Origin: Basidiobolus meristosporus CBS 931.73
Taxonomy: Eukaryota > Fungi > Basidiobolomycota
Direction: 5' to 3'
Assembly: GCA_002104905.1 (NCBI GenBank)
Contig: MCFE01000283.1
Location: forward strand, 1 to 64,000
Length of the DNA stretch: 64,000 nucleotides
The position numbers were made by a program, and so were the translations under genes. Within the stretch, counting starts at the first letter, position 1, and each line of letters begins with the position of its first letter. Below are positions 1 to 64,000 of this stretch, piece after piece. The notes beneath the pieces were generated by a model, which did no database searches, was not told the DNA's origin, and saw only the letters and a program-made list of their open reading frames with translations.

Positions 1-913
1 GCAAGTGCTGAAGCCACTGCACTGCTGTTGAGAATACTGAAGAGATAATAATATTTTGAGTATGACTACAATGAACCTTATGATCGTCTATGTAAGTATC
101 AGTAGGTAATAACTTGGCAAGTGGAATGCTGCTAGCTTGATGTGATAGATGCTCCATCTTACCATCAGGCGCCAAAGTAAGTTTATTTATCTATCATAGC
201 CATCATGGTTATCGAACAAACGCTCAAAAGATACTCTCCACAAAGCTCAGATGGTCATAAGATCTTATCCGTGCTGTGGGGCAGACGAGAGGTTGAATCA
301 GAATCCCGTATGGAAGCCGGTGAGGGACTACCGTGGTAGGGAGTGATGGAGGTTCAATAGGACGTAATCCCCGTCCCTCATCGTGTATCTCCCCGGTTTC
401 GTCCCCACGTCTTTAGAAGAGTCTTCGAGCACCCCGACCTCGTGGAACCTTTCACTAAGCACCGATACTTACATTTCATTTGGGATAAATACCTAAGTTG
501 GTAAAGCCTTTCACCTTATCTACACATCAACTGGGCGTGTCTTTCACCACCACTATCAGTAGTGGAAAGGCTATAAAGATTCGTGTTTTGTATAGATTTC
601 CACAAGAGCCAGTGAGTTATTTCACTCTACAAATATATATGCATGCATTCAATCCGGTTTTACTCTTACAGCAAATAGAAACTCAAATCACTCACACTAT
701 AACAAGTCGCTCATACTATACAATTGTAGCGCCCGTACTTCACGTGATTTTAGTAGCAAGGAACGGGCTCTCTTGGCTAGAAACCGAAGTAAGGGTGATA
801 CTCCCCTTCATTACCGTGGTAACTCTGCCTATCTCTCCTTGCCTACCGTCCCTATCCCCTTAAAGCTCTATACAGTCCTCTTCAGTATTCAATTCAGTGG
901 TGAAACACACACA

Positions 914-1176
914 ATGCGATTCAATACCCTTCTCTGCTCCTTAACCGTGTCAACATCAGCTCATGTCAACACGTGACCTGCGAACCGGTAGATATCACAA
1001 GCATCACTTCCGGTCCACCCGGCACCTCCGCCAAAGTAATCCTGTACCCTTCCCTGCAAGATTGCAACCGTAAAAGGAACATGACTGCTACGATTACCTC
1101 CAAACAACTCGAGAGATACATCGCGAAGTACGGAAAAGAAGTGACCGTTGGAGCAGTGAGAGTCTCTGCCAACTAG
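914..1176 (+). pseudogene. Frameshifted paralogue of the small secreted protein at 2893-3319
   Basis: ATG at 914 gives MRFNTLLCSLTVSTSAHVNT*. The homologous C-terminal part (SCQHVTCEPVD...GAVRVSAN*) is in another frame. It lacks the segment equivalent to 2958-3103 plus a further 18 nt. Confidence 0.8.
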
Positions 1177-1301
1177 CATTCTCAATAAGAGTCATAATCA
1201 CATGGCCATTCACTATCAATAGATAAAATGCAACGGTACTTTATTCAAGCACACAGACAAGCTGTGTTGTTGGAGTGAATGAAAGCCTTGATTCTTATTA
1301 T

Positions 1302-1751
1302 TCAGCAACCCCAGTCGCATCCACCATACCCTCCATATCCCCCGTAGCGTCCATATCCCCACCGACCTCCATAACCACCGTAGCGACCGTAGCGTCCTCG
1401 TCCCCAGTATCTGCCCCTCCGCCGCCCATATCCGCCGTATCTCCCCCATAGCTGGGCCTCTTCAGGATTGCCCTCCTCTTCCTCGACTCCTTGGTCGGCT
1501 TCTTGCTTATCCGAGAGGGTCTGATCGAACGTATTTCTTGACATCTGGCCGAGAATGCCATCGATGTAGTGTCGAATATTCTGCGCATCCTCTTCCTTAT
1601 TGGACGAGAACCTCTTCACCACTTGGCCGCTTTGTGGATCCCTATTGGAGATGGACGCGCTCGCTACATTTGTGCTTGACACGTCCACGGGACTTCCAAA
1701 GGCACTGACGGCCATTAGTAGAGCACAAGCTGCGGTAAGTTGTTTGTACAT
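1302..1751 (-). CDS. Secreted Gly/Arg/Tyr/Trp-rich prepro-peptide, copy 1 (149 aa)
   Basis: Intact ORF. Hydrophobic signal peptide (MYKQLTAACALLMAVSAFG), acidic pro-region with KR at 46-47, C-terminal 49 aa of GRY/GGY repeats ending GCDWGC. TATATAAA upstream (1791-1798, minus) and AATAAA downstream (1240-1245, minus). Confidence 0.9.
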   Translation of the reverse strand: MYKQLTAACALLMAVSAFGSPVDVSSTNVASASISNRDPQSGQVVKRFSSNKEEDAQNIRHYIDGILGQMSRNTFDQTLSDKQEADQGVEEEEGNPEEAQLWGRYGGYGRRRGRYWGRGRYGRYGGYGGRWGYGRYGGYGGYGGCDWGC

Positions 1752-1790
1752 TGTGAATGTTGAATACTCAAATAAAGCTCAGCACCAGCC

Positions 1791-1798
1791 TTTATATA
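1791..1798 (-). promoter_or_regulatory. TATA box of GGY gene copy 1 (equivalent at 4579-4586 for copy 2)
   Basis: TATATAAA on the minus strand ~40 nt upstream of the ATG in both paralogues. Confidence 0.65.
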
Positions 1799-2121
1799 CA
1801 GATACAAGATGGAGGTTGATTGATATCGCATCTAGGAAGCTTCAATCAAATGATGTAGTATATTTCGGAGGCAACCACCGCAGCCAAAGTACAAACACTC
1901 GATTTCTGTTAACAACAACACTAGTCGTGGTATAGAGATTTCTATACTATGTTATATGAAAGTGGCAAGTATCTCGTAAACGGAAATGGGTAGATAAACA
2001 GCGAGAGCCTCAAAAGAGAGCCTCAAAAATTGTCATTTATTTTGCATGATTTAGAGTTGCGGATGATCGCAATATTGGTAGTAAGCTTAACAGCATGATG
2101 TATTAAATTAGCAGCTCAAGC

Positions 2122-2215
2122 AAACCCTCCAAGTTCCCAGCGACCATCATAGTCCCCGAAGTGACCATAACGACCTCGTCACCTGCCCTCTCTGGTGCGA
2201 GCACCTTCTTCCTAC
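2122..2215 (-). pseudogene. Degenerate relic of a GGY-family gene
   Basis: Minus strand reads ...EGR*RGRYGHFGDYDGRW and aligns at nucleotide level with the RGRYWGRGRYGRYGGYGGRW segment of the intact genes. Confidence 0.6.
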
Positions 2216-2819
2216 ACACCGTTTCCTGGCTTTGGAGAAGAGATGGATACACTTGTCACATTAAAAAGTATTAGAACGATGGAAAAGTACTTGCGCATGG
2301 TGAGCACCAAAGGATAAACGGAGCCTACTCTTGTGTATCTTTTACGTTATCTATCCCACACTGGTCATCTTTTTGTTTGACCACCACCATTTGCCGTTCT
2401 TCACCAGAAGTCATCACCACCATCTGATTCCTTCGCTAGGAGATGAATGAGTGGGCTACAAATGGGTAATACCTATGTGTAACACTCAATACTAAGCATG
2501 TACTCAAAATTTAAAGCTGAAGTGTAACAGAAACTACAACACTTTATTTACGCCTAGATCGCACTCACCATAATCGGTGTTACGATACTAATGGAAGTGA
2601 GCAGGCAACGCATCCGTGCCACATATGCAAGCCAACACTAGTCATCCCAGTGTAATCGAACAATACAAGGAGCTTCGCTTGAGTTCGATAGTTTCTCTAA
2701 AAAAAAAGTGCTTAGCCCAAAGCGAATTTGGAAATTTCGGAGTGAATACATTAGTACAGAATGTTCCGCTTCATCATGGTAGCTCAGCCTGTCTCTCCTT
2801 ACAAGCCGGGCTAATTTCC

Positions 2820-2826
2820 TATAAAA
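2820..2826 (+). promoter_or_regulatory. TATA box of small secreted protein gene (equivalent at 5381-5387)
   Basis: TATAAAA ~70 nt upstream of ATG 2893, conserved in the duplicate. Confidence 0.6.
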
Positions 2827-2892
2827 TCGCTTACAATGCTCACCTTCTTCATCAGGCGTACACACAGAAGCACACACACCGAGGCACACACA

Positions 2893-3319
2893 ATGCGATT
2901 CAGTACCGTTTTCTGCTCCTTGACCATGGCACTACTAGCCTGCACAACAACTTCAGCACAATCCTCTAGTGCGTTACTAAGTATGTAATCAGTATATAAC
3001 TCAACTAGCCGCAACCAGTGAGCCTTACTAACCAAATACTTACAATGTAGAATTGGTGAATACTCCTGAAGATACTGCACAACAACTACCATTCTCAGCT
3101 GGCTCATGCCAACGCGTGACCTTTGGACCGGTGGATACTGCCAGCATCACCCCCGAATCACCCAGTACCTCTGCCCAAGCCATCTTGTATCCTTCTCTGC
3201 AAGATTGTAACAATCGCAGGAACAGGATTGCTGCTATAACATCCAAACAACTCGAGGTACATATCGCGAAGAACGGAAAAGAAGTGACTGTTGGAGCAGT
3301 AAGAGTATCTGTCAGCTAG
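2893..3319 (+). CDS. Small secreted protein, 118 aa, two exons (2893-2980, 3051-3319)
   Basis: Exon 1 encodes a signal peptide (MRFSTVFCSLTMALLACTTTSA). Splicing the 70-nt intron joins in frame (A|AA = Lys) to the 3053-3319 ORF (LVNTPED...GSCQRV...ILYPSLQDC...VSVS*). AATAAA at 3327-3332. Confidence 0.85.
2981..3050 (+). other. Spliceosomal intron, 70 nt
   Basis: Donor GTATGT at 2981, branch point TACTAAC at 3026-3032, acceptor TAG at 3048-3050; removal restores the reading frame. Confidence 0.88.
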
Positions 3320-3681
3320 CATTCTCAATAAACCGCATTGTTCAGTCAGGAGTTACAAAGAATGCATCCCATTAGATATACACAGCCAGAATGAAAGAGC
3401 AACTGTAACAGAGTAGTGAACGAAAGCCTAGAATATGCCTACATATCATTATGATTATCCAGCAAAAGATGAATGGTGTATATCCACCGTAGCAATACTA
3501 GTAGCAAGGAACGGGCTCACTTGGCTAGAAACTGAAGCAAGTGTGATACTCCCAGGAGTGATCAAATATTCCCCTTCATTGCCATGGTAACTCCGCCTGT
3601 CTCTCCTTGCCAACCGTGCTTATACCCTTATAGCTCTATACAGTCCTCTTCAATATTCAATTCAACGGTGAAACACACACA

Positions 3682-3962
3682 ATGCGATTCAATACCCTTC
3701 TCTGCTCCTTAACTGTGGCACTGCTAACCCGCATACCAACATCAGCTCATGCCAACACGTGACCTGCGAACCGGTAGATATCACAAGCATTACTTCCGGA
3801 CCGCCCAGCACCTTCGCCAAAGCGATCCCGTACCCTTCTCTGCAAGATTACAACATGAAAATGAACAGGATTGCTACAATTACCTCCAAACAACTCGAGA
3901 TACACATCACGAAGAACGGAAAAGATGTGACCTTTGGAGCAGTGAGCGCCTCTGCCAGCTAG
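3682..3962 (+). pseudogene. Frameshifted paralogue of the small secreted protein, second copy
   Basis: MRFNTLLCSLTVALLTRIPTSAHANT*; same deletion junction (..TCAGC|TCATGCC..) as the 914 copy, with the downstream frame shifted. Confidence 0.8.
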
Positions 3963-4089
3963 TACTCTCAATAAGAGTCATAATCACATGGTCATTCACT
4001 ATCGATAGATAAAATGCAACGGTACTTTATTCAAGCACACAGACAAGCTGTGTTGTTGGAGTGAATGAAAGCCTTGATCTCTTATTATT

Positions 4090-4539
4090 TCAGCAACCCC
4101 AGTCGCATCCACCGTACCCTCCATATCCCCCGTAGCGTCCATATCCCCACCGACCTCCATAACCACCGTAGCGACCGTAACGTCCTCGTCCCCAGTATCT
4201 GCCCCTCCGCCGCCCATATCCGCCGTATCTCCCCCATAGCTGGGCCTCTTCAGGATTGCCCTCCTCTTCCTGGACTCCTTGGTCGGCTTCTTGCTCATCC
4301 GAGAGGGTCTGATCGAACGCATTTCTTGACATCTGGCCAAGAATGCCATCGATGTAGTGTCGAATATTCTGCGCATCCTCCTCCTTGTTGGACGAGAACT
4401 TCTTCACCACTTGGCCGCTTTGTGGATCGCTATCGGAGATGGATGCGCTCGCTACATTTGTGCTTGACACATCCACGGGACTTCCAAAGGCACTGACGAC
4501 CATTAATAGAGCACAAGCTGCGGAAAGTTGTTTGTGCAT
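4090..4539 (-). CDS. Secreted Gly/Arg/Tyr/Trp-rich prepro-peptide, copy 2 (149 aa)
   Basis: Intact ORF; 9 aa differences from copy 1, all in the first 90 residues. TATA at 4579-4586, AATAAA at 4026-4031 (minus). Confidence 0.9.
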   Translation of the reverse strand: MHKQLSAACALLMVVSAFGSPVDVSSTNVASASISDSDPQSGQVVKKFSSNKEEDAQNIRHYIDGILGQMSRNAFDQTLSDEQEADQGVQEEEGNPEEAQLWGRYGGYGRRRGRYWGRGRYGRYGGYGGRWGYGRYGGYGGYGGCDWGC

Positions 4540-5453
4540 TGTGAATGTTGAATACTCAAAGAATGCTCAGCACCAGCATTTATATACAAAACCAGTTTTC
4601 GGCCAAGATGAAGGTTAACAAACATCGTATCTAGGAAGCTTCACAAAATTGATGGGTTTCAGTCGAATAATGTAGCATATTTCGGAGGCAAGCGCCGCAG
4701 CTAGCATACAACCATTTTTACTTCTGTCTTCCACAGCAATAAGCGACTAAACTAGCCATAGCAGAGAGATTCTTATATATATAATTGATATAAGTACAAA
4801 CACGTGGTTTCTGTCAACAACAATGCTAACCGTGGTAGAGAGATTCCTATACTATGTTATCTGAAAGTGGCAAGTATTTCTCTAGTAAACGGGAATGTGT
4901 AGAAATGCAGCGAGAGCCTCAAAAGAGAGCCTCAAAAATTGGCCTTTATCTTGCATAACTTGGATGATGGCAGTATTAATAGTAAGCTTGACAGCATGAT
5001 ATATTAGATTAGCAGCTCAACCAAAGGATGCCTCTCGTGTATCTTTTACGTTATCAATCACATGCTGGTTATCGTGTTCTTTCACAATCACATACTGTTA
5101 ATCGTGTTCTTTCACTACCACCAAGAGATGAACACATGGGCAATACTTATGTAACCGCCCAATATTATCCTCCATCCTTATACCTCGAACAAACTATGCA
5201 TGCACTTAGGACTAATAGCCTCAGTGTAACAGAAACTACGACACTTTATTTACGCCTAGATTGCGCTCACCAGTGCTTATATTCGGAGTGAATACAATAC
5301 TATGGTATATAATATAAGTTATTCCGCTTCAGCATCATGGTAGCTCAGCCTGTTTTTCCTTACAAGCCGGGCTAATTCCCTATAAAATCGCTTGTAATGT
5401 TCACCTTATTCATCAGGCATACACACAAAAGCACACACACAGAAGCACACACA

Positions 5454-5575
5454 ATGCGATTCAGTACCGTTTTCTGCTCCTTGGTCATGGTACTACTAGC
5501 CTGCATGTCAACTTCAGCACAATCCTCTAGTGCGCTACTAAGTATGTAACCAGTATACAACTCCACAAGTCGCAG
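5454..5575 (+). pseudogene. Truncated small secreted protein copy (exon 1 and start of intron only)
   Basis: MRFSTVFCSLVMVLLACMSTSAQSSSALL then GTATGT at 5542; homology to 2981-3050 stops at ~5575. Confidence 0.75.
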
Positions 5576-6371
5576 CTAAAGCGATCATTATGTTGTGGTG
5601 AGTTCACGAATTAGATATACTTCGCTGGGCACGCACCTTTATAACACTTTGTGAATTCTAAAAAACACAACGCCGTTCCTTCTGCAACAGGATGTTTATT
5701 CACTCGCCCAAACCAACTTGGGATGTGCTAGCTTTAGGTTCAAACACAATGGCTGTCAAGGCTTCACAAGCAGGCGAAGTCTCCAGAGGTGAGTCTATAT
5801 TCCTACGCATAGCTGGCTTCCCTTTAAACTTTGCTACTACTTCGCCATTCTCAATCGTTAGCTTCTGCAGCCCGTGTGTTGCTGAGAATACTCGCACACC
5901 GAGACAGCATGTCTTTCTATAGATACGTCTGCTGCATGTTGCATAGCATCAGCATGTCTATAGTGAAAATCTTCAATGACGCTCGAACATGCTTTGTAAT
6001 TTCGATTAGACGATTTACTATGCTTAGAGACTGATTCAGCTATTGTTCAGAACTGATTTCAATATTGTTTGTATTATGAATGTAACAACAACTATATGAG
6101 CAGTACTGATGATGCTGAATTTCTTTGTATAGCTTGAGTCACGATCGTTGAGAGCTTGCTTGCTACGTTGTGTTCATGAGTTGATGTAGATTGAGAAATT
6201 GCAGCAGACAATATCTGTAGATACCGACACATTTCACTCTGATGACTGAGAGTAGTTATTTAAAGATACATACATTCACTTTCTTAGCTGAGTCAGCTTT
6301 AGCAGTATTCAATTTGTATGTAATCGATGGCTAGCTTGATAGATATACAGTGACTGCTGATTGCTCAGAAT

Positions 6372-7050
6372 TCGATTGATGGTTTCAGTCAGATCAAGTA
6401 GTGTATTTTGGAGGTAAACACCGCAGTTAGCATACAACCACTTTTCCCTTCTGTCTTCCACAGCAATAAGCAATTAAGCAGAGAGATTCTTACGTGAAAA
6501 TGGCGAATATTGCTCCTGCAAACAAATACAAGTGAACAAGCAGCAAAAGATGGCAATATTGCAAGTAAGCTTAACAGCACGACGTAGCAGGTAAGTTATT
6601 TAAAACGCACCTAAAATCTCATCCACATCCGCAAAATTTCTAACAATCACTATAGCACCTGTGATGTCGCTCCCACCAATATTTGCCCTGCCCTTTCTGG
6701 ATTGGCTGGGACCTATGTACATCTCTCAGGCTACGAGGAAGAGGCGTGTTGGTATCAGCTGGCTACACCGGAGCCCATACTAAAATATTCAGACCATTAG
6801 GAATGCACGAATGATGGGAATATGCTTGTGTTTAGTGAGTACCAAAGAAATAAATGTAGCCTTTTGGCTCGTCTATGTAAAATAGCATAATAGAAAACGA
6901 CAATGGAGCTTGATAAAGCCTTTCATCTGGTCCACCACATACTGGCCATCTTTCTCTTCCGCCACCATCACCATTGGTAGGGTGCCTGTGAAAATGGATT
7001 GGTATGCTACGCGCAATTGCTTGTGTGTTTTGAACCGCTCTTGTCAAGAA
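6372..7050. repeat. Remnant third cassette unit (promoter-side block) containing a second GGY relic at ~6615-6700 (minus)
   Basis: 6380-6590 aligns to 4660-4790 and 4970-5010; 6925-6975 aligns to 2345-2395; minus strand reads QKGQGKYWWERHHRCY, resembling RRRGRYWGRGRYGRY. Confidence 0.7.
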
Positions 7051-8499
7051 TGGAAAAGCCTATTTGTAATAACTTAATACTATTCTCCGTTCTTATACCT
7101 TGACGAAATGCATTCAATCAGGATGAGCGACAACGTCACCTCATTTATGCATAGAAGCCCTGGTTGCACTCAACCTAGCCCTCCTATTTCACATGAACAA
7201 AGTCTCGCGACGCTGGATACCCCTGCACTGGTACTGGTTATGAGCAGGCTATCACATTTGCATGCCAACAGTATTTACCCCTCTACCTTGCGCTGGCAAC
7301 TCCGCCATTGACCAAAGAATAGGTAAAAAATGATGGCAATACTATCATTGCTCGTAACAAGGCTTCTCTTGAAAGTAACAAATGCTAACTTCGACCTTTT
7401 CCAAGCAAATAGAGCTCTATACCATTGGATACATAGAAAAACGGCAATACAATCATTACTCCAATACAACCAAACCACTGGCTTCTCTTCACAGGTGCAA
7501 CTTGTGGTAGAGCCTGAAGCCAAACTTGCACCCACCCAAGTGTTCAAGATACTATGACACATAGAATGAATTATTTCCCTCTATATCCTCAATGGTCTCT
7601 GTAGCCCCCATAATGATCATAACTTATTTGTCCCCAGTATTTTCCCCTCCACCATCTGTCTCTTCAAAAGCTTGGTCTTTCAATAGCAGAAGATGTGAGT
7701 TGTGTGTCTGTATCATAGAGTCAATTTTGTCAAGAAAACCAAAGTATTTCCTTTATATCCAGATCAGTTACAAGGTGTTCTTGTGATCAAGGTGATTGGT
7801 ACTTGAGAATAGTATGGTGTAGGGGAAAAGAAAAAAGAGAAAAGGAGAAACACCTATCACCTATGTGTACAATGGGGGTTGATCAAGTTGCCACATATGT
7901 ACAAGATAGGAAAGGAGGTAAAGGAAAACAAATGTTGAGCACTGGTACACACACATAGGATAGATCAAGTTCTCAACATACACAAAAAATACTTAACCTT
8001 ATGTGAAAAGAAGATAAGGAATGTGTAAGGCAGCCATTACAAAATTGATTCATATCCTCACAACAATGCAATCAGGCCAAGCTTGCAAAGAAGGGGGATA
8101 CTGCTAAGAGCAATACGCATATCAATGGTTGAGCAAGTTGTCATTGTACCTACACAGGGTAAATGAAGGTAAGATCCTCCACACACTAATGGTTGATCAA
8201 GTCATTAACATACCTAGAAGGCTCATGATGTACATGCTATTTTTACCAATCTGGAGCAAGACACCAATTGTAAACAGCCAGTGATGCAATCCAGTGCATG
8301 CAGATTATGGTAACTTGATGATGCTTGCCAAGCCACTGTACAGACTGCTCATGTGCCAGAAAGCTGCAGATTAGTGCAGTTAGATATATCAGCAGTATTG
8401 GGGCAGTTTTGTGGGGGATAATGAGGGTGAGTGGGTGGATATAGGGTCTTGATATATCTCAAGTTGCCTATATGCTTAATTAAAGCATTGCTCTGATGA

Positions 8500-10000
8500 T
8501 GGTTATGCTAAACAAAGCTTAATGATGCTGGAGTCTTTTTCCTTGTCAACAATACTGGTGTTGAAAGCACATTTCATTGAGTGCCTATGGATTATGACTC
8601 TGGCATGCATATGAGCCAGCTCTATATTCCAATGAGTTTCAATGCAGCTCAAATGTGGTTTGCAGTCAGCATACCTGATGATGGAGCTGATTATTGTAAA
8701 TTTACTTTTAGTAAGCAAAATAGTGTCTAAATGGATCTCCTCTATGGAAATAGAATCAATGATATTCAACACCTGCCATGTAATATACATATCAATGATA
8801 GCATTGTAGTAGTGTCTGTACCTCCACTTCACATAGTATCCACAGCTACACAGTCTAATAACACAGTCCTGTGGGATGGTTTTGACATGCCTGACATTTA
8901 AAAGCCACCTGTCTCTTGCTAAGATGCAAGGGCTGTCAGGTAGAAAGCATTCATCTTGTGCCCATTATCAAAACAGATCCCACCCTTCTAGGTCTTTGGT
9001 GCAAGTGATCTCCCAAGAATCTTGGAATACTTTGAAGCACATGCTAAGTACAGATGTGATGGCCTCTGAAAACATTCTTCATCAGCTCAATACTGCATAG
9101 GCTCATATGCTTGACAACCTGCCATAATGCTGAATCAATCAGGATGTCTGTGGATTACCATTGCAATGGTTATACATCTTCTTTACTACTTAGCAGTAAA
9201 GCTTTCCTATAATGCCTATGGTAGATAGCTGTGATTCTTCAAGGGCTGGGTCCACTAATTGGTTCAGATCCCACAGAACCCAGTCATCATTGCTCAGGAC
9301 AAGACTGTTGCTTTCAAGCCTGCTGAGCTCTTCCTTTGTCAGTGATACAGGTTGTTCTCAACCCTGCCCAACCAGCCCAACTCTTGCTTAGTTCCAATTT
9401 CTCATGTAATCACTCTGGAGACAGATCTTCCTAAGCAACAAACACTCTTGGGAAGCAAATCTTCCATACTACTAGCCACTGCTTTAATCACCTCCCACTC
9501 CTCACTTAAAGGAACCAAGATCTGTTGTAAAAGGATCATTAGTAGACAAGTCAATGATGTCAAACACCAGTGACAGGGAATAAGGGGCCAAGAGGGAATG
9601 TGGGTGAACCAGGAGTAAAGCCAGTCTGGCTGAAGGAGGGAGGCCATGTAAAGATTCTGGGCCATACAATATACTCAGAACCTATTAAGGTACAGATCTT
9701 CCATATCCAAAAGCTCTTGGGGCCAGGGCCAATGCAGACTCCCTAAGCCCTCTACAGATTTCTGGGCAGGCAGTAAATGACACTTTTGGATCCTGAATCA
9801 AGCTGCAAAGGGTCTGCTTTGGCATTATGCTGCCAAGTCTTGGGTGCTTCAGAGTTGGATTGAGTAGGGGAAACTCCAGGGGATTCTTTGATTGATCCTA
9901 GGCTCCCAAGTTAATATAATATATCCAATCCAGGGCTCCCATCCATGGTACAAAGCTGGCTCTCATGGACACCTATAGGAAAGTTTCAGTGATTACACCT
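8500..10000 (-). mobile_element. Possible DIRS/Ngaro-like tyrosine-recombinase retroelement relic
   Basis: Degenerate motifs only: WPWPQELL...LLQPDWLYSWF (resembles DIRS methyltransferase-like domain, ~9590-9740) upstream of ..DSISIEEIHLDTILLTKSKF.. (YR-like, ORF 8503-8832). Confidence 0.3.
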
Positions 10001-11937
10001 GATTAGTAGGCTAGGGCCATTTCACATCAGCAATCTGGGAGCAAACTGAGCCATTTCACAAGCTGTATATACACAGAAATGCAATCAGGCAAAACAAATG
10101 CTAGACCTGTCCTAAGATCTTGGTAGGACACTCCTGGAGGACTGGACAAGCAAGTCATCACTGGAAAGGGGTGAATCTGTATTTTTTACTACACAGCTGA
10201 GCTTCAAGACCCACTGCCTGGAGTGAAATTTCATGTTGAGGGATGGGTTGATAGTGCCTTCCAGCATATATTGGCTACCTTGATGATGTTGGAGGCAAAG
10301 TCCACACTTGGACTGTCCAGAAAGCTTGGTAACTTGTTAAAGCACTTTACCAATGGACCTGTGATCTGATTGATATAGAGGTAACAACTATTCTAATACT
10401 CAAAGTGGCCAAGAAAGATCCACCCATGTGGCACAAAGCTTTGGCCTCTATCTCATTTAAGAGCTTATAATATGAGTGATTGGATGGTCAAAATTGCTCT
10501 GCTGATTGCCCCCTTATACCTCTGCTCATTCAATTTAGTGTGCTTTGCTTCTGACAACTAAGTCAATTACACCCACCAAACTGCTTTTCATTGAATGAAG
10601 CAATACCCAAGGAAGAAAACAAAACTCTCTAGTAAACACAGGCAAAATAGCTTCTCTTTACTGTGGCATACAATGCATTTTGATATACCATCAATGGTTT
10701 AGGTTCAAAAATATACACTCAGATATTAGTAGTGCATCATTATACCTCACTGAAGCACTCACCAGTATGTCTGTGCTTATAGCTCCTAGTTGGTGTCTTA
10801 CTTCTGACATGGATCTCCATTGTCTTGCTCAAAATGCTACTTTTTTCCAAGAAAGCATTTCTCCAAGTGTGTGTTCTCCTCATCAAATCCATTATAAACA
10901 ATAATAATTTTAGAACACATTTGAATTGTAGAGATATATGCTGTTTACTGTCAGTTGTCAGTTGACCACCCAATGCTACTTTTATGGGCTTCAGTATCCA
11001 GCCAGATAAAGCAATTCATTGCCAACATCAACTGCAAATTCCAAGTGTACTACTAATATGGAATCCTGTGGTATATATAGATGATCTTCTGTCTTACATA
11101 ACTTCAAGGGACAGTTGATGCTGAAACACCCAAGAATCTCTATTAAGAGCCTTTTAACATAATGAAGCTTAAAATTAGCACTCTGCATGTTTGACTTCTG
11201 GGTAAATGAATCTTTGATATCAGAGTAGTATATTGTATAGCATATAGATATTGCCCAAAGTAGTTTTGCAGTGAAATATATTGAAAACCAGTAAGTTTAC
11301 AAAGATATACATGAGTCGCAATATGCTCACTACATAAGGCAAACAACCCCAAGGCTTGTACAGTAACAGCATTAATTAAGCAAACTCTCATATAATTCTA
11401 AGCTTGCAACTATTGGTATCTTGGGCTCTAGCTGTTGGATGGTCAGCTAGGCATATCTTCCAAGAGAAGTCTTGGCTTTGAGGCAAGTATATAAGTATGC
11501 CAACAAGATGACACCTACTTTTGTAATGACAAAAAGTTAGCATCTGAAAAGAAAATACTGTCCAAATTCATGCAGATAATACAATAAGTATGACCCTTGT
11601 GAATACTTATAATTCTTTTATCTAAAATGAAGTCTTTTTTGCCCATGTTTGGACAGCAGCTATTAGTCATTTAGTTCCCTTAAAGCGGTAGATCAGAACA
11701 CCTTGAACTCCTTTGAGATATTCAATCATCTTGACTTGGATATGGGTCCAAATCAGCCTATTTGACTATGACCACATCGACACAAAATGCCATGGGAGCT
11801 CAATGCAATAAGCACACAGCTAGAGTGCAATAGACTTTCAATGTGGAGACAATTTGCTAATCAATGAGCCTGTAAACTTGTGCATAATATGAATTGTAAA
11901 ATACCCTAATAAAAAATGTAGTTGAACAACATGTTTT

Positions 11938-12250
11938 GTTGGATAGTGCCACAGTGTGCCAGAGAGGCCAACTAAACATATACCTGGCCATATGGTGCAA
12001 AACATAGCTCTGCAGCTTCACGCAAAGTAGCCTCTGTGTTTCACCCACTGCACTGGAAAAAATCCACTTTCTTATCCTTTTTTGGCATGAATCTTGTGCA
12101 TCATTTATCAGAGTAAAGAAGAACTGAAGAGACAAATTTTGTGCTCAATACCCATGGCACTTAGGCTTTAGCTGCAGTTGTTTGTACTTGTCTCAAAGAT
12201 GCATGGCACTATATTGATCCACTTGTACCATCTGGCACTGTAAAGGCATT
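11938..12250. repeat. Dispersed ~320-bp repeat, copy A (homologous to 17445-17790)
   Basis: Shared GCAAAG(T/C)AGCCTCTGTGTTTCACCCACT..ACTGGAAAAAATCCA core and flanking GTGCCA/TGGCAC motifs. Confidence 0.75.
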
Positions 12251-13962
12251 GTATAGGTTTTATTTTAGGGCTAATATCTAAGTGTAGTGCCAGATATTCA
12301 TCCTTTGCAGTTGACAGCATTATCAACTTCAATTGTGTTATTATATTTTGTAGTATTCTTGCTCTTTTATAGATGCCACAATAAAATATTGTCTTCAAAT
12401 ATTGCATGGCTTAATGGCACCCCTGCTGCCACCTTAAGCTTGTGCTATGGTAAAGTACTTGTAACAATCCTGCCAATAGGCCATTACAAAACTTATGTCC
12501 AATTGCTCAGCCCTAAGAAAAAGAACTAAGAAAAGGCCAGCAAAATGCCATTACAATATTAGCTGAATTTCAATTTCATCAAAATTGACAACACTCAATA
12601 TCTCTATTGTTGGCTGATGGGCAGGCAAGCAAACAAATTTTCCCAGAGGAGACTAGACAAGCTACTTTCAATACCAATTTTGGTAATTAGCTGCCCATTA
12701 CTTCCATCCCAAATTGCATTTGAAATTTTGAACCAAGAACACCAGCTGAATACCAGCATAATACCATTAGAATACCAGCTGAATACCAGCAGAAAATCAG
12801 AAGAACTCCTAGTTTGGGATTCTTCCTAGGGTAGGGGTACAGATGCCTTTAGGATTCCTTGCAAAATGTTTTAGAAAAGATTGCACCACAGATTTCACAA
12901 AAACTGCAACAACATTTCTCATCACACTAACCCCTAAGTTGCCATTGATGTGTTCTCTGCCCACACTCTCACTTTTGGACCTGGAACACTCATTCATCTC
13001 CTATGTTGGCTTATATTGATTGCTATTGCCACTTCTTCCCACTGCCTTCTCCCTGTCTCAATAAGTGCTCTAACTTTTCATACCTGTGATGTCAGTTATT
13101 ACTATTGCATCATCAGTAATAACTTCAGTTCCTATTATGCAAGGTCTAGCATTCTACATGCCTTTCTTTGAAATATATTCTTACAATATTTGGGGTACTT
13201 TCTTGAGCTCTGCACTATTAGAGGTGCAGCACCATTGTGCTGTGCCTATGAATGCTCCAAGATTTCAGTTTAGGTGTTGTAATAGTTCCATGATTTCCTG
13301 ACATTGTTGCTTGACCTGTCTGTAAGATTTCCACACTGTCAACACTGAAAGATAACAAGACTGTGATAGACATGTTACCTTTCTCTTCAAACTCACCAAC
13401 CTGTTGTACTGTTAGTAAACCTCACTGGCAGCTATGGCTTTGGACTGTTCTGAGTTGACAGTGCTAATTGGTGAGTGCTGCAGCTTTTTTCTTATTCTTT
13501 GCCATCTATGGCTTTTGTAGACTTTTTTCCTTCCCTTAAATAATGCCAAATCATTAACAGCCACCTTGACCTGGTGGCTCTGATGTTGTGCTGTGTTTTT
13601 CCATGATAAATGCTACACTAGTGCTTTGGTTTTTACCTGCTTGTCCTTTAACAGCTCATTTCTAGCTACCTGACATCTGTAAGTAACTTCTTCAGGGCTC
13701 TTGTTCCTGCTTAATACAGAAACTGATGGAAGCCCCTGGGTTGAGCTTTGGCTACCTGTTAGTTTCTTGGTACCTGTTTACAGCTATCAGCCCTGCTTGT
13801 GACATGCTGTTTGGCAAGACTTTGGCTTTTAGCTTTTGAGCCCTTATATATCACCCTTTGGTAGCATCTAAGATTGTTGAGATATTCACTTGGCACTACT
13901 ACACTGGCCCAAGCTCTGCTTGCATATAAGTATTTGGTACAGTTCTTGTGGAAAAGTTCAAG

Positions 13963-14995
13963 AGTTGTATCCAAGAGCAAAGTGTAATTGAATTCTGGAA
14001 TAGTTTAACTGAGCCAAAGGGTAAATTAAGTGCAGAATCTGGAATTGTCTAAGAGTGGCAGAAATTTTAGCTGAAATATTCAGTGCTGATATTGATCATG
14101 GATAAAGTCAGTAGTGGCTATAAACAAAACAGAGCTGTTTTGTTATGCAAGCCAGGCTTGGTGCTCTAGGGAGTGCAAGATAAGTCAGGCTTGGATAGAA
14201 ATCAGAATGGAGTTGCTCAATTTTTATTTTTGCTCAGAAACACACAGCACCAAAATGTTGTAAAAATTTGTAATTACACCTAAATATTCACCTAACTTAG
14301 TCACTTAGATCATTACCCTCAAATCCTAGAGAATACTGACCATATTCCTTGTCAGGATTTACTAAGAATATTTTCACCAAAATACCTGGTACCCAGAACA
14401 TGAAAATTCTCAAAGTTGTCCAAACAGCCCCAAACTTTGCACACATGTTCTTGGGACCTTCCTTAGCCTATTCTACGTGTTTATAATGCCAAGACTATGT
14501 AAAAGTATAAATATTACTTTTATATTCAATAAATCATTAAGTGAAAACCACATAATCTACTTGTTCTCCCAATTACTTCCAATATCTCCAGGACTCTTAC
14601 AACACAAAAGACCCAGTTAGCTTTATTCATACTTTCTTGATCAGGCTGAATCAGTCAGTGCCAAGAGACTCAATTAATTAAGATCAGTTTGTGTGCAAAT
14701 AGTTGCATAAGATCAATAAAAACTGCATCATCAGCAGGCTGATGTGTTGGAAATCACTCAGTGGTTAATAGATATCTGATGACTAACCACTAGGAATGAC
14801 TTGACAGAGTAGTTGATGAAGTAGTGATTGCATGGGAATTGATCATGTGTGAAAGCTTCATATTGATAGAATCTGAGATGGGGTAAAGTAAACCATAACT
14901 GGGATTAGCTATGTATGGGTTAGCAAAAGTCAGTTATGATACCAGATTTTGTAACAGAGTAAAATTAGCCAAGTATTGAGCATTGACGCACAACA
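13963..14995 (-). mobile_element. 3' LTR of a gypsy relic, interrupted by a nested solo LTR
   Basis: Colinear with solo LTR 44762-45450; on the minus strand it starts TGTTG directly after a polypurine tract GGGAAGGAAGTGG (14996-15008). Confidence 0.8.
14256..14604. mobile_element. 349-bp solo LTR nested in another LTR
   Basis: TGTTGTAA...TTACAACA termini, 5-bp TSD CAAAA (14251-14255, 14605-14609), absent from the homologous LTR at 44762. Confidence 0.85.
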
Positions 14996-16700
14996 CCACT
15001 TCCTTCCCAAAGTGCAGCTTTAAGTGGCCTTCCAGCTTTCTTTGCTGCTCCCATACAGATCAATAAAGCCATCATTGTCAAAGTTGGTGCAAGGTTCCTG
15101 CAAATTGTGTTTGTCATCATAACCTTCCACTTGACTAAATAAAGACAGTTTGGTTCTTTGCCATCATAGTCCACAATAGCTTCAACTTCATAGGATTTCT
15201 AAGCTACCAGGTCTTGAGAAATAAGTTCAAGTAAAGAGGGTGGAAAGTTCTTGGGCAGCAGAGCTCAATTGTTTTCTTGAAGCACATAAGATCATTCAGG
15301 AGCATATCTGACAACCATGAATGGGCCTTCATATTTGGGGTTAAGCTTGGATTGTTAGGCTGGATCTAGTGTCATAATATATGACACACCATGAAAACTA
15401 CAGGTCAGTTGTGTTGAGGCAAATGTTGAAGTCATCTTTATTGGGAGCCTTTACATCTGGCACTGATAGCAGTGTAGACTTTGTGGGCAAGGTACTGAAG
15501 TTGGTTATTTAGCTTGTCTGACTGCACATTGGCTTAATCTGTATTTTGGTAGTTTCTAAAGAGCTTGAATCTTGTTTCAAGCATAAAAAAAGGCTGTTGA
15601 GCCATGTAGAGTAGCAACATTGGTGCTGATAGCATTCTGCACAGTAGGAATACACTTGTCCCTGCACAACCCTGATGATATTCACCAAGGTCTGGGCTTG
15701 TCTTTGCAAAGGTACATTAGCAGTGGAATGTGATGGTGTGATGAAATAGTGATTAATGCCTTTATTCTGGTAAAGAACTTTGCTCATGTGATTGAGAAGC
15801 TGACATTCTCTGCCAGACTTGTCAAATTCTTGGCAGTCAGCTTTGATATTCAGCCAGCAATATCCATCAGAGTGAAGCTTCATTGGCACGTCAGCTTGAA
15901 AGTAGCCAAGTAAATTACTCCTCTGTATCAACATTTTCTTTCATATGCAGGTGGGATTTTCAAGCTGCTAAATACACTGTGGCAGTTACTTTGGAAGCTG
16001 TAGCAAGCTTACTCCCTAGGTGAAGTGGAAAAAAGTCTTGAATGATGGTCAGACAGGAAGGTGAGAATTCCTGGGCAATGAATAGCTGTATACTAACAAT
16101 TCTGTATCAAGTTAGTTGGTAAGAACTGGACTCAGTCTTGAGGTTTGGATACACTGAAGGGCTGAATGCTCCATATGCAAGGTAAAATGGTTACCCCACA
16201 GATATAAATGCAGCTTCTTCAATGCAAAAACTACAGCATGTGGCTCCATCTTGGTGACAGAGTTGTTTCTCTCAGCAGGTTTCCAGAATATAACTTGGAC
16301 AGACATCCAGTGAGGCATATCTTGATCTTCAACTTGATTGAGGACAGCTCCTAGCCTATCATTTAGTGCTTCTGTAATGGCAACAAAGAGCTTAGTAAAG
16401 TCATGGTAGGATAAGGTGGGTTCTTATGGAACAGTTGGCAGAGCAACTCAAAGGCTTTGAGATGAGTTTTGTTCCCAGCTGAGGGGCAATCAGGGCTGAG
16501 GTATATTGCATTCAGAAGGGCACTCAACAAGGATATGAGTAGTATGTGTTTGAAACACTTTCATCTGACTAACTATATTGGGCAACCTATGGCTCTTGAG
16601 GGATTAGCACTTGCCTACTTGACTAACAGTGTGAGGAGGCCACATTGCTACCTTGAGTGAGCAAGCAATTGATATGGCTGTTTTGGATGTAGCCACAGTT
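14996..16700 (-). mobile_element. Ty3/gypsy pol relic (RNase H, integrase, chromodomain), 5' truncated
   Basis: RNase H-like AERNNSVTKMEPHAVVFALKKLHLYLWG (16112-16318), integrase-like GINHYFITPSHSTAN (15509-15934), chromodomain YEVEAIVD..LYLVKWK (~15110-15200); many stops and frameshifts. Confidence 0.8.
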
Positions 16701-17444
16701 ATTGCACTAAATGTCAAAGCAAGCTATTGCCCAACTATTCTTCTTGTGCTGTCTGTGGCAAGGTTTGGTTGTGAACCAGACAGCTTTGATTTATTTTCTG
16801 GTGGCACATATGTGTAAAATAGTCAAACAAAAGGGAAAATAGTTTTGCATAAATGTGTGTATGTGGTGCCACAACCTTATTTATAGTACTTAGTATAGAG
16901 GGTAATAATTGAATCTTACACTTATGAAGGTGTATTGTTGTCTTTAGAAGACTATCCTTAATACACCTGAATACTGACAAAAAAGTAAAATAATTGCGCA
17001 ACATTTCTGGGTGCCATGCTGATGCCCAATGGACAAGATCTCCTTTGATCAATGCTGTAACAGAAGAGAAAAGAACACTGTGCCTAATGTAATAAGCTTC
17101 TGAGCCATCAGGTATACATACATTATGAGAAATGAGAAGTGAGATAATGAGCACAGCCAGCAATATGCAGCACAAGTCATACTTAAGCATGCATGAGTCA
17201 CAACAGCAGAAATCATATCTTGCTGGCAACCTGGTACTTCTACAATGGCAACACACTATACTTATTATCTTGCGGAAACTGAACAGGTGAGCTTCTATTA
17301 CCTTTTTGCTCACTGTAGCCATCCACACTTGGCCTGTAGAGTGAAAGCTCTGAGGAAGATAGCTCAATGATGGGCTGTAAGCCTTTCTCTGCTCTGGGCA
17401 GTACCCAGCATGGGGCAGGCAAAATGCAATAGACTTGGTCCCCC

Positions 17445-17790
17445 AGATAGTGCCACATTGAGCCATCAATGCCAAAGAGTGCCATAGTTTGCCAGAGTGG
17501 CTAAGTAGACCTATACTTGGCCACAGAATGTAAAATATAGCTATACATCTTCATGCAAAGCAGCCTCTGTGTTTCACCCACTTTACTGGAAAAAATCCAT
17601 TTTTTGACCTTTTTTTTAAGATCAACTTTATACATGATGTGTAAGAGGGGAAGAGTACTGATTGGATGCACTTGATACTTGGTACCCATGGCACTTTGCA
17701 TCTAGCTCCAGAGATTGGTAACTTGTCACAAAATGCATGGTATTTTCCTGGTCCACTGGTACTATCTGGCACCATATTTAAAATTAGCCC
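17445..17790. repeat. Dispersed ~320-bp repeat, copy B
   Basis: Aligns with 11938-12250. Confidence 0.75.
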
Positions 17791-17799
17791 TGAAGTAAA

Positions 17800-18123
17800 A
17801 CCTATATAAATCTCTTATAATGCCAAATAGTACACTCTCTACTGTAGCCTGCTTGGTGTGTAGAGAGTATGGAACCTTGGTTCACCATTTGTGAGTCTTC
17901 TATGAAGTGGATTGGTAGAAATATAGGAGGAAAAGTGAACTACCAAGTGCTGCCATATCCAAATCTATCAAGAATATACATTCAAGCTGTTCATAGATGT
18001 GCTGAGCTGGCATATGAAGAATTGCCTGGAATAGACAGATAAAAGTGCAGGCACGCACATAGAGACACCAATGTCTTTAACATTAAGAAGTTAAGTGGCC
18101 ACAATGAATGGGTGATCAGTTGT
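17800..18123 (+). mobile_element. CACTA-like transposase fragment abutting satellite array 1
   Basis: FTICESSMKWIGRNIGGKVNYQVLPYPNL aligns with FTFWEFPMEWMCREIKGQVRLQTLPYPNL in ORF 47053-47580. Confidence 0.7.
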
Positions 18124-20139
18124 GCCAAGGTCATGGGTAAATTATCACCTGGGCCAAGGTCAAGGATAAACTATCACCTGGACCAAGGTCCTGGATAAAC
18201 TATCACCTGGGCCAAGGTCATGGGTAAATTATCACCTTGGCCAAGGTCATGGATAAATTATCACCTGGGCCAAGGTCATGGATAAATTATCACCTGGGCC
18301 AAGGTCGTGGATAAATTATCACCTTGGCCAAGGTCATGGATAAATTATCACCTTGGCCAGGGTCATGGATAAATTATCACCTGGGCCAAGGTCATGGATA
18401 AACTATCACCTGGGCCAAGGTCATTGGTAAATTATCACCTTGGCCAAGGTCTTGGATAAATTATCACCTTGGCCAGGGTCATGGATAAATTATCACCTGG
18501 GCCAAGGTCATGGATAAACAATCACCTGGGCCAAGGTCATGGGTAAATTATCACCTTGGCCAAGGACATGGATAAATTATCACCTTGGCCAAGGTCATGG
18601 ATAAATTATCACCTGGGCCAAGGTCATGGATAAATTATCACCTGGGCCAAGGTCATGGATAAACTATCACCTGGGCCAAGGTCATGGGTAAATTATCACC
18701 TTGGCCAAGGTCATGGATAAATTATCACCTGGGCCAAGGTCATGGATAAATTATCACCTGGGCCAAGGTTGTGGATAAATTATCACCTTGGCCAGGGTCA
18801 TGGATAAATTATCACCTGGGCCAAGGTCATGGATAAATTATCACCTGGGCCAAGGTCATGGATAAACTATCACCTGGGCCAAGGTCATGGGTAAATTATC
18901 ACCTGGGCCAAGGTCATGGATAAATTATCACCTGGGCCAAGGTCATGGATAAACTATCACCTGGGCCAAGGTCATGGGTAAATTATCACCTTGGCCAAGG
19001 TCATGGATAAATTATCACCTGGGCCAAGGTTGTGGATAAATTATCACCTTGGCCAGGGTCATGGATAAATTATCACCTGGGCCAAGGTCATGGGTAAATT
19101 ATCACCTGGGCCAAGGTCATGGATAAATTATCACCTTGGCCAGGGTCATGGATAAATTATCACCTGGGCCAAGGTCATGGATAAACTATCACCTGGGCCA
19201 AGGTCATGGGTAAATTATCACCTGGGCCAAGGTCATGGATAAATTACCACCTGGGCCAAGGTCATGGATAAACTATCACCTTGGCCAAGGTCATGGGTAA
19301 ACTATCACCTTGGCCAAGGTCATGGGTAAATTATCACCTTGGCCAAGGTCATGGATAAATTATCACCTGGGCCAAGGTCATGGGTAAATTATCACCTGGG
19401 CCAAGGTCATGGATAAATTATCACCTTGGCCAAGGTCATGGGTAAATTATCACCTGGGCCAAGGTCATGGATAAATTATCACCTTGGCCAGGGTCATGGA
19501 TAAACTATCACCTGGGCCAAGGTCATGGGTAAATTATCACCTGGGCCAAGGTCATGGATAAATTACCACCTGGGCCAAGGTCATGGATAAACTATCACCT
19601 TGGCCAAGGTCATGGGTAAACTATCACCTTGGCCAAGGTCATGGGTAAATTATCACCTTGGCCAAGGTCATGGATAAATTATCACCTGGGCCAAGGTCAT
19701 GGGTAAATTATCACCTGGGCCAAGGTCATGGATAAATTATCACCTGGGCCAAGGTCATGGATAAATTATCACCTTGGCCAGGGTCATGGATAAATTATCA
19801 CCTGGGCCAAGGTCATGGATAAATTATCACCTGGGCCAAGGTCATGGATAAACTATCACCTGGGCCAAGGTCATGGGTAAATTATCACCTGGGCCAAGGT
19901 CATGGATAAATTATCACCTGGGCCAAGGTCCTGGATAAACTATCACCTGGGCCCAGGTCATGAGTAAATTATCACCTGGGCCAAGGTCAAGGATAAACTA
20001 TCACCTGGGCCAAGGTCCTGGATAAACTATCACCTGGGCCAAGGTCATGGATAAATTATCACCTGGGCCAAGGTCATGGATAAACTATCACCTGGGCCAA
20101 GGTCATGGATAAATTATCACCTGGGCCAAGGTCATGGAT
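18124..20139. repeat. Satellite array 1, ~70 units of 29 bp (CCAAGGTCATGGATAAATTATCACCT(G/T)GG)
   Basis: Direct tandem repeat with no spacers; a few recurrent single-base variants. Confidence 0.98.
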
Positions 20140-20679
20140 GTATACAAAATCAGTGACTGAGCTTATTGCTACACTACCACTTCTGTAAACTGTAACCTAC
20201 TGACTGAAAAAAAATTTGTAATATCAATGTTGGAACCTTGAACTTTTTGTTATTATTCAGCAGCTAAAAATATACTTAACAGCTCTGTACTAGTCATGGT
20301 TACTATAGGACCAGTGTACAGCCCTATCGTTGCCTGTTTCTTCAGCTTTATGCTCCTTTAACTATTTCCGTATAGTCAAGAACAGATCATTACTTCTTAT
20401 CGAACATTATGTACTAACCCTGTAGCTGTTATAAAATGCTTATGAATGTTGAGAAACCCCCCTTACTTAGTGTTACACCCATGGTACTTCTATAAAGGTA
20501 TCAATACTGACCCTCTTCATGACCAAGCAACAGTCAACCATTATGACTATATCTTGATAAGTTCCTTATATCAGAATCACTTCTTAAATTGCAGCAGGGT
20601 ATCAGTACCAATTGCCTTGATGTATTCTAAAGATGACTTCTACTGGCAAAAAGAACAAAACAAACATCTCCCCTGGAAT

Positions 20680-23600
20680 GGAGAGGCTTGATGGGAACTA
20701 CACATGTAGAATCAAAATGAAGATCCACCTTGAGGTAAGAAAACTTTGAAATATAGTAACAGGAAGAGAAGTTGAGCCCAAGGGAACAGCACAAGAAGTA
20801 GAGAAATTACAAGAGAAGGAGCAAAAGGCCTTTAATGCTATACACATCAATGTGGAAGGTTCCAAAACTGGACTAATTCATGCTTCAAATACTGCCAAAG
20901 CATCATGGGAATCCTTAGAGAAGATCTTCAGAGCAAAGTCATTATCAAGCAAGCTTTATTTGAAACAAACATTCCTCAATATGAGGAAAAAGCCAGATGA
21001 TGTCATGGAACATCTCATTACCAGAATGGAGACACTTGCAGAAGACCTTCACAGTATTAATGCTGGCATAGATGATGAAGAGGAGATACTATGTCTGCTT
21101 TGCAGCCACAAGACCCGTATGAGCCATTCACACTTTGTTTGAAAGCAGAGGAGGCAATCTGACTTTAGACTATGTCAAAGGAAGACTTCTTGCTCAGGAG
21201 CTCAGACAAAATGATCAAGCAGAGAAAATTGAAGACAATGCTTTATTCAGCTCAGAAAGACACACAGATAAAAAGGGAAGGCAATAAAATAAAAAAAAGC
21301 CTGGCTGCTGTAACTACTGTAAGAAGCCAGTACACTGGGCAAGAGAATGCAAGAAGGCACAAGCAGACAAACACAGATATTGGAGCAGGCAAGCTATATA
21401 ACTACTGATGAACAGTTATTTCTAAATATAAAAGAAAGTGTAAGTAATCAAAGTCATGAATGGTGGATTGACTCTGGAGCATCACAGCATATTAGTAGTG
21501 CAAAGGAGTGATTGAGCAACTTAAAGACTATTCCCATAAGAAAGGATTATCTGGGAGACAAATCAGCACTGAAGCTACCATCAGTGGGTCTATACAACTA
21601 ACTATGAGTGCTATCTCAGAGGCTACAATAGAAAAACTGAATAATGTACTCTATGTACCAAGAATAGCTAAGAACCTACTCTCAGTCAGTAAAGCAGCTT
21701 CTCAGGGACTGAAATTTGCATTTACTAAGCTGAACTGCTCAATACTGAGTGAAAATGGACAAAAAATGGTCTTGAGAATCAGAGATCACAATATATACAT
21801 GGTATAATGCAAGATATTATACCCAAGTATGTCAAAACTGCTGACACTGATGAAAATAACTGGGAGATGTGGTATAGGAGGCTAGGTCATATTTGGGAAC
21901 AGAAAATGAGCCAACTGGTGAAATAGCAGCTTGTTTTAGGCCAATATTACTCAATTCCAATCAAATTGTGTGTCTGTGAGCAATGTTTATATGGTAGACA
22001 AGCTAGTCACCATTTCAGGAGCTCAGGAGGCATCAACACCACCAAAAAATTTGCTATTGTATATTATGACAAATGTAGGCCCATGAGAACACTGTCCTTT
22101 AAAGCCAAGAGATTCTCTATGATGTTTACTGATGATAAGACAAGAAATATATGGGTTTACTGCTGCAAAGCAAAGGATGAGGCATTAGAGACATTTAAAC
22201 ACTTCAAGAACATGACAGATATGCTAAGTAGGTGTAAATTGAAGGTACTTAGAAGTGACAATGGAGGGGACTACTGCTCAAAGGTGTTTGCAAATCCTGC
22301 TCATCTACTTGTATACTTCAGTAGACCACTGGTCCACATACACCACAGCAAAATGGAGTATCAAAATGAGCAAAGAGATAGTAGAGCTGGGGTGATCTAT
22401 GCTACATGATAAGAATATGGATTAAGTGTTTTAGGCTGAATCTGTTGCTACCACTGTATGCATAGAGAATAGTCGCCCAACAACAGCACTGCGTGATTCT
22501 ACACTCCTTGAGGTATATACAGGCAAGAAACTAGACTAACAGCACCGCAGGATTGTTAGAAGTGGTGTCTTGTATCACATCCCTGACAAAAAACACCTAA
22601 AGCTGCAACCAAAGGGTAGAAAAGGGAACTTTCTTGGGCATTGTGATGATACCAAAGGGTATAGAGCTTATGATTGCAAAATTCAGTAGATGATCAAGAG
22701 CAGGGATGTGTACTTTAGGAGAATTCAGATCAGAAAGCCACTGAAATCATTAGCCAGCTGCCTGAAGACGCAATCAACACTAATGAAGAAGATATATACC
22801 TAATTTAGCCTGATACAGAAGATAACTCTACCAGTTCCAGATCAGAGCAGATTGCGCCAATTGGTAGATCTACCAGAATTATAAATGCCCTTGGATTCTG
22901 GTGGCAGACATCCAATGATGATGAAGAAGCTTATCTTGCCTTATGTGCCAAACCTCACAATCTGGAACAGGCAACGCAAAGTCCAGCTGCTACTATGTTG
23001 CAACAAGCCATGTGGGGGAAGTATTATTAATTTATCAAGGCAAAAATGTGGGAACAGGTAGATGTACCAAATGGGAGAAAGCCAACAGGATATAGGTGGG
23101 TCTGCAAGATCAAGATAACCTCAAATGGTACCATTGGTAAGTAGTAGGCTAGATTGGTGGCTCAGGCCTATTCCCAGATCCAGGGACTAGATTCAAAGAG
23201 ACATTTGCTCTGGTTGCCAAGTTAACTCCATTTGGACAGTTCTAGCCTTGACAGCTGTACACATCCTAGATCCACACCAAATAGATGTTAAAACAGCCTT
23301 TTTAAATTGGGATTTGCAAGAACCTATATATATGGAGCAAGCAGAAGATTTTGGCAATCTAAAAGGCCCCATCAGGTGTGCAGACTCAGGCAGTTGTTGT
23401 ATGGGCTTAAGCAGGCACCTAGAGCATGGTATAGCAAGATTTACACATCTCTACAGGAGATTGGACTTATTTGTTTCACTGCAGATCACAGAATATATGT
23501 AAAATAGATAAATAAGGATGTTATCATCCTAGTTCCTCATGTGGACAACCTAATAATAGCTACTGGTGACCAGAAGGCCCTTAAACAAACAAAATCAGAT

Positions 23601-24030
23601 CTCTTCAGCAAGCTTGTGATCAAAGATTTTGGAAAATTGAGATATTGTAATGGAACTGAAATCAAGTTTGACATTCCTACTCAGAAAATTCTGATGAATC
23701 AGTACAGTACATTAGAAGAACTCTTAGCCACTGTAAGATGGAAAATTGCTAGCATGCTGCTATCCCCATGGAAAATAACCTGAAACTGAGCAATTGACAG
23801 CAAGTTTAGGTGAAAAAGGCTCAAGTATTGACTAAAACTTTGCGCATCAATCAATGGTAGGTAGCCTGATGTACCTGATGCTATCCACACATCCAGATGT
23901 TGCAGTAACAGTTGGAACAGTCAGTCAATCCATATGGAACTATGGATTAGATCAGATTATAGTGTCAAGCAGATTTTCAGATATCTACAAGGTACCATAA
24001 ATATATGCATTACACCTGGGTTATTGAATA
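20680..24030 (+). mobile_element. Ty1/copia retrotransposon relic (gag-PR-IN-RT-partial RH); LTRs not identified
   Basis: UBN2-like gag (20852-21142), zinc knuckle CNYCKKPVHWAREC (~21305-21355), protease WIDSGAS (~21460), WYRRLGH, integrase LRSDNGGDY, RT DVKTAFLN / LYGLKQAPRAWY / HVDNLII; copia domain order; many stops. Confidence 0.93.
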
Positions 24031-24599
24031 AAGCACTCTAGTAGTGCTAACAAAAGCAATTTGCCTGTGTGAGAATCAGATGTATTGATAAACATATGAA
24101 ACTGAGATTCAAAGAGGTAAGATATCATATACTTGAAGAGAAACATATGTGTCTGTGGCTGGTCATATAATTGGTAGGTTATAACTGAACAGGATACAAC
24201 TCTAAGGCACTATACTGGAGCTCAAAGTCAACTTTAAGGTAATCATGTTGGCAAGCTCAATCAAGTATACTGAAACTATCTTGGTGACTAGTGTTACTTA
24301 GCTGGTATGACCACTCTATGCTGGTAGTGCAATAAGATCAAACAACTAGATGGTATGAAACACTGCTAAATATGTGATGTGTGTTGGATATCTGGAACTT
24401 TCTACAAAATAGCCATGATACTGAAGCTATTGATTACTCATGCAGAAGCACAGTATTTGCACCTTTGTAAAAGTAGTACAACTCCAATACTGAGTTAAAA
24501 GGGCTTTTCAACAGCCAAAAGCATATTTTGAAAGTTTCAGGGTTAGTACTTTGTATTTGGCAACCATATTAATTTTATTTTGACAATTGGGAAGAGGTC

Positions 24600-27450
24600 A
24601 CAGTATCATAAATCTAAGAGGAAAAGGCAAATCACAGGCTGTAATCTGTTTTGCAGAGACTAGTACTAAAGCAAGAGTATTAAGTAAACATTAGATGCTG
24701 AATGATGTGAAATACCCCAGTATTTTGGCATTCCCCCTGACCAATTTAGTTCATGATCCAAATCTTGCCCTGTGCACCCAGACTGTGGCCCAGATAAGTG
24801 CTCATCAAAATTTCTGCAGCCAATTTATTAGTCAGCAGCTCATTAATCTTTTAAGTTATTTTCTGCAGCCTCCCTCAGAGAGCAAAACTCTGTATAAATA
24901 TGCTTAGTGCTGGTACAACTATGGTGATATCTAGCCAATAAAGCGCAGCTCTTATTATCCTTGAAAAAATTGGTTCATCTCAACCTGAGAATAAGTCTCT
25001 GGGTAATTTTTATCACCATTCAACCTCCTTATCTGCTTGTTAAGCAGCTATGTACTCTGCTGTAGTTATAGAGAGTGCTAGAGTGGGCTGTTTCTTGCAA
25101 TTCCAGGTGACAGCTACACCATTGTACAGAAATGCTGACCTAGTGGTGGAGCCTTTATCAAACAAATCCCTTCTCAATTGGAACTACTATTAAAATCCAA
25201 GTCTGCCTATTAGTTGCTCTTGAGTATTCCATCACCATATTGATTAAACACAGGGTGATATCTGAAACTTTGCTTAGCTGCTGGAATATGACTATTTCCA
25301 TTATTTAACATGTACTAGTTCAATATTTCCACAGCCACTGTGGTAATTGGATGCGTAGATGCCCTTTAGTACATTAAGCTATCTTTCACTCTTTGAAAGT
25401 GCAAGTTTATAAACTTTCACAGTTGGCTCATATACACACTGTAGTTTACAGTGCTTGGGCTCAATCTTCTATAGTTAGGTGTTTATCATATATAAGAATG
25501 CTCTAGGTGCAGGTTTAATTGCATACAACAATTGCCTGAATCTGCACCCTAGTACAGGTCATTGGACTGGTAATCACCATGTTTCTGTGAAATTTAGTTT
25601 CTTGCAGCTCCCTGTTCAAAAAGCAGTGCTGATGTTCAATTAGTGAGTATTCAGAGTGAGTACAGGTGTCTACACTACTACCATGGATATAAAAACACTC
25701 AAGTACTGCTTTTTGTCAGCATAAAATTCAAAGAGTGTAGTGCCATGCAGCACTGCTGTTGGGTACTATTGCTGAAGTTTCAAAGTTTAGACCATATTGA
25801 GCCAAAAACATGGAGTCCATTGCCTTAACATATAAACTAGATCTTCCCCTATCAACTTTGTTGTGCTTGCACATTCTATTACTCTATTTGTTGAGTAGTA
25901 TCAGAAATGGTGGTGTTTGCAATGTTCCATTAGTCAAGTAGTACTTTGCAAGCTTTTCAATACAGTTTCCCTTCAACATGGAATCAATGAACCTTAGATT
26001 TAGACTCAGTTTGTGTTACTGTAAAGTAACTCTGTGTGCAATAGCTAATATTCCGGTGGCACTAATGCCCTGAAGCTTGCAACTGTCCCTAGCTTGTTTG
26101 GCACATGAACATCAATTCCAGACACTCAGTTTGGTTGGAAATGAGTATTTTTGGCCTATAGCCAGTTGATTTTTCACCTGTTGGTTGACCATCTGTTGTC
26201 CAATGTGTCCTTGCTTTCTATAACAAGTTATTGTGTCATATCCCTGGTTTTAACAATAATGACCAACTTGGTTACACTTAATCTTGTATTGTAACTTGTG
26301 CATATTATGCTCTGCACCCCACAGAGCCGATCTTTGTCTTTCATGACTCATAATTGCGCTGCTAAGCTTGGTAACACAAACTTTAATCCTTGAGTGACTG
26401 CTTTACTCACCAGAGTAGGCCTTGACTATTCCAGGGGCAAAGACTACCACTGTCAGTTTGGCCATCTTGGCCCTTGCATCATTACTTGTTTTTTGCTGTA
26501 CACACCCATTAGCTGTATCATCCAGCACAGTGTTGTCAACTAGGTAAACCTCTGTTAAGGAATATTTAATAAGGTACATATCCACTCCTTCATACCACAG
26601 ATATACTGTGAAGCTCCAAAATCAATATTTTATCAAACACTATAGTAATATACACCAGCAGGGACTGTGACACTTGGCTGACTACTGTAGCTACATGGCT
26701 TGCTTATTCATGTTTGTGTTTTTTGTCCTCTTATTTCTTCTTGCAAACTCTTTACTGAGATTCTGGCAGTGGTTGCAATAAACATTTTATGTTTGGTATG
26801 GTTGCTTTCCTTTCTTTTCTGTCAGTCTTTCTTAGCTGAATAAGGTGTGTTCATAGATTTTGTCTGCATGGTCATTATGTTTGAGTACTCCAAAAAAAGT
26901 CTTCATGTGACATTCTCTTAGGTCCAATAGGCTTCTCTGTCTTAAAAAAAGTATTAGTGGAATGCACTTGCCTGGTAAGCTACAAAGTAGATAGAGTATC
27001 GTCTCTTCCGCATCCATAGTGTCATTGATATTTGGAGCTTTCTCTGCAAGTATCTTGCGTTTCAACTTCTTTGTCTGCTACTATATTCAAAAGTTATTTA
27101 TCATTAAGAAAGATCTGTATCTTGATTAACTGAAGTGAGAAGTTGTTCTGTTGGCTGATAAAAGCCATAGCTAGAATAAATTAAGGCGATTATAATCACA
27201 ACCTGTTGCAATCTAAGAGGTGTCTTAAATATAAGAGGCTCTCAGAGGAATAGTGGAGAAAGTGGAACTGCTGCTACTTTATAAAGTAGCTCAGTAGTTT
27301 TATTATTGCAGAAATAATACAAATGTAGCATTTGGTACAAGCATCTCAAACCCTCAGAGTCTGAAATTCTTGCCATCAGATCTCTCCTTTGCATGGCATA
27401 TATTTGTGTACTCTTGTTCTCTGGTAAACCCATATTTAGAGTAGATCAAT
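24600..27450 (-). mobile_element. Second, more decayed copia relic of the same family, inverted relative to the first
   Basis: Minus-strand gag fragment (26832-27065), IDFGASQYIC protease, CYRKQGHIG pre-integrase segment; several blocks align at DNA level to 20.7-22.6 kb. Left boundary uncertain. Confidence 0.75.
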
Positions 27451-30400
27451 GCAATCAAAGCTTATAGCAAACTGCAACTTGACTATTGTGTCAAATGTCA
27501 AGAACTTGCAAACTAGTGCTAAGAGTGGAACTGTTGATTTCGCACCAAGAAGAACAGGATTATTTTCTTTGTAGAACTGATACATGGGTAATAAAAGTTG
27601 TAAGAGTGCTCAATGTCCATAAGCATTATATAGTAACTTAGGGGCTGACATGTAATACTTGACGGTGTTGCTGATTCATTTTCAACATTAACAGAGTAAT
27701 CACAGTACTAAAATTATGAGAGAGACAGACTAAGCAGGGACTATAAATGAGTTCCAGAGTGACCAAGACTAGTGTCAGAATGTCAAATAATCAGGCAGCT
27801 GCTGATTGATACCCATCAGTCCAGTAACTTAGTAGTAACTGTGGATTCTTAAGTGAGACAACTTACAAAATATCACCAGAGGAGCACCCAGTGTACTGGT
27901 CAATATCCTGGTTTACATGGCTCAAATGCAACTGCTGTTCAAAAAATGTCAGAGACCTCACTAGCCAATGCTTATGCCATGCTCCTAGGTGGCATGTTCC
28001 AGCCCCATATTTATTTAAATTAAGTGACATGGATTCAAAACTCTCCTGAGGCCAGTAATCTGGTTAAGTTGTGCCATCTCAGGCACCACTTTGTCTGCAG
28101 AGAGCATTTAAACAATATCATATCCTTTGGTTCATGGAATGTAGTGCCTTTATTACCTTGCACTCCAATATAGAAATGCAATTGTAAGTACAAGGTAAAT
28201 TGCAACCTTTCAAGTATACCAATTATCAGTTAAAACAGTGTTTCTGGCAAAGTCTGAAATGCTCAGGTAGTAGCAGCTACCAGAAAGATCACAGACTAGT
28301 GTTAGAAAAGACCAGGTGGCCCAAATGCAGCTGCTGGTTAGTCACATACCTGTCCTCTCCACCTGTGTAGATGCTAATATCACCATATCTGTGAGTGTAG
28401 CATTGCCAAGCAAAATAATCAAGGCATCCATTTTTCTTTCACAACAAGTTTGACCTTACCATTTCTGATGCATATCTCTTTAGGTTGTACCAGTGATTTA
28501 TTGAGTTTTGCAGTCATTTCAAGAGCTTAGTGGGCTTTATTATAGCCTGAGTACTTTGGGCCTTTGTCATGCCTTAAGTAACACTGGCAGCTTGTTAAAG
28601 GTACCCTATTTAAGTGTCATAGTGGCTTGCAAGCCTTGTTTCTGCTTAAATATTTAAGAACACCCAAAATGTTCATTTACAACTGTTTTATGTGCTTAGC
28701 ATAAACTAGGGCAAGCTTAGGATTATGACTATTTGGCTCTTACCTGCTAAATATGTACTAGCTTTAGAGTTGCAGTTCACGCAGATAGTTATGCTTACAA
28801 TGTCAGTTGCATCATTCAGGATATGGTTGTTTAATTTAAAATAATGGTGGGCTTGTTTGACAGATTGCTGCCAGCTGAGGTGGCTGCCCTGTCTGAGGTC
28901 ATTCTCACCACTTGATCTGTATAAGCAATCAGAAACTATCAAGTGTGTATTTTTCCCCAGCCACTAAGAGCTGAGTGCAAGATTTACACTGTCACATAAG
29001 CAGCAGCATAAGCCTGATTAGACAACACTAAACTACTGAGTAAGTTGCTTACAAGATACGTGATTGTTTAATGTTCATTTTCAGATGCTGAACCAATCTG
29101 TGCACTGCTACACAGCTCACTTGAGGCATTTTACCATTTATTTCCGCCACAACTGGCTATAAACTGAACTATTGGCAACATGTTGAATCAATATATTACT
29201 TTGGTGTGAGTGTTTGCAGGCAGTGGCATGCATCTGTTTGTGCTGCAAGTTTCCTTTGTTACATATTCTAACTATTGCCCAAAGTGTTTCTCAGTACGTT
29301 CATATTAAGTACAGAATCCCTGTAAGTCATTGTTATGGATGCAGCTGACAGCTCTCTATTTATCATTCAAGAGGCATATGCTACTTGCAGTTACACAACT
29401 GAAGGATGCTTCTCAATGAACAATGAAGTGTTGCAATACAAAGCCATGTTGGCTCAGAAAATTGCTCCTTGCTATCATTAATTTAGTATTTTCAATGTGA
29501 GCATTATTTGAATATTGAATCATTCAAAGACCTAAAGATAGTATTTATATAGTCAGACACTTGTGCAAGAACTAAACTTCTTGTCCTAAAGTGTCACCAC
29601 CCCTTGTTAGTGCAGTTTGCAACAATATGAAATCATTTCATATGAGCTCATGAGCACACAATGCCAATGCATCTCAAGCCCATATATCCATTTGATGTTT
29701 TACCACACCCTGAGGTAATATCTCACCTCAGGGCCTCCAGTAATGATTGCTGTTTCAATACACTTCATATTGACCAATCTATAGCTTTTATATGCCTCTG
29801 ATATTGGCAATTCTTCTGTTGGCATGGAAGACTGCATTTAGCAACAATACTCAGATCCGCATAACACACCAAGTAATTTGGTTGGCACTGCCCAACAAGT
29901 GGGTCCCAAATTGTGCAATACTAGGATCTCCTCATACGATCACCACTCACTCACTTTACCCATATGCCAGTCCTGTACAGAGGAGCTTACTCCATTTACT
30001 ATTTTGTTAACAATTTGTGTGGTGACATAGGACAAAGGGGAGATTGTTAGTGACTAGGCTGTTTTATCAATTAGGTTAAGGTGGGGAGAGTCTTAAGCTC
30101 TACCCTTTGTGCCAAATAAATTACTTGGAAACAAGCCTCACCAGCAGGGATAATCACTTTGCAGTGCCTTTGGTCCAGGGTGCATTGTTTCAATGTTATG
30201 TGGCTAAGCTACTATATGCTATCTTCATGCAGTTTGAAACCCTCAATGCCTAAACATTAACATCACTGCATTGGGACAAGGCTGAATAAAAAGGTGCTAA
30301 CCTCTAGAAGATATGTGTCTTTCAGTATTGCAGTTACTATTGTAATTGGGGCAGTGTTTTGAATCTAAGGATTCTGCAATACAGCATATATGGAGTATAC

Positions 30401-33400
30401 AATTATCAAAAGAATAATTTCAAAGCTCAAATGGCAGCATCTGGCATCAAATGTTGTAGTTTAAGCTGGTATAAGAGTTTATCTGAATCTTTGCAGCAGC
30501 AACTGGGCCATACAGATCTTCAGAATATGTCATCAGTCTTGCAGGATTGATGCTCAAGCCTTCAGCTGCAAACAGATGCCATATGCCTTGTATCATGTTT
30601 TGTTAAGATATGTCAGGATTCAGAGACTTAACTCTATAGTGGGACTGAATCCATGCTTAAGATGTATTCCAGATTTAGCAAAAGCCCATGTGGCTGTTAT
30701 TACTACATGCAAATGCTACCCCACTGACAACCAAATGCCAGATGAAGAGTAAGCAAACCTTCACTAAATTTGAAGCATTCTCATTGTTAAGATTTACCTT
30801 ATAGCTAATTTGCATTGCGCAACTAACAATGTTTGGTCAGAATTAGATGACTGAGATGACTTTATTGATAGTTGTGTAAACTTGACCATGTACTCTGGTC
30901 TATAGAGCTACATTACAGGTTGAGCATCAAGACTTATCCCACTTTGCATATACTACCATTTAAAGCTCAAGCACTAGAGTTTTAAGTACTTATCACTCTG
31001 TAAGTTTATGCCTTGCATATATAATTAATATACATACGTCTTTGCCAGATCAAACTAGCTGAAAGATACCAGGTATTCCATCAATTCAGAGCCTCCAAGC
31101 ACTTACTGATAAAAAAGTGTTTAGTTTGACAATATCCATGTGTAGTGAAGTTATCACTATTTGGGAGGATAACACTTGGTGCATAAAGCTTATAACAGCC
31201 ACTGACACAGTGGTTCTAAAAGTGTTCATGCTGACCTGCCACCATTTTACAGCATCATTGCTATGACAACAATGAGCGTTCAACCTGTAGTGTATCTACC
31301 AAATTGTTGCCAGACTTTGATATATGCTCCTAATGTTTTTGAGCTATATATAGGCATATAGAGCTCTGAAAGACCATACCTTCAAGTTTCAATAATTACT
31401 ACTGACAAATCTCTTTTAACTGCAGCTATATGCAACTTCTTACTTGAGATGTTTATTTCTCTGTAAATGAGTTCTCTGTTCAACTTGACTAGGCACCTCT
31501 AATTGAATATATTCAGAACAGTACACAAGTAGGCTAAAACTGTATGCTCAATGGCTATACTAGATATTGCACTAACCAAGTGCTCATGAATATTATAGAA
31601 AAGAACCAAGTAAGACCATACACCAAAAAGTGGATATATTAACTTGTATCAACCAACTACTGAAGTTGTTATTGAGCTGATGGAATTCACTCTTTGACCA
31701 CTAATCAGCATTGGTAACACTGATACTGCTCAGAGGAGCACACTTTCCTAAGGATTTGTTACAAAAATTCTAGGTACAAAGCCATTGATAGCTGGCATCA
31801 ATGACCTGGCATGTATAAATACAATATATGATAGTATTCACATACGCCAGTGCCATCTGGCACCATTATTCTAGAATAACTTCAAAGTGCTACCAATCAA
31901 GTGCTCATTAAGTAACAGGATGGATTGGTGAAGCAGCAAAATGGCATATACTTATTATTTTACTTCAGCAACCGGCAACAAGGCTTGGCAAATACAATAT
32001 CATAGTATTTGTCTTGACTGTGCAGTCATTCTTATTATTCCACTATGGCTCAGAAGTATATATTTCTAAGCAGTTAGGCAGAAATGCTTCATTTTACAAA
32101 AATGTAAAACCCTACTTCTCAGCATGCTACATTTGTTGTGAATGTATTTCCTGTTGGCCCTCTGTGGCACTTTTTGTGACTAATAGCTCTGTAAGGCACC
32201 TTCCTACCCATCAATACAGAGAATCAACAGAGCAGGTTATCTAGTTATTGACTCAACTACCTAGGGTGTAGATACTGATAGCACTTTTGCATGTATTGAT
32301 CCCAGTGTATAGGTTACCTTCTGTTGACAAAGTAGGCTTAGGTCCATTTAGTTTACCAGAATCCTTTGATTAAGTGCTCTGTATGTATTTTTTGGGCAAG
32401 GTTAAAAACCAGCATAAAGCCCTCATCTTCCAATATACAGTATTTATGGGCCCTGCATAGTATCAAAATTTGCTTCACCAATGTATAAAGCGATTCCTCT
32501 ATAATTCTGTTCTTTTTAGATATTTTTAAATCAAGTCCTGTTGAAGATGAGTGTATATGTGACCTATTTTACACATCATACTGATTTGCATACGTTGCTT
32601 TTTTGTAATAAGTGGCCTTTGGCCATCAGCAAAGCCATGTCCCTATTGACACTTTCCCTATTGCTGACTTTGAAACTTTTGACTTTAATATGGATATGCC
32701 ATGGCAACAATGCTAATACAATTTCCAGTCAAAAGTTAGTGAAAACAATGTTTCAGATACCCATACATGAAATATTTAGGTAAAAAAAGTTTAGCTGATG
32801 TCAAGTAGTAATGATCAAGATCATTTGGTATTGACACCTCAGCAGCTGCTTGAATGTGCATTACCAGATTTAGTGTGGATGTACTACTTCTCCTAATCAC
32901 TTTGTTGGATGCTGCCTATATTGCTGTTTTGGTCTGATAGAAATCTTTTGGTGTATCTGCTGACTAACACCACTGACTTATTTGGTCCCATTTAAATGCT
33001 AATGGACTCAACATAATCACCTGTGAGTTGATTTTATATACCTATGACTAATACATCCAGGCAATAGATTTTGGTTGTGCCTGCCATCAAAGCAGAGGTG
33101 GATTTCCACAGTCTCTTCTCTGTCATCAACAATAAATTAATGGCCCTGCACTGTCAGCCAGTCTAGCAAGCTGAAGTTTCACCCTGGAAGCTCCATCTTG
33201 TTACATAATATATTCCTACCTTATTTGTAATTTAGTAAGTTCAATTTGGCATAGTGTGACACTTTTCAATGTTGCTATTTATGAGGGGCTAAACTCCTTC
33301 CCTATATTGCCTCTTGGCACTACTAAATTTCAAGCTGTCTATACATGTGGTGATATAATCTAATCAAATCTCTAGGTAACACCTAGTGCCCTTTTAGTAC

Positions 33401-34200
33401 TGTATCATATGCCTCTTACTATTTTTGCAGTGCTGGTGTGTTCTTGGCTGTCTGACTTCATCTTTCATTGTGTCTGCAATCTTTGGTCAACTAAGGCTAC
33501 TTGGCTCTCCTTGTTCACCACACAGTGCAGTTAATGATGAGTAGAGTTATGGACAGTCACCCAGCAGTCAAATAAAGCAGCTTTTTGTGCACATACAATC
33601 TGCTAATTGCTCCACTGACATGATTATTTAAATCTTGTCCTAGCAGTCCATTATGCATATCTGCAATGTTGTTTGTCAAACAGTGGGTATTCTTATTTAC
33701 TGAGTTCAGTTTCAGCGGGCTAATTCAGCCAGATATTCCCTGTGATCATGTACTTGGGTCAATATAGCATAAAATAAATCTAAACACTTCTGCATAGAAT
33801 AAAATATCATAGCTGCTTTAAGAAACATGCAGACAGTCATCATTTATTGGTTGACTAGGCTAAGAATACGGTGTATTTGGCATGCCTTAGAAGTTGTCAA
33901 CTTTGCAGGCACAGTGTGGCTCCATCAAAAATATCAAGTTTTGTGTGCAATTACCCAGGAATAATGGTTTGGTGTCTAAAGCTACAGCCCTGTTGACCTC
34001 ATGCCTTTTAGCCAGGTTTTAGACCTCAGAAGCTCAATCTACTTGTCCCAAAACCAGAAAAAGAATTATCCACATATGTCTGCAACATTTAGCACCACTG
34101 ACTACAGTGAGCCAAAATTGTGTCAGAAAAGATGCAACCAATTACTGCACCACAATAGAGTATGGTGCAGGATAAAATGTAACATGTGCTAAGCTTAGTT

Positions 34201-35218
34201 AAATTATCACCTTGGCAAGGGTCATGGATAAACTATCACCTTGACCAAGGTCATGGATAAATTATCACCTGGCCAAGGTCATGGATAAATTATCACCTGG
34301 GCCAAGGTCATGGATAAATTATCACCTGGGCCAAGGTCATGGATAAATTATCACCTGGGCCAAGGTCATGGATAAATTATCACCTGGCCAAGGTCATGGA
34401 TAAATTATCACCTGGGCCAAGGTCATGGATAAATTATCACCTGGGCCAAGGTCATGGATAAATTATCACCTGGGCCAAGGTCATGGATAAATTATCACCT
34501 GGGCCAAGGTCATGGATAAATTATCACCTGGCCAAGGTCATGGATAAATTATCACCTGGGCCAAGGTCATGGATAAATTATCACCTGGGCCAAGGTCATG
34601 GATAAATTATCACCTGGCCAAGGTCATGGATAAATTATCACCTGGGCCAAGGTCATGGATAAATTATCACCTGGGCCAAGGTCATGGATAAATTATCACC
34701 TGGCCAAGGTCATGGATAAATTATCACCTGGGCCAAGGTCATGGATAAATTATCACCTGGCCAAGGTCATGGATAAATTATCACCTGGGCCAAGGTCATG
34801 GATAAATTATCACCTGGGCCAAGGTCATGGATAAATTATCACCTGGGCCAAGGTCATGGATAAATTATCACCTGGCCAAGGTCATGGGATAAATTATCAC
34901 CTGGGCCAAGGTCATGGATAAATTATCACCTGGGCCAAGGTCATGGATAAATTATCACCTGGGCCAAGGTCATGGATAAATTATCACCTGGCCAAGGTCA
35001 TGGGTAAATTATCACCTGGGCCAAGGTCATGGATAAATTATCACCTTGGCCAAGGTCATGGATAAATTATCACCTGGGCCAAGGTCATGGATAAATTATC
35101 ACCTGGGCCAAGGTCATGGATAAATTATCACCTGGGCCAAGGTCATGGATAAATTATCACCTTGGCCAAGGTCATGGGTAAATTATCACCTGGGCCAAGG
35201 TCATGGATAAATAATCAC
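34201..35218. repeat. Satellite array 2, ~35 units of the same 29-bp repeat, same orientation, including 28-bp variants
   Basis: Direct tandem repeat; many units read CACCTGGCCAAGG (one G missing). Confidence 0.98.
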
Positions 35219-35229
35219 TGACACACAAT

Positions 35230-36450
35230 GGCACTGATTGGCACTCCCCAATGGAAAAAGTCTATTATATGCTTCTTGCAAACATATGCTTGGTTGTTGC
35301 CCCTTATGGCATGAGTAACTCTTGAATATTTGCAAAAAATATTTTGGTACCTAACCAATATATTGCTTCTCCCTGCTCTCTACTAGTTCCCCTTGTAAGT
35401 ATACTGTGGCTGTAGTCTGTATGAGTTCTTTATTGCATGATGTAGAAACTGGCCTGTAGCCAAGGGAAACCTGGCATACTGTAGTAAGGTTGTGCCAATA
35501 AGAGTTGGTTGTGTGTTATATCCAATCCATGTTTGCATTACTTAATTGATTACCCATGCATTAAGGCTGTCTATCTTCTTAATGCCAAAGGCTTAGGTGT
35601 CTCCATATGTGCATATATCCTCAGTATTCTCTAACTATTTCTGACTGTCCTCCATGCACCAACTCATCTCATCAATGATGGACCTAAAAGTAATGATATT
35701 GATGAGATTGGGATATGGTGGCACTTGCAACTGACCTGTCTTCCTATTTCCCCACAAATCTGCTCCATAGGAAACTCCCAAAAGGTGAAGCAAGACCCAT
35801 TATTCTCCACACACTAAGGAAGATGAAGTAGAGATTGGATACTGTAGCAGTAGAGATCTATGTGATCAGCTTTATGCTTGTAGAATGGTCACTCAAATCA
35901 CAACATGCTCCTTGCATAAAAGCTGCAGATGTGTGAAGTTAGTATTGTGATCCACTTCTGGATAAAATTTCTCAAATGGCAGCATATGACTCCCAATGCT
36001 TCCAATGTACTCTGAGCAGGAGTCAATTTAGTGGGTCACTTGAATAAATACATGTCTGGCTCATCCAGTACTTGCATTTGTATTGTTGCATAAATATATG
36101 AAGGTTGTTTAGAGCCAGTGAGAAACAGTCTAGGTGGCAGATAATCTGTAATATTCTGCCAATTAAGTAACTTTAGATTGGTCTTCAGCCAATTCTCCCG
36201 CTTTCTAATCCTGGAAGCAAAATCACCTTCTATGTTTGCATATATTGATTGGCTGTTGCCTCTTTTTCACACTTGTTACTTTCTGACTAAACCAAATCTC
36301 TTACTTTTCATGCATACAAATAGATATATTCCCATTGATACTTCAATTGTACCTCAATGCCAATTGTACTGACCTATATACAAGTCCCTCCACCCAACAC
36401 TACATTTACAAGAAACTCCATCAAAATTCACCATTCAATAAGTATTTCAG
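35230..36450 (-). mobile_element. CACTA-like transposase C-terminal relic
   Basis: DNA identity with 46730-47640 (e.g. CTCCATAGGAAACTCCCAAAAGGTGAAGCAAG at ~35765 and ~47277). Confidence 0.75.
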
Positions 36451-36599
36451 CTGTAACACCCTTTTCCAACACTTTGGCAGGATACCTTTAGGCCACTGTT
36501 CATAAACTGGTTCCCATACATACTGGTATTCAGCTGGTACTGCAAGATCTAGCACTTCAATCTGCCAGTCTTTCCAATAGGACCTTGCAACATTTAAGA

Positions 36600-39500
36600 G
36601 TGCATTCTTAGTCATTGCTCATGAAGAAGCACTAAAAACTGCTTGGTGCTCCTGGATGCTTCCCTGTCTCTGGCTTGGGTAGACTTTTTTCTCTTTATCT
36701 TTACCTTTATTGCAGCAAAGTTTTCACTGCTACTTTGACTGAGCCCTTCTGGTATTGTATTTTGTTCTCTCCTTGGCAAATACCACACTGGTGCATTTGT
36801 TTTTGCCTTCTTGTCCCTTGTTATTACTCTCCCAGTAACCTGACATTTGTTTGCCTTGAGTATGGAGCTTTCAGAACTGCTTGTGATGGGCTTTATCACT
36901 GTCAATCCCTTCACTGCTAATGTGAGTGAGTACCTTTTATATTGAACCATTTTTTTTCTTGATAAATCCTGCAGGGATGCATCAGTTTCTGCCTGCTTGT
37001 CCCTTACTAACACTCTTCAGGCTACATGATATTTTTTTGCTGCTTTTTTGGAGCTTTCTGCCCTGCTTGCAACAAGCACCTGAGTAAGCTGCTGGCTTTA
37101 GCTATGGCACCCTTGTTCTTTGGCCTTTGGTTGTGACTGCTAATCCTGAGATACTTTCTTGCCATACCATTGCTGGCCCAAAATTGGTTTGCTTGCTTGA
37201 ATCTAGGATAATACTTGTAGAACATGTCAAGCACATTCTGCTTGGCCATAAGTTTCTGATGGTCACATGGTACTCTGGCCTCAAGGTGATGCCATGACCA
37301 GACTTCTAACAGCCCCTTGGATATTGGCGCAGTCTTCATCATTGCACTTAGCAGCTTCAAGGATCTTCAATATCTTTTGATTTCTGGCTTGAGTAAAGAC
37401 ATCACTGTCTCTCCCTCCATTGCTGTGATTGGTTTCTCTGTGTACTTTATGTGTGAGCACTGCTGTTGTGCTTTGAAGACTGTATGGTATTCCTCTGCTG
37501 CTAAATTGGGAAATGGCTCATTTCTTGTTTGTGGCATTGAGCTACTTGAGTTCCTTCTTTGGAGCAAAGGCAATGTATTCACTACTGCGGATACTGATTG
37601 CTCTACCAATCTCATTGTCTCATCCTGCTCCTGGACTATTTCCTGAACTCTCTGGGACATTGCATTTATCCTATCAGCCTCTACACCTAATTCCATCATT
37701 AATACTTTAGTCTGAGCTGACAATGAACTTACTAATACAGGCAATGGTGATGTTATGACAGCCACTTGTGGGTCTTTTGCCAGAGGCACTGCATTTGCTG
37801 CATTCTTCTCTGCCTGAGCATTATGGTGAGCATTATCTGAGAATATACTTGCTAATACAGGTGGTGGTGATATTGTGATGGTCACTTGCTGGTCTTTGAT
37901 CCAAGACACTGCATTTGGTGCATTATCATCTGCCTGGGCATTATGTTCAGCTTGAAGCTTCACTAAGGTATTCATTTGCCTACTTGACTGAGAGCCTGGG
38001 GAGTCCACATTAGTGTTATATATATGTGTGGATGCGGTGCCACAAATGCATTCATATTGTTAATAATGATGGGCTATCTTCTAGAAAAAAGACCATGTGG
38101 CTATTGCAACAAGCCTGTAAGCTATGAAGCATGCGGAATGTATAGGAAATATTAGCAGGCTCCTGGCCAGTATTTGGCCACACAAGTCATATTTGACCAC
38201 ACATCAGTCTCTACTGTACCAATAATTCACTTTAAACACGTACTCTACCAGCTAATCCTGCTGACCGCTGATTTGCATTGGCCTGGATCTGCTGCCTATC
38301 TTATGATATTAGAGCAGAAATTGGATGGAAGTCTGACTATCAGCTGGGCCTAAATCACTTTCCAACCTGGATAGCTACCTGTATTCATTGCTGCATGAGT
38401 TTTGTATGCTTTCATGTATGATACTATTAAGGGGCTATCATATCAATATGCATATTATTGTTTGCATTGGAGATACCCCAACCATCAGTAAGATAGCCAG
38501 CTTTTTTGGGCACAATGGATGGTACTACTGTCAAATATGCAAGTTCCAGGGGATTTCCTTTCAGACTTGCACACCTTATTATTGTCTAAACACCTGTACT
38601 AGGAACTTCATCTTCTCCCAAAGCAAGGGTACAGAAGTCAGCATGCAAATGCAGCAAAGTTAGCAAGCCATAAGCAATTGGCCAGAATATTGAATTAATT
38701 GGAAACCAGAGATACTTAAAGTAGAAGGACTCTGTTGGAGTAATAGTTTTCTGCTGGGAGTAATGCATTTTTATTTCTGCAGTATCCTTATACTAATGAG
38801 CAATGTGTACATGAGGCATTTCAAGCTAAATGGGCCCTTTGAGATACCAAGGAAATTTGACAGAGTTGGCAAGATACTGCAGAGCATCTGCTACCTAAAG
38901 TACTCCTCAGAGGCTCCAATTGATATAAATATGCATATGCAACCATAAAAATGCAAGGACTGGATGAAATGATGTGTACTTATTCAAGTGGCCTTCTGAA
39001 GCCATTTCAAGCAAGAGTATATTGGAAGAATTGGGAGTCATATGTTGACATTGCAGGATTATTATCCAGAAGTAGATCACCAACTTCATGCATTAACAGT
39101 TTTAATGCAAGGAGTATATGATGGGGTTTGATCAGCCATTCTACAAGCATAAAGCTGCATGTGTAGATCTCTGCTGTTACTGTACTTATTCTCTACTCTA
39201 TCTTGCTTGGTGTCTCAAGGATGTTACCTTCAAGCCTGTCATGGATGTGATGAGGTAGCATGTGGAGGACAGCCAGAAAGAGTTTGAAGGTACTGAGGAC
39301 AGATGTGTAAATGGAGACACCTATGCCTATGGCAATAAGAAGCCAAGCAGCCCCAATGCATGGGTAGTCATGTGAGTAATGCAAAGTTGGGTAGGGTGCA
39401 ACAAGCAGCTAATATTCATTAGGGCAACTCTACCAGTGCATGCCAGGTTTCTCTTTGTCACTAGCTTGTTTCTACACCACTCCATACAGAATTTACACAA

Positions 39501-40235
39501 GCAAGAAACAGAGTACACCAATAAGGGGGACTAAGTTCCAGCAGGGAAAAGAAATATATTGATTAAATAACAGGAAGTTCTTTGCAGATATTCAGGAGGC
39601 ATTCATGGCAAAAGCAGTTGCAGCCAAGCATATGCTTGCAAGATGTTTATGTTACCATCAATACAAGGGATATGGCAACTTTGCAAGTATTACACTAAAA
39701 GCTGAAAATCTGAGGTGATAAAAGTATGTCAGTTATAGCATGAGTCTCTGTGTGTAGAGGTTAGTAAGCAGGAGGCTATGGTTTTTTTTGTTTCAAACTA
39801 TATGTGGAATACCTAAGGTAGTAATGGGTTAGCAAATACAGGGGGGTGAATCCACAGTGGTAATATGAATGGTGCAAGGAGAGGTAGAAAAGAAAATACC
39901 ATTTGGTAAATAGATATGATAGCATTATACAGAACTTGCTTTAGGATGCCATTCTGCCACACCATTGCTAGCAGAGGTTGCAATGAAGCCATCAGATCAC
40001 CTTCAGGTCTCTTGCCATCTATAGCAATGGGATGTATTGGCCAGTTGGGTCCATTCAAATAAATGTGGGGCACATAAGGAGCATTAGAATGCCATGCAAA
40101 TCTTGTCAAAAGACTGCTTATGCACCATCAAGTTTCTAACTTTATTTGGCAGTAAAATCAGCAAAAGGCTGTCACAATCCAATCACAAGATTGTGAGGAG
40201 GGTCAATAATTTATAGCTGCCAGCATTATGATGGA
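36600..40235. mobile_element. CACTA/EnSpm-like element relic: accessory ORF on minus (~36600-38008), transposase on plus (~38250-40100)
   Basis: tnp2-type motif GDTPTISKIASFFGHNGWYYCQIC (38388-38663); accessory ORF 37367-38008 homologous to 44500+ and 52392+; 40130-40230 is the reverse complement of 46200-46290. Confidence 0.72.
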
Positions 40236-40509
40236 CTGATTGCAGGAACCTGATGGCTGACATTGAGTAGAAACATACATGTGACCAAGTTATTTCTCAA
40301 ATGGGTGGGGATAGTAATAATGAGTGAGATATGGAATAATTAGACTTGTTCCATTGGATAGTGCCACATAGTGCCAGCCTGTTTATAGTGCCGGATTGAT
40401 CTGGCACTCTACAGCACTATCTGGCACTATAATTTCTACCATGATGCCAGTGGTATGATACAGCTACTGGTAATTTTACTCAATCTTACTTATGTTGCTC
40501 AGAATAGTG

Positions 40510-41451
40510 TTTTCCTTGCTTTATTTACTCATCATAATGCTCCAGACACATTTCTTGCAGTGGATGTCTTCTTGTATGAACATACTGTGCATTAATAAGT
40601 ATCTTAACTATTTTACCTATTCTGCTGTTTGCACCTATATATTACTTTCCTCTGTATCTACCTGCCAATATGCTGAATCTCTTCAAATATCCAAATGTGT
40701 GCTCTACCCTTACTCTCAAATGATAAAATATCTCATTGTAGAGCTTCTGCTTCCTGCTAAGCACACCATTCCTTGGCTTCCTATAAGCTGTAATACATCC
40801 TAATCTCTGACAATCCTCTCCTATATAGGCTAAGTCTGCCATACATTTCTCCCCTCTACTGAATTCAGGATGATTCTCTACCCAGAGTGCTTTGTCATGC
40901 CTACTTGCAGCAAATGGCCCACTAAACCAGATGATGTTACCCTCAATGTTAGACAGTGCTTGAAACTTCACATGGTGTGCCTTGTACTTGCCAGAATAAA
41001 AGTGCCTCTGCCCTCTAGAAGGTCTGTTAATCCTCACCAGGAAGGTATCCAAAATACTCCTGATATGGAACCTGTTGCTGAACACTCTGGGATATGGAAG
41101 TCTATTGGAGCTTCTGAACCTAGTATTCCAAGCTTGCTCTAAGTCATTCATACCCTCTGCAAGGTGGTTCTCCATTGCTGTCAGCTGGGAATGAAAGCTT
41201 CTAGGACTTTTGTTGCCATGGATGGTGGGATGAAACCTTGTAGGGCAATAGTTCTTGTAATAGCAGAAAAGCTTAACAAGGGATCTCCTTGAGTAGATTG
41301 GGATTGATGGTCCACAGTACTTGGTATAGATCTCCTCCAGTGTGTCAAAAGGAAATCCAGTGGTAGTAATGGGATTGATGAGAAAAGACCATTCAGATGA
41401 GTAAGTCATATTAAAATTGATGGATGATTGTATGGAGGCGGTTTGAATCAA
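40510..41451 (-). pseudogene. IS5/PIF-Harbinger-type DDE transposase (269-aa ORF 40642-41451 plus ~40 in-frame codons after a premature TAA)
   Basis: LDT, FYSGKYKAH, SRHD, ADLAY, YN..RVRVEHTFGYLKRFSIL motifs; the frame continues IGKIVKILINAQYVHTRRHPL after the stop. Confidence 0.88.
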
Positions 41452-41767
41452 TTTGGTGCAATCTGCGTTATTTATCTGATTTTTAACACATTATGGTTAA
41501 ATCTCCATCAATTGCCATGTATCCCATCATTATGTCACAAAATCATCTGCAAACAATGCCTTGGTACTTTTATTGATGCTTTAATCATAGGTCTATAATC
41601 AAATAGGAAATCTGCAATTGATGTGATCTGATCCGTGTCAACGCAATCCGAGATGCATCATGCATAATATATGGAAAATTCAACAATCACTTTAGTTTTC
41701 ATATATATTTCATATAAGACCAGGTTGATGCCAATATACTGCTGAAGAGGTATCCAAATCCGTTGCT

Positions 41768-43000
41768 ATGGTCCCCATACCAAGCCTCAACTCATCTTTA
41801 GTACAACCCAGACAAAACCCATCCCCCAGCTCACAAGCGCAGTCCGGACCGGCAAAGTTGATGTTGGATCCGTTCAAGTTCTTGCCAAATGATTTTAGTA
41901 TGGCCCAAGTGTCTATGATGAGCCTTCATACAGATATTTGGGCACTACTGATTAATCTAGCAGAACTAGATACCTCAGAGAGTCAACAAAGATGGAAGAA
42001 TTTGAGTAGAAAGCTGTGGCATGAGTTCTACATCAAGATGCCAGCCAATGTATGTAAAAAGATATATAACAAGACAAGTATTGAAATCAAGAATGAGCTG
42101 AGAGTGAGGGGATTTGACAAAGAAGCCGCGTGGGAGCGTTTTTGCGCGCAATTTGCACAGTACAGGCCGGACACGTCCGTTCGTGCCTCAATTTTGGGAA
42201 CCAAAGAGATTTTGAATGAGTTTTTGCCTCAAATGACTAATGTACTACGTGATATATTAGTAGAGCTAAGTGGCTTCTGAGAGCAATATACACAGGACTC
42301 ATCCAGGCAACAGCTCCAAAGTATCAGACAGAGGGTAAGTGAATACCTTGAGGAATCAGATGGTGAGCTTCAGGAGGAAGAATACAGACCGCAAGCAACA
42401 TCGTCCAGATTGCGCCAGCACGCCTTGCTGCATTCCCTACCATCTCTTGCAACCACAGCATGCTGGCGCACATCAGTCCAGAGTACGCCAACACCCTTTA
42501 CCAGAACGCCCCGCGTTGAGTCAACGCGCGCGCTTCAGAGCAAAACTACGAGAACTTGCCAAACTGCTCATTTAGACACAAGTCCATTGGAGCGGACCAA
42601 GTTGCGTCAACATGCTGCATCACATCAAACTCAGCCAAGGGCCATCTCAACGCGTCAAGGCGCACCTGCGCGTGCCGTCTTGCCTGACCATCAGTGAGTT
42701 ACTTCTGGTGAACTGACTGATGATGACCAACATGAAGTGCCTCAACCACCGGAGCCCTTGGCAAGTAAAAGAACGTGTCCGTGCGTGGCACTACAGGCCG
42801 GTTCAGTTGGTTCAGTCGGAGCAATTCAGCGCGGCCAAGCTGCAGCATTGCACTCATCAACTAGGAGGCAAAATACTGACTACAAATACACAAGTAGCCA
42901 AGATGATAGTCAGCGAGGAAGTAGTATAGGTGTGCAAAGTGAGTCACTACCAATTGCTTTGGTAGTAATCCCTGTGAGAAAAAAACCCAGCAGAATATGA
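41768..43000 (+). pseudogene. PHIS ORF2 (Myb/SANT-like N-terminal motif), two in-frame TGA stops
   Basis: ORFs 41768-42280, 42410-42697 and 42737-43000 share one frame; motif IWALL..L......QQRWKNLSRK; basic C-terminus RKKPSRI. Confidence 0.7.
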
Positions 43001-44761
43001 TGCAATTGCTTTGAATCGCTCACATTTGTAATGATCCCAACAACTCTTTTTTTTTGTAATCCAAATTGAGCCATTGCAAATCAGTCATCATCAAATTTTT
43101 GATAAAAGTGATATCAAGGTTGTCTCACATTTGAGACAGAACCCTTATAAATAAACACTCTGCATATATATACATCATCTGTACTACCAGTGTGGCTATT
43201 GGATCTGTTCTGCACCTACACAATTGCTTGCGTGCTAGCTATGACACCTTGTCCAATCACTAGGATCAGGGATTTATTTGCTCAATGGGCAAAATGGGAT
43301 ATTTGATGGCAAATCAGGTAGCTTTCTCAGTAGTCAATGAGCCAATTGGGGGCTGCCAGCTTCAGGATACTTTTGGACCAATTAACCACTGAGATACCGT
43401 CCAATTGGAGTGAGGGTAACCAAAATAGTAAGTATCAGTGTAGTTTATAGTGTGATACACATTTATATCCATTTACATTAAAGAAACATATCCAAATACC
43501 GGATTTTACCTGCCATTATAGCGGTATCCAATTGCGCACGTGATGCAAACATTACAAGTTGGCGCAATCATCCGTGCCAACCTCATTGTGTCAGATTGTG
43601 CCATAGTGTGCAAGATCGTCCCGCATGGTGCAAAATTGTCCAAGAACAATCCTGCCTTCTGGTAGCCATAATATCGCGCCCAATTGTTCTTTGCAACCGC
43701 GGATCACGCCACGCGCCCTGGCACGGTACAATGGAACAAGTCTAATACCTTGGATCTCATGTATTCAACAGCTCTACTGCCCATTGCGGCCAGAAGAGCC
43801 AGCTATCTTGCTGATTGCTGGGATATCTCCCATGCAGATATTAATATGTGCTTTGACATTACAGTCATTTACTAATATCCTGCCAGATAGCATAAAAATT
43901 CTTCCAGCAATAGGTTTGTGTAGCCATCCAGGTTGCACAGTGATTTATGCCCAGATAACAGCAAGACTACCATGAGATTTCTGCTCTAATACTGTAAAAT
44001 TGGCAGCAGACTCAGGTTAATGTGAGTCAGCAGCCAACAGGATTTGCTGCTTGAGTACTTTTCAGTGAGTGTCCATCAAGTGCAAAGGCAAAGGTATGGT
44101 CAAGTATACCTTCAAAGTTGACCTTGCTTCTTAGTTGTCTGTAATGTTTGCCATCAAATACATTGGAGATGTTGGTGCTTGATTGTTGCTGAGTGCAGTA
44201 CTTCATGGCTGCTCCATATTTAATGGACTGCATCAGCTTCTTTAGATAGGGTATTACCGGAATATATCTGGAGTGTGGAGAATGTCTTCCTATTGTGATG
44301 GTGGATACCTGATATTTGCCATTTGGCTTGACTTACTTATATATATATATACCAAAGCAAAGTTGTCTGGTTCCCAACTAAATTGGACTGCTGATAGCAG
44401 CAGAAGTGCAGTTGAACAACAGCTTACTCTGATATTTAGTGCAACAAGTGGTGCTACATCCAAAAAGTCCATGTAGACAGTGTACTCACAGAGGGTAATA
44501 ATGCAAACTGTTCAGGTTCTATGTCATATTGGCAACTGGGCATCTGTGCAGAGCCACAAGCTGATCATAATGCTCATGGAGGTGAGAGTGTAGCAAATGC
44601 AGTACCTCCAGTAGATGACCAGCAAATGGTTGTCACAACAATACCACCACTAGTACTAGCAAGTATGTTGTTAGCTTATACCAAAGCTTTAACAAGGCAG
44701 CTATGTGCAGTGGCCAACAGGATTGATACAATGACCCAGATAAATCAGGATATAGGCCAGA

Positions 44762-45450
44762 TGTTGTATCCAAGAGAAAAGTGTAATAAAGCTCTTGAAT
44801 GAGATAACTGAACCTAAGTGACAACTAAGCACAGAATCTTGGAATTGTCAAGGGTGACAGAAATATTAGAAGAGAAGTTCTGGTATAATATTGGTTTTGT
44901 ACGTGGTAGAGTTGAGCTATAAATGCAACAGAGTTGGTTTGCTATACAGGCTAGGCTTGGGGTTCTTGGGAATGCCAGATATGCTAGGCTTGGGTGAAAA
45001 CTAGAACAGAATTGCTGCATTCTTAACTTTGCTGAGGCACAATCTTAATTTTTTGAGACACACACTGAACCAAAAGTTTCAGTAATCTTTATTTATATTT
45101 TTCTGATCAAGTTGAATTAGTCAGTGCCAAGAGACTGGACTAATTGAAATCTGTTGGGGTATTGATAGGTGCATAAGATAAATGAAAAATTGCATCATTA
45201 ATCAGCTGATATCTTGGCAACTACTAAGTGGTTGGTTAGATCTCAGATGACTAATCCTTTAGAAAGGCCAGTTGAGGATGTAATGACCACATGAAAATTA
45301 ATCAGGTGTGACAGCTAAAAATAGCCTCTGAGAAGTGATAAAATAATCCATAACAGGGATAGGTTATGTTTGGGTTAGGGAAAATCAGTTAGGGTACTAG
45401 ATTTTCTAATGGAGGGAAATTGGCTAAGCTTCAAATGTTGATGCACATCA
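44762..45450. mobile_element. 689-bp solo LTR inserted in a CACTA accessory ORF
   Basis: TGTTG...CATCA termini, 5-bp TSD CCAGA (44757-44761, 45451-45455), homologous to 13963-14995. Confidence 0.88.
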
Positions 45451-48434
45451 CCAGAGACAGGAAGAGTAGATATATATGTAGAGCAATCATTATCCCAGGT
45501 AGAGAATGCAGTATGTAGGTTGCAACAAAAGAGCACAAGTAGCATGATGTTCAACCAAGAAACAAATCATTTCCCAATGTAAATGCAGAGGCATGCTAAA
45601 CAGTATTTGAAGTACCACAATAGTGCCTAAAGATAAAGATGATAGAGACGCTTAATAGAGCACAGGAGCAAGAGAATGCAATATTTGTAGCCAAGCCTAC
45701 AAATACATTGACATCAAGGATCTGTAAAGCTGCTGAGTGCAATGATGAAGGGTGTGCTAATAATCAAGGGCCTACTAGAAGTCTAGAATGCCATCACCTT
45801 AATACCAGCATGCCATGGGGCCATCAGGAACTCAAGGCTAAGTACAATGCAAGCAATCTGCTCCATGAGCATTTACCTGGACTCAAGCTAGCCAGCAGAC
45901 TTTAGGCTAGCATTGGTATGTCAAGAAAGTATTGCATAAATAGTAGTAACTGTCACAGGCTGAAGAACAAGGGTACCACAGCTAAAAAATAATAGCATCC
46001 TCCTAAACTCATCATAGGCAGGGCTGAGAACTCCAAATAAGGTGCAAAAAAGCATCAGCCACCAGAAGAGTACCTGTAAGGGGCAGGCAGGCAGGGAATA
46101 GAAGCATCAGTGCAACAGTTACCCTATGAATAATAACTTGGCCCCATGGGTAGACCCAATCTAGATCAGCCATCAGAATCCTGCTTGGAGACTGTCAAAA
46201 TACCAGCAGCCTGGAATTAGTGACCCTCTTAACAATTTTGTGACAGAATCTTAATGGTGTTTTACTAAATTTACTGCCAAATAAAGTAAAAAACCTGACA
46301 GAGTTTAATCAGTGCTATAGCAATATTTGCATGGCATTTTTGCGGTCTTAATGTGTTCTTCAACTATTTTGAACGGATCTAACCAGCCAGTACATCTAGT
46401 TGCCTTATATGACAAAAAACTGGATGGTGTTTTGAGGGCCTCATTGCAAGTCTTTGATGGCATCATCATGGTAGTATAGCAGCCTACAGGTAGTTCTGTA
46501 CAATGCTGCCATGCCAATTTACTAATTGGTATTTTCTTTTTCTGCCTCCCCTTGCACAAATCATATATTCCACTGTATAATCACCCCTCTATGTTTGCTT
46601 ACCCACTACTACCTTAGGTATTCCACATGTAGTTCAAATCAAAAAAACTATGGCCTCCTGCTTACCAACCTCTCCAAATGCATACACCTGCCGCAATTGA
46701 CATACTTCTTTCACCTCACTTTTATGGCTTTTTAGTGTGATACTTGCAAGGTTGCCATACACTTTTTACTGTGGATAAAATATCTTCTTGCAAACATGTG
46801 CTTGATTGCCACCACATCTACCATGTATACCTCCTGAATATCCTCAATGAACTTTTTGGTATTTAGCCAATGTATTCCTTCTCCCTGCTGGATTCTAGTC
46901 CTCTGATTGGTGTGCTCAGGCTTTTGTTTGTGTGAATTCTGTTTTGAATGGTGTAGAAGTTGGCTTGTGATCAAGAGAAACCAGGCATACTTTGGTAGAG
47001 CTTTCCTAATCAAAATTAGTTGCTTGTTGCACCCTTCCCAACTTTGCATCACTTAACTGATTACCCAGACATTGGGGTTGCATAGCTTCCAAATTCCATA
47101 GGCATTGGTGTCTCTATGTGCACATCTGTCCTCAGTACTTCTCAGCTCTTCCTGGCTGTCCTCCATATACCAACTAATCATATCCATCGCAGACTTGAAG
47201 GTAATATTCTTGATGAGATTAGGATATGGTAGTGTCTGCAACCTGACTTGTCCTTTTATCTCCCTACACATCCACTCCATAGGAAACTCCCAAAAGGTGA
47301 AGCAAGGCCCAAAATTCTCCACACACCAAGCAAGAAGGAATAGAGACTGGATACAGTAGCAGCAGAAATCTACAAGTTCAGCTTTATGGTTATAGTATTG
47401 CTGCCCAAATCCTGTGACAAACTCCTTGTACAACTGCTGTAGATGTCTCAAGTTGGCATTGGTTTTCTGCTTCTGGATAAATATTCCTACAATGTCCACA
47501 TATGACTCCCAATGCTTTGAGTGTACCCCTGGTAGGAATGGCTTCAGAAGGCTACTTGCATAAATACATATCCAGTTCATCCAGTCTTTGCATTTTTATT
47601 GTAGCATATGCATATTAATATTGATTGGAGCCCATGAGAAGTACTTAGGGTAGCAGATATTTTGCAATATCTTGCCAATTCTTTCAAAGATCTCTGGTAT
47701 CTTGAAGGGCTCACTTGCTTGAAATGCCACATGTAAAGCTTAGTCATCAGTATATGGAGAATGTTGAAAAGTAAATGCATTGCTCCCAGTGGAAAGCTAT
47801 TGCTCCAAGAGATACCCTCTATACTAGGTATCTCTGGTTTCCAATTGATTCCATATTCTGGCTGATAGCCTATAGCTTGCCAACTTTACTGCAATTGCAA
47901 GCTGACTTCTGTACATTCTCTCTGTGGGAAGATGATGTTTTAGTGCTGGTATTTGGGTAATAATAATGTATGTGAGTTATCAAATAAATCCCTGGATCTC
48001 ACACATTTGACATCAATACTGTCCATTGTGCCCAGAAAAGCCAGCTATCTTGCTGATGGCTGGATTATCTCCATTGCAGATAGCAATAAGCACTCTGACA
48101 TGATGGCCATTTACTGTTATTTTGCTGGAATGCATACTAAATTCATCCAACAATGGATACAGGTAGCTATCCCGGTTGGACAGTAATCTAGGCCCAGATA
48201 CCAGTCAGACTACCATTAGATCCTGGCTCTGATACTGTAAGATAGTTGGCAGATTCAGGTGGATGAGAATCAGTGGCCAGCAATATTCAATGGTAGAGTA
48301 CTTGTTTAATGAGAATCCATCAAGTGCTAAAGCAAAGGCATGGTTGTAAATACCTTCATAGTAGCCCTTGCTTCTTAGCTGTTTGTAATGTCTGCCATCA
48401 AATATATCTGATATGTTTGCGCTTCATTGATACT

Positions 48435-51174
48435 AGACTTGTTCTGTTGGATAGTGCCACATAGTGCCAGCCGGTTTATGGTGCCAGATTGATCTGGCAC
48501 TCTACGGCACTATCTGGCACTATAATTTCTACCATGATGCCAGTGGTATGATACAGTTACTGGTAATTTTACTCAATCTTACTTATGTTGCTCAGAGTAG
48601 TGCTTTCCTTGCTTTATTTACTCTTCATAATGCTCCAGACACATTTCTCTCAGTGGATGTCTTCTTGTATGAACATACTGTGCATTAATAAGTATCTTAA
48701 CTATTTTGATGGTCCACAGTACTTGGAATAGATCTCCTCTAGTGTGTCAAAAGGAAATCCAGTGGTAGTGATGGGATTGATGAGAAAAGACCATTCAGAT
48801 GAGTAAGTCATATTAAAATTGATGGATGATTGTATGGAGGCGGTTTGAATCAATTTGGCGCAATCTGCTTTATTTATCTGATTTTTAATACATTATGGTT
48901 AAATCTCCATCAATTGCCATGTATCCCATCATTATGTCACAAAATCATCTGCAAACAATGCCTTGGTACTTTTATTGATGCTTTAATCATAGGTCTATAA
49001 TCAAATAGGAAATCTGCAATTGATGTGATCTGATCCATGTCAACGCAATCCAAGATGCATCATGCATAATATATGGAAAATTCAACAATCACATTAGTTT
49101 TCATATATATTTCATATAAGACCAGGTTGATGCCAATATACTGCTGTATAAGTATCCAAATCCATTGCTATGGTCCCCATACCAAGCCTCAACTCATCTT
49201 TAGTACAACCCAGACAAAACCCATCCCCCAGCTCACAAGCACGGTCCGGACCAGAAAAGTCAATGTTGGATCCGTTTGAGCTCTTGCCAAATGATTTTAG
49301 TATAGCCCAGGTGTCTATGATGAGCCTTCATACAGATATTTGGGCACTACTGATTAATCTAGCAGAACTAGATACCTCAGAGAGTCAACAAAGATGGAAG
49401 AATTTGAGTAGAAAGCTGTGGCATGAGTTCTACATCAAGATGCCAGCCAATGTATGTAAAAAGATATATAACAAGACAAGTATTGAAATCAAGAATGAGC
49501 TGAGAGTGAGGGGAATTGACAAAGTAGCCACGCGGGAGCGATTTTGCGCGCAATTTGCACAGTACGGGCCGGACGCGTCTGTTTGTGCCTCAACTTTGGG
49601 AACCAAAGAGATTTTGAATGAGTTTTTGCCTCAAATGACTAATGTACTTTGTGATATATTAGTAGAGCTAAGTGGCTTCCAAGAGCAATATACACAGGAC
49701 TCATCCAAGCAACAGCTCCAAAGTATCAGACAGAGGGTAAGTGAATACCTTGAGGAATCAGATGGTGAGCTTCAGGAGGAAGAATACAGACCGCGAGCAA
49801 CATTGTCCAGATTGCGCCAGCACGCCTTGCTGGATTCCCTACCATCTCTTGCAACCACAGCACACCAGCGCACGTCAGTCCAGAGTACGCCAACACCCTT
49901 TACCAGAACGCCCCGCATCAAGTCAACGCGCATCAAGTCAACATGCGTTGGGTCAACGCGCGTGCTTCAGAGCAAAACTACAAGAACTTGCCAAACTGCT
50001 CATTTAGACACAAGTCCATTGGAGCGGACCAAGTTGCGTCAACATGCGGCATCACATCAAACTCAGCCAAGGGCCATCTCAACACGTCAAGGCGCACCTG
50101 CGCGTGCCGTCTTGCCTGACCATCAGTGAGTTACTTCTGGTGAACTGACTGATGATGACCAACATGAAGTGCCTCAACCACCGGAGCCCTTGGCAAGTAA
50201 AAGAATGCGTCAGCGCATGGCACTACAGGCTGGTGCAGTTGGTTCAGTTGGAGCAATTCAGTGCGGCCAAGCTGCAGCATTGCACTCATCAACTAGGAGG
50301 CAACATACTGAGTACAAATACACAAGTAGCCAAGATGATAGTCAGCCAGGAAGTAGTATAGGTGTGCAAAGTGAGTCACTACCAAATGCTTCAGTAGTAA
50401 TCCCTGTGAGAAAGAAACCCAGGAGAAGATGATGCAATTGCTTTGAATTGCTCACATTTGTAATGATCCCAACAACCCTTTTTTTTGCAATCCCAATTGA
50501 GCAATTGCAAATCAGTGATCATCAAATTTTTGATATAAGTAATATTAAGGTCGTCTCACATTTGAGACAGAACCCCTATAAATAAACACCCTGCATATAT
50601 ATATGTCATCTGTAATACCAGTGCAGCTATTGGATCTGTTTTGCACCTACACAATTGCTTGTGTCCTAGCTATGACACCTTGTCCAATCACTAGGATCAG
50701 GGATTTACTTGCTCAATGGGCAAAATGGGATATTTGATGGCAAATCAGGTAGCTTTCTCAGTAGTCAATGAGCCAATTGGGGGCTGCCAGCTTCAGGATA
50801 CTTTTGGACCAATTAACCACTGAGATACCGTCCAATTGGAGTGAGGGTAACCAAAATAGTAAGTATCAGTGTAGTTTATAGTGTGAGACACATTTACTTC
50901 CATTTACATTAAAGTAACATATCCAAATACCGGATTTTACCTGCCATAATAGCGGTATCCAATTGCACACGTGATGCAAACATTACAAGTTGGCACAATC
51001 ATCCATGCCAACCTCATTGTGTCAGATTGTGTCATAGTGTGCAAGATTGTCCTGCATAGTGCAAAATTGTCTAAGAACAATCCTGCCTTCTGGTAGCTAT
51101 AATATTGCGCTTGATTGTTCTTTACAACCGCAGATTGCGCCGCGTGCCCTGGCACGGTACAATAGAACAAGTCT
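48435..51174. mobile_element. PHIS element copy 2 (2740 bp), transposase-deleted derivative
   Basis: Same TIRs, perfect 3-bp TSD ACT (48432-48434, 51175-51177); the region equivalent to ~40615-41304 is deleted. Confidence 0.92.
49170..50129 (+). CDS. PHIS ORF2, Myb/SANT-like protein (319-aa ORF; frame stays open to 50432 after one TGA)
   Basis: Near-identical to 41768-43000, with a 30-nt RIKST-type internal duplication; ends RKKPRRR if read through. Confidence 0.65.
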   Translation: MVPIPSLNSSLVQPRQNPSPSSQARSGPEKSMLDPFELLPNDFSIAQVSMMSLHTDIWALLINLAELDTSESQQRWKNLSRKLWHEFYIKMPANVCKKIYNKTSIEIKNELRVRGIDKVATRERFCAQFAQYGPDASVCASTLGTKEILNEFLPQMTNVLCDILVELSGFQEQYTQDSSKQQLQSIRQRVSEYLEESDGELQEEEYRPRATLSRLRQHALLDSLPSLATTAHQRTSVQSTPTPFTRTPRIKSTRIKSTCVGSTRVLQSKTTRTCQTAHLDTSPLERTKLRQHAASHQTQPRAISTRQGAPARAVLPDHQ

Positions 51175-54100
51175 ACTGAGTGTGGTACTTTATAGCTTTG
51201 CAATATTTGTTGGACTGAATGAGCTTCTTTAAATGTGGTATTACTGGAAGTTATCTGGAGTCTGAACAATACTTTCCCTCAATGGTGGTTGATTCCTGAC
51301 AATTTGAACATGTTGCAATGGTTGCATTTTTTGGATGTGAATGCTGTGCAACTGCTGGCACATTCTGGAATTAGGACAGTCTCTGTGTCATATGTTCCTA
51401 GCTGAATGATGGTTGTCCACTTGTACTATGTACATGATAAGTTGCATCCCAGAATGATTCTGGCAAGAAGTAGTAGTCAATTCTCAAGGCCACCATTATT
51501 GATACCAGTGAAATTGTGCCACTTCTCTAGCTACAACATTACATCATTCACCAGTAGATGGATTACTGGGCTCACTTGGCTCCATAAAGTATGCTTGGCA
51601 TTTGTTTCAATGGGTGCTGCCTCATTACATATTGGGATTTGACCAGACTCATACATGGTACTATATTTAGGGGATATATTCTTGCATTGCAACAGTGAGC
51701 CTTCATTCTCAGAGCTGTCACTCTGCATGCTATTTTCAGAAGGCTGAGGTCAGCCTAAGATGCCAGAAACTAACCTGACTCAGTTTGCGCAAGGTTACAA
51801 AGATGACCAAGGGCCAATATAGAAGTATCAACTGGCTGGCAAGATAATGTTGGCAGAATACTGACTGATGAATGGTCAAATTTAACTTGTGTGGCAAAAC
51901 ACTGGCTTTGATGCCTGTAATACTTCCTATGCACTCTGCATGCTTCATGGCTGAGAGGCTTGCTACAATAGCCACATGGTCTTTTTTCTCTTCTCTTATG
52001 GAGTTGAATCAAAGTGGTCTTGCCCATGGGGCATACAGTTTGACCCTAACAATGTAACACTACCATATCACATTTTGGTCAATACTCATGTGAGTTTAAG
52101 ACAGTCTTGTATTTGAGACATTGCACTGAATGAATGTAACATCCACATGATGACCCACCATAGTAAGCATTATAAATAAAGTTTTGGTATCACATACCTA
52201 CATATATGTAACACTATTTTCCCATTGGTTTGACCCAGTTCCATATATATGCTGCCAAAAAATAAAGCGAAGTTGTCTGGTTCTCAACCAAACCCTGCCT
52301 CTGACAGCAGCAGAAGAATGATTGGACAACAGCTTGCTCTGACATTCAGTTCAACAAGCAGGGCTACATCCAAAAAGGCCATGTTGACAGTGTGCCCACT
52401 GAATATAATAATGCGTACTCCTCAGGCTCTCAGTCAAGTAGGCAATTGAGAACATTGGTGGTGCTACAAGCTGTCTGCTTTGCTCAGGCCAATGAGGGTG
52501 TTGTAAATGCAGTACCTTCAGTTAAAGACCAGCAAGTGGCCATTATAACATCACCACCCCCCATATTAGCAAGTATTTTGTCAGCACATACAAAAGCATT
52601 GATGAAGCAATTAGGTGCAGTGGCTGATAGTATATATGCAATGACCCAGAGAAGTCACAAAATAGTCCAGAAACAAGATGAGCAGATAATATGTGTGGAG
52701 CAATCAATATCCCAGGTAGAGAAAGCAATATCTTTGCTGTAAAGAAGGAACTCAAGTAGCGCAATGTCACAGCCAAGAATTGAGCCATTTCCTGGTGTAA
52801 AAGCAGAGGAACACCATACAGTCTTTGAAGCACAACAACAGTGCCCAGAGGTCAGAAGTCTAGTGTACCTTCACCTTAAGGCCAGCATACCATAGGACCA
52901 TCAGAAACTCAAGGCCAGCAGAATGTGATTGACTTGCTCCATGAGCATTATCCTGGATTCAAACAGGCAAAAGGATTTTGGGCCAGCATTGGTTTGCTAA
53001 GAAAGTATCTTAAGAATAGCAGAAACTATCAAAGGCGGAAGAAAAAGGGTTGCATGGCTAAAAACCAGTGGCTTCCTCAAGAGCCTGTTAGAAGCAGGGC
53101 CAAAAGCTCCAAACAAGTGTCAAAGAGGTATCAGGTAGCTGGAAGAGTGCCAATCAGGGACAAACAGGCAGATATAGATGCACAAGCACAACATTTATCA
53201 AGGAAAAAACATAGGACCACTAAAGAAGCACTCAGTCATAGTAGCAGCAATAAAAACCAGCTGCTTTCTCAGGAGCCCATCACAACTACAGCTGGGAGCT
53301 CAAAACAAGTGGTAAAGAAATGTCAAGTTGCCAGGAGAGTGCCAGCAAGGGACAAGCAGGCTAAAACAGATGCGTTAGAGCAGAATTTATCAAGGAAGAA
53401 ATGTAGTTCATTACTAGAAGCACTTGGACAAAGCAGCAGTGATAAAGGAAAAGGTAAAGGGAAAAGTGTCTACCCAAGCCTGAGACAGGGAAGCATACAA
53501 AAAATACTGCAGTTCTTGCCAATTAACACCATAAGCCTGGAACTGACTGAATCCCAGCATGGCCAAGAAGAATCACCAACAAGAAAACAGTTGTTTTTAC
53601 AAGAGTTGGAAGCACAGGTAGTTGAGCTACACTCCAGCAAGGTAGATGAGTTTGCTGAAAAAGGCAACTTTTCTACCACAGCCTCCACATCCTCCATTGC
53701 TGACAGAGTGGAGATCCCACTGATAGACAAGGCAACAATGTCAAGAACTCAAAAGCCTATCATAATGCCTTTGGTCAAACTTTTGAACATTAATAGGTAC
53801 ACCAAGAGGTTGCAGAACTTCTTCACAAGCAGTGCTCAAGAAAACCCACTTAAATATTGCAAGGATTAATTGCAATGGCTGGCAGATGAGGTGCTAGACC
53901 TTGCAGTGCTGGTTAAATACCAGGATGTATGGGATCCAGTGAAGGAACAGTGGCATAAAGCTGTTGGGTTCCTGCAGGAGTCATGGAAACAGAGTGTTAC
54001 AGCAGAAACACTTATGAGTGGTGGATCTTAATGGTGTTACTTGCTGAGTGTGAGGTTGGGCTAAATGTTAGTGTAGGGTACAGGGACTTGAATAGGTCAC

Positions 54101-54549
54101 TACAATTGGTGATTGAGGTACTACTGAAGTTTCATCAGAAATAAATCAATTTGTATGCATAAAAAGTAAGAGAAACAGTTGAGTCAGGAAGTAAGGAGCA
54201 TGAAAAAGAGGCAATAACCAATCAGTGTACACAAATGCAGGAGGTGATTAAATATCAAGGATCAGAAAGTGAGAAAATTGGCAGGGAACCAATCAAAAGC
54301 CACTAATATAATGTTGGGATGAAAAATTTTGACCAAGTTTTTTGTGAAATCTGGGGTGCAATTATTTTTCAACGGTCTCTGCATGGTGTCCTTACAGGAT
54401 CAGTACCTCTTAGTCACAAGACTTTCAATATGTGATGGCCTTTTGACAGGATCATCACAGTAATTTTTCATTGGGTTATTAAGGAAAAAATGTAGTTCAA
54501 TACAAGAAACACCTTGTCAAAGTAGCAGACAAGGGCCTGATGGTGACAA

Positions 54550-55330
54550 AAACCTGTAGCTTCCTTGGGAGCCTATTACAAGCATAGCTGACAGCTTGAA
54601 ACAAGTGGCAAAGAAATGTCAGGCTACCATGAGAGTGCCAGCAAGAGTCAAGCAGGCAATAATAGATGTACTAGTGCAGGAATCATCTAGAAGAAAACAT
54701 AGCACAACAGAAGAAGCTCTTGTCCAATTATTGGTGAAGACTTTGGGGTGACAAATGTACAGGTAAATAGAGAAAAGCCTACCCATGTCAGAGACAGGGA
54801 AGCATAAGAGAAAAGCTGCAGTGCTTGCCAATTAACACATTGGCCCACAACAGGCTGAATCCCATAATAGCCAAGCACTACCAACAAGACAACAGCTGTT
54901 TTCTCAGTAAGGAAAGTACAGCCAGTTGCTCTATACTCCAGTGAGGTAGATGAGCTTGCAGAGAAAGGCATTTTAAAAACCACTGTGTCCACATCCTCAA
55001 TTGCAGATGGAGTGGAGATCCTACTGACTAACAAAGCAACAATGTCACAAACTCAAAACAATATCATAATGCCTACAGAGGAATTTTGGAGCATTAATAG
55101 GCACACTGAGAGGTTGCAGCACTTCTTTAGGAGCAGTGCTCTAGAAAATGCACTTGAATATTGCAAGGAATCATTGCAAAGCCTGACAGATAATGTACCA
55201 GACTTTGCAGTACTGGATGAAGACCATGACATATGGAACCAAGTGAAAGAACTATGGCATAAAGCCATAGGGTTCCAGCTACAGTTGTTAAAAAAGGGCA
55301 TTACAGCAAAAATACTTATTGAATGGTGAA
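54550..55330 (+). repeat. Duplicate of the CACTA accessory ORF 3' part (homologous to ~53260-54030)
   Basis: ORF 54985-55329 (STSSIADGVEILL..) matches the end of ORF 52925-53869 (STSSIADRVEIPL..). Confidence 0.75.
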
Positions 55331-55789
55331 TATTAATGAAGCAACCTGTTGAGTGAGGGGTTGGCCTTAATGTTAGTGTTGTGTTTGGGGACTTGTTTAA
55401 TGAGCTGAAAAATATGAAGCACAGATGTTAAAGTAGGGAAACCTATTCAGCTGATTTTGATAATCCAAGTGGCCTCAGTATCTTACTAATCAGTCTTATG
55501 AGGTAACATTGAGCTGGATGCAATAAGCAACTTATTTCCATTAGGACAACTTAACCAAAGTAAGCTAGATATCTCCCAGGTACAAGTCAATTTCTTTGCC
55601 TTTCAATATAGATTTCAGACTAAGAGAATAGCAGAGCACAAATAAGTGTGGCAATAATCCAGTGGGGTGCAGGAATATATTGTCAAAGCACTAAAAGGTT
55701 CTTAGCATAGACTCATGAGGTTTTCATTACCTTGGTGGCAGCAACCAAGCTTATGATTGTGAGATGTGTATGTTTCCAGCAACACAAGG

Positions 55790-56321
55790 TGTCATGAGTA
55801 GACACAAGGCAGGAGAGTAGAGCTAGGCAAGGCAGGACCAGGAAAGGACTAGGTGTGGATCAACAAGGCAAGATGTGTTTCCAAGGCAAGGTGGATTTTC
55901 AAGGCAAGGCTGTTTATTGAAGACCTGTGTTTATCAGACTGAGGAATACATAAGGGGGGATAGGACTATATATACTTTTTGGCAATATGGATGCCAAGAG
56001 ATATTGGCTAATACTGATTGGGTTCTGGGATGAGGCACAGTAAGTGTGCCAAGATAGAATATACTAAAGAACAGACTGGAATATCACACAGAGATATGTC
56101 AGAGGTCAGCTGATCATGTGACATGTAGTTACCTTATGTGGCATGGGACTACATAAATTCTAACAGGAAGCTTCCATAGAATGTTCCATTGTGTAATGTT
56201 GACTTGGAGCTTTCAAGAAGTTGCCAGAATGTAGAAGAACTTTCTAGAAGGAACTTGGATTTCTTCACTAACTTGGTTTGGCTAGATAACTGGAGACCAG
56301 GGATGTCATATGATCATGACA
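55790..56321 (-). repeat. 3' LTR (532 bp)
   Basis: Aligns to 60866-61413; preceded on minus by PPT AAAAGAGGAGAATAG (56322-56336). Confidence 0.93.
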
Positions 56322-56324
56322 CTA

Positions 56325-57700
56325 TTCTCCTCTTTTGAGGGGCACTCCTAAAGCTTTTGGCTTTGGCTTTTTAGGGGATATCTGGTGGAATAGGGCAACT
56401 AGATCTTGGCAGTATGTTAGGTTTGCTGCTGGTTCCCAAGTTTGATCATTTGGGCTGTAACCAACCCAATCTACCAGATAGTGAAGTTAGGATCTTATGT
56501 ACTTTCAATACAACACTTGCTGAGCTTCAAACTCTTAGTGTTTGTCCACTTGGATGGCTGGGGGACTTGCTGGGTGCTGGTTGGGTAGAGTACTTTTGTT
56601 GAATGGTTTTAGGAGGGATACATGGAATGTGCCATGAATTTTCATACTTGGTGGCAACTGTAGTTGGTATACAATTGGACTAAGTTTCTTCTTGAGCTTG
56701 AATGGACCTAGTCTCTTGTAGTCTAATTTGTCATAAGGGTGGCTGGTTGTAATATTTCTTCTCAAGAGCCATACTAAATCTCCTTCATTAAGCTTGGGGC
56801 TAGGCCGCCGTTTGTTGTCTGCAAACTTCTTGTACCCCTCATGTGCTAAGGATAGTTCTTTCTTGAGTGTTTCTTGGATTTCTAGAATTGTTGATGCATG
56901 TTCAGCTGCTGGGGGGCTCATAGTGTTTGTTGGGATCTGAATATCAAATATGCAGACAAAAACCATCATTTGCATAGAATGTAGTGAGACCTGTTGCACC
57001 ATGACATGAGTTGTTGTAGGCAAACTCTGCAAGTGGTAGCAGTTGGGTCTAGTTGTCCTGCTGATAGTTAATAGAGCACCAGAGGTAATGCTCAGGGATC
57101 TGGTTAATTCTCTCAGTCTGGCCATCTGACTGTGGATGCAAGCAGTTGAGAGCTTGACTTGCACACCAAGATATTGGATGAAGTGTTTCCAGAATTTTGA
57201 TGTGAACTGGGGTCCTCTATGTGATACAATGTCATTGGGGATATCATGGAGCCTGAAAATGTTCTTGATCACTAAGTGGGTAGTCTCCTTTGCATCTATG
57301 TTCTTTGAGCAGGGAATGAAGTGAGCCATCTTGGTGAGCCAATCTGCCACTACTAGGATTAAATTGAATTGGTTAGATTCTGGGAGGTCAGTGATGAAGT
57401 CCATTGAAAGTGATTTCCATTGCTGGTCAGGGATTGGCAAGGGTTGGAGAAGCCCATATGGCTGGTGTCTAGCAGATTTTACACAGTTACATGTATCACA
57501 GGATTGGAGGTACTCCTTGACAAGAGATATCATCTTGGGTCACCAGAAGTCCCTCTTGATTGCATTCAGGGTTTTGGCAGTACCAAAATGTCCTGCAGCC
57601 ATTGAATCATTGCAAGAATGGATGATATCCAACTGGGTATCAAGGTCTGGAACAAACAGTTGGTACTTGTGGTAGATGATGTCATTGACTAGATGTAGGT
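56325..57700 (-). pseudogene. pol: Integrase with C-terminal chromodomain
   Basis: ORF 56535-57533 (WKSLSMDFITDLP, GPQFTSKFW, GPY/F module LGPFKL). In frame after stops: EFEAQQVL..LHYLVDWVGYSPNDQTWEPAANL (chromodomain). Confidence 0.9.
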
Positions 57701-57773
57701 GCTTGTCTCAGGTTGAGTACTTTTGGGATGGTAAAGTACTCAAGGTTCTTTTGGTCACAGAAGATCTTTACTT

Positions 57774-59519
57774 TTAGGCTTCACCATCAAGGTATTGTCT
57801 CCATTGTTCAAAGGCAACAATGATTGCAAGTAGTTCCTTATCATAGATATCATAGTCTACTTCAGCTGGAGTAAATTTCCAGGAGTAGAATGCAATAGGG
57901 TGTAGTACATTCTTGTCATTGTACGGAGAAAGGACTGCACCAAATGCAAAGTCAGAGGCATCAGTTTCTATGATGAAAGGTTTCTCAGGGTCAGGGTAAG
58001 CAAGCTGGGGAGCATACAGGAAGGATTTCTTGATGGAATTAAAGGACTTGGACTGTTCCTCATTCCAGGCAAAAGGCAGATTCTTCTGGGTGAGCTTTGT
58101 CAAGGGAGTTGCTATCTTGGAGTAGTTGGCTATAAATCTACAATAGAATTTGGCAAATCCAAGGAAGGACTGCACTTCTTTTACAGAACAGGGAGTTTTC
58201 CATGACTGGATGGCTTCTACTTTCATGGGGTCCATTTGTGTTCCATTTGAGCTGATAAGATAACCTAAGCACTCAACTTCTTTCTGGTCAAACTCACATT
58301 TCTCCAGTCTGGCATAGTGGCCAGCAGTGTCAAGTTTGGTTAAGACTCTCTTGACATGGGAATTATGTTCTTCTTGGGTCTTAGAGTAGATCAAGATGTC
58401 ATCAAGGTAGATAACCACAAATTGGCCAAGGCATTCACAGAATATGTCATTCATCAGGTGTTGAAAGATAGCTGGGGCATTGGTGAGACTAAATGGCATA
58501 ACTGTATACTCAAAATGACCATATCTTGTTCTGAATGCAGTTTTCCATTCATCACCAGGCTTGATCCTGACAAGGTTATATGCTCCTCTGAGGTCAATCT
58601 TAGTAAATACTTTGGCAGCAGACAGTTGATCCAACAGGGTGTTGATCAGGGGCAATGGATACTGGTTCTTGATTGTGGTCTTATTCAGTGCACAGTAGTC
58701 TACACACACTCTTAGGGTACCATCCTTTTTTTTGACAAAGAGGATTGGGGCACCAGCTGGGGACTTAGAGTGCTGAATAAAACCTTTCTGGAGGTTTTCT
58801 TGAGTATAGGCATGGAGTTCTTTCAACTTGGGTTGCAAGAGGTTGTAAATAGGACCAAAAGGTGGGGCTTTTCCTTCTTCAAGGTCAATGGGACAATCAT
58901 AGGGTCCATGAGCTGGGAGTAGCTTGGCTTTCTTCTTGTCAAAGACATGGGCAAACTCTTGATACTTGGCAGATATTCCATTGAAGGGGGTTCCCTCAGT
59001 GATAATGGGCTCCTGGGTCTGGGGTAGCTTAGGAAAAGATACTTCTTTACCTGAAAAATCAGGTTGTTTCATAAAGTTGACATGGTGGATTCTGGGGAAT
59101 GTCAGGATTTTGGTCTTCCAGGTGATAGCTAGGTCATGGTGACTAAGCCATGAGCTTCCAAGGACTACGGAGTAGTGGGGAGAGTTGATGATGTTGAAGG
59201 CTAGTGTCTTGTGGTGACCAGTACTGGACAACTGGAGTAGACATGTCTCATGGGTTACAGCACCAGAAGAGTGGGACCTTCCATCAATAACTTCTACTTG
59301 GACAGGACAGGATTTCAGGACAGTGGGGATTTGGTGCCTCTGGACAAATAACTGGTCAATGAAACAGGAGGAGGCACCAAAATCTATGAGGGCAAGTATG
59401 CAGACAGGGCTGGATTCAGGGAGGTGGATGTTGACAGGCATTCTTAAGGACTGGATGGACTTGTTAGCGTATGATGTTTCTTGAATGTGCTGGATCTTCA
59501 ATGGAGGGTCCAGTTGCAA
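57774..59519 (-). pseudogene. pol: Protease-RT-RNase H, 581-aa ORF
   Basis: LIDFGAS (mutated DSG), PAGAPILFVKKKDG, KIDLRGAY, YLDD, ETDASD; stop before the end of RNase H. Confidence 0.95.
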
Positions 59520-59589
59520 GCCTGTCAGTGTGACTGGACATTGGAGTTTCTCAATAATTCAGGAGAAGATTGCTCACAGGATGATTACA

Positions 59590-60420
59590 GGAGCTTGAAG
59601 CTGGACTTCCTGTTAGGACAAGACTTGGCAAAGTGGCCTGGCTAACCACAGTAAAGGCAGAGGTTTGCCTGTTGACATCTAGATCTTTCTTCTTTTGTGA
59701 GTTTCTTATATTTAGCACTGTCAATTTGCATAGGATCATCAGGCTTAGTGTTGGGTGACTGGATTACTAGGAAGAAGGTTGGCCAGAATTTCTGTTTCTT
59801 CTGGAAAAGACAATTGTCACATTGGATTGCTTGATGAATAGCTTCACCCAAAGTAGTTGGGCCAGGGAGAGTGAGAAGTAGGTCACTGACTTCATCACTG
59901 AGCCCATCTTGAAATGATCTAATTAGGGCAGTGTCACCCCAAAGGCTCAAATCACTGGCTGGTAGCCAGAATTCAGAAGCATACACAGATGCAGGTCTGT
60001 TTCCTTGCTTCAGGCTCTTGATCTTGTTGGCAGAAGTTCTGGCTTGGTCAGTGTTGCTAAATGTTAGCTCCATTTCTGTGAGGATGGCATGGTACTTGCT
60101 GAGTAGAGGGGAGTTGGTTTCCACCAAAGGGGAGAACCATTTGTGGGCAGTTCCAGTAAGCAGGTTAGAGATATAATCAACTTTTGCTTGATCTGTTGGG
60201 AACCAATTGGGTTGTAGTGACAAGTGGTGTTACACTATTTTGATTAAACCTTGGAATTCATTCTGGGAGCCACCAAACCTGGTAGTTGAAGTGATCTTGG
60301 GATCATGGTAGGAGGGAGCCTGGATAGGCTGTTGAGCATTTTGGCTCTGGAGCTGAGCAACAGAGTTCTGAGGTCTGCATTGTCTTGTGGCAGCTGGGCA
60401 AAGGCAGCCATGAGACTTGC
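59590..60420 (-). pseudogene. gag: Gag with CCHC zinc knuckle
   Basis: FPTDQAKVDYISNLLTG, PDDPMQID, CLYCG*PGHFAKSC; stops and a frameshift near the 5' end. Confidence 0.88.
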
Positions 60421-60851
60421 AAAGTTATACTCTGGACTGGATATGTCATAGTAGCAGGGGGCAGAGAAGTCTCTTGGACTTGTTCAGGAATACTGGATAT
60501 TGCTAGCTAATTTGTGGGTTATAAAGCCACTTAGTTTGTCAAGAATACAATTATTGAGCCACAATCCCCAACTTTGAATAAGTTAGTGTCACTTCAGAAG
60601 GTACTGGCTTTAATGATCCTTTGATAGAGTATTGTACTAAAGCTTGCAATAATGTAACAACTGTAAACTACACCAGCAGGGTAATAAAGTGAATGCAGCT
60701 TTGGCCAATAATCTTACAAAGATAAAGTATCTTTGCCTTTAGAGGACAAGACTAGGGAAAAATCCAGGGTGATACCCATGGTAGGTATTCCTTTACAAGT
60801 TCTTCTTAAGAACTTTAGGTAGAAGGCAGAGTTCCACAGGTAAGTCAGGAG

Positions 60852-60863
60852 CAGTCTGATAAA
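60852..60863 (-). promoter_or_regulatory. Self-priming primer-binding site (TTTATCAGACTG on minus)
   Basis: Starts 2 nt inside the 5' LTR boundary; perfectly complementary to CAGTCTGATAAA (minus strand, 61007-61018) within the LTR. Confidence 0.8.
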
Positions 60864-60865
60864 AC

Positions 60866-61413
60866 TGTTATGAATAGACACAAGGCAGGAGAGTAGAGCT
60901 AGGCAAGGCAGGACTAGGAAAGGACTTAGGTGTGGATCAACAAGGCAAGACATGTTTCCTAGGCAAGGTGAATTTCCAAGACAAGTCTGTTTATTCAAGA
61001 CCTGTGTTTATCAGACTGAGGAATACATAAGGGGGTATAGAACTATATATACTTTTTGGCAATATGGATGCCAAGAGATATTGGCTAATACTGATGGGGT
61101 TCTGAGGATGAGGCACAGTAAGTGTGCCAAGATAGAACATACTAAAAGAACAGACTTGAATATCACATGGAGATATGTCAGGGGTCAACTGATCATGTTA
61201 CTTGGTCATGTGACATGTAGCTACAATATATGGCATGGGACTACATAAACTCTAATGGGAAGCTTCCATAGAATGTTCCATTGTGTAATGTTGACTTGGA
61301 GCTTTCAAGAAGTTGCTAGAATGTAGTAGAACTTTCTAGAAGGAACTGGGATTTCTTCACTGACTTGATTTGGCTAGATAATAGGAGACCAGGGATGTCA
61401 TGTGATTGCAACA
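60866..61413 (-). repeat. 5' LTR (548 bp) with TATA at 61044-61051
   Basis: Aligns to 55790-56321; TG...CA ends. Confidence 0.93.
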
Positions 61414-63568
61414 CAAGGCATATGGTAGCTTTGCAGATTATATACTGAAAAGCTATACAGAGGAGAGAGGAGTATGCCAGTTACAGCAGGTATGCATGTA
61501 TGTAGAGGTTGGTTATCAGTGGCCATGGCTTTCTCTTGTTGAAACTAGATGTGGAATACCAATGGTAATAGTTGCTGAGCTAGTAAAAGGCTTAATTGAA
61601 CAGTGAAATATACAAATAGCACAAGGGGAGGTGGAATAATAAAATAGCATTTGGCTAATTGGTACAGTAGCACTATATATGACCAGCAGTTGGCTGCTAT
61701 GCTTGCATGCTAAGCATGACAGAGGTCTGTACACTGGCTGCCAAAACAATGTCAGACTTTTTGCTGCTTAAAGCTGATAAAATATGCTGAACAGCTGTCA
61801 AGATTACTGGCATCCTTACTGCTGTATTGGTCAGTGCAGACAGCACCACACTGTTACAACCCCACCTTAACATTGTACAGAGGGCAAAGCTTTCTAAACT
61901 GTTAGCATAGTTTTGACCTCATTGTGGGATCATGGCAAGGCAGCATTGGTGCTTAGTGCAATAGCATCAAGATTAGATGGTGCCAATGGCCAATGTTCCC
62001 AGTAGGTATAATCAAGTAGCAGTGATTGAAATGTTGTGTTGGTAACAGCATCTGAGAAATGCAGTACCTCAACTTGAGCTTCTACTTGGCCTAGACAGGG
62101 TGTAAAAGTGACAGGAAAAAGTTCTTTCTGAGCAAAAGTTAGAACAAGGACACAATATACAGCACCATTATAGATGAGATCTGCATGTTTAACTAGACTA
62201 GGGTTAGGGACTTGTGTTGTGACCAGTGTTCTCAAGAACTATTTAAGTCTTTCTGCATAACAGGTTTCTTGGATAAGGTGAAATCTAGTGTAGTTTAGTT
62301 GCACATCTATTATTGATGTCAGATATCTCAGCATTACAACAGACCTGGACTGGGAAGGCTGCTGGATGATTACATTGGCTCAAAGCTAGACCCCATCCCC
62401 ATGCCTAGTGCTTCAGAGCAGCCTGGTCTGCAGCAATACAGTTAGAAGCAGGTTGGTGGCTGTTGGCTCTTCTCACTATTCATTAATGTCTTTTACTTGG
62501 CACAGTCTATGAATATACCTTCTAACTCAGTCCATACAAAAGATACACAGAGATGGCATAATATGATGCAGATTCAGTAACAGTGTTTAATTGGATTGTA
62601 CCTCACTACCAAATACTTAAGCTTCCATATATCTCTGTTTTTGCCTGTTCACTGTTTGCTGACTTATGCAAGTATGCTTATCAAGTCAATGCTTGCAGGT
62701 GCTGGAGCAAAACATTAAGAACAACAAATGCTAATAGCCTGAAGAAATATACCACAGGTTTGATAAGAGGTGGATACACTGTAATCCAAGGGCCACAGTG
62801 CTGAAGAATAGCAGCCATACATCTTTAGTCCTGATTGCACTGTCAACATTGACTGCAAATCTCCCAATTGCAAGCACAGCATCCATCCTGAGTGCCATAT
62901 GCAAAAAAAGTAAAATGCATATGTAATAATGTGGATGATGACTTCTCAGTAGTGTAGCAATGTAAATAGTATTGAGTATTTGCTCCTATATATGCAGTAT
63001 TGCACACCAATGGGCAAGTGCTTATTAGCCAGGCCACTCACCCATGCAATAGTTGCATTACATAAAGAGAAAGAGCTGTGTATCACTTGGTCAATAGTTT
63101 TTGCATCTTGCTGCTAGCTCATTAGTAACTAAGGGTTACAATGATATTGATGCAACAAAACATTAGGAAACCCATCTTTCTGTATACTAATGAGCTTGCT
63201 TGGTGCAGTATTATCTCACTATAATTAAGTTGTGTTGTAGTTTGTTATATGTAGTTGTGAACTAAGAGAATGAGAATGGCTCACATAAAAAATTTGCTTA
63301 ATCAAATTGATCAACTATTGGCTGTTATTTTGTAGAAACTGGCCCATTATACCGGCACCTTAATTGCACATATGAAATCCTGACTGAAACCAGGATAATA
63401 TAGATCACGTTGTTTAATTAACCGTGGGTGCTGTATTTCACATTGTATAGTAGCCATAAGCGATATTTGTTGTCTGTCCAAAAAAGGAATGGGCCATTGT
63501 GAGTGCGGTGGGAGTGCGGCAAGATATATACATGTACTTGCCTGGTATGATATACAACCGTTGATACA

Positions 63569-64000
63569 ATGAGCAGCACTTACCTGAAAGCCCTACTGTT
63601 GATGGGAGAGGTTTCTAGCCGTGAAGAAGGATTCAAAATACTTGCTTTAGTGTGTAGCACACTCCAGCAGCTGGGAATTTGCCAATTACATCTTCAGAAT
63701 GGCATTTTAAATGCTTCGTGGCACGGGGGAGAATATCAAGAGGAAGATGTGGCTGTCGGGGGGATACAGATAGGTGACTTGCTACCCACGGAAGGGGCTT
63801 TGCCAGACGCACCACCACACTCTGCAATGGATCCAGAGCACAATAATGATGCGCAAGGAGACCAACCAGCTGATGATGCGGTTGTCAGCCGACTGGTGGG
63901 CGGCGAGGATATATCCCAAAATCCTGGCACCAGTGAAAACAATGTCTTGACCTTTATTGAAGATATATGTAAGGCTGCTGTTGAGGCTACAACGGGTGTG
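63569..64000 (+). CDS. Unidentified ORF, 144 codons, running off the window (MSSTYLKALLLMGEVSSREEGF...)
   Basis: No stop from ATG 63569 to the window end; lies in sequence where CpG content returns; no recognisable motif. Confidence 0.45.
   Translation, partial: MSSTYLKALLLMGEVSSREEGFKILALVCSTLQQLGICQLHLQNGILNASWHGGEYQEEDVAVGGIQIGDLLPTEGALPDAPPHSAMDPEHNNDAQGDQPADDAVVSRLVGGEDISQNPGTSENNVLTFIEDICKAAVEATTGV

What the first reader, a model, noticed from the sequence alone, without database searches (positions are those of the whole stretch)
1302..4539. Duplicated secreted prepro-peptide with a 49-aa Gly/Arg/Tyr/Trp cationic domain: candidate fungal adhesive or antimicrobial peptide
Seen: signal peptide, then an acidic pro-region ending EEEEGNPEEAQ, then LWGRYGGYGRRRGRYWGRGRYGRYGGYGGRWGYGRYGGYGGYGGCDWGC (21 G, 10 R, 10 Y, 4 W, 2 C, net about +9). 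Established: acidic pro-pieces neutralise cationic antimicrobial peptides; Gly-rich AMPs exist in arthropods; mussel foot protein Mfp-3 is a similar-sized G/Y/R/W-rich adhesive; Tyr-Arg contacts drive coacervation; GGY modules occur in silk and suckerins. Inference: the processed peptide is either a membrane-active AMP or a coacervating wet adhesive (e.g. for spore or host attachment), possibly dimerised or cyclised through the terminal CxxxC. I do not recognise a described fungal family with this architecture.
Basis: partly seen in the sequence, partly recalled or inferred. Interest (0 to 1): 0.85.

Follow-up and report, generated by a model that had tools for sequence, protein, structure and literature searches.

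The report
Fungal secreted cationic Gly/Arg/Tyr peptide family
The frog-gut fungus Basidiobolus meristosporus carries dozens of copies of an undescribed small gene for an exported protein whose acidic front half exactly cancels the charge of a strictly conserved, positively charged Gly/Arg/Tyr/Trp tail; it most likely makes a defence peptide against other microbes, but this is untested.

Summary
Two intronless 149-aa ORFs lie on the minus strand (1302-1751, 4090-4539). Each has a signal-like N-terminus, an acidic middle (net -9) and an identical 49-aa tail (21 G, 10 R, 10 Y, 4 W, 2 C; net +9).

"Duplicated" understates it. The window is Basidiobolus meristosporus CBS 931.73, and the gene belongs to a head-to-tail arrayed family. 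At least 39 models are annotated, and seven other 20-kb loci each hold 6-9 copies, 20 of them full-length.

The tail is under strong purifying selection in this frame (dN/dS 0.06-0.10), while the acidic half evolves about ten times faster. TATA boxes and poly(A) signals are conserved. A sister family in the same genome shares the junction PEEA(E/Q)LWGR, but its tails are (WGRGR)n or Arg/Phe-rich and its acidic halves are matchingly more negative.

No relative with such a tail was found outside B. meristosporus. B. ranarum has only a tail-less homologue. No Pfam or NCBIfam family matches, and I found no paper on the family.

Best reading (about 0.5): a charge-masked precursor of a secreted cationic, antimicrobial-type peptide. 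An adhesive or coacervate role (about 0.2) is not excluded. Expression, cleavage and activity are untested, no RNA run was available, and there is no canonical cleavage site. The scan had already noted this family on other DNA of the same genome.

The parts
1302..1751 (-). Copy 1 of the GYR-tail gene (type A, 149 aa, intronless CDS with stop). Signal-like part 1695-1751, acidic region 1452-1694, cationic tail 1305-1451, stop 1302-1304.
   Evidence: ORF list and translation. The exact protein is annotated in B. meristosporus CBS 931.73 on a 103,448-nt contig (P0014). Charges.
4090..4539 (-). Copy 2 (type A, 149 aa). Signal-like part 4483-4539, acidic region 4240-4482, tail 4093-4239.
   Evidence: The intact ORF is not in the protein collection. 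The public model at this place looks mis-built: P0004, 121 aa, 'partial', starts MCQAQ and ends out of frame. Its nearest kin is L001:7197-7646 at 96.9%.
1791..1798 (-). TATATAAA box, 40-47 nt upstream of the copy 1 ATG. The start context CACAATG is shared by types A and B.
   Evidence: Conserved in 14 of 15 type A copies, with a TATATA box at a similar distance upstream in type B.
4579..4586 (-). TATATAAA box of copy 2.
1240..1245 (-). AATAAA poly(A) signal about 60 nt after the copy 1 stop.
   Evidence: Conserved in all 15 type A copies.
4026..4031 (-). AATAAA poly(A) signal of copy 2.
2122..2200 (-). Decayed relic of an acidic junction plus tail (…EEGARTREGR*RGRYGHFGDYDGRWELGGFA*).
   Evidence: tblastn and translation.
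7583..7663 (-). Second decayed tail relic (…RWWRGKYWGQISYDHYGGYRDH*GYRGK).
   Evidence: tblastn and translation.
2893..3319 (+). Co-amplified partner gene, apparently intact. The signal exon encodes MRFSTVFCSLTMALLACTTTSAQSSSALL. One GTATGT…TAG intron lies at about 2982-3049. The second exon encodes an ~85-aa body with two Cys, ending GAVRVSVS. Function unknown.
   Evidence: 97% identical to the annotated P0051. A homologue exists in B. ranarum (P0053, 76%). No Pfam match.
914..1176 (+). Short-form partner copy, convergent with copy 1 (stops 126 nt apart). The signal part (914-976) is one base out of frame with the body (973-1176), so it is probably a pseudogene.
3700..3962 (+). Short-form partner copy convergent with copy 2, with the same frame break.
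5454..5549 (+). Orphan partner signal exon (MRFSTVFCSLVMVLLACMSTSAQSSSALLSM*) at the edge of the repeated unit.
798..5574 (.). Tandem segmental repeat of about 2.8 kb that carries the GYR gene, the partner gene and the relics.
   Evidence: Direct-repeat families D1-D10 with spacings of 2561-2909 nt.

Best explanation
These are two functional members of a lineage-specific, tandemly amplified Basidiobolus gene family. The family encodes charge-masked precursors of a secreted cationic peptide of the antimicrobial or defence type.

Proposed mechanism:
1. The N-terminal signal peptide (cut after G19) takes the protein into the secretory pathway.
2. The acidic 81-residue middle (-9) neutralises the +9 tail, so the pro-form is net neutral and harmless to the producer's own membranes, wall and secretory cargo.
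3. An endoprotease that is not Kex2 cuts at or near the invariant junction (P/S)EE(A/T)x|LWGR.
4. The released, intrinsically disordered 49-mer is rich in Arg plus Tyr/Trp on a Gly backbone. Its C-terminus is probably capped by a C-D-W-G-C disulfide loop. It binds and perturbs anionic envelopes of competing microbes in gut contents, dung and litter.

Shown here: the ORFs, their composition, the charge match, gene-like promoter and terminator signals, amplification, purifying selection on the tail, and sister families with other cationic-aromatic tails. Inferred: secretion, cleavage and its site, the disulfide, the target and the activity.
For: Family size and real-gene status:
- The family is restricted to B. 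meristosporus in a 5.8-billion-protein search.
- At least 39 models are annotated in two 90% clusters.
- Seven fetched loci each carry 6-9 head-to-tail copies, 20 of them full-length.
- A TATA box, the CACAATG start context and AATAAA are conserved.

Selection on the tail:
- Tail dN/dS is 0.06-0.10. Between types A and B, tail dS is 0.53 and dN is 0.035, against dN 0.43 in the acidic region.
- Variable tail sites by codon position are 10/2/24. The Gly/Arg/Tyr frame is therefore the selected one, and the exact sequence matters, not only the composition.

Charge masking:
- Copy 1 is -9/+9.
- Across the superfamily, tails of +7 to +9 go with acidic regions of -7 to -12. (WGRGR)n tails of +13/+14 go with -14 to -16.
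- This pattern is described for alpha-defensins and frog antimicrobial peptides ('net charge balance': PMC7073735; PMC2803202).

Sister families:
- They share the signal/ASxS motif (E 6e-06) and the junction PEEAELWGR.
- Their tails are (WGRGR)n or Arg/Phe-rich, without Tyr or Cys.
- The shared trait is therefore Arg plus an aromatic residue plus Gly. From general knowledge, that is the pharmacophore of Arg/Trp-rich antimicrobial peptides.

Precedent and structure:
- Secreted Gly/Tyr-rich peptides encoded in small gene clusters are the C. elegans NLP/CNC antifungal peptides (PMC2453101).
- AlphaFold2 gives no fold for the tail (pLDDT 39-41), consistent with a flexible peptide.
Against: - No expression data. 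No RNA run was listed, and the runs that hold the gene look like DNA.
- No canonical processing site at the junction. Type B has no dibasic site at all, and KR/KK at residue 46 and RRR at 110-112 occur only in type A.
- The conserved part is the putative mature peptide and the variable part is the pro-region. This is the reverse of the pattern reported for some host-defence families, such as positive selection in the nlp-29 cluster (PMC2453101).
- Near-identical product from many dozens of genes looks like dosage amplification of a bulk material.
- Many copies are decayed: signal peptide lost ('MCQAQ' forms), truncated, or frameshifted.
- The tail has ten Arg-X bonds and would be an easy trypsin substrate in a gut.
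- No activity test exists.
Confidence: 0.5

Rival explanations
1. The protein is a bulk extracellular material: a wet adhesive or cross-linked matrix, for example the adhesive on the capilliconidium beak or a spore-wall component. Either the freed tail or the uncleaved acidic-block/basic-block polyampholyte coacervates through Arg-aromatic contacts and charge pairing. It is then cured through Tyr (DOPA or dityrosine) and the terminal Cys pair.
For: The tail composition (Gly 43%, Tyr 20%, Arg 20%, Trp 8%, 5.6 kDa) resembles Mfp-3. Mfp-3 is 5-7 kDa with Gly 25-29 mol%, Dopa+Tyr about 20-27, Trp up to 6, cationic, and self-coacervating (PMC5132118). An invariant product from many dozens of genes under strong purifying selection suits dosage amplification of a structural product. 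The exactly neutral two-block charge pattern and the lack of a canonical cleavage site fit an uncleaved self-coacervating polyampholyte. Basidiobolaceae make capilliconidia whose beak carries adhesive material (PMC13370150).
Against: Sister families with the same junction have tails without Tyr or Cys, (WGRGR)n and Arg/Phe-rich, so Tyr/Cys curing is not the conserved principle. No tyrosinase, peroxidase or other modifying enzyme is among the called genes of the arrays. Mfp-3 is highly polymorphic (30-35 variants, PMC5132118), whereas this tail is nearly invariant. No localisation or expression data exist.
Confidence: 0.2
2. It is an effector aimed at an animal host or prey rather than at microbes. 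The cationic-aromatic tail would bind mucus, epithelial or cuticle polyanions, or enter cells, aiding gut residence or attachment to insects.
For: The protein has a secreted-protein architecture. The family is lineage-specific, rapidly amplified and arrayed with many pseudogenes near contig ends, as is common for effector families (general knowledge). Arg/aromatic-rich peptides are also cell-penetrating (general knowledge). From general knowledge, Basidiobolus lives in amphibian and reptile guts.
Against: Effector families usually diversify the active part, whereas here it is almost invariant. The tail would be very sensitive to trypsin in a gut. There are no host-contact expression data. Nothing distinguishes this from the antimicrobial reading at sequence level.
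Confidence: 0.12
3. It is a precursor of a ribosomally made, post-translationally modified small peptide (RiPP, dikaritin-like or radical-SAM type). Two paralogues carry the automatic UniRef name 'RSAM-associated Gly-rich repeat protein'.
For: It has a signal peptide plus a repetitive Tyr-rich C-terminal region. The automatic name appears on P0022 and P0026.
Against: NCBIfam scans of those very proteins gave no hit. There are no repeated KR-flanked core peptides. None of the genes called inside the arrays has a Pfam hit, so there is no DUF3328/UstYa, tyrosinase, radical-SAM or methyltransferase gene there; the only Pfam hit in these loci is a protein kinase gene beside the L004 array. The whole 49-aa tail, not a short core, is conserved.
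Confidence: 0.03
4. The cassette is amplified but no longer useful: repeat-driven copy-number growth at repeat-rich regions, with the ORFs decaying.
For: There are many truncated, signal-less and frameshifted copies and relics. Arrays sit at contig ends, and transposon genes occur in the same window.
Against: Tail dN/dS is 0.06-0.10 with dS up to 0.53. Twenty-two full-length ORFs (20 at the fetched loci plus the two in the window) keep their promoter and poly(A) signals. This cannot be neutral decay.
Confidence: 0.05

Closest known systems
C. elegans NLP-29 cluster / caenacin (CNC) Gly- and Tyr-rich antimicrobial peptides (PMC2453101)
   Same: They are small secreted precursors whose product is a Gly/Tyr(/Arg/Trp)-rich cationic peptide. 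The genes sit in small tandem clusters that expanded recently.
   Different: There is no sequence homology: the exhaustive profile search did not return them at E<=0.001. The nematode genes number a handful, not many dozens. The nlp-29 cluster shows positive selection, whereas this tail is under strong purifying selection. This family has an 81-residue charge-matched acidic region and a terminal CDWGC. From general knowledge, nematode peptides are flanked by basic processing sites; here none is conserved.
Charge-neutralised prepropeptides of alpha-defensins and frog skin antimicrobial peptides (PMC2803202, PMC7073735)
   Same: The layout is signal peptide, then anionic propiece, then cationic mature part, with counter-balanced charges. 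Here the balance is -9/+9, and it scales with tail charge in the sister family.
   Different: There is no defensin cysteine framework and no KR/RR cut point. The tail is Gly-rich and predicted disordered. There is no homology.
Mussel foot protein Mfp-3 (PMC5132118)
   Same: A 5-7 kDa, Gly-rich, Tyr-rich, cationic, Trp-containing secreted peptide encoded by many gene variants, able to coacervate.
   Different: Mfp-3 is Asn-rich, uses Lys as well as Arg, lacks Cys, has no repeats, is highly polymorphic, and depends on DOPA. Here the tail is nearly invariant, built of loose five-residue units, ends in CDWGC, and comes with an acidic half. Sister families lack Tyr. There is no homology.
Sister families in the same genome: (WGRGR)n-tail and Arg/Phe-tail secreted precursors (P0041, P0043; loci L009, L010)
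   Same: They are true relatives. They share the signal region and A-x-A-S-(I/V)-S motif, an acidic block ending PEEAELWGR, a cationic aromatic/Gly/Arg tail, a tandem-array organisation and charge matching. The GYR tail contains WGRGR verbatim.
   Different: Their pro-regions are longer (134-159 residues), and some have a KR site and a His/Lys-rich block. Their tails lack Tyr and Cys and vary in repeat number.
B. ranarum K7432_013667 (P0040)
   Same: It is homologous in the signal and acidic region (32% identity over 103 residues, E 8e-13).
   Different: It ends after the acidic stretch. No cationic tail is found in any frame downstream.
Plant glycine-rich proteins (Pfam PF07172 GRP)
   Same: A secreted Gly/Tyr-rich low-complexity region.
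   Different: The score is 10.4 bits against a cut-off of 30 (E 1.1). It is not a member.

Membership tests
Nematode NLP/CNC Gly/Tyr-rich antimicrobial peptides | Sequence relatedness to the nlp-29 / cnc families | tested here: not met
   The profile search of 1.84 billion representatives returned only Basidiobolus proteins plus a few low-complexity look-alikes (an insect suex-1-like protein, metagenomic proteins, a yeast helicase tail), and no nematode NLP/CNC.
Nematode NLP/CNC Gly/Tyr-rich antimicrobial peptides | Secreted precursor whose product is a Gly/Tyr-rich cationic peptide | tested here: met
   Signal-like N-terminus. The tail is 43% Gly, 20% Tyr, 20% Arg, net +9.
Nematode NLP/CNC Gly/Tyr-rich antimicrobial peptides | Induced by infection or wounding; antimicrobial activity | not testable with these tools
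Charge-neutralised cationic prepropeptides (alpha-defensin / frog antimicrobial peptide type) | Anionic propiece whose charge counter-balances the cationic mature part | tested here: met
   -9 against +9 in copy 1. Across 26 GYR ORFs that keep the junction and tail (four of them signal-less or truncated), the acidic region is -7 to -12 and the tail +7 to +9. RW-tail kin show -14 to -16 against +13/+14.
Charge-neutralised cationic prepropeptides (alpha-defensin / frog antimicrobial peptide type) | Defined proteolytic cut point (KR/RR or similar) between propiece and mature peptide | tested here: not met
   The junction is EEA(Q/E/D/G)|LWGR with no basic residue before it. Type B has no dibasic site anywhere.
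Charge-neutralised cationic prepropeptides (alpha-defensin / frog antimicrobial peptide type) | Defensin six-cysteine framework | tested here: not met
   There are only two Cys, in a terminal C-x-x-x-C.
Mfp-3-like DOPA adhesives | Small Gly/Tyr-rich cationic secreted protein | tested here: met
   compared with the composition table in PMC5132118.
Mfp-3-like DOPA adhesives | Tyr converted to DOPA; located in an adhesive secretion | not testable with these tools
   This needs mass spectrometry and localisation. No tyrosinase gene is among the called genes of the arrays.
Mfp-3-like DOPA adhesives | Sequence relatedness | tested here: not met
   No mollusc protein appears.
Fungal Kex2-processed repeat / dikaritin-type RiPP precursors | Repeated core peptides separated by KR sites, with modifying enzymes clustered nearby | tested here: not met
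   There is at most one KR, and only in some type A copies. None of the genes called inside the arrays has a Pfam hit, so no modifying enzyme is recognisable there.
rSAM-associated Gly-rich repeat protein (automatic UniRef name of P0022 and P0026) | Match to the NCBIfam model | tested here: not met
   The NCBIfam scan of P0022, P0026, P0003 and copy 1 gave no such hit at E<=10.
Plant GRP (PF07172) | Pfam gathering score | tested here: not met
   10.4 bits against 30.

The most novel reading that the evidence does not exclude
The protein is not a toxin-like peptide but a self-neutralised two-block polyampholyte (acidic block -9, basic aromatic block +9). It would phase-separate on secretion into a protein glue or matrix, for example the adhesive cap of capilliconidia. 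That would be the first fungal counterpart of mussel or sandcastle-worm coacervate adhesives, made from more than 50 near-identical genes and cured through Tyr and the terminal Cys pair.
Probability: 0.2. Interest if true: 0.85.

Novelty: new variant of a known kind. Interest (0 to 1): 0.6.

Why it matters
From general knowledge, the ribosomal antimicrobial peptides known from fungi are almost all cysteine-stabilised folds (defensin-like plectasin and copsin, AFP/PAF). A linear, Gly-rich, Arg/aromatic cationic peptide with a charge-matched acidic propiece would be a new kind of fungal defence arsenal. Here it is encoded by many dozens of genes in an early-diverging gut fungus, and it has sister families carrying Trp- or Phe-based tails. 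It would bear on how Basidiobolus holds its place among gut bacteria.

The three natural tail flavours (Tyr, Trp, Phe), with propieces that track their charge, form a ready-made structure-activity series. If the adhesive reading is right instead, it would give a simple, genetically encoded, non-animal wet-adhesive system. Either way, the family is a clear test case for charge-masking of cationic peptides and for birth-and-death evolution of arrayed secreted-peptide genes.

Tried and rejected
- RNA evidence: the look-up of sequencing runs listed no RNA run. The runs holding the gene behave like genomic DNA of the same sample. X1 has about 105 Mb of contigs with a longest contig of 58.9 kb, and 1295 short variant contigs pile onto 700-5700. 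Transcript ends and expression therefore could not be read. X5 and X6 (other organisms) matched only 38 nt at 2470-2507, not the gene.
- Other reading frame: several public models (P0002, P0006, P0009-P0013) read the tail DNA in another frame (…GGDTADMGGGGADTGDED…), which is also open in the window (1298-1588, 3999-4376). I rejected this frame because substitutions in the tail fall 10/2/24 by codon position of the Gly/Arg/Tyr frame and dN/dS is 0.06-0.10. Those models are frameshifted pseudogenes or prediction artefacts.
- Family libraries: Pfam and NCBIfam gave nothing above noise.
- Language-model look-alikes: best scores were 0.82 (oomycete 'glycine-rich protein') and 0.60 (bacteriocin/sonorensin), both within the noise range stated by the tool.
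- Structure: AlphaFold2 on a 13-sequence alignment gave mean pLDDT 46 and pTM 0.18, so no fold search was run.
- Kex2 maturation was rejected as the conserved route.
- The RiPP reading was rejected.
- Partner gene as a functional clue: it has no family match, and its B. ranarum homologue sits on a 3.5-kb contig without a GYR gene. It gives no hint, and co-amplification by adjacency is the simplest reading.
- Literature: four searches found no paper on this family.

Full report
**What is there**

The window holds two intronless ORFs of 149 codons on the minus strand, at 1302-1751 and 4090-4539.
- The N-terminus is hydrophobic (MYKQLTAACALLMAVSAFG).
- An 81-residue Ser/Glu/Asp/Gln-rich stretch follows, ending …EEEEGNPEEAQ.
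- The last 49 residues are LWGRYGGYGRRRGRYWGRGRYGRYGGYGGRWGYGRYGGYGGYGGCDWGC, identical in both copies.
- The tail is G21 R10 Y10 W4 C2 L1 D1, net +9, pI 10.2, 5.6 kDa. The middle region is net -9, so the protein without its signal is exactly neutral.
- The two CDS differ at 17 of 450 bases. The only two differences in the tail are synonymous.
- Each gene has a TATATAAA box 40-47 nt before the ATG, a CACAATG start context, and AATAAA about 60 nt after the stop.

The genes lie in a tandem repeat of about 2.8 kb. The repeat also carries a second, unrelated small secreted-protein gene on the opposite strand, and two decayed tail relics.

**Whose genome, and how many copies**

A word-indexed search of 5.8 billion proteins returned 13 cluster representatives, all from Basidiobolus meristosporus CBS 931.73 (taxonomy). 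The exact copy 1 protein is in the collection on a 103,448-nt contig. Copy 2 is not, and the public model at that place (P0004) is mis-built.

The two main 90% clusters hold 28 and 11 annotated proteins on at least 13 contigs. I fetched seven 20-kb loci from other contigs.
- Each holds 6-9 copies, all on one strand, 2-3 kb apart.
- There are 20 full-length ORFs: 13 of type A (149 aa, like the window's two) and 7 of type B (139 aa).
- The rest are signal-less 'MCQAQ' forms, 83-aa forms without a signal, truncated copies and frameshifted copies.
- Several arrays reach the ends of their contigs.
- In the DNA run that holds the gene, 1295 short variant contigs pile onto the 5-kb stretch. The assembled count is therefore probably an underestimate.

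The two window copies are not each other's closest kin. Copy 1 is about 97% identical to seven copies elsewhere. Copy 2 is 96.9% identical to L001:7197, and the two are 93.9% identical to each other. 'Duplicated' is thus the local view of a large birth-and-death family.

**Is the Gly/Arg/Tyr frame real?**

Several public gene models read the same DNA in another frame, and that frame is open in the window too. A codon alignment of the 22 full-length genes settles it.
- Variable sites in the tail fall 10/2/24 on codon positions 1/2/3.
- Tail dN/dS is 0.10 (A-A), 0.09 (B-B) and 0.06 (A-B).
- Between types A and B, the tail has dS 0.53 but dN 0.035, while the acidic region has dN 0.43.

The tail is therefore translated in this frame, and its exact sequence is kept by selection. 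The acidic half changes about ten times faster, although it stays acidic. One type B gene (L004:10001) carries a type A tail and 3' flank, which shows exchange between paralogues.

**Relatives**

A profile of 13 family members was run by HMMER over 1.84 billion representative proteins. It found 15 proteins at E<=0.001. They fall into three groups.
- B. meristosporus paralogues.
- A few low-complexity look-alikes.
- Three informative hits.

The first informative hit is P0040 from B. ranarum. It matches the signal and acidic region (32% identity, E 8e-13) but stops there, and no cationic tail follows in any frame.

The other two, P0041 and P0043 from B. meristosporus, belong to a sister family that is also in tandem arrays (L009, L010).
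- It has a similar signal peptide and A-x-A-S-(I/V)-S motif.
- Its pro-region is longer and ends in a very acidic block.
- It has the same junction, …DPEEAELWGR….
- Its tail is (WGRGR)5-7, without Tyr or Cys. One member has an Arg/Phe/Gly tail of +18.

The GYR tail itself reads as loose five-residue units ([W/Y]-G-x-x-x) and contains WGRGR verbatim. The tails are therefore plausibly homologous. The shared theme of the superfamily is Arg plus an aromatic residue plus Gly, preceded by an acidic block.

Charges track each other.
- GYR tails of +7 to +9 go with -7 to -12.
- RW tails of +13/+14 go with -14 to -16.
- The subtype with an inserted His/Lys block is less balanced.

**What could not be learned**

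- No RNA run was listed, and the single read-laying run showed only DNA-like contigs. Expression and transcript ends are therefore unknown.
- Pfam, NCBIfam and the protein atlas gave nothing above noise.
- AlphaFold2 gave no confident structure. Mean pLDDT was 46 and the tail 39-41, with a weak hairpin plus a long helix in the acidic region.
- Paper searches found no description of the family.

**How it most likely works**

The layout of signal, charge-matched anionic region and cationic tail is the one described for alpha-defensins and frog skin peptides. There the anionic propiece neutralises the cationic mature peptide (PMC7073735, PMC2803202). Gly/Tyr-rich secreted peptides encoded in gene clusters act in antifungal defence in C. 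elegans (PMC2453101). From general knowledge, Arg/Trp-rich sequences are a classic antimicrobial pharmacophore.

The sister tails lack Tyr and Cys. What selection keeps across the superfamily is therefore cationic-aromatic character, not DOPA or disulfide chemistry.

I therefore rate a charge-masked precursor of a secreted, membrane- or envelope-active defence peptide as most likely (about 0.5). The cut would be at the invariant (P/S)EE(A/T)x|LWGR junction by a protease other than Kex2. Type B has no dibasic site at all.

Three things keep this from being firmer.
- No cleavage site is recognisable.
- The putative mature part is the conserved part, and the pro-part the variable one.
- Many dozens of genes giving one product look like dosage amplification of a material.

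These points feed the main rival (about 0.2): an adhesive or matrix protein. It could be an uncleaved two-block polyampholyte that coacervates, in a fungus whose family makes capilliconidia with an adhesive-covered beak (PMC13370150). Its composition is close to Mfp-3 (PMC5132118). A host-directed effector (0.12), neutral decay (0.05) and a RiPP precursor (0.03) are less likely, for the reasons given in the rivals section.

**Novelty and verdict**

The family is real, functional by the evolutionary test, restricted so far to one species, and undescribed. It works like known charge-neutralised cationic peptide precursors but is a member of none of them. It is best called a new variant of a known kind.

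The scan had already noted the same family, and its RW/RF sisters, on other DNA of this genome (s1-218860, s1-194615, s1-236063, s1-190795; cassette note s1-194805). I saw those notes after my own analysis, and they agree with it.

- the domain-wise selection test;
- the link between the GYR and the RW/RF families through the shared junction and charge scaling;
- the tail-less B. ranarum homologue;
- the finding that the two window copies belong to different sub-lineages.

Interest is 0.6: a specialist would want to test it, but function, cleavage and expression are all still open.

Noticed in passing
window 2893-3319 (+); also 914-1176, 3700-3962, 5454-5549: A second small secreted-protein family is co-amplified with the GYR gene. 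It has a signal MRFSTVFCSL…, one short intron, and an ~85-aa body with two Cys ending GAVRVSVS. It lies convergent with the GYR gene. One copy is intact, two short forms have the signal out of frame, and one is an orphan first exon. There is no Pfam match. A 76%-identical homologue exists in B. ranarum (P0053) without a GYR neighbour on its 3.5-kb contig.
   Followed up: partly
L009 (MCFE01000402.1, 2.9-16.7 kb) and L010 (MCFE01001163.1, 0.7-7.4 kb): These are tandem arrays of the sister family with (WGRGR)n tails. In L009 many members carry an inserted His/Lys-rich block (HHKSKKVYKKHSKKHHKK…) after a KR site. L010:6811-7365 has an Arg/Phe/Gly tail of +18. Several members are frameshifted within the tail.
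   Followed up: partly
L008:3185-3532 (B. ranarum JASJQH010008265.1): A tail-less homologue of the signal plus acidic region (K7432_013667), next to a sulfotransferase gene. It suggests the acidic 'pro-region' existed as a small secreted protein before a cationic tail was added.
   Followed up: partly
L001:14407-15167, L005:3009-3769, L006:6591-7310 (minus strand within the arrays): A recurrent ~240-aa ORF (MHGALIALSPG…) sits inside the arrays on the opposite strand. It has no family match (best Pfam E 0.029), and in two of three copies an in-frame stop is bridged by the public model.
   Followed up: partly
L003:11069-11314 (minus): A called gene made of tandem NGASTGHQRGI units. It is probably a translated minisatellite between array units.
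   Followed up: no
window 56535-59519 (-) and 40642-51451 region: A Ty3/gypsy-type pol (protease, RT, RNase H, integrase, Tf2-type SH3) lies at 56.5-59.5 kb. A DDE_Tnp_4 (PIF/Harbinger-like) transposase ORF lies at 40642-41451. The array therefore sits in transposon-rich DNA.
   Followed up: partly
window 1298-1588 and 3999-4376 (-): A long alternative frame over the tail DNA stays open (…GGDTADMGGGGADTGDEDATVATVVMEVGGDMDATGDMEG…). It has been taken up by several public gene models. Codon-position statistics show it is not the selected frame.
   Followed up: yes
window 18124-20139: Another first-reader note (s1-194889) reports a 29-bp satellite here. I did not examine it.
   Followed up: no
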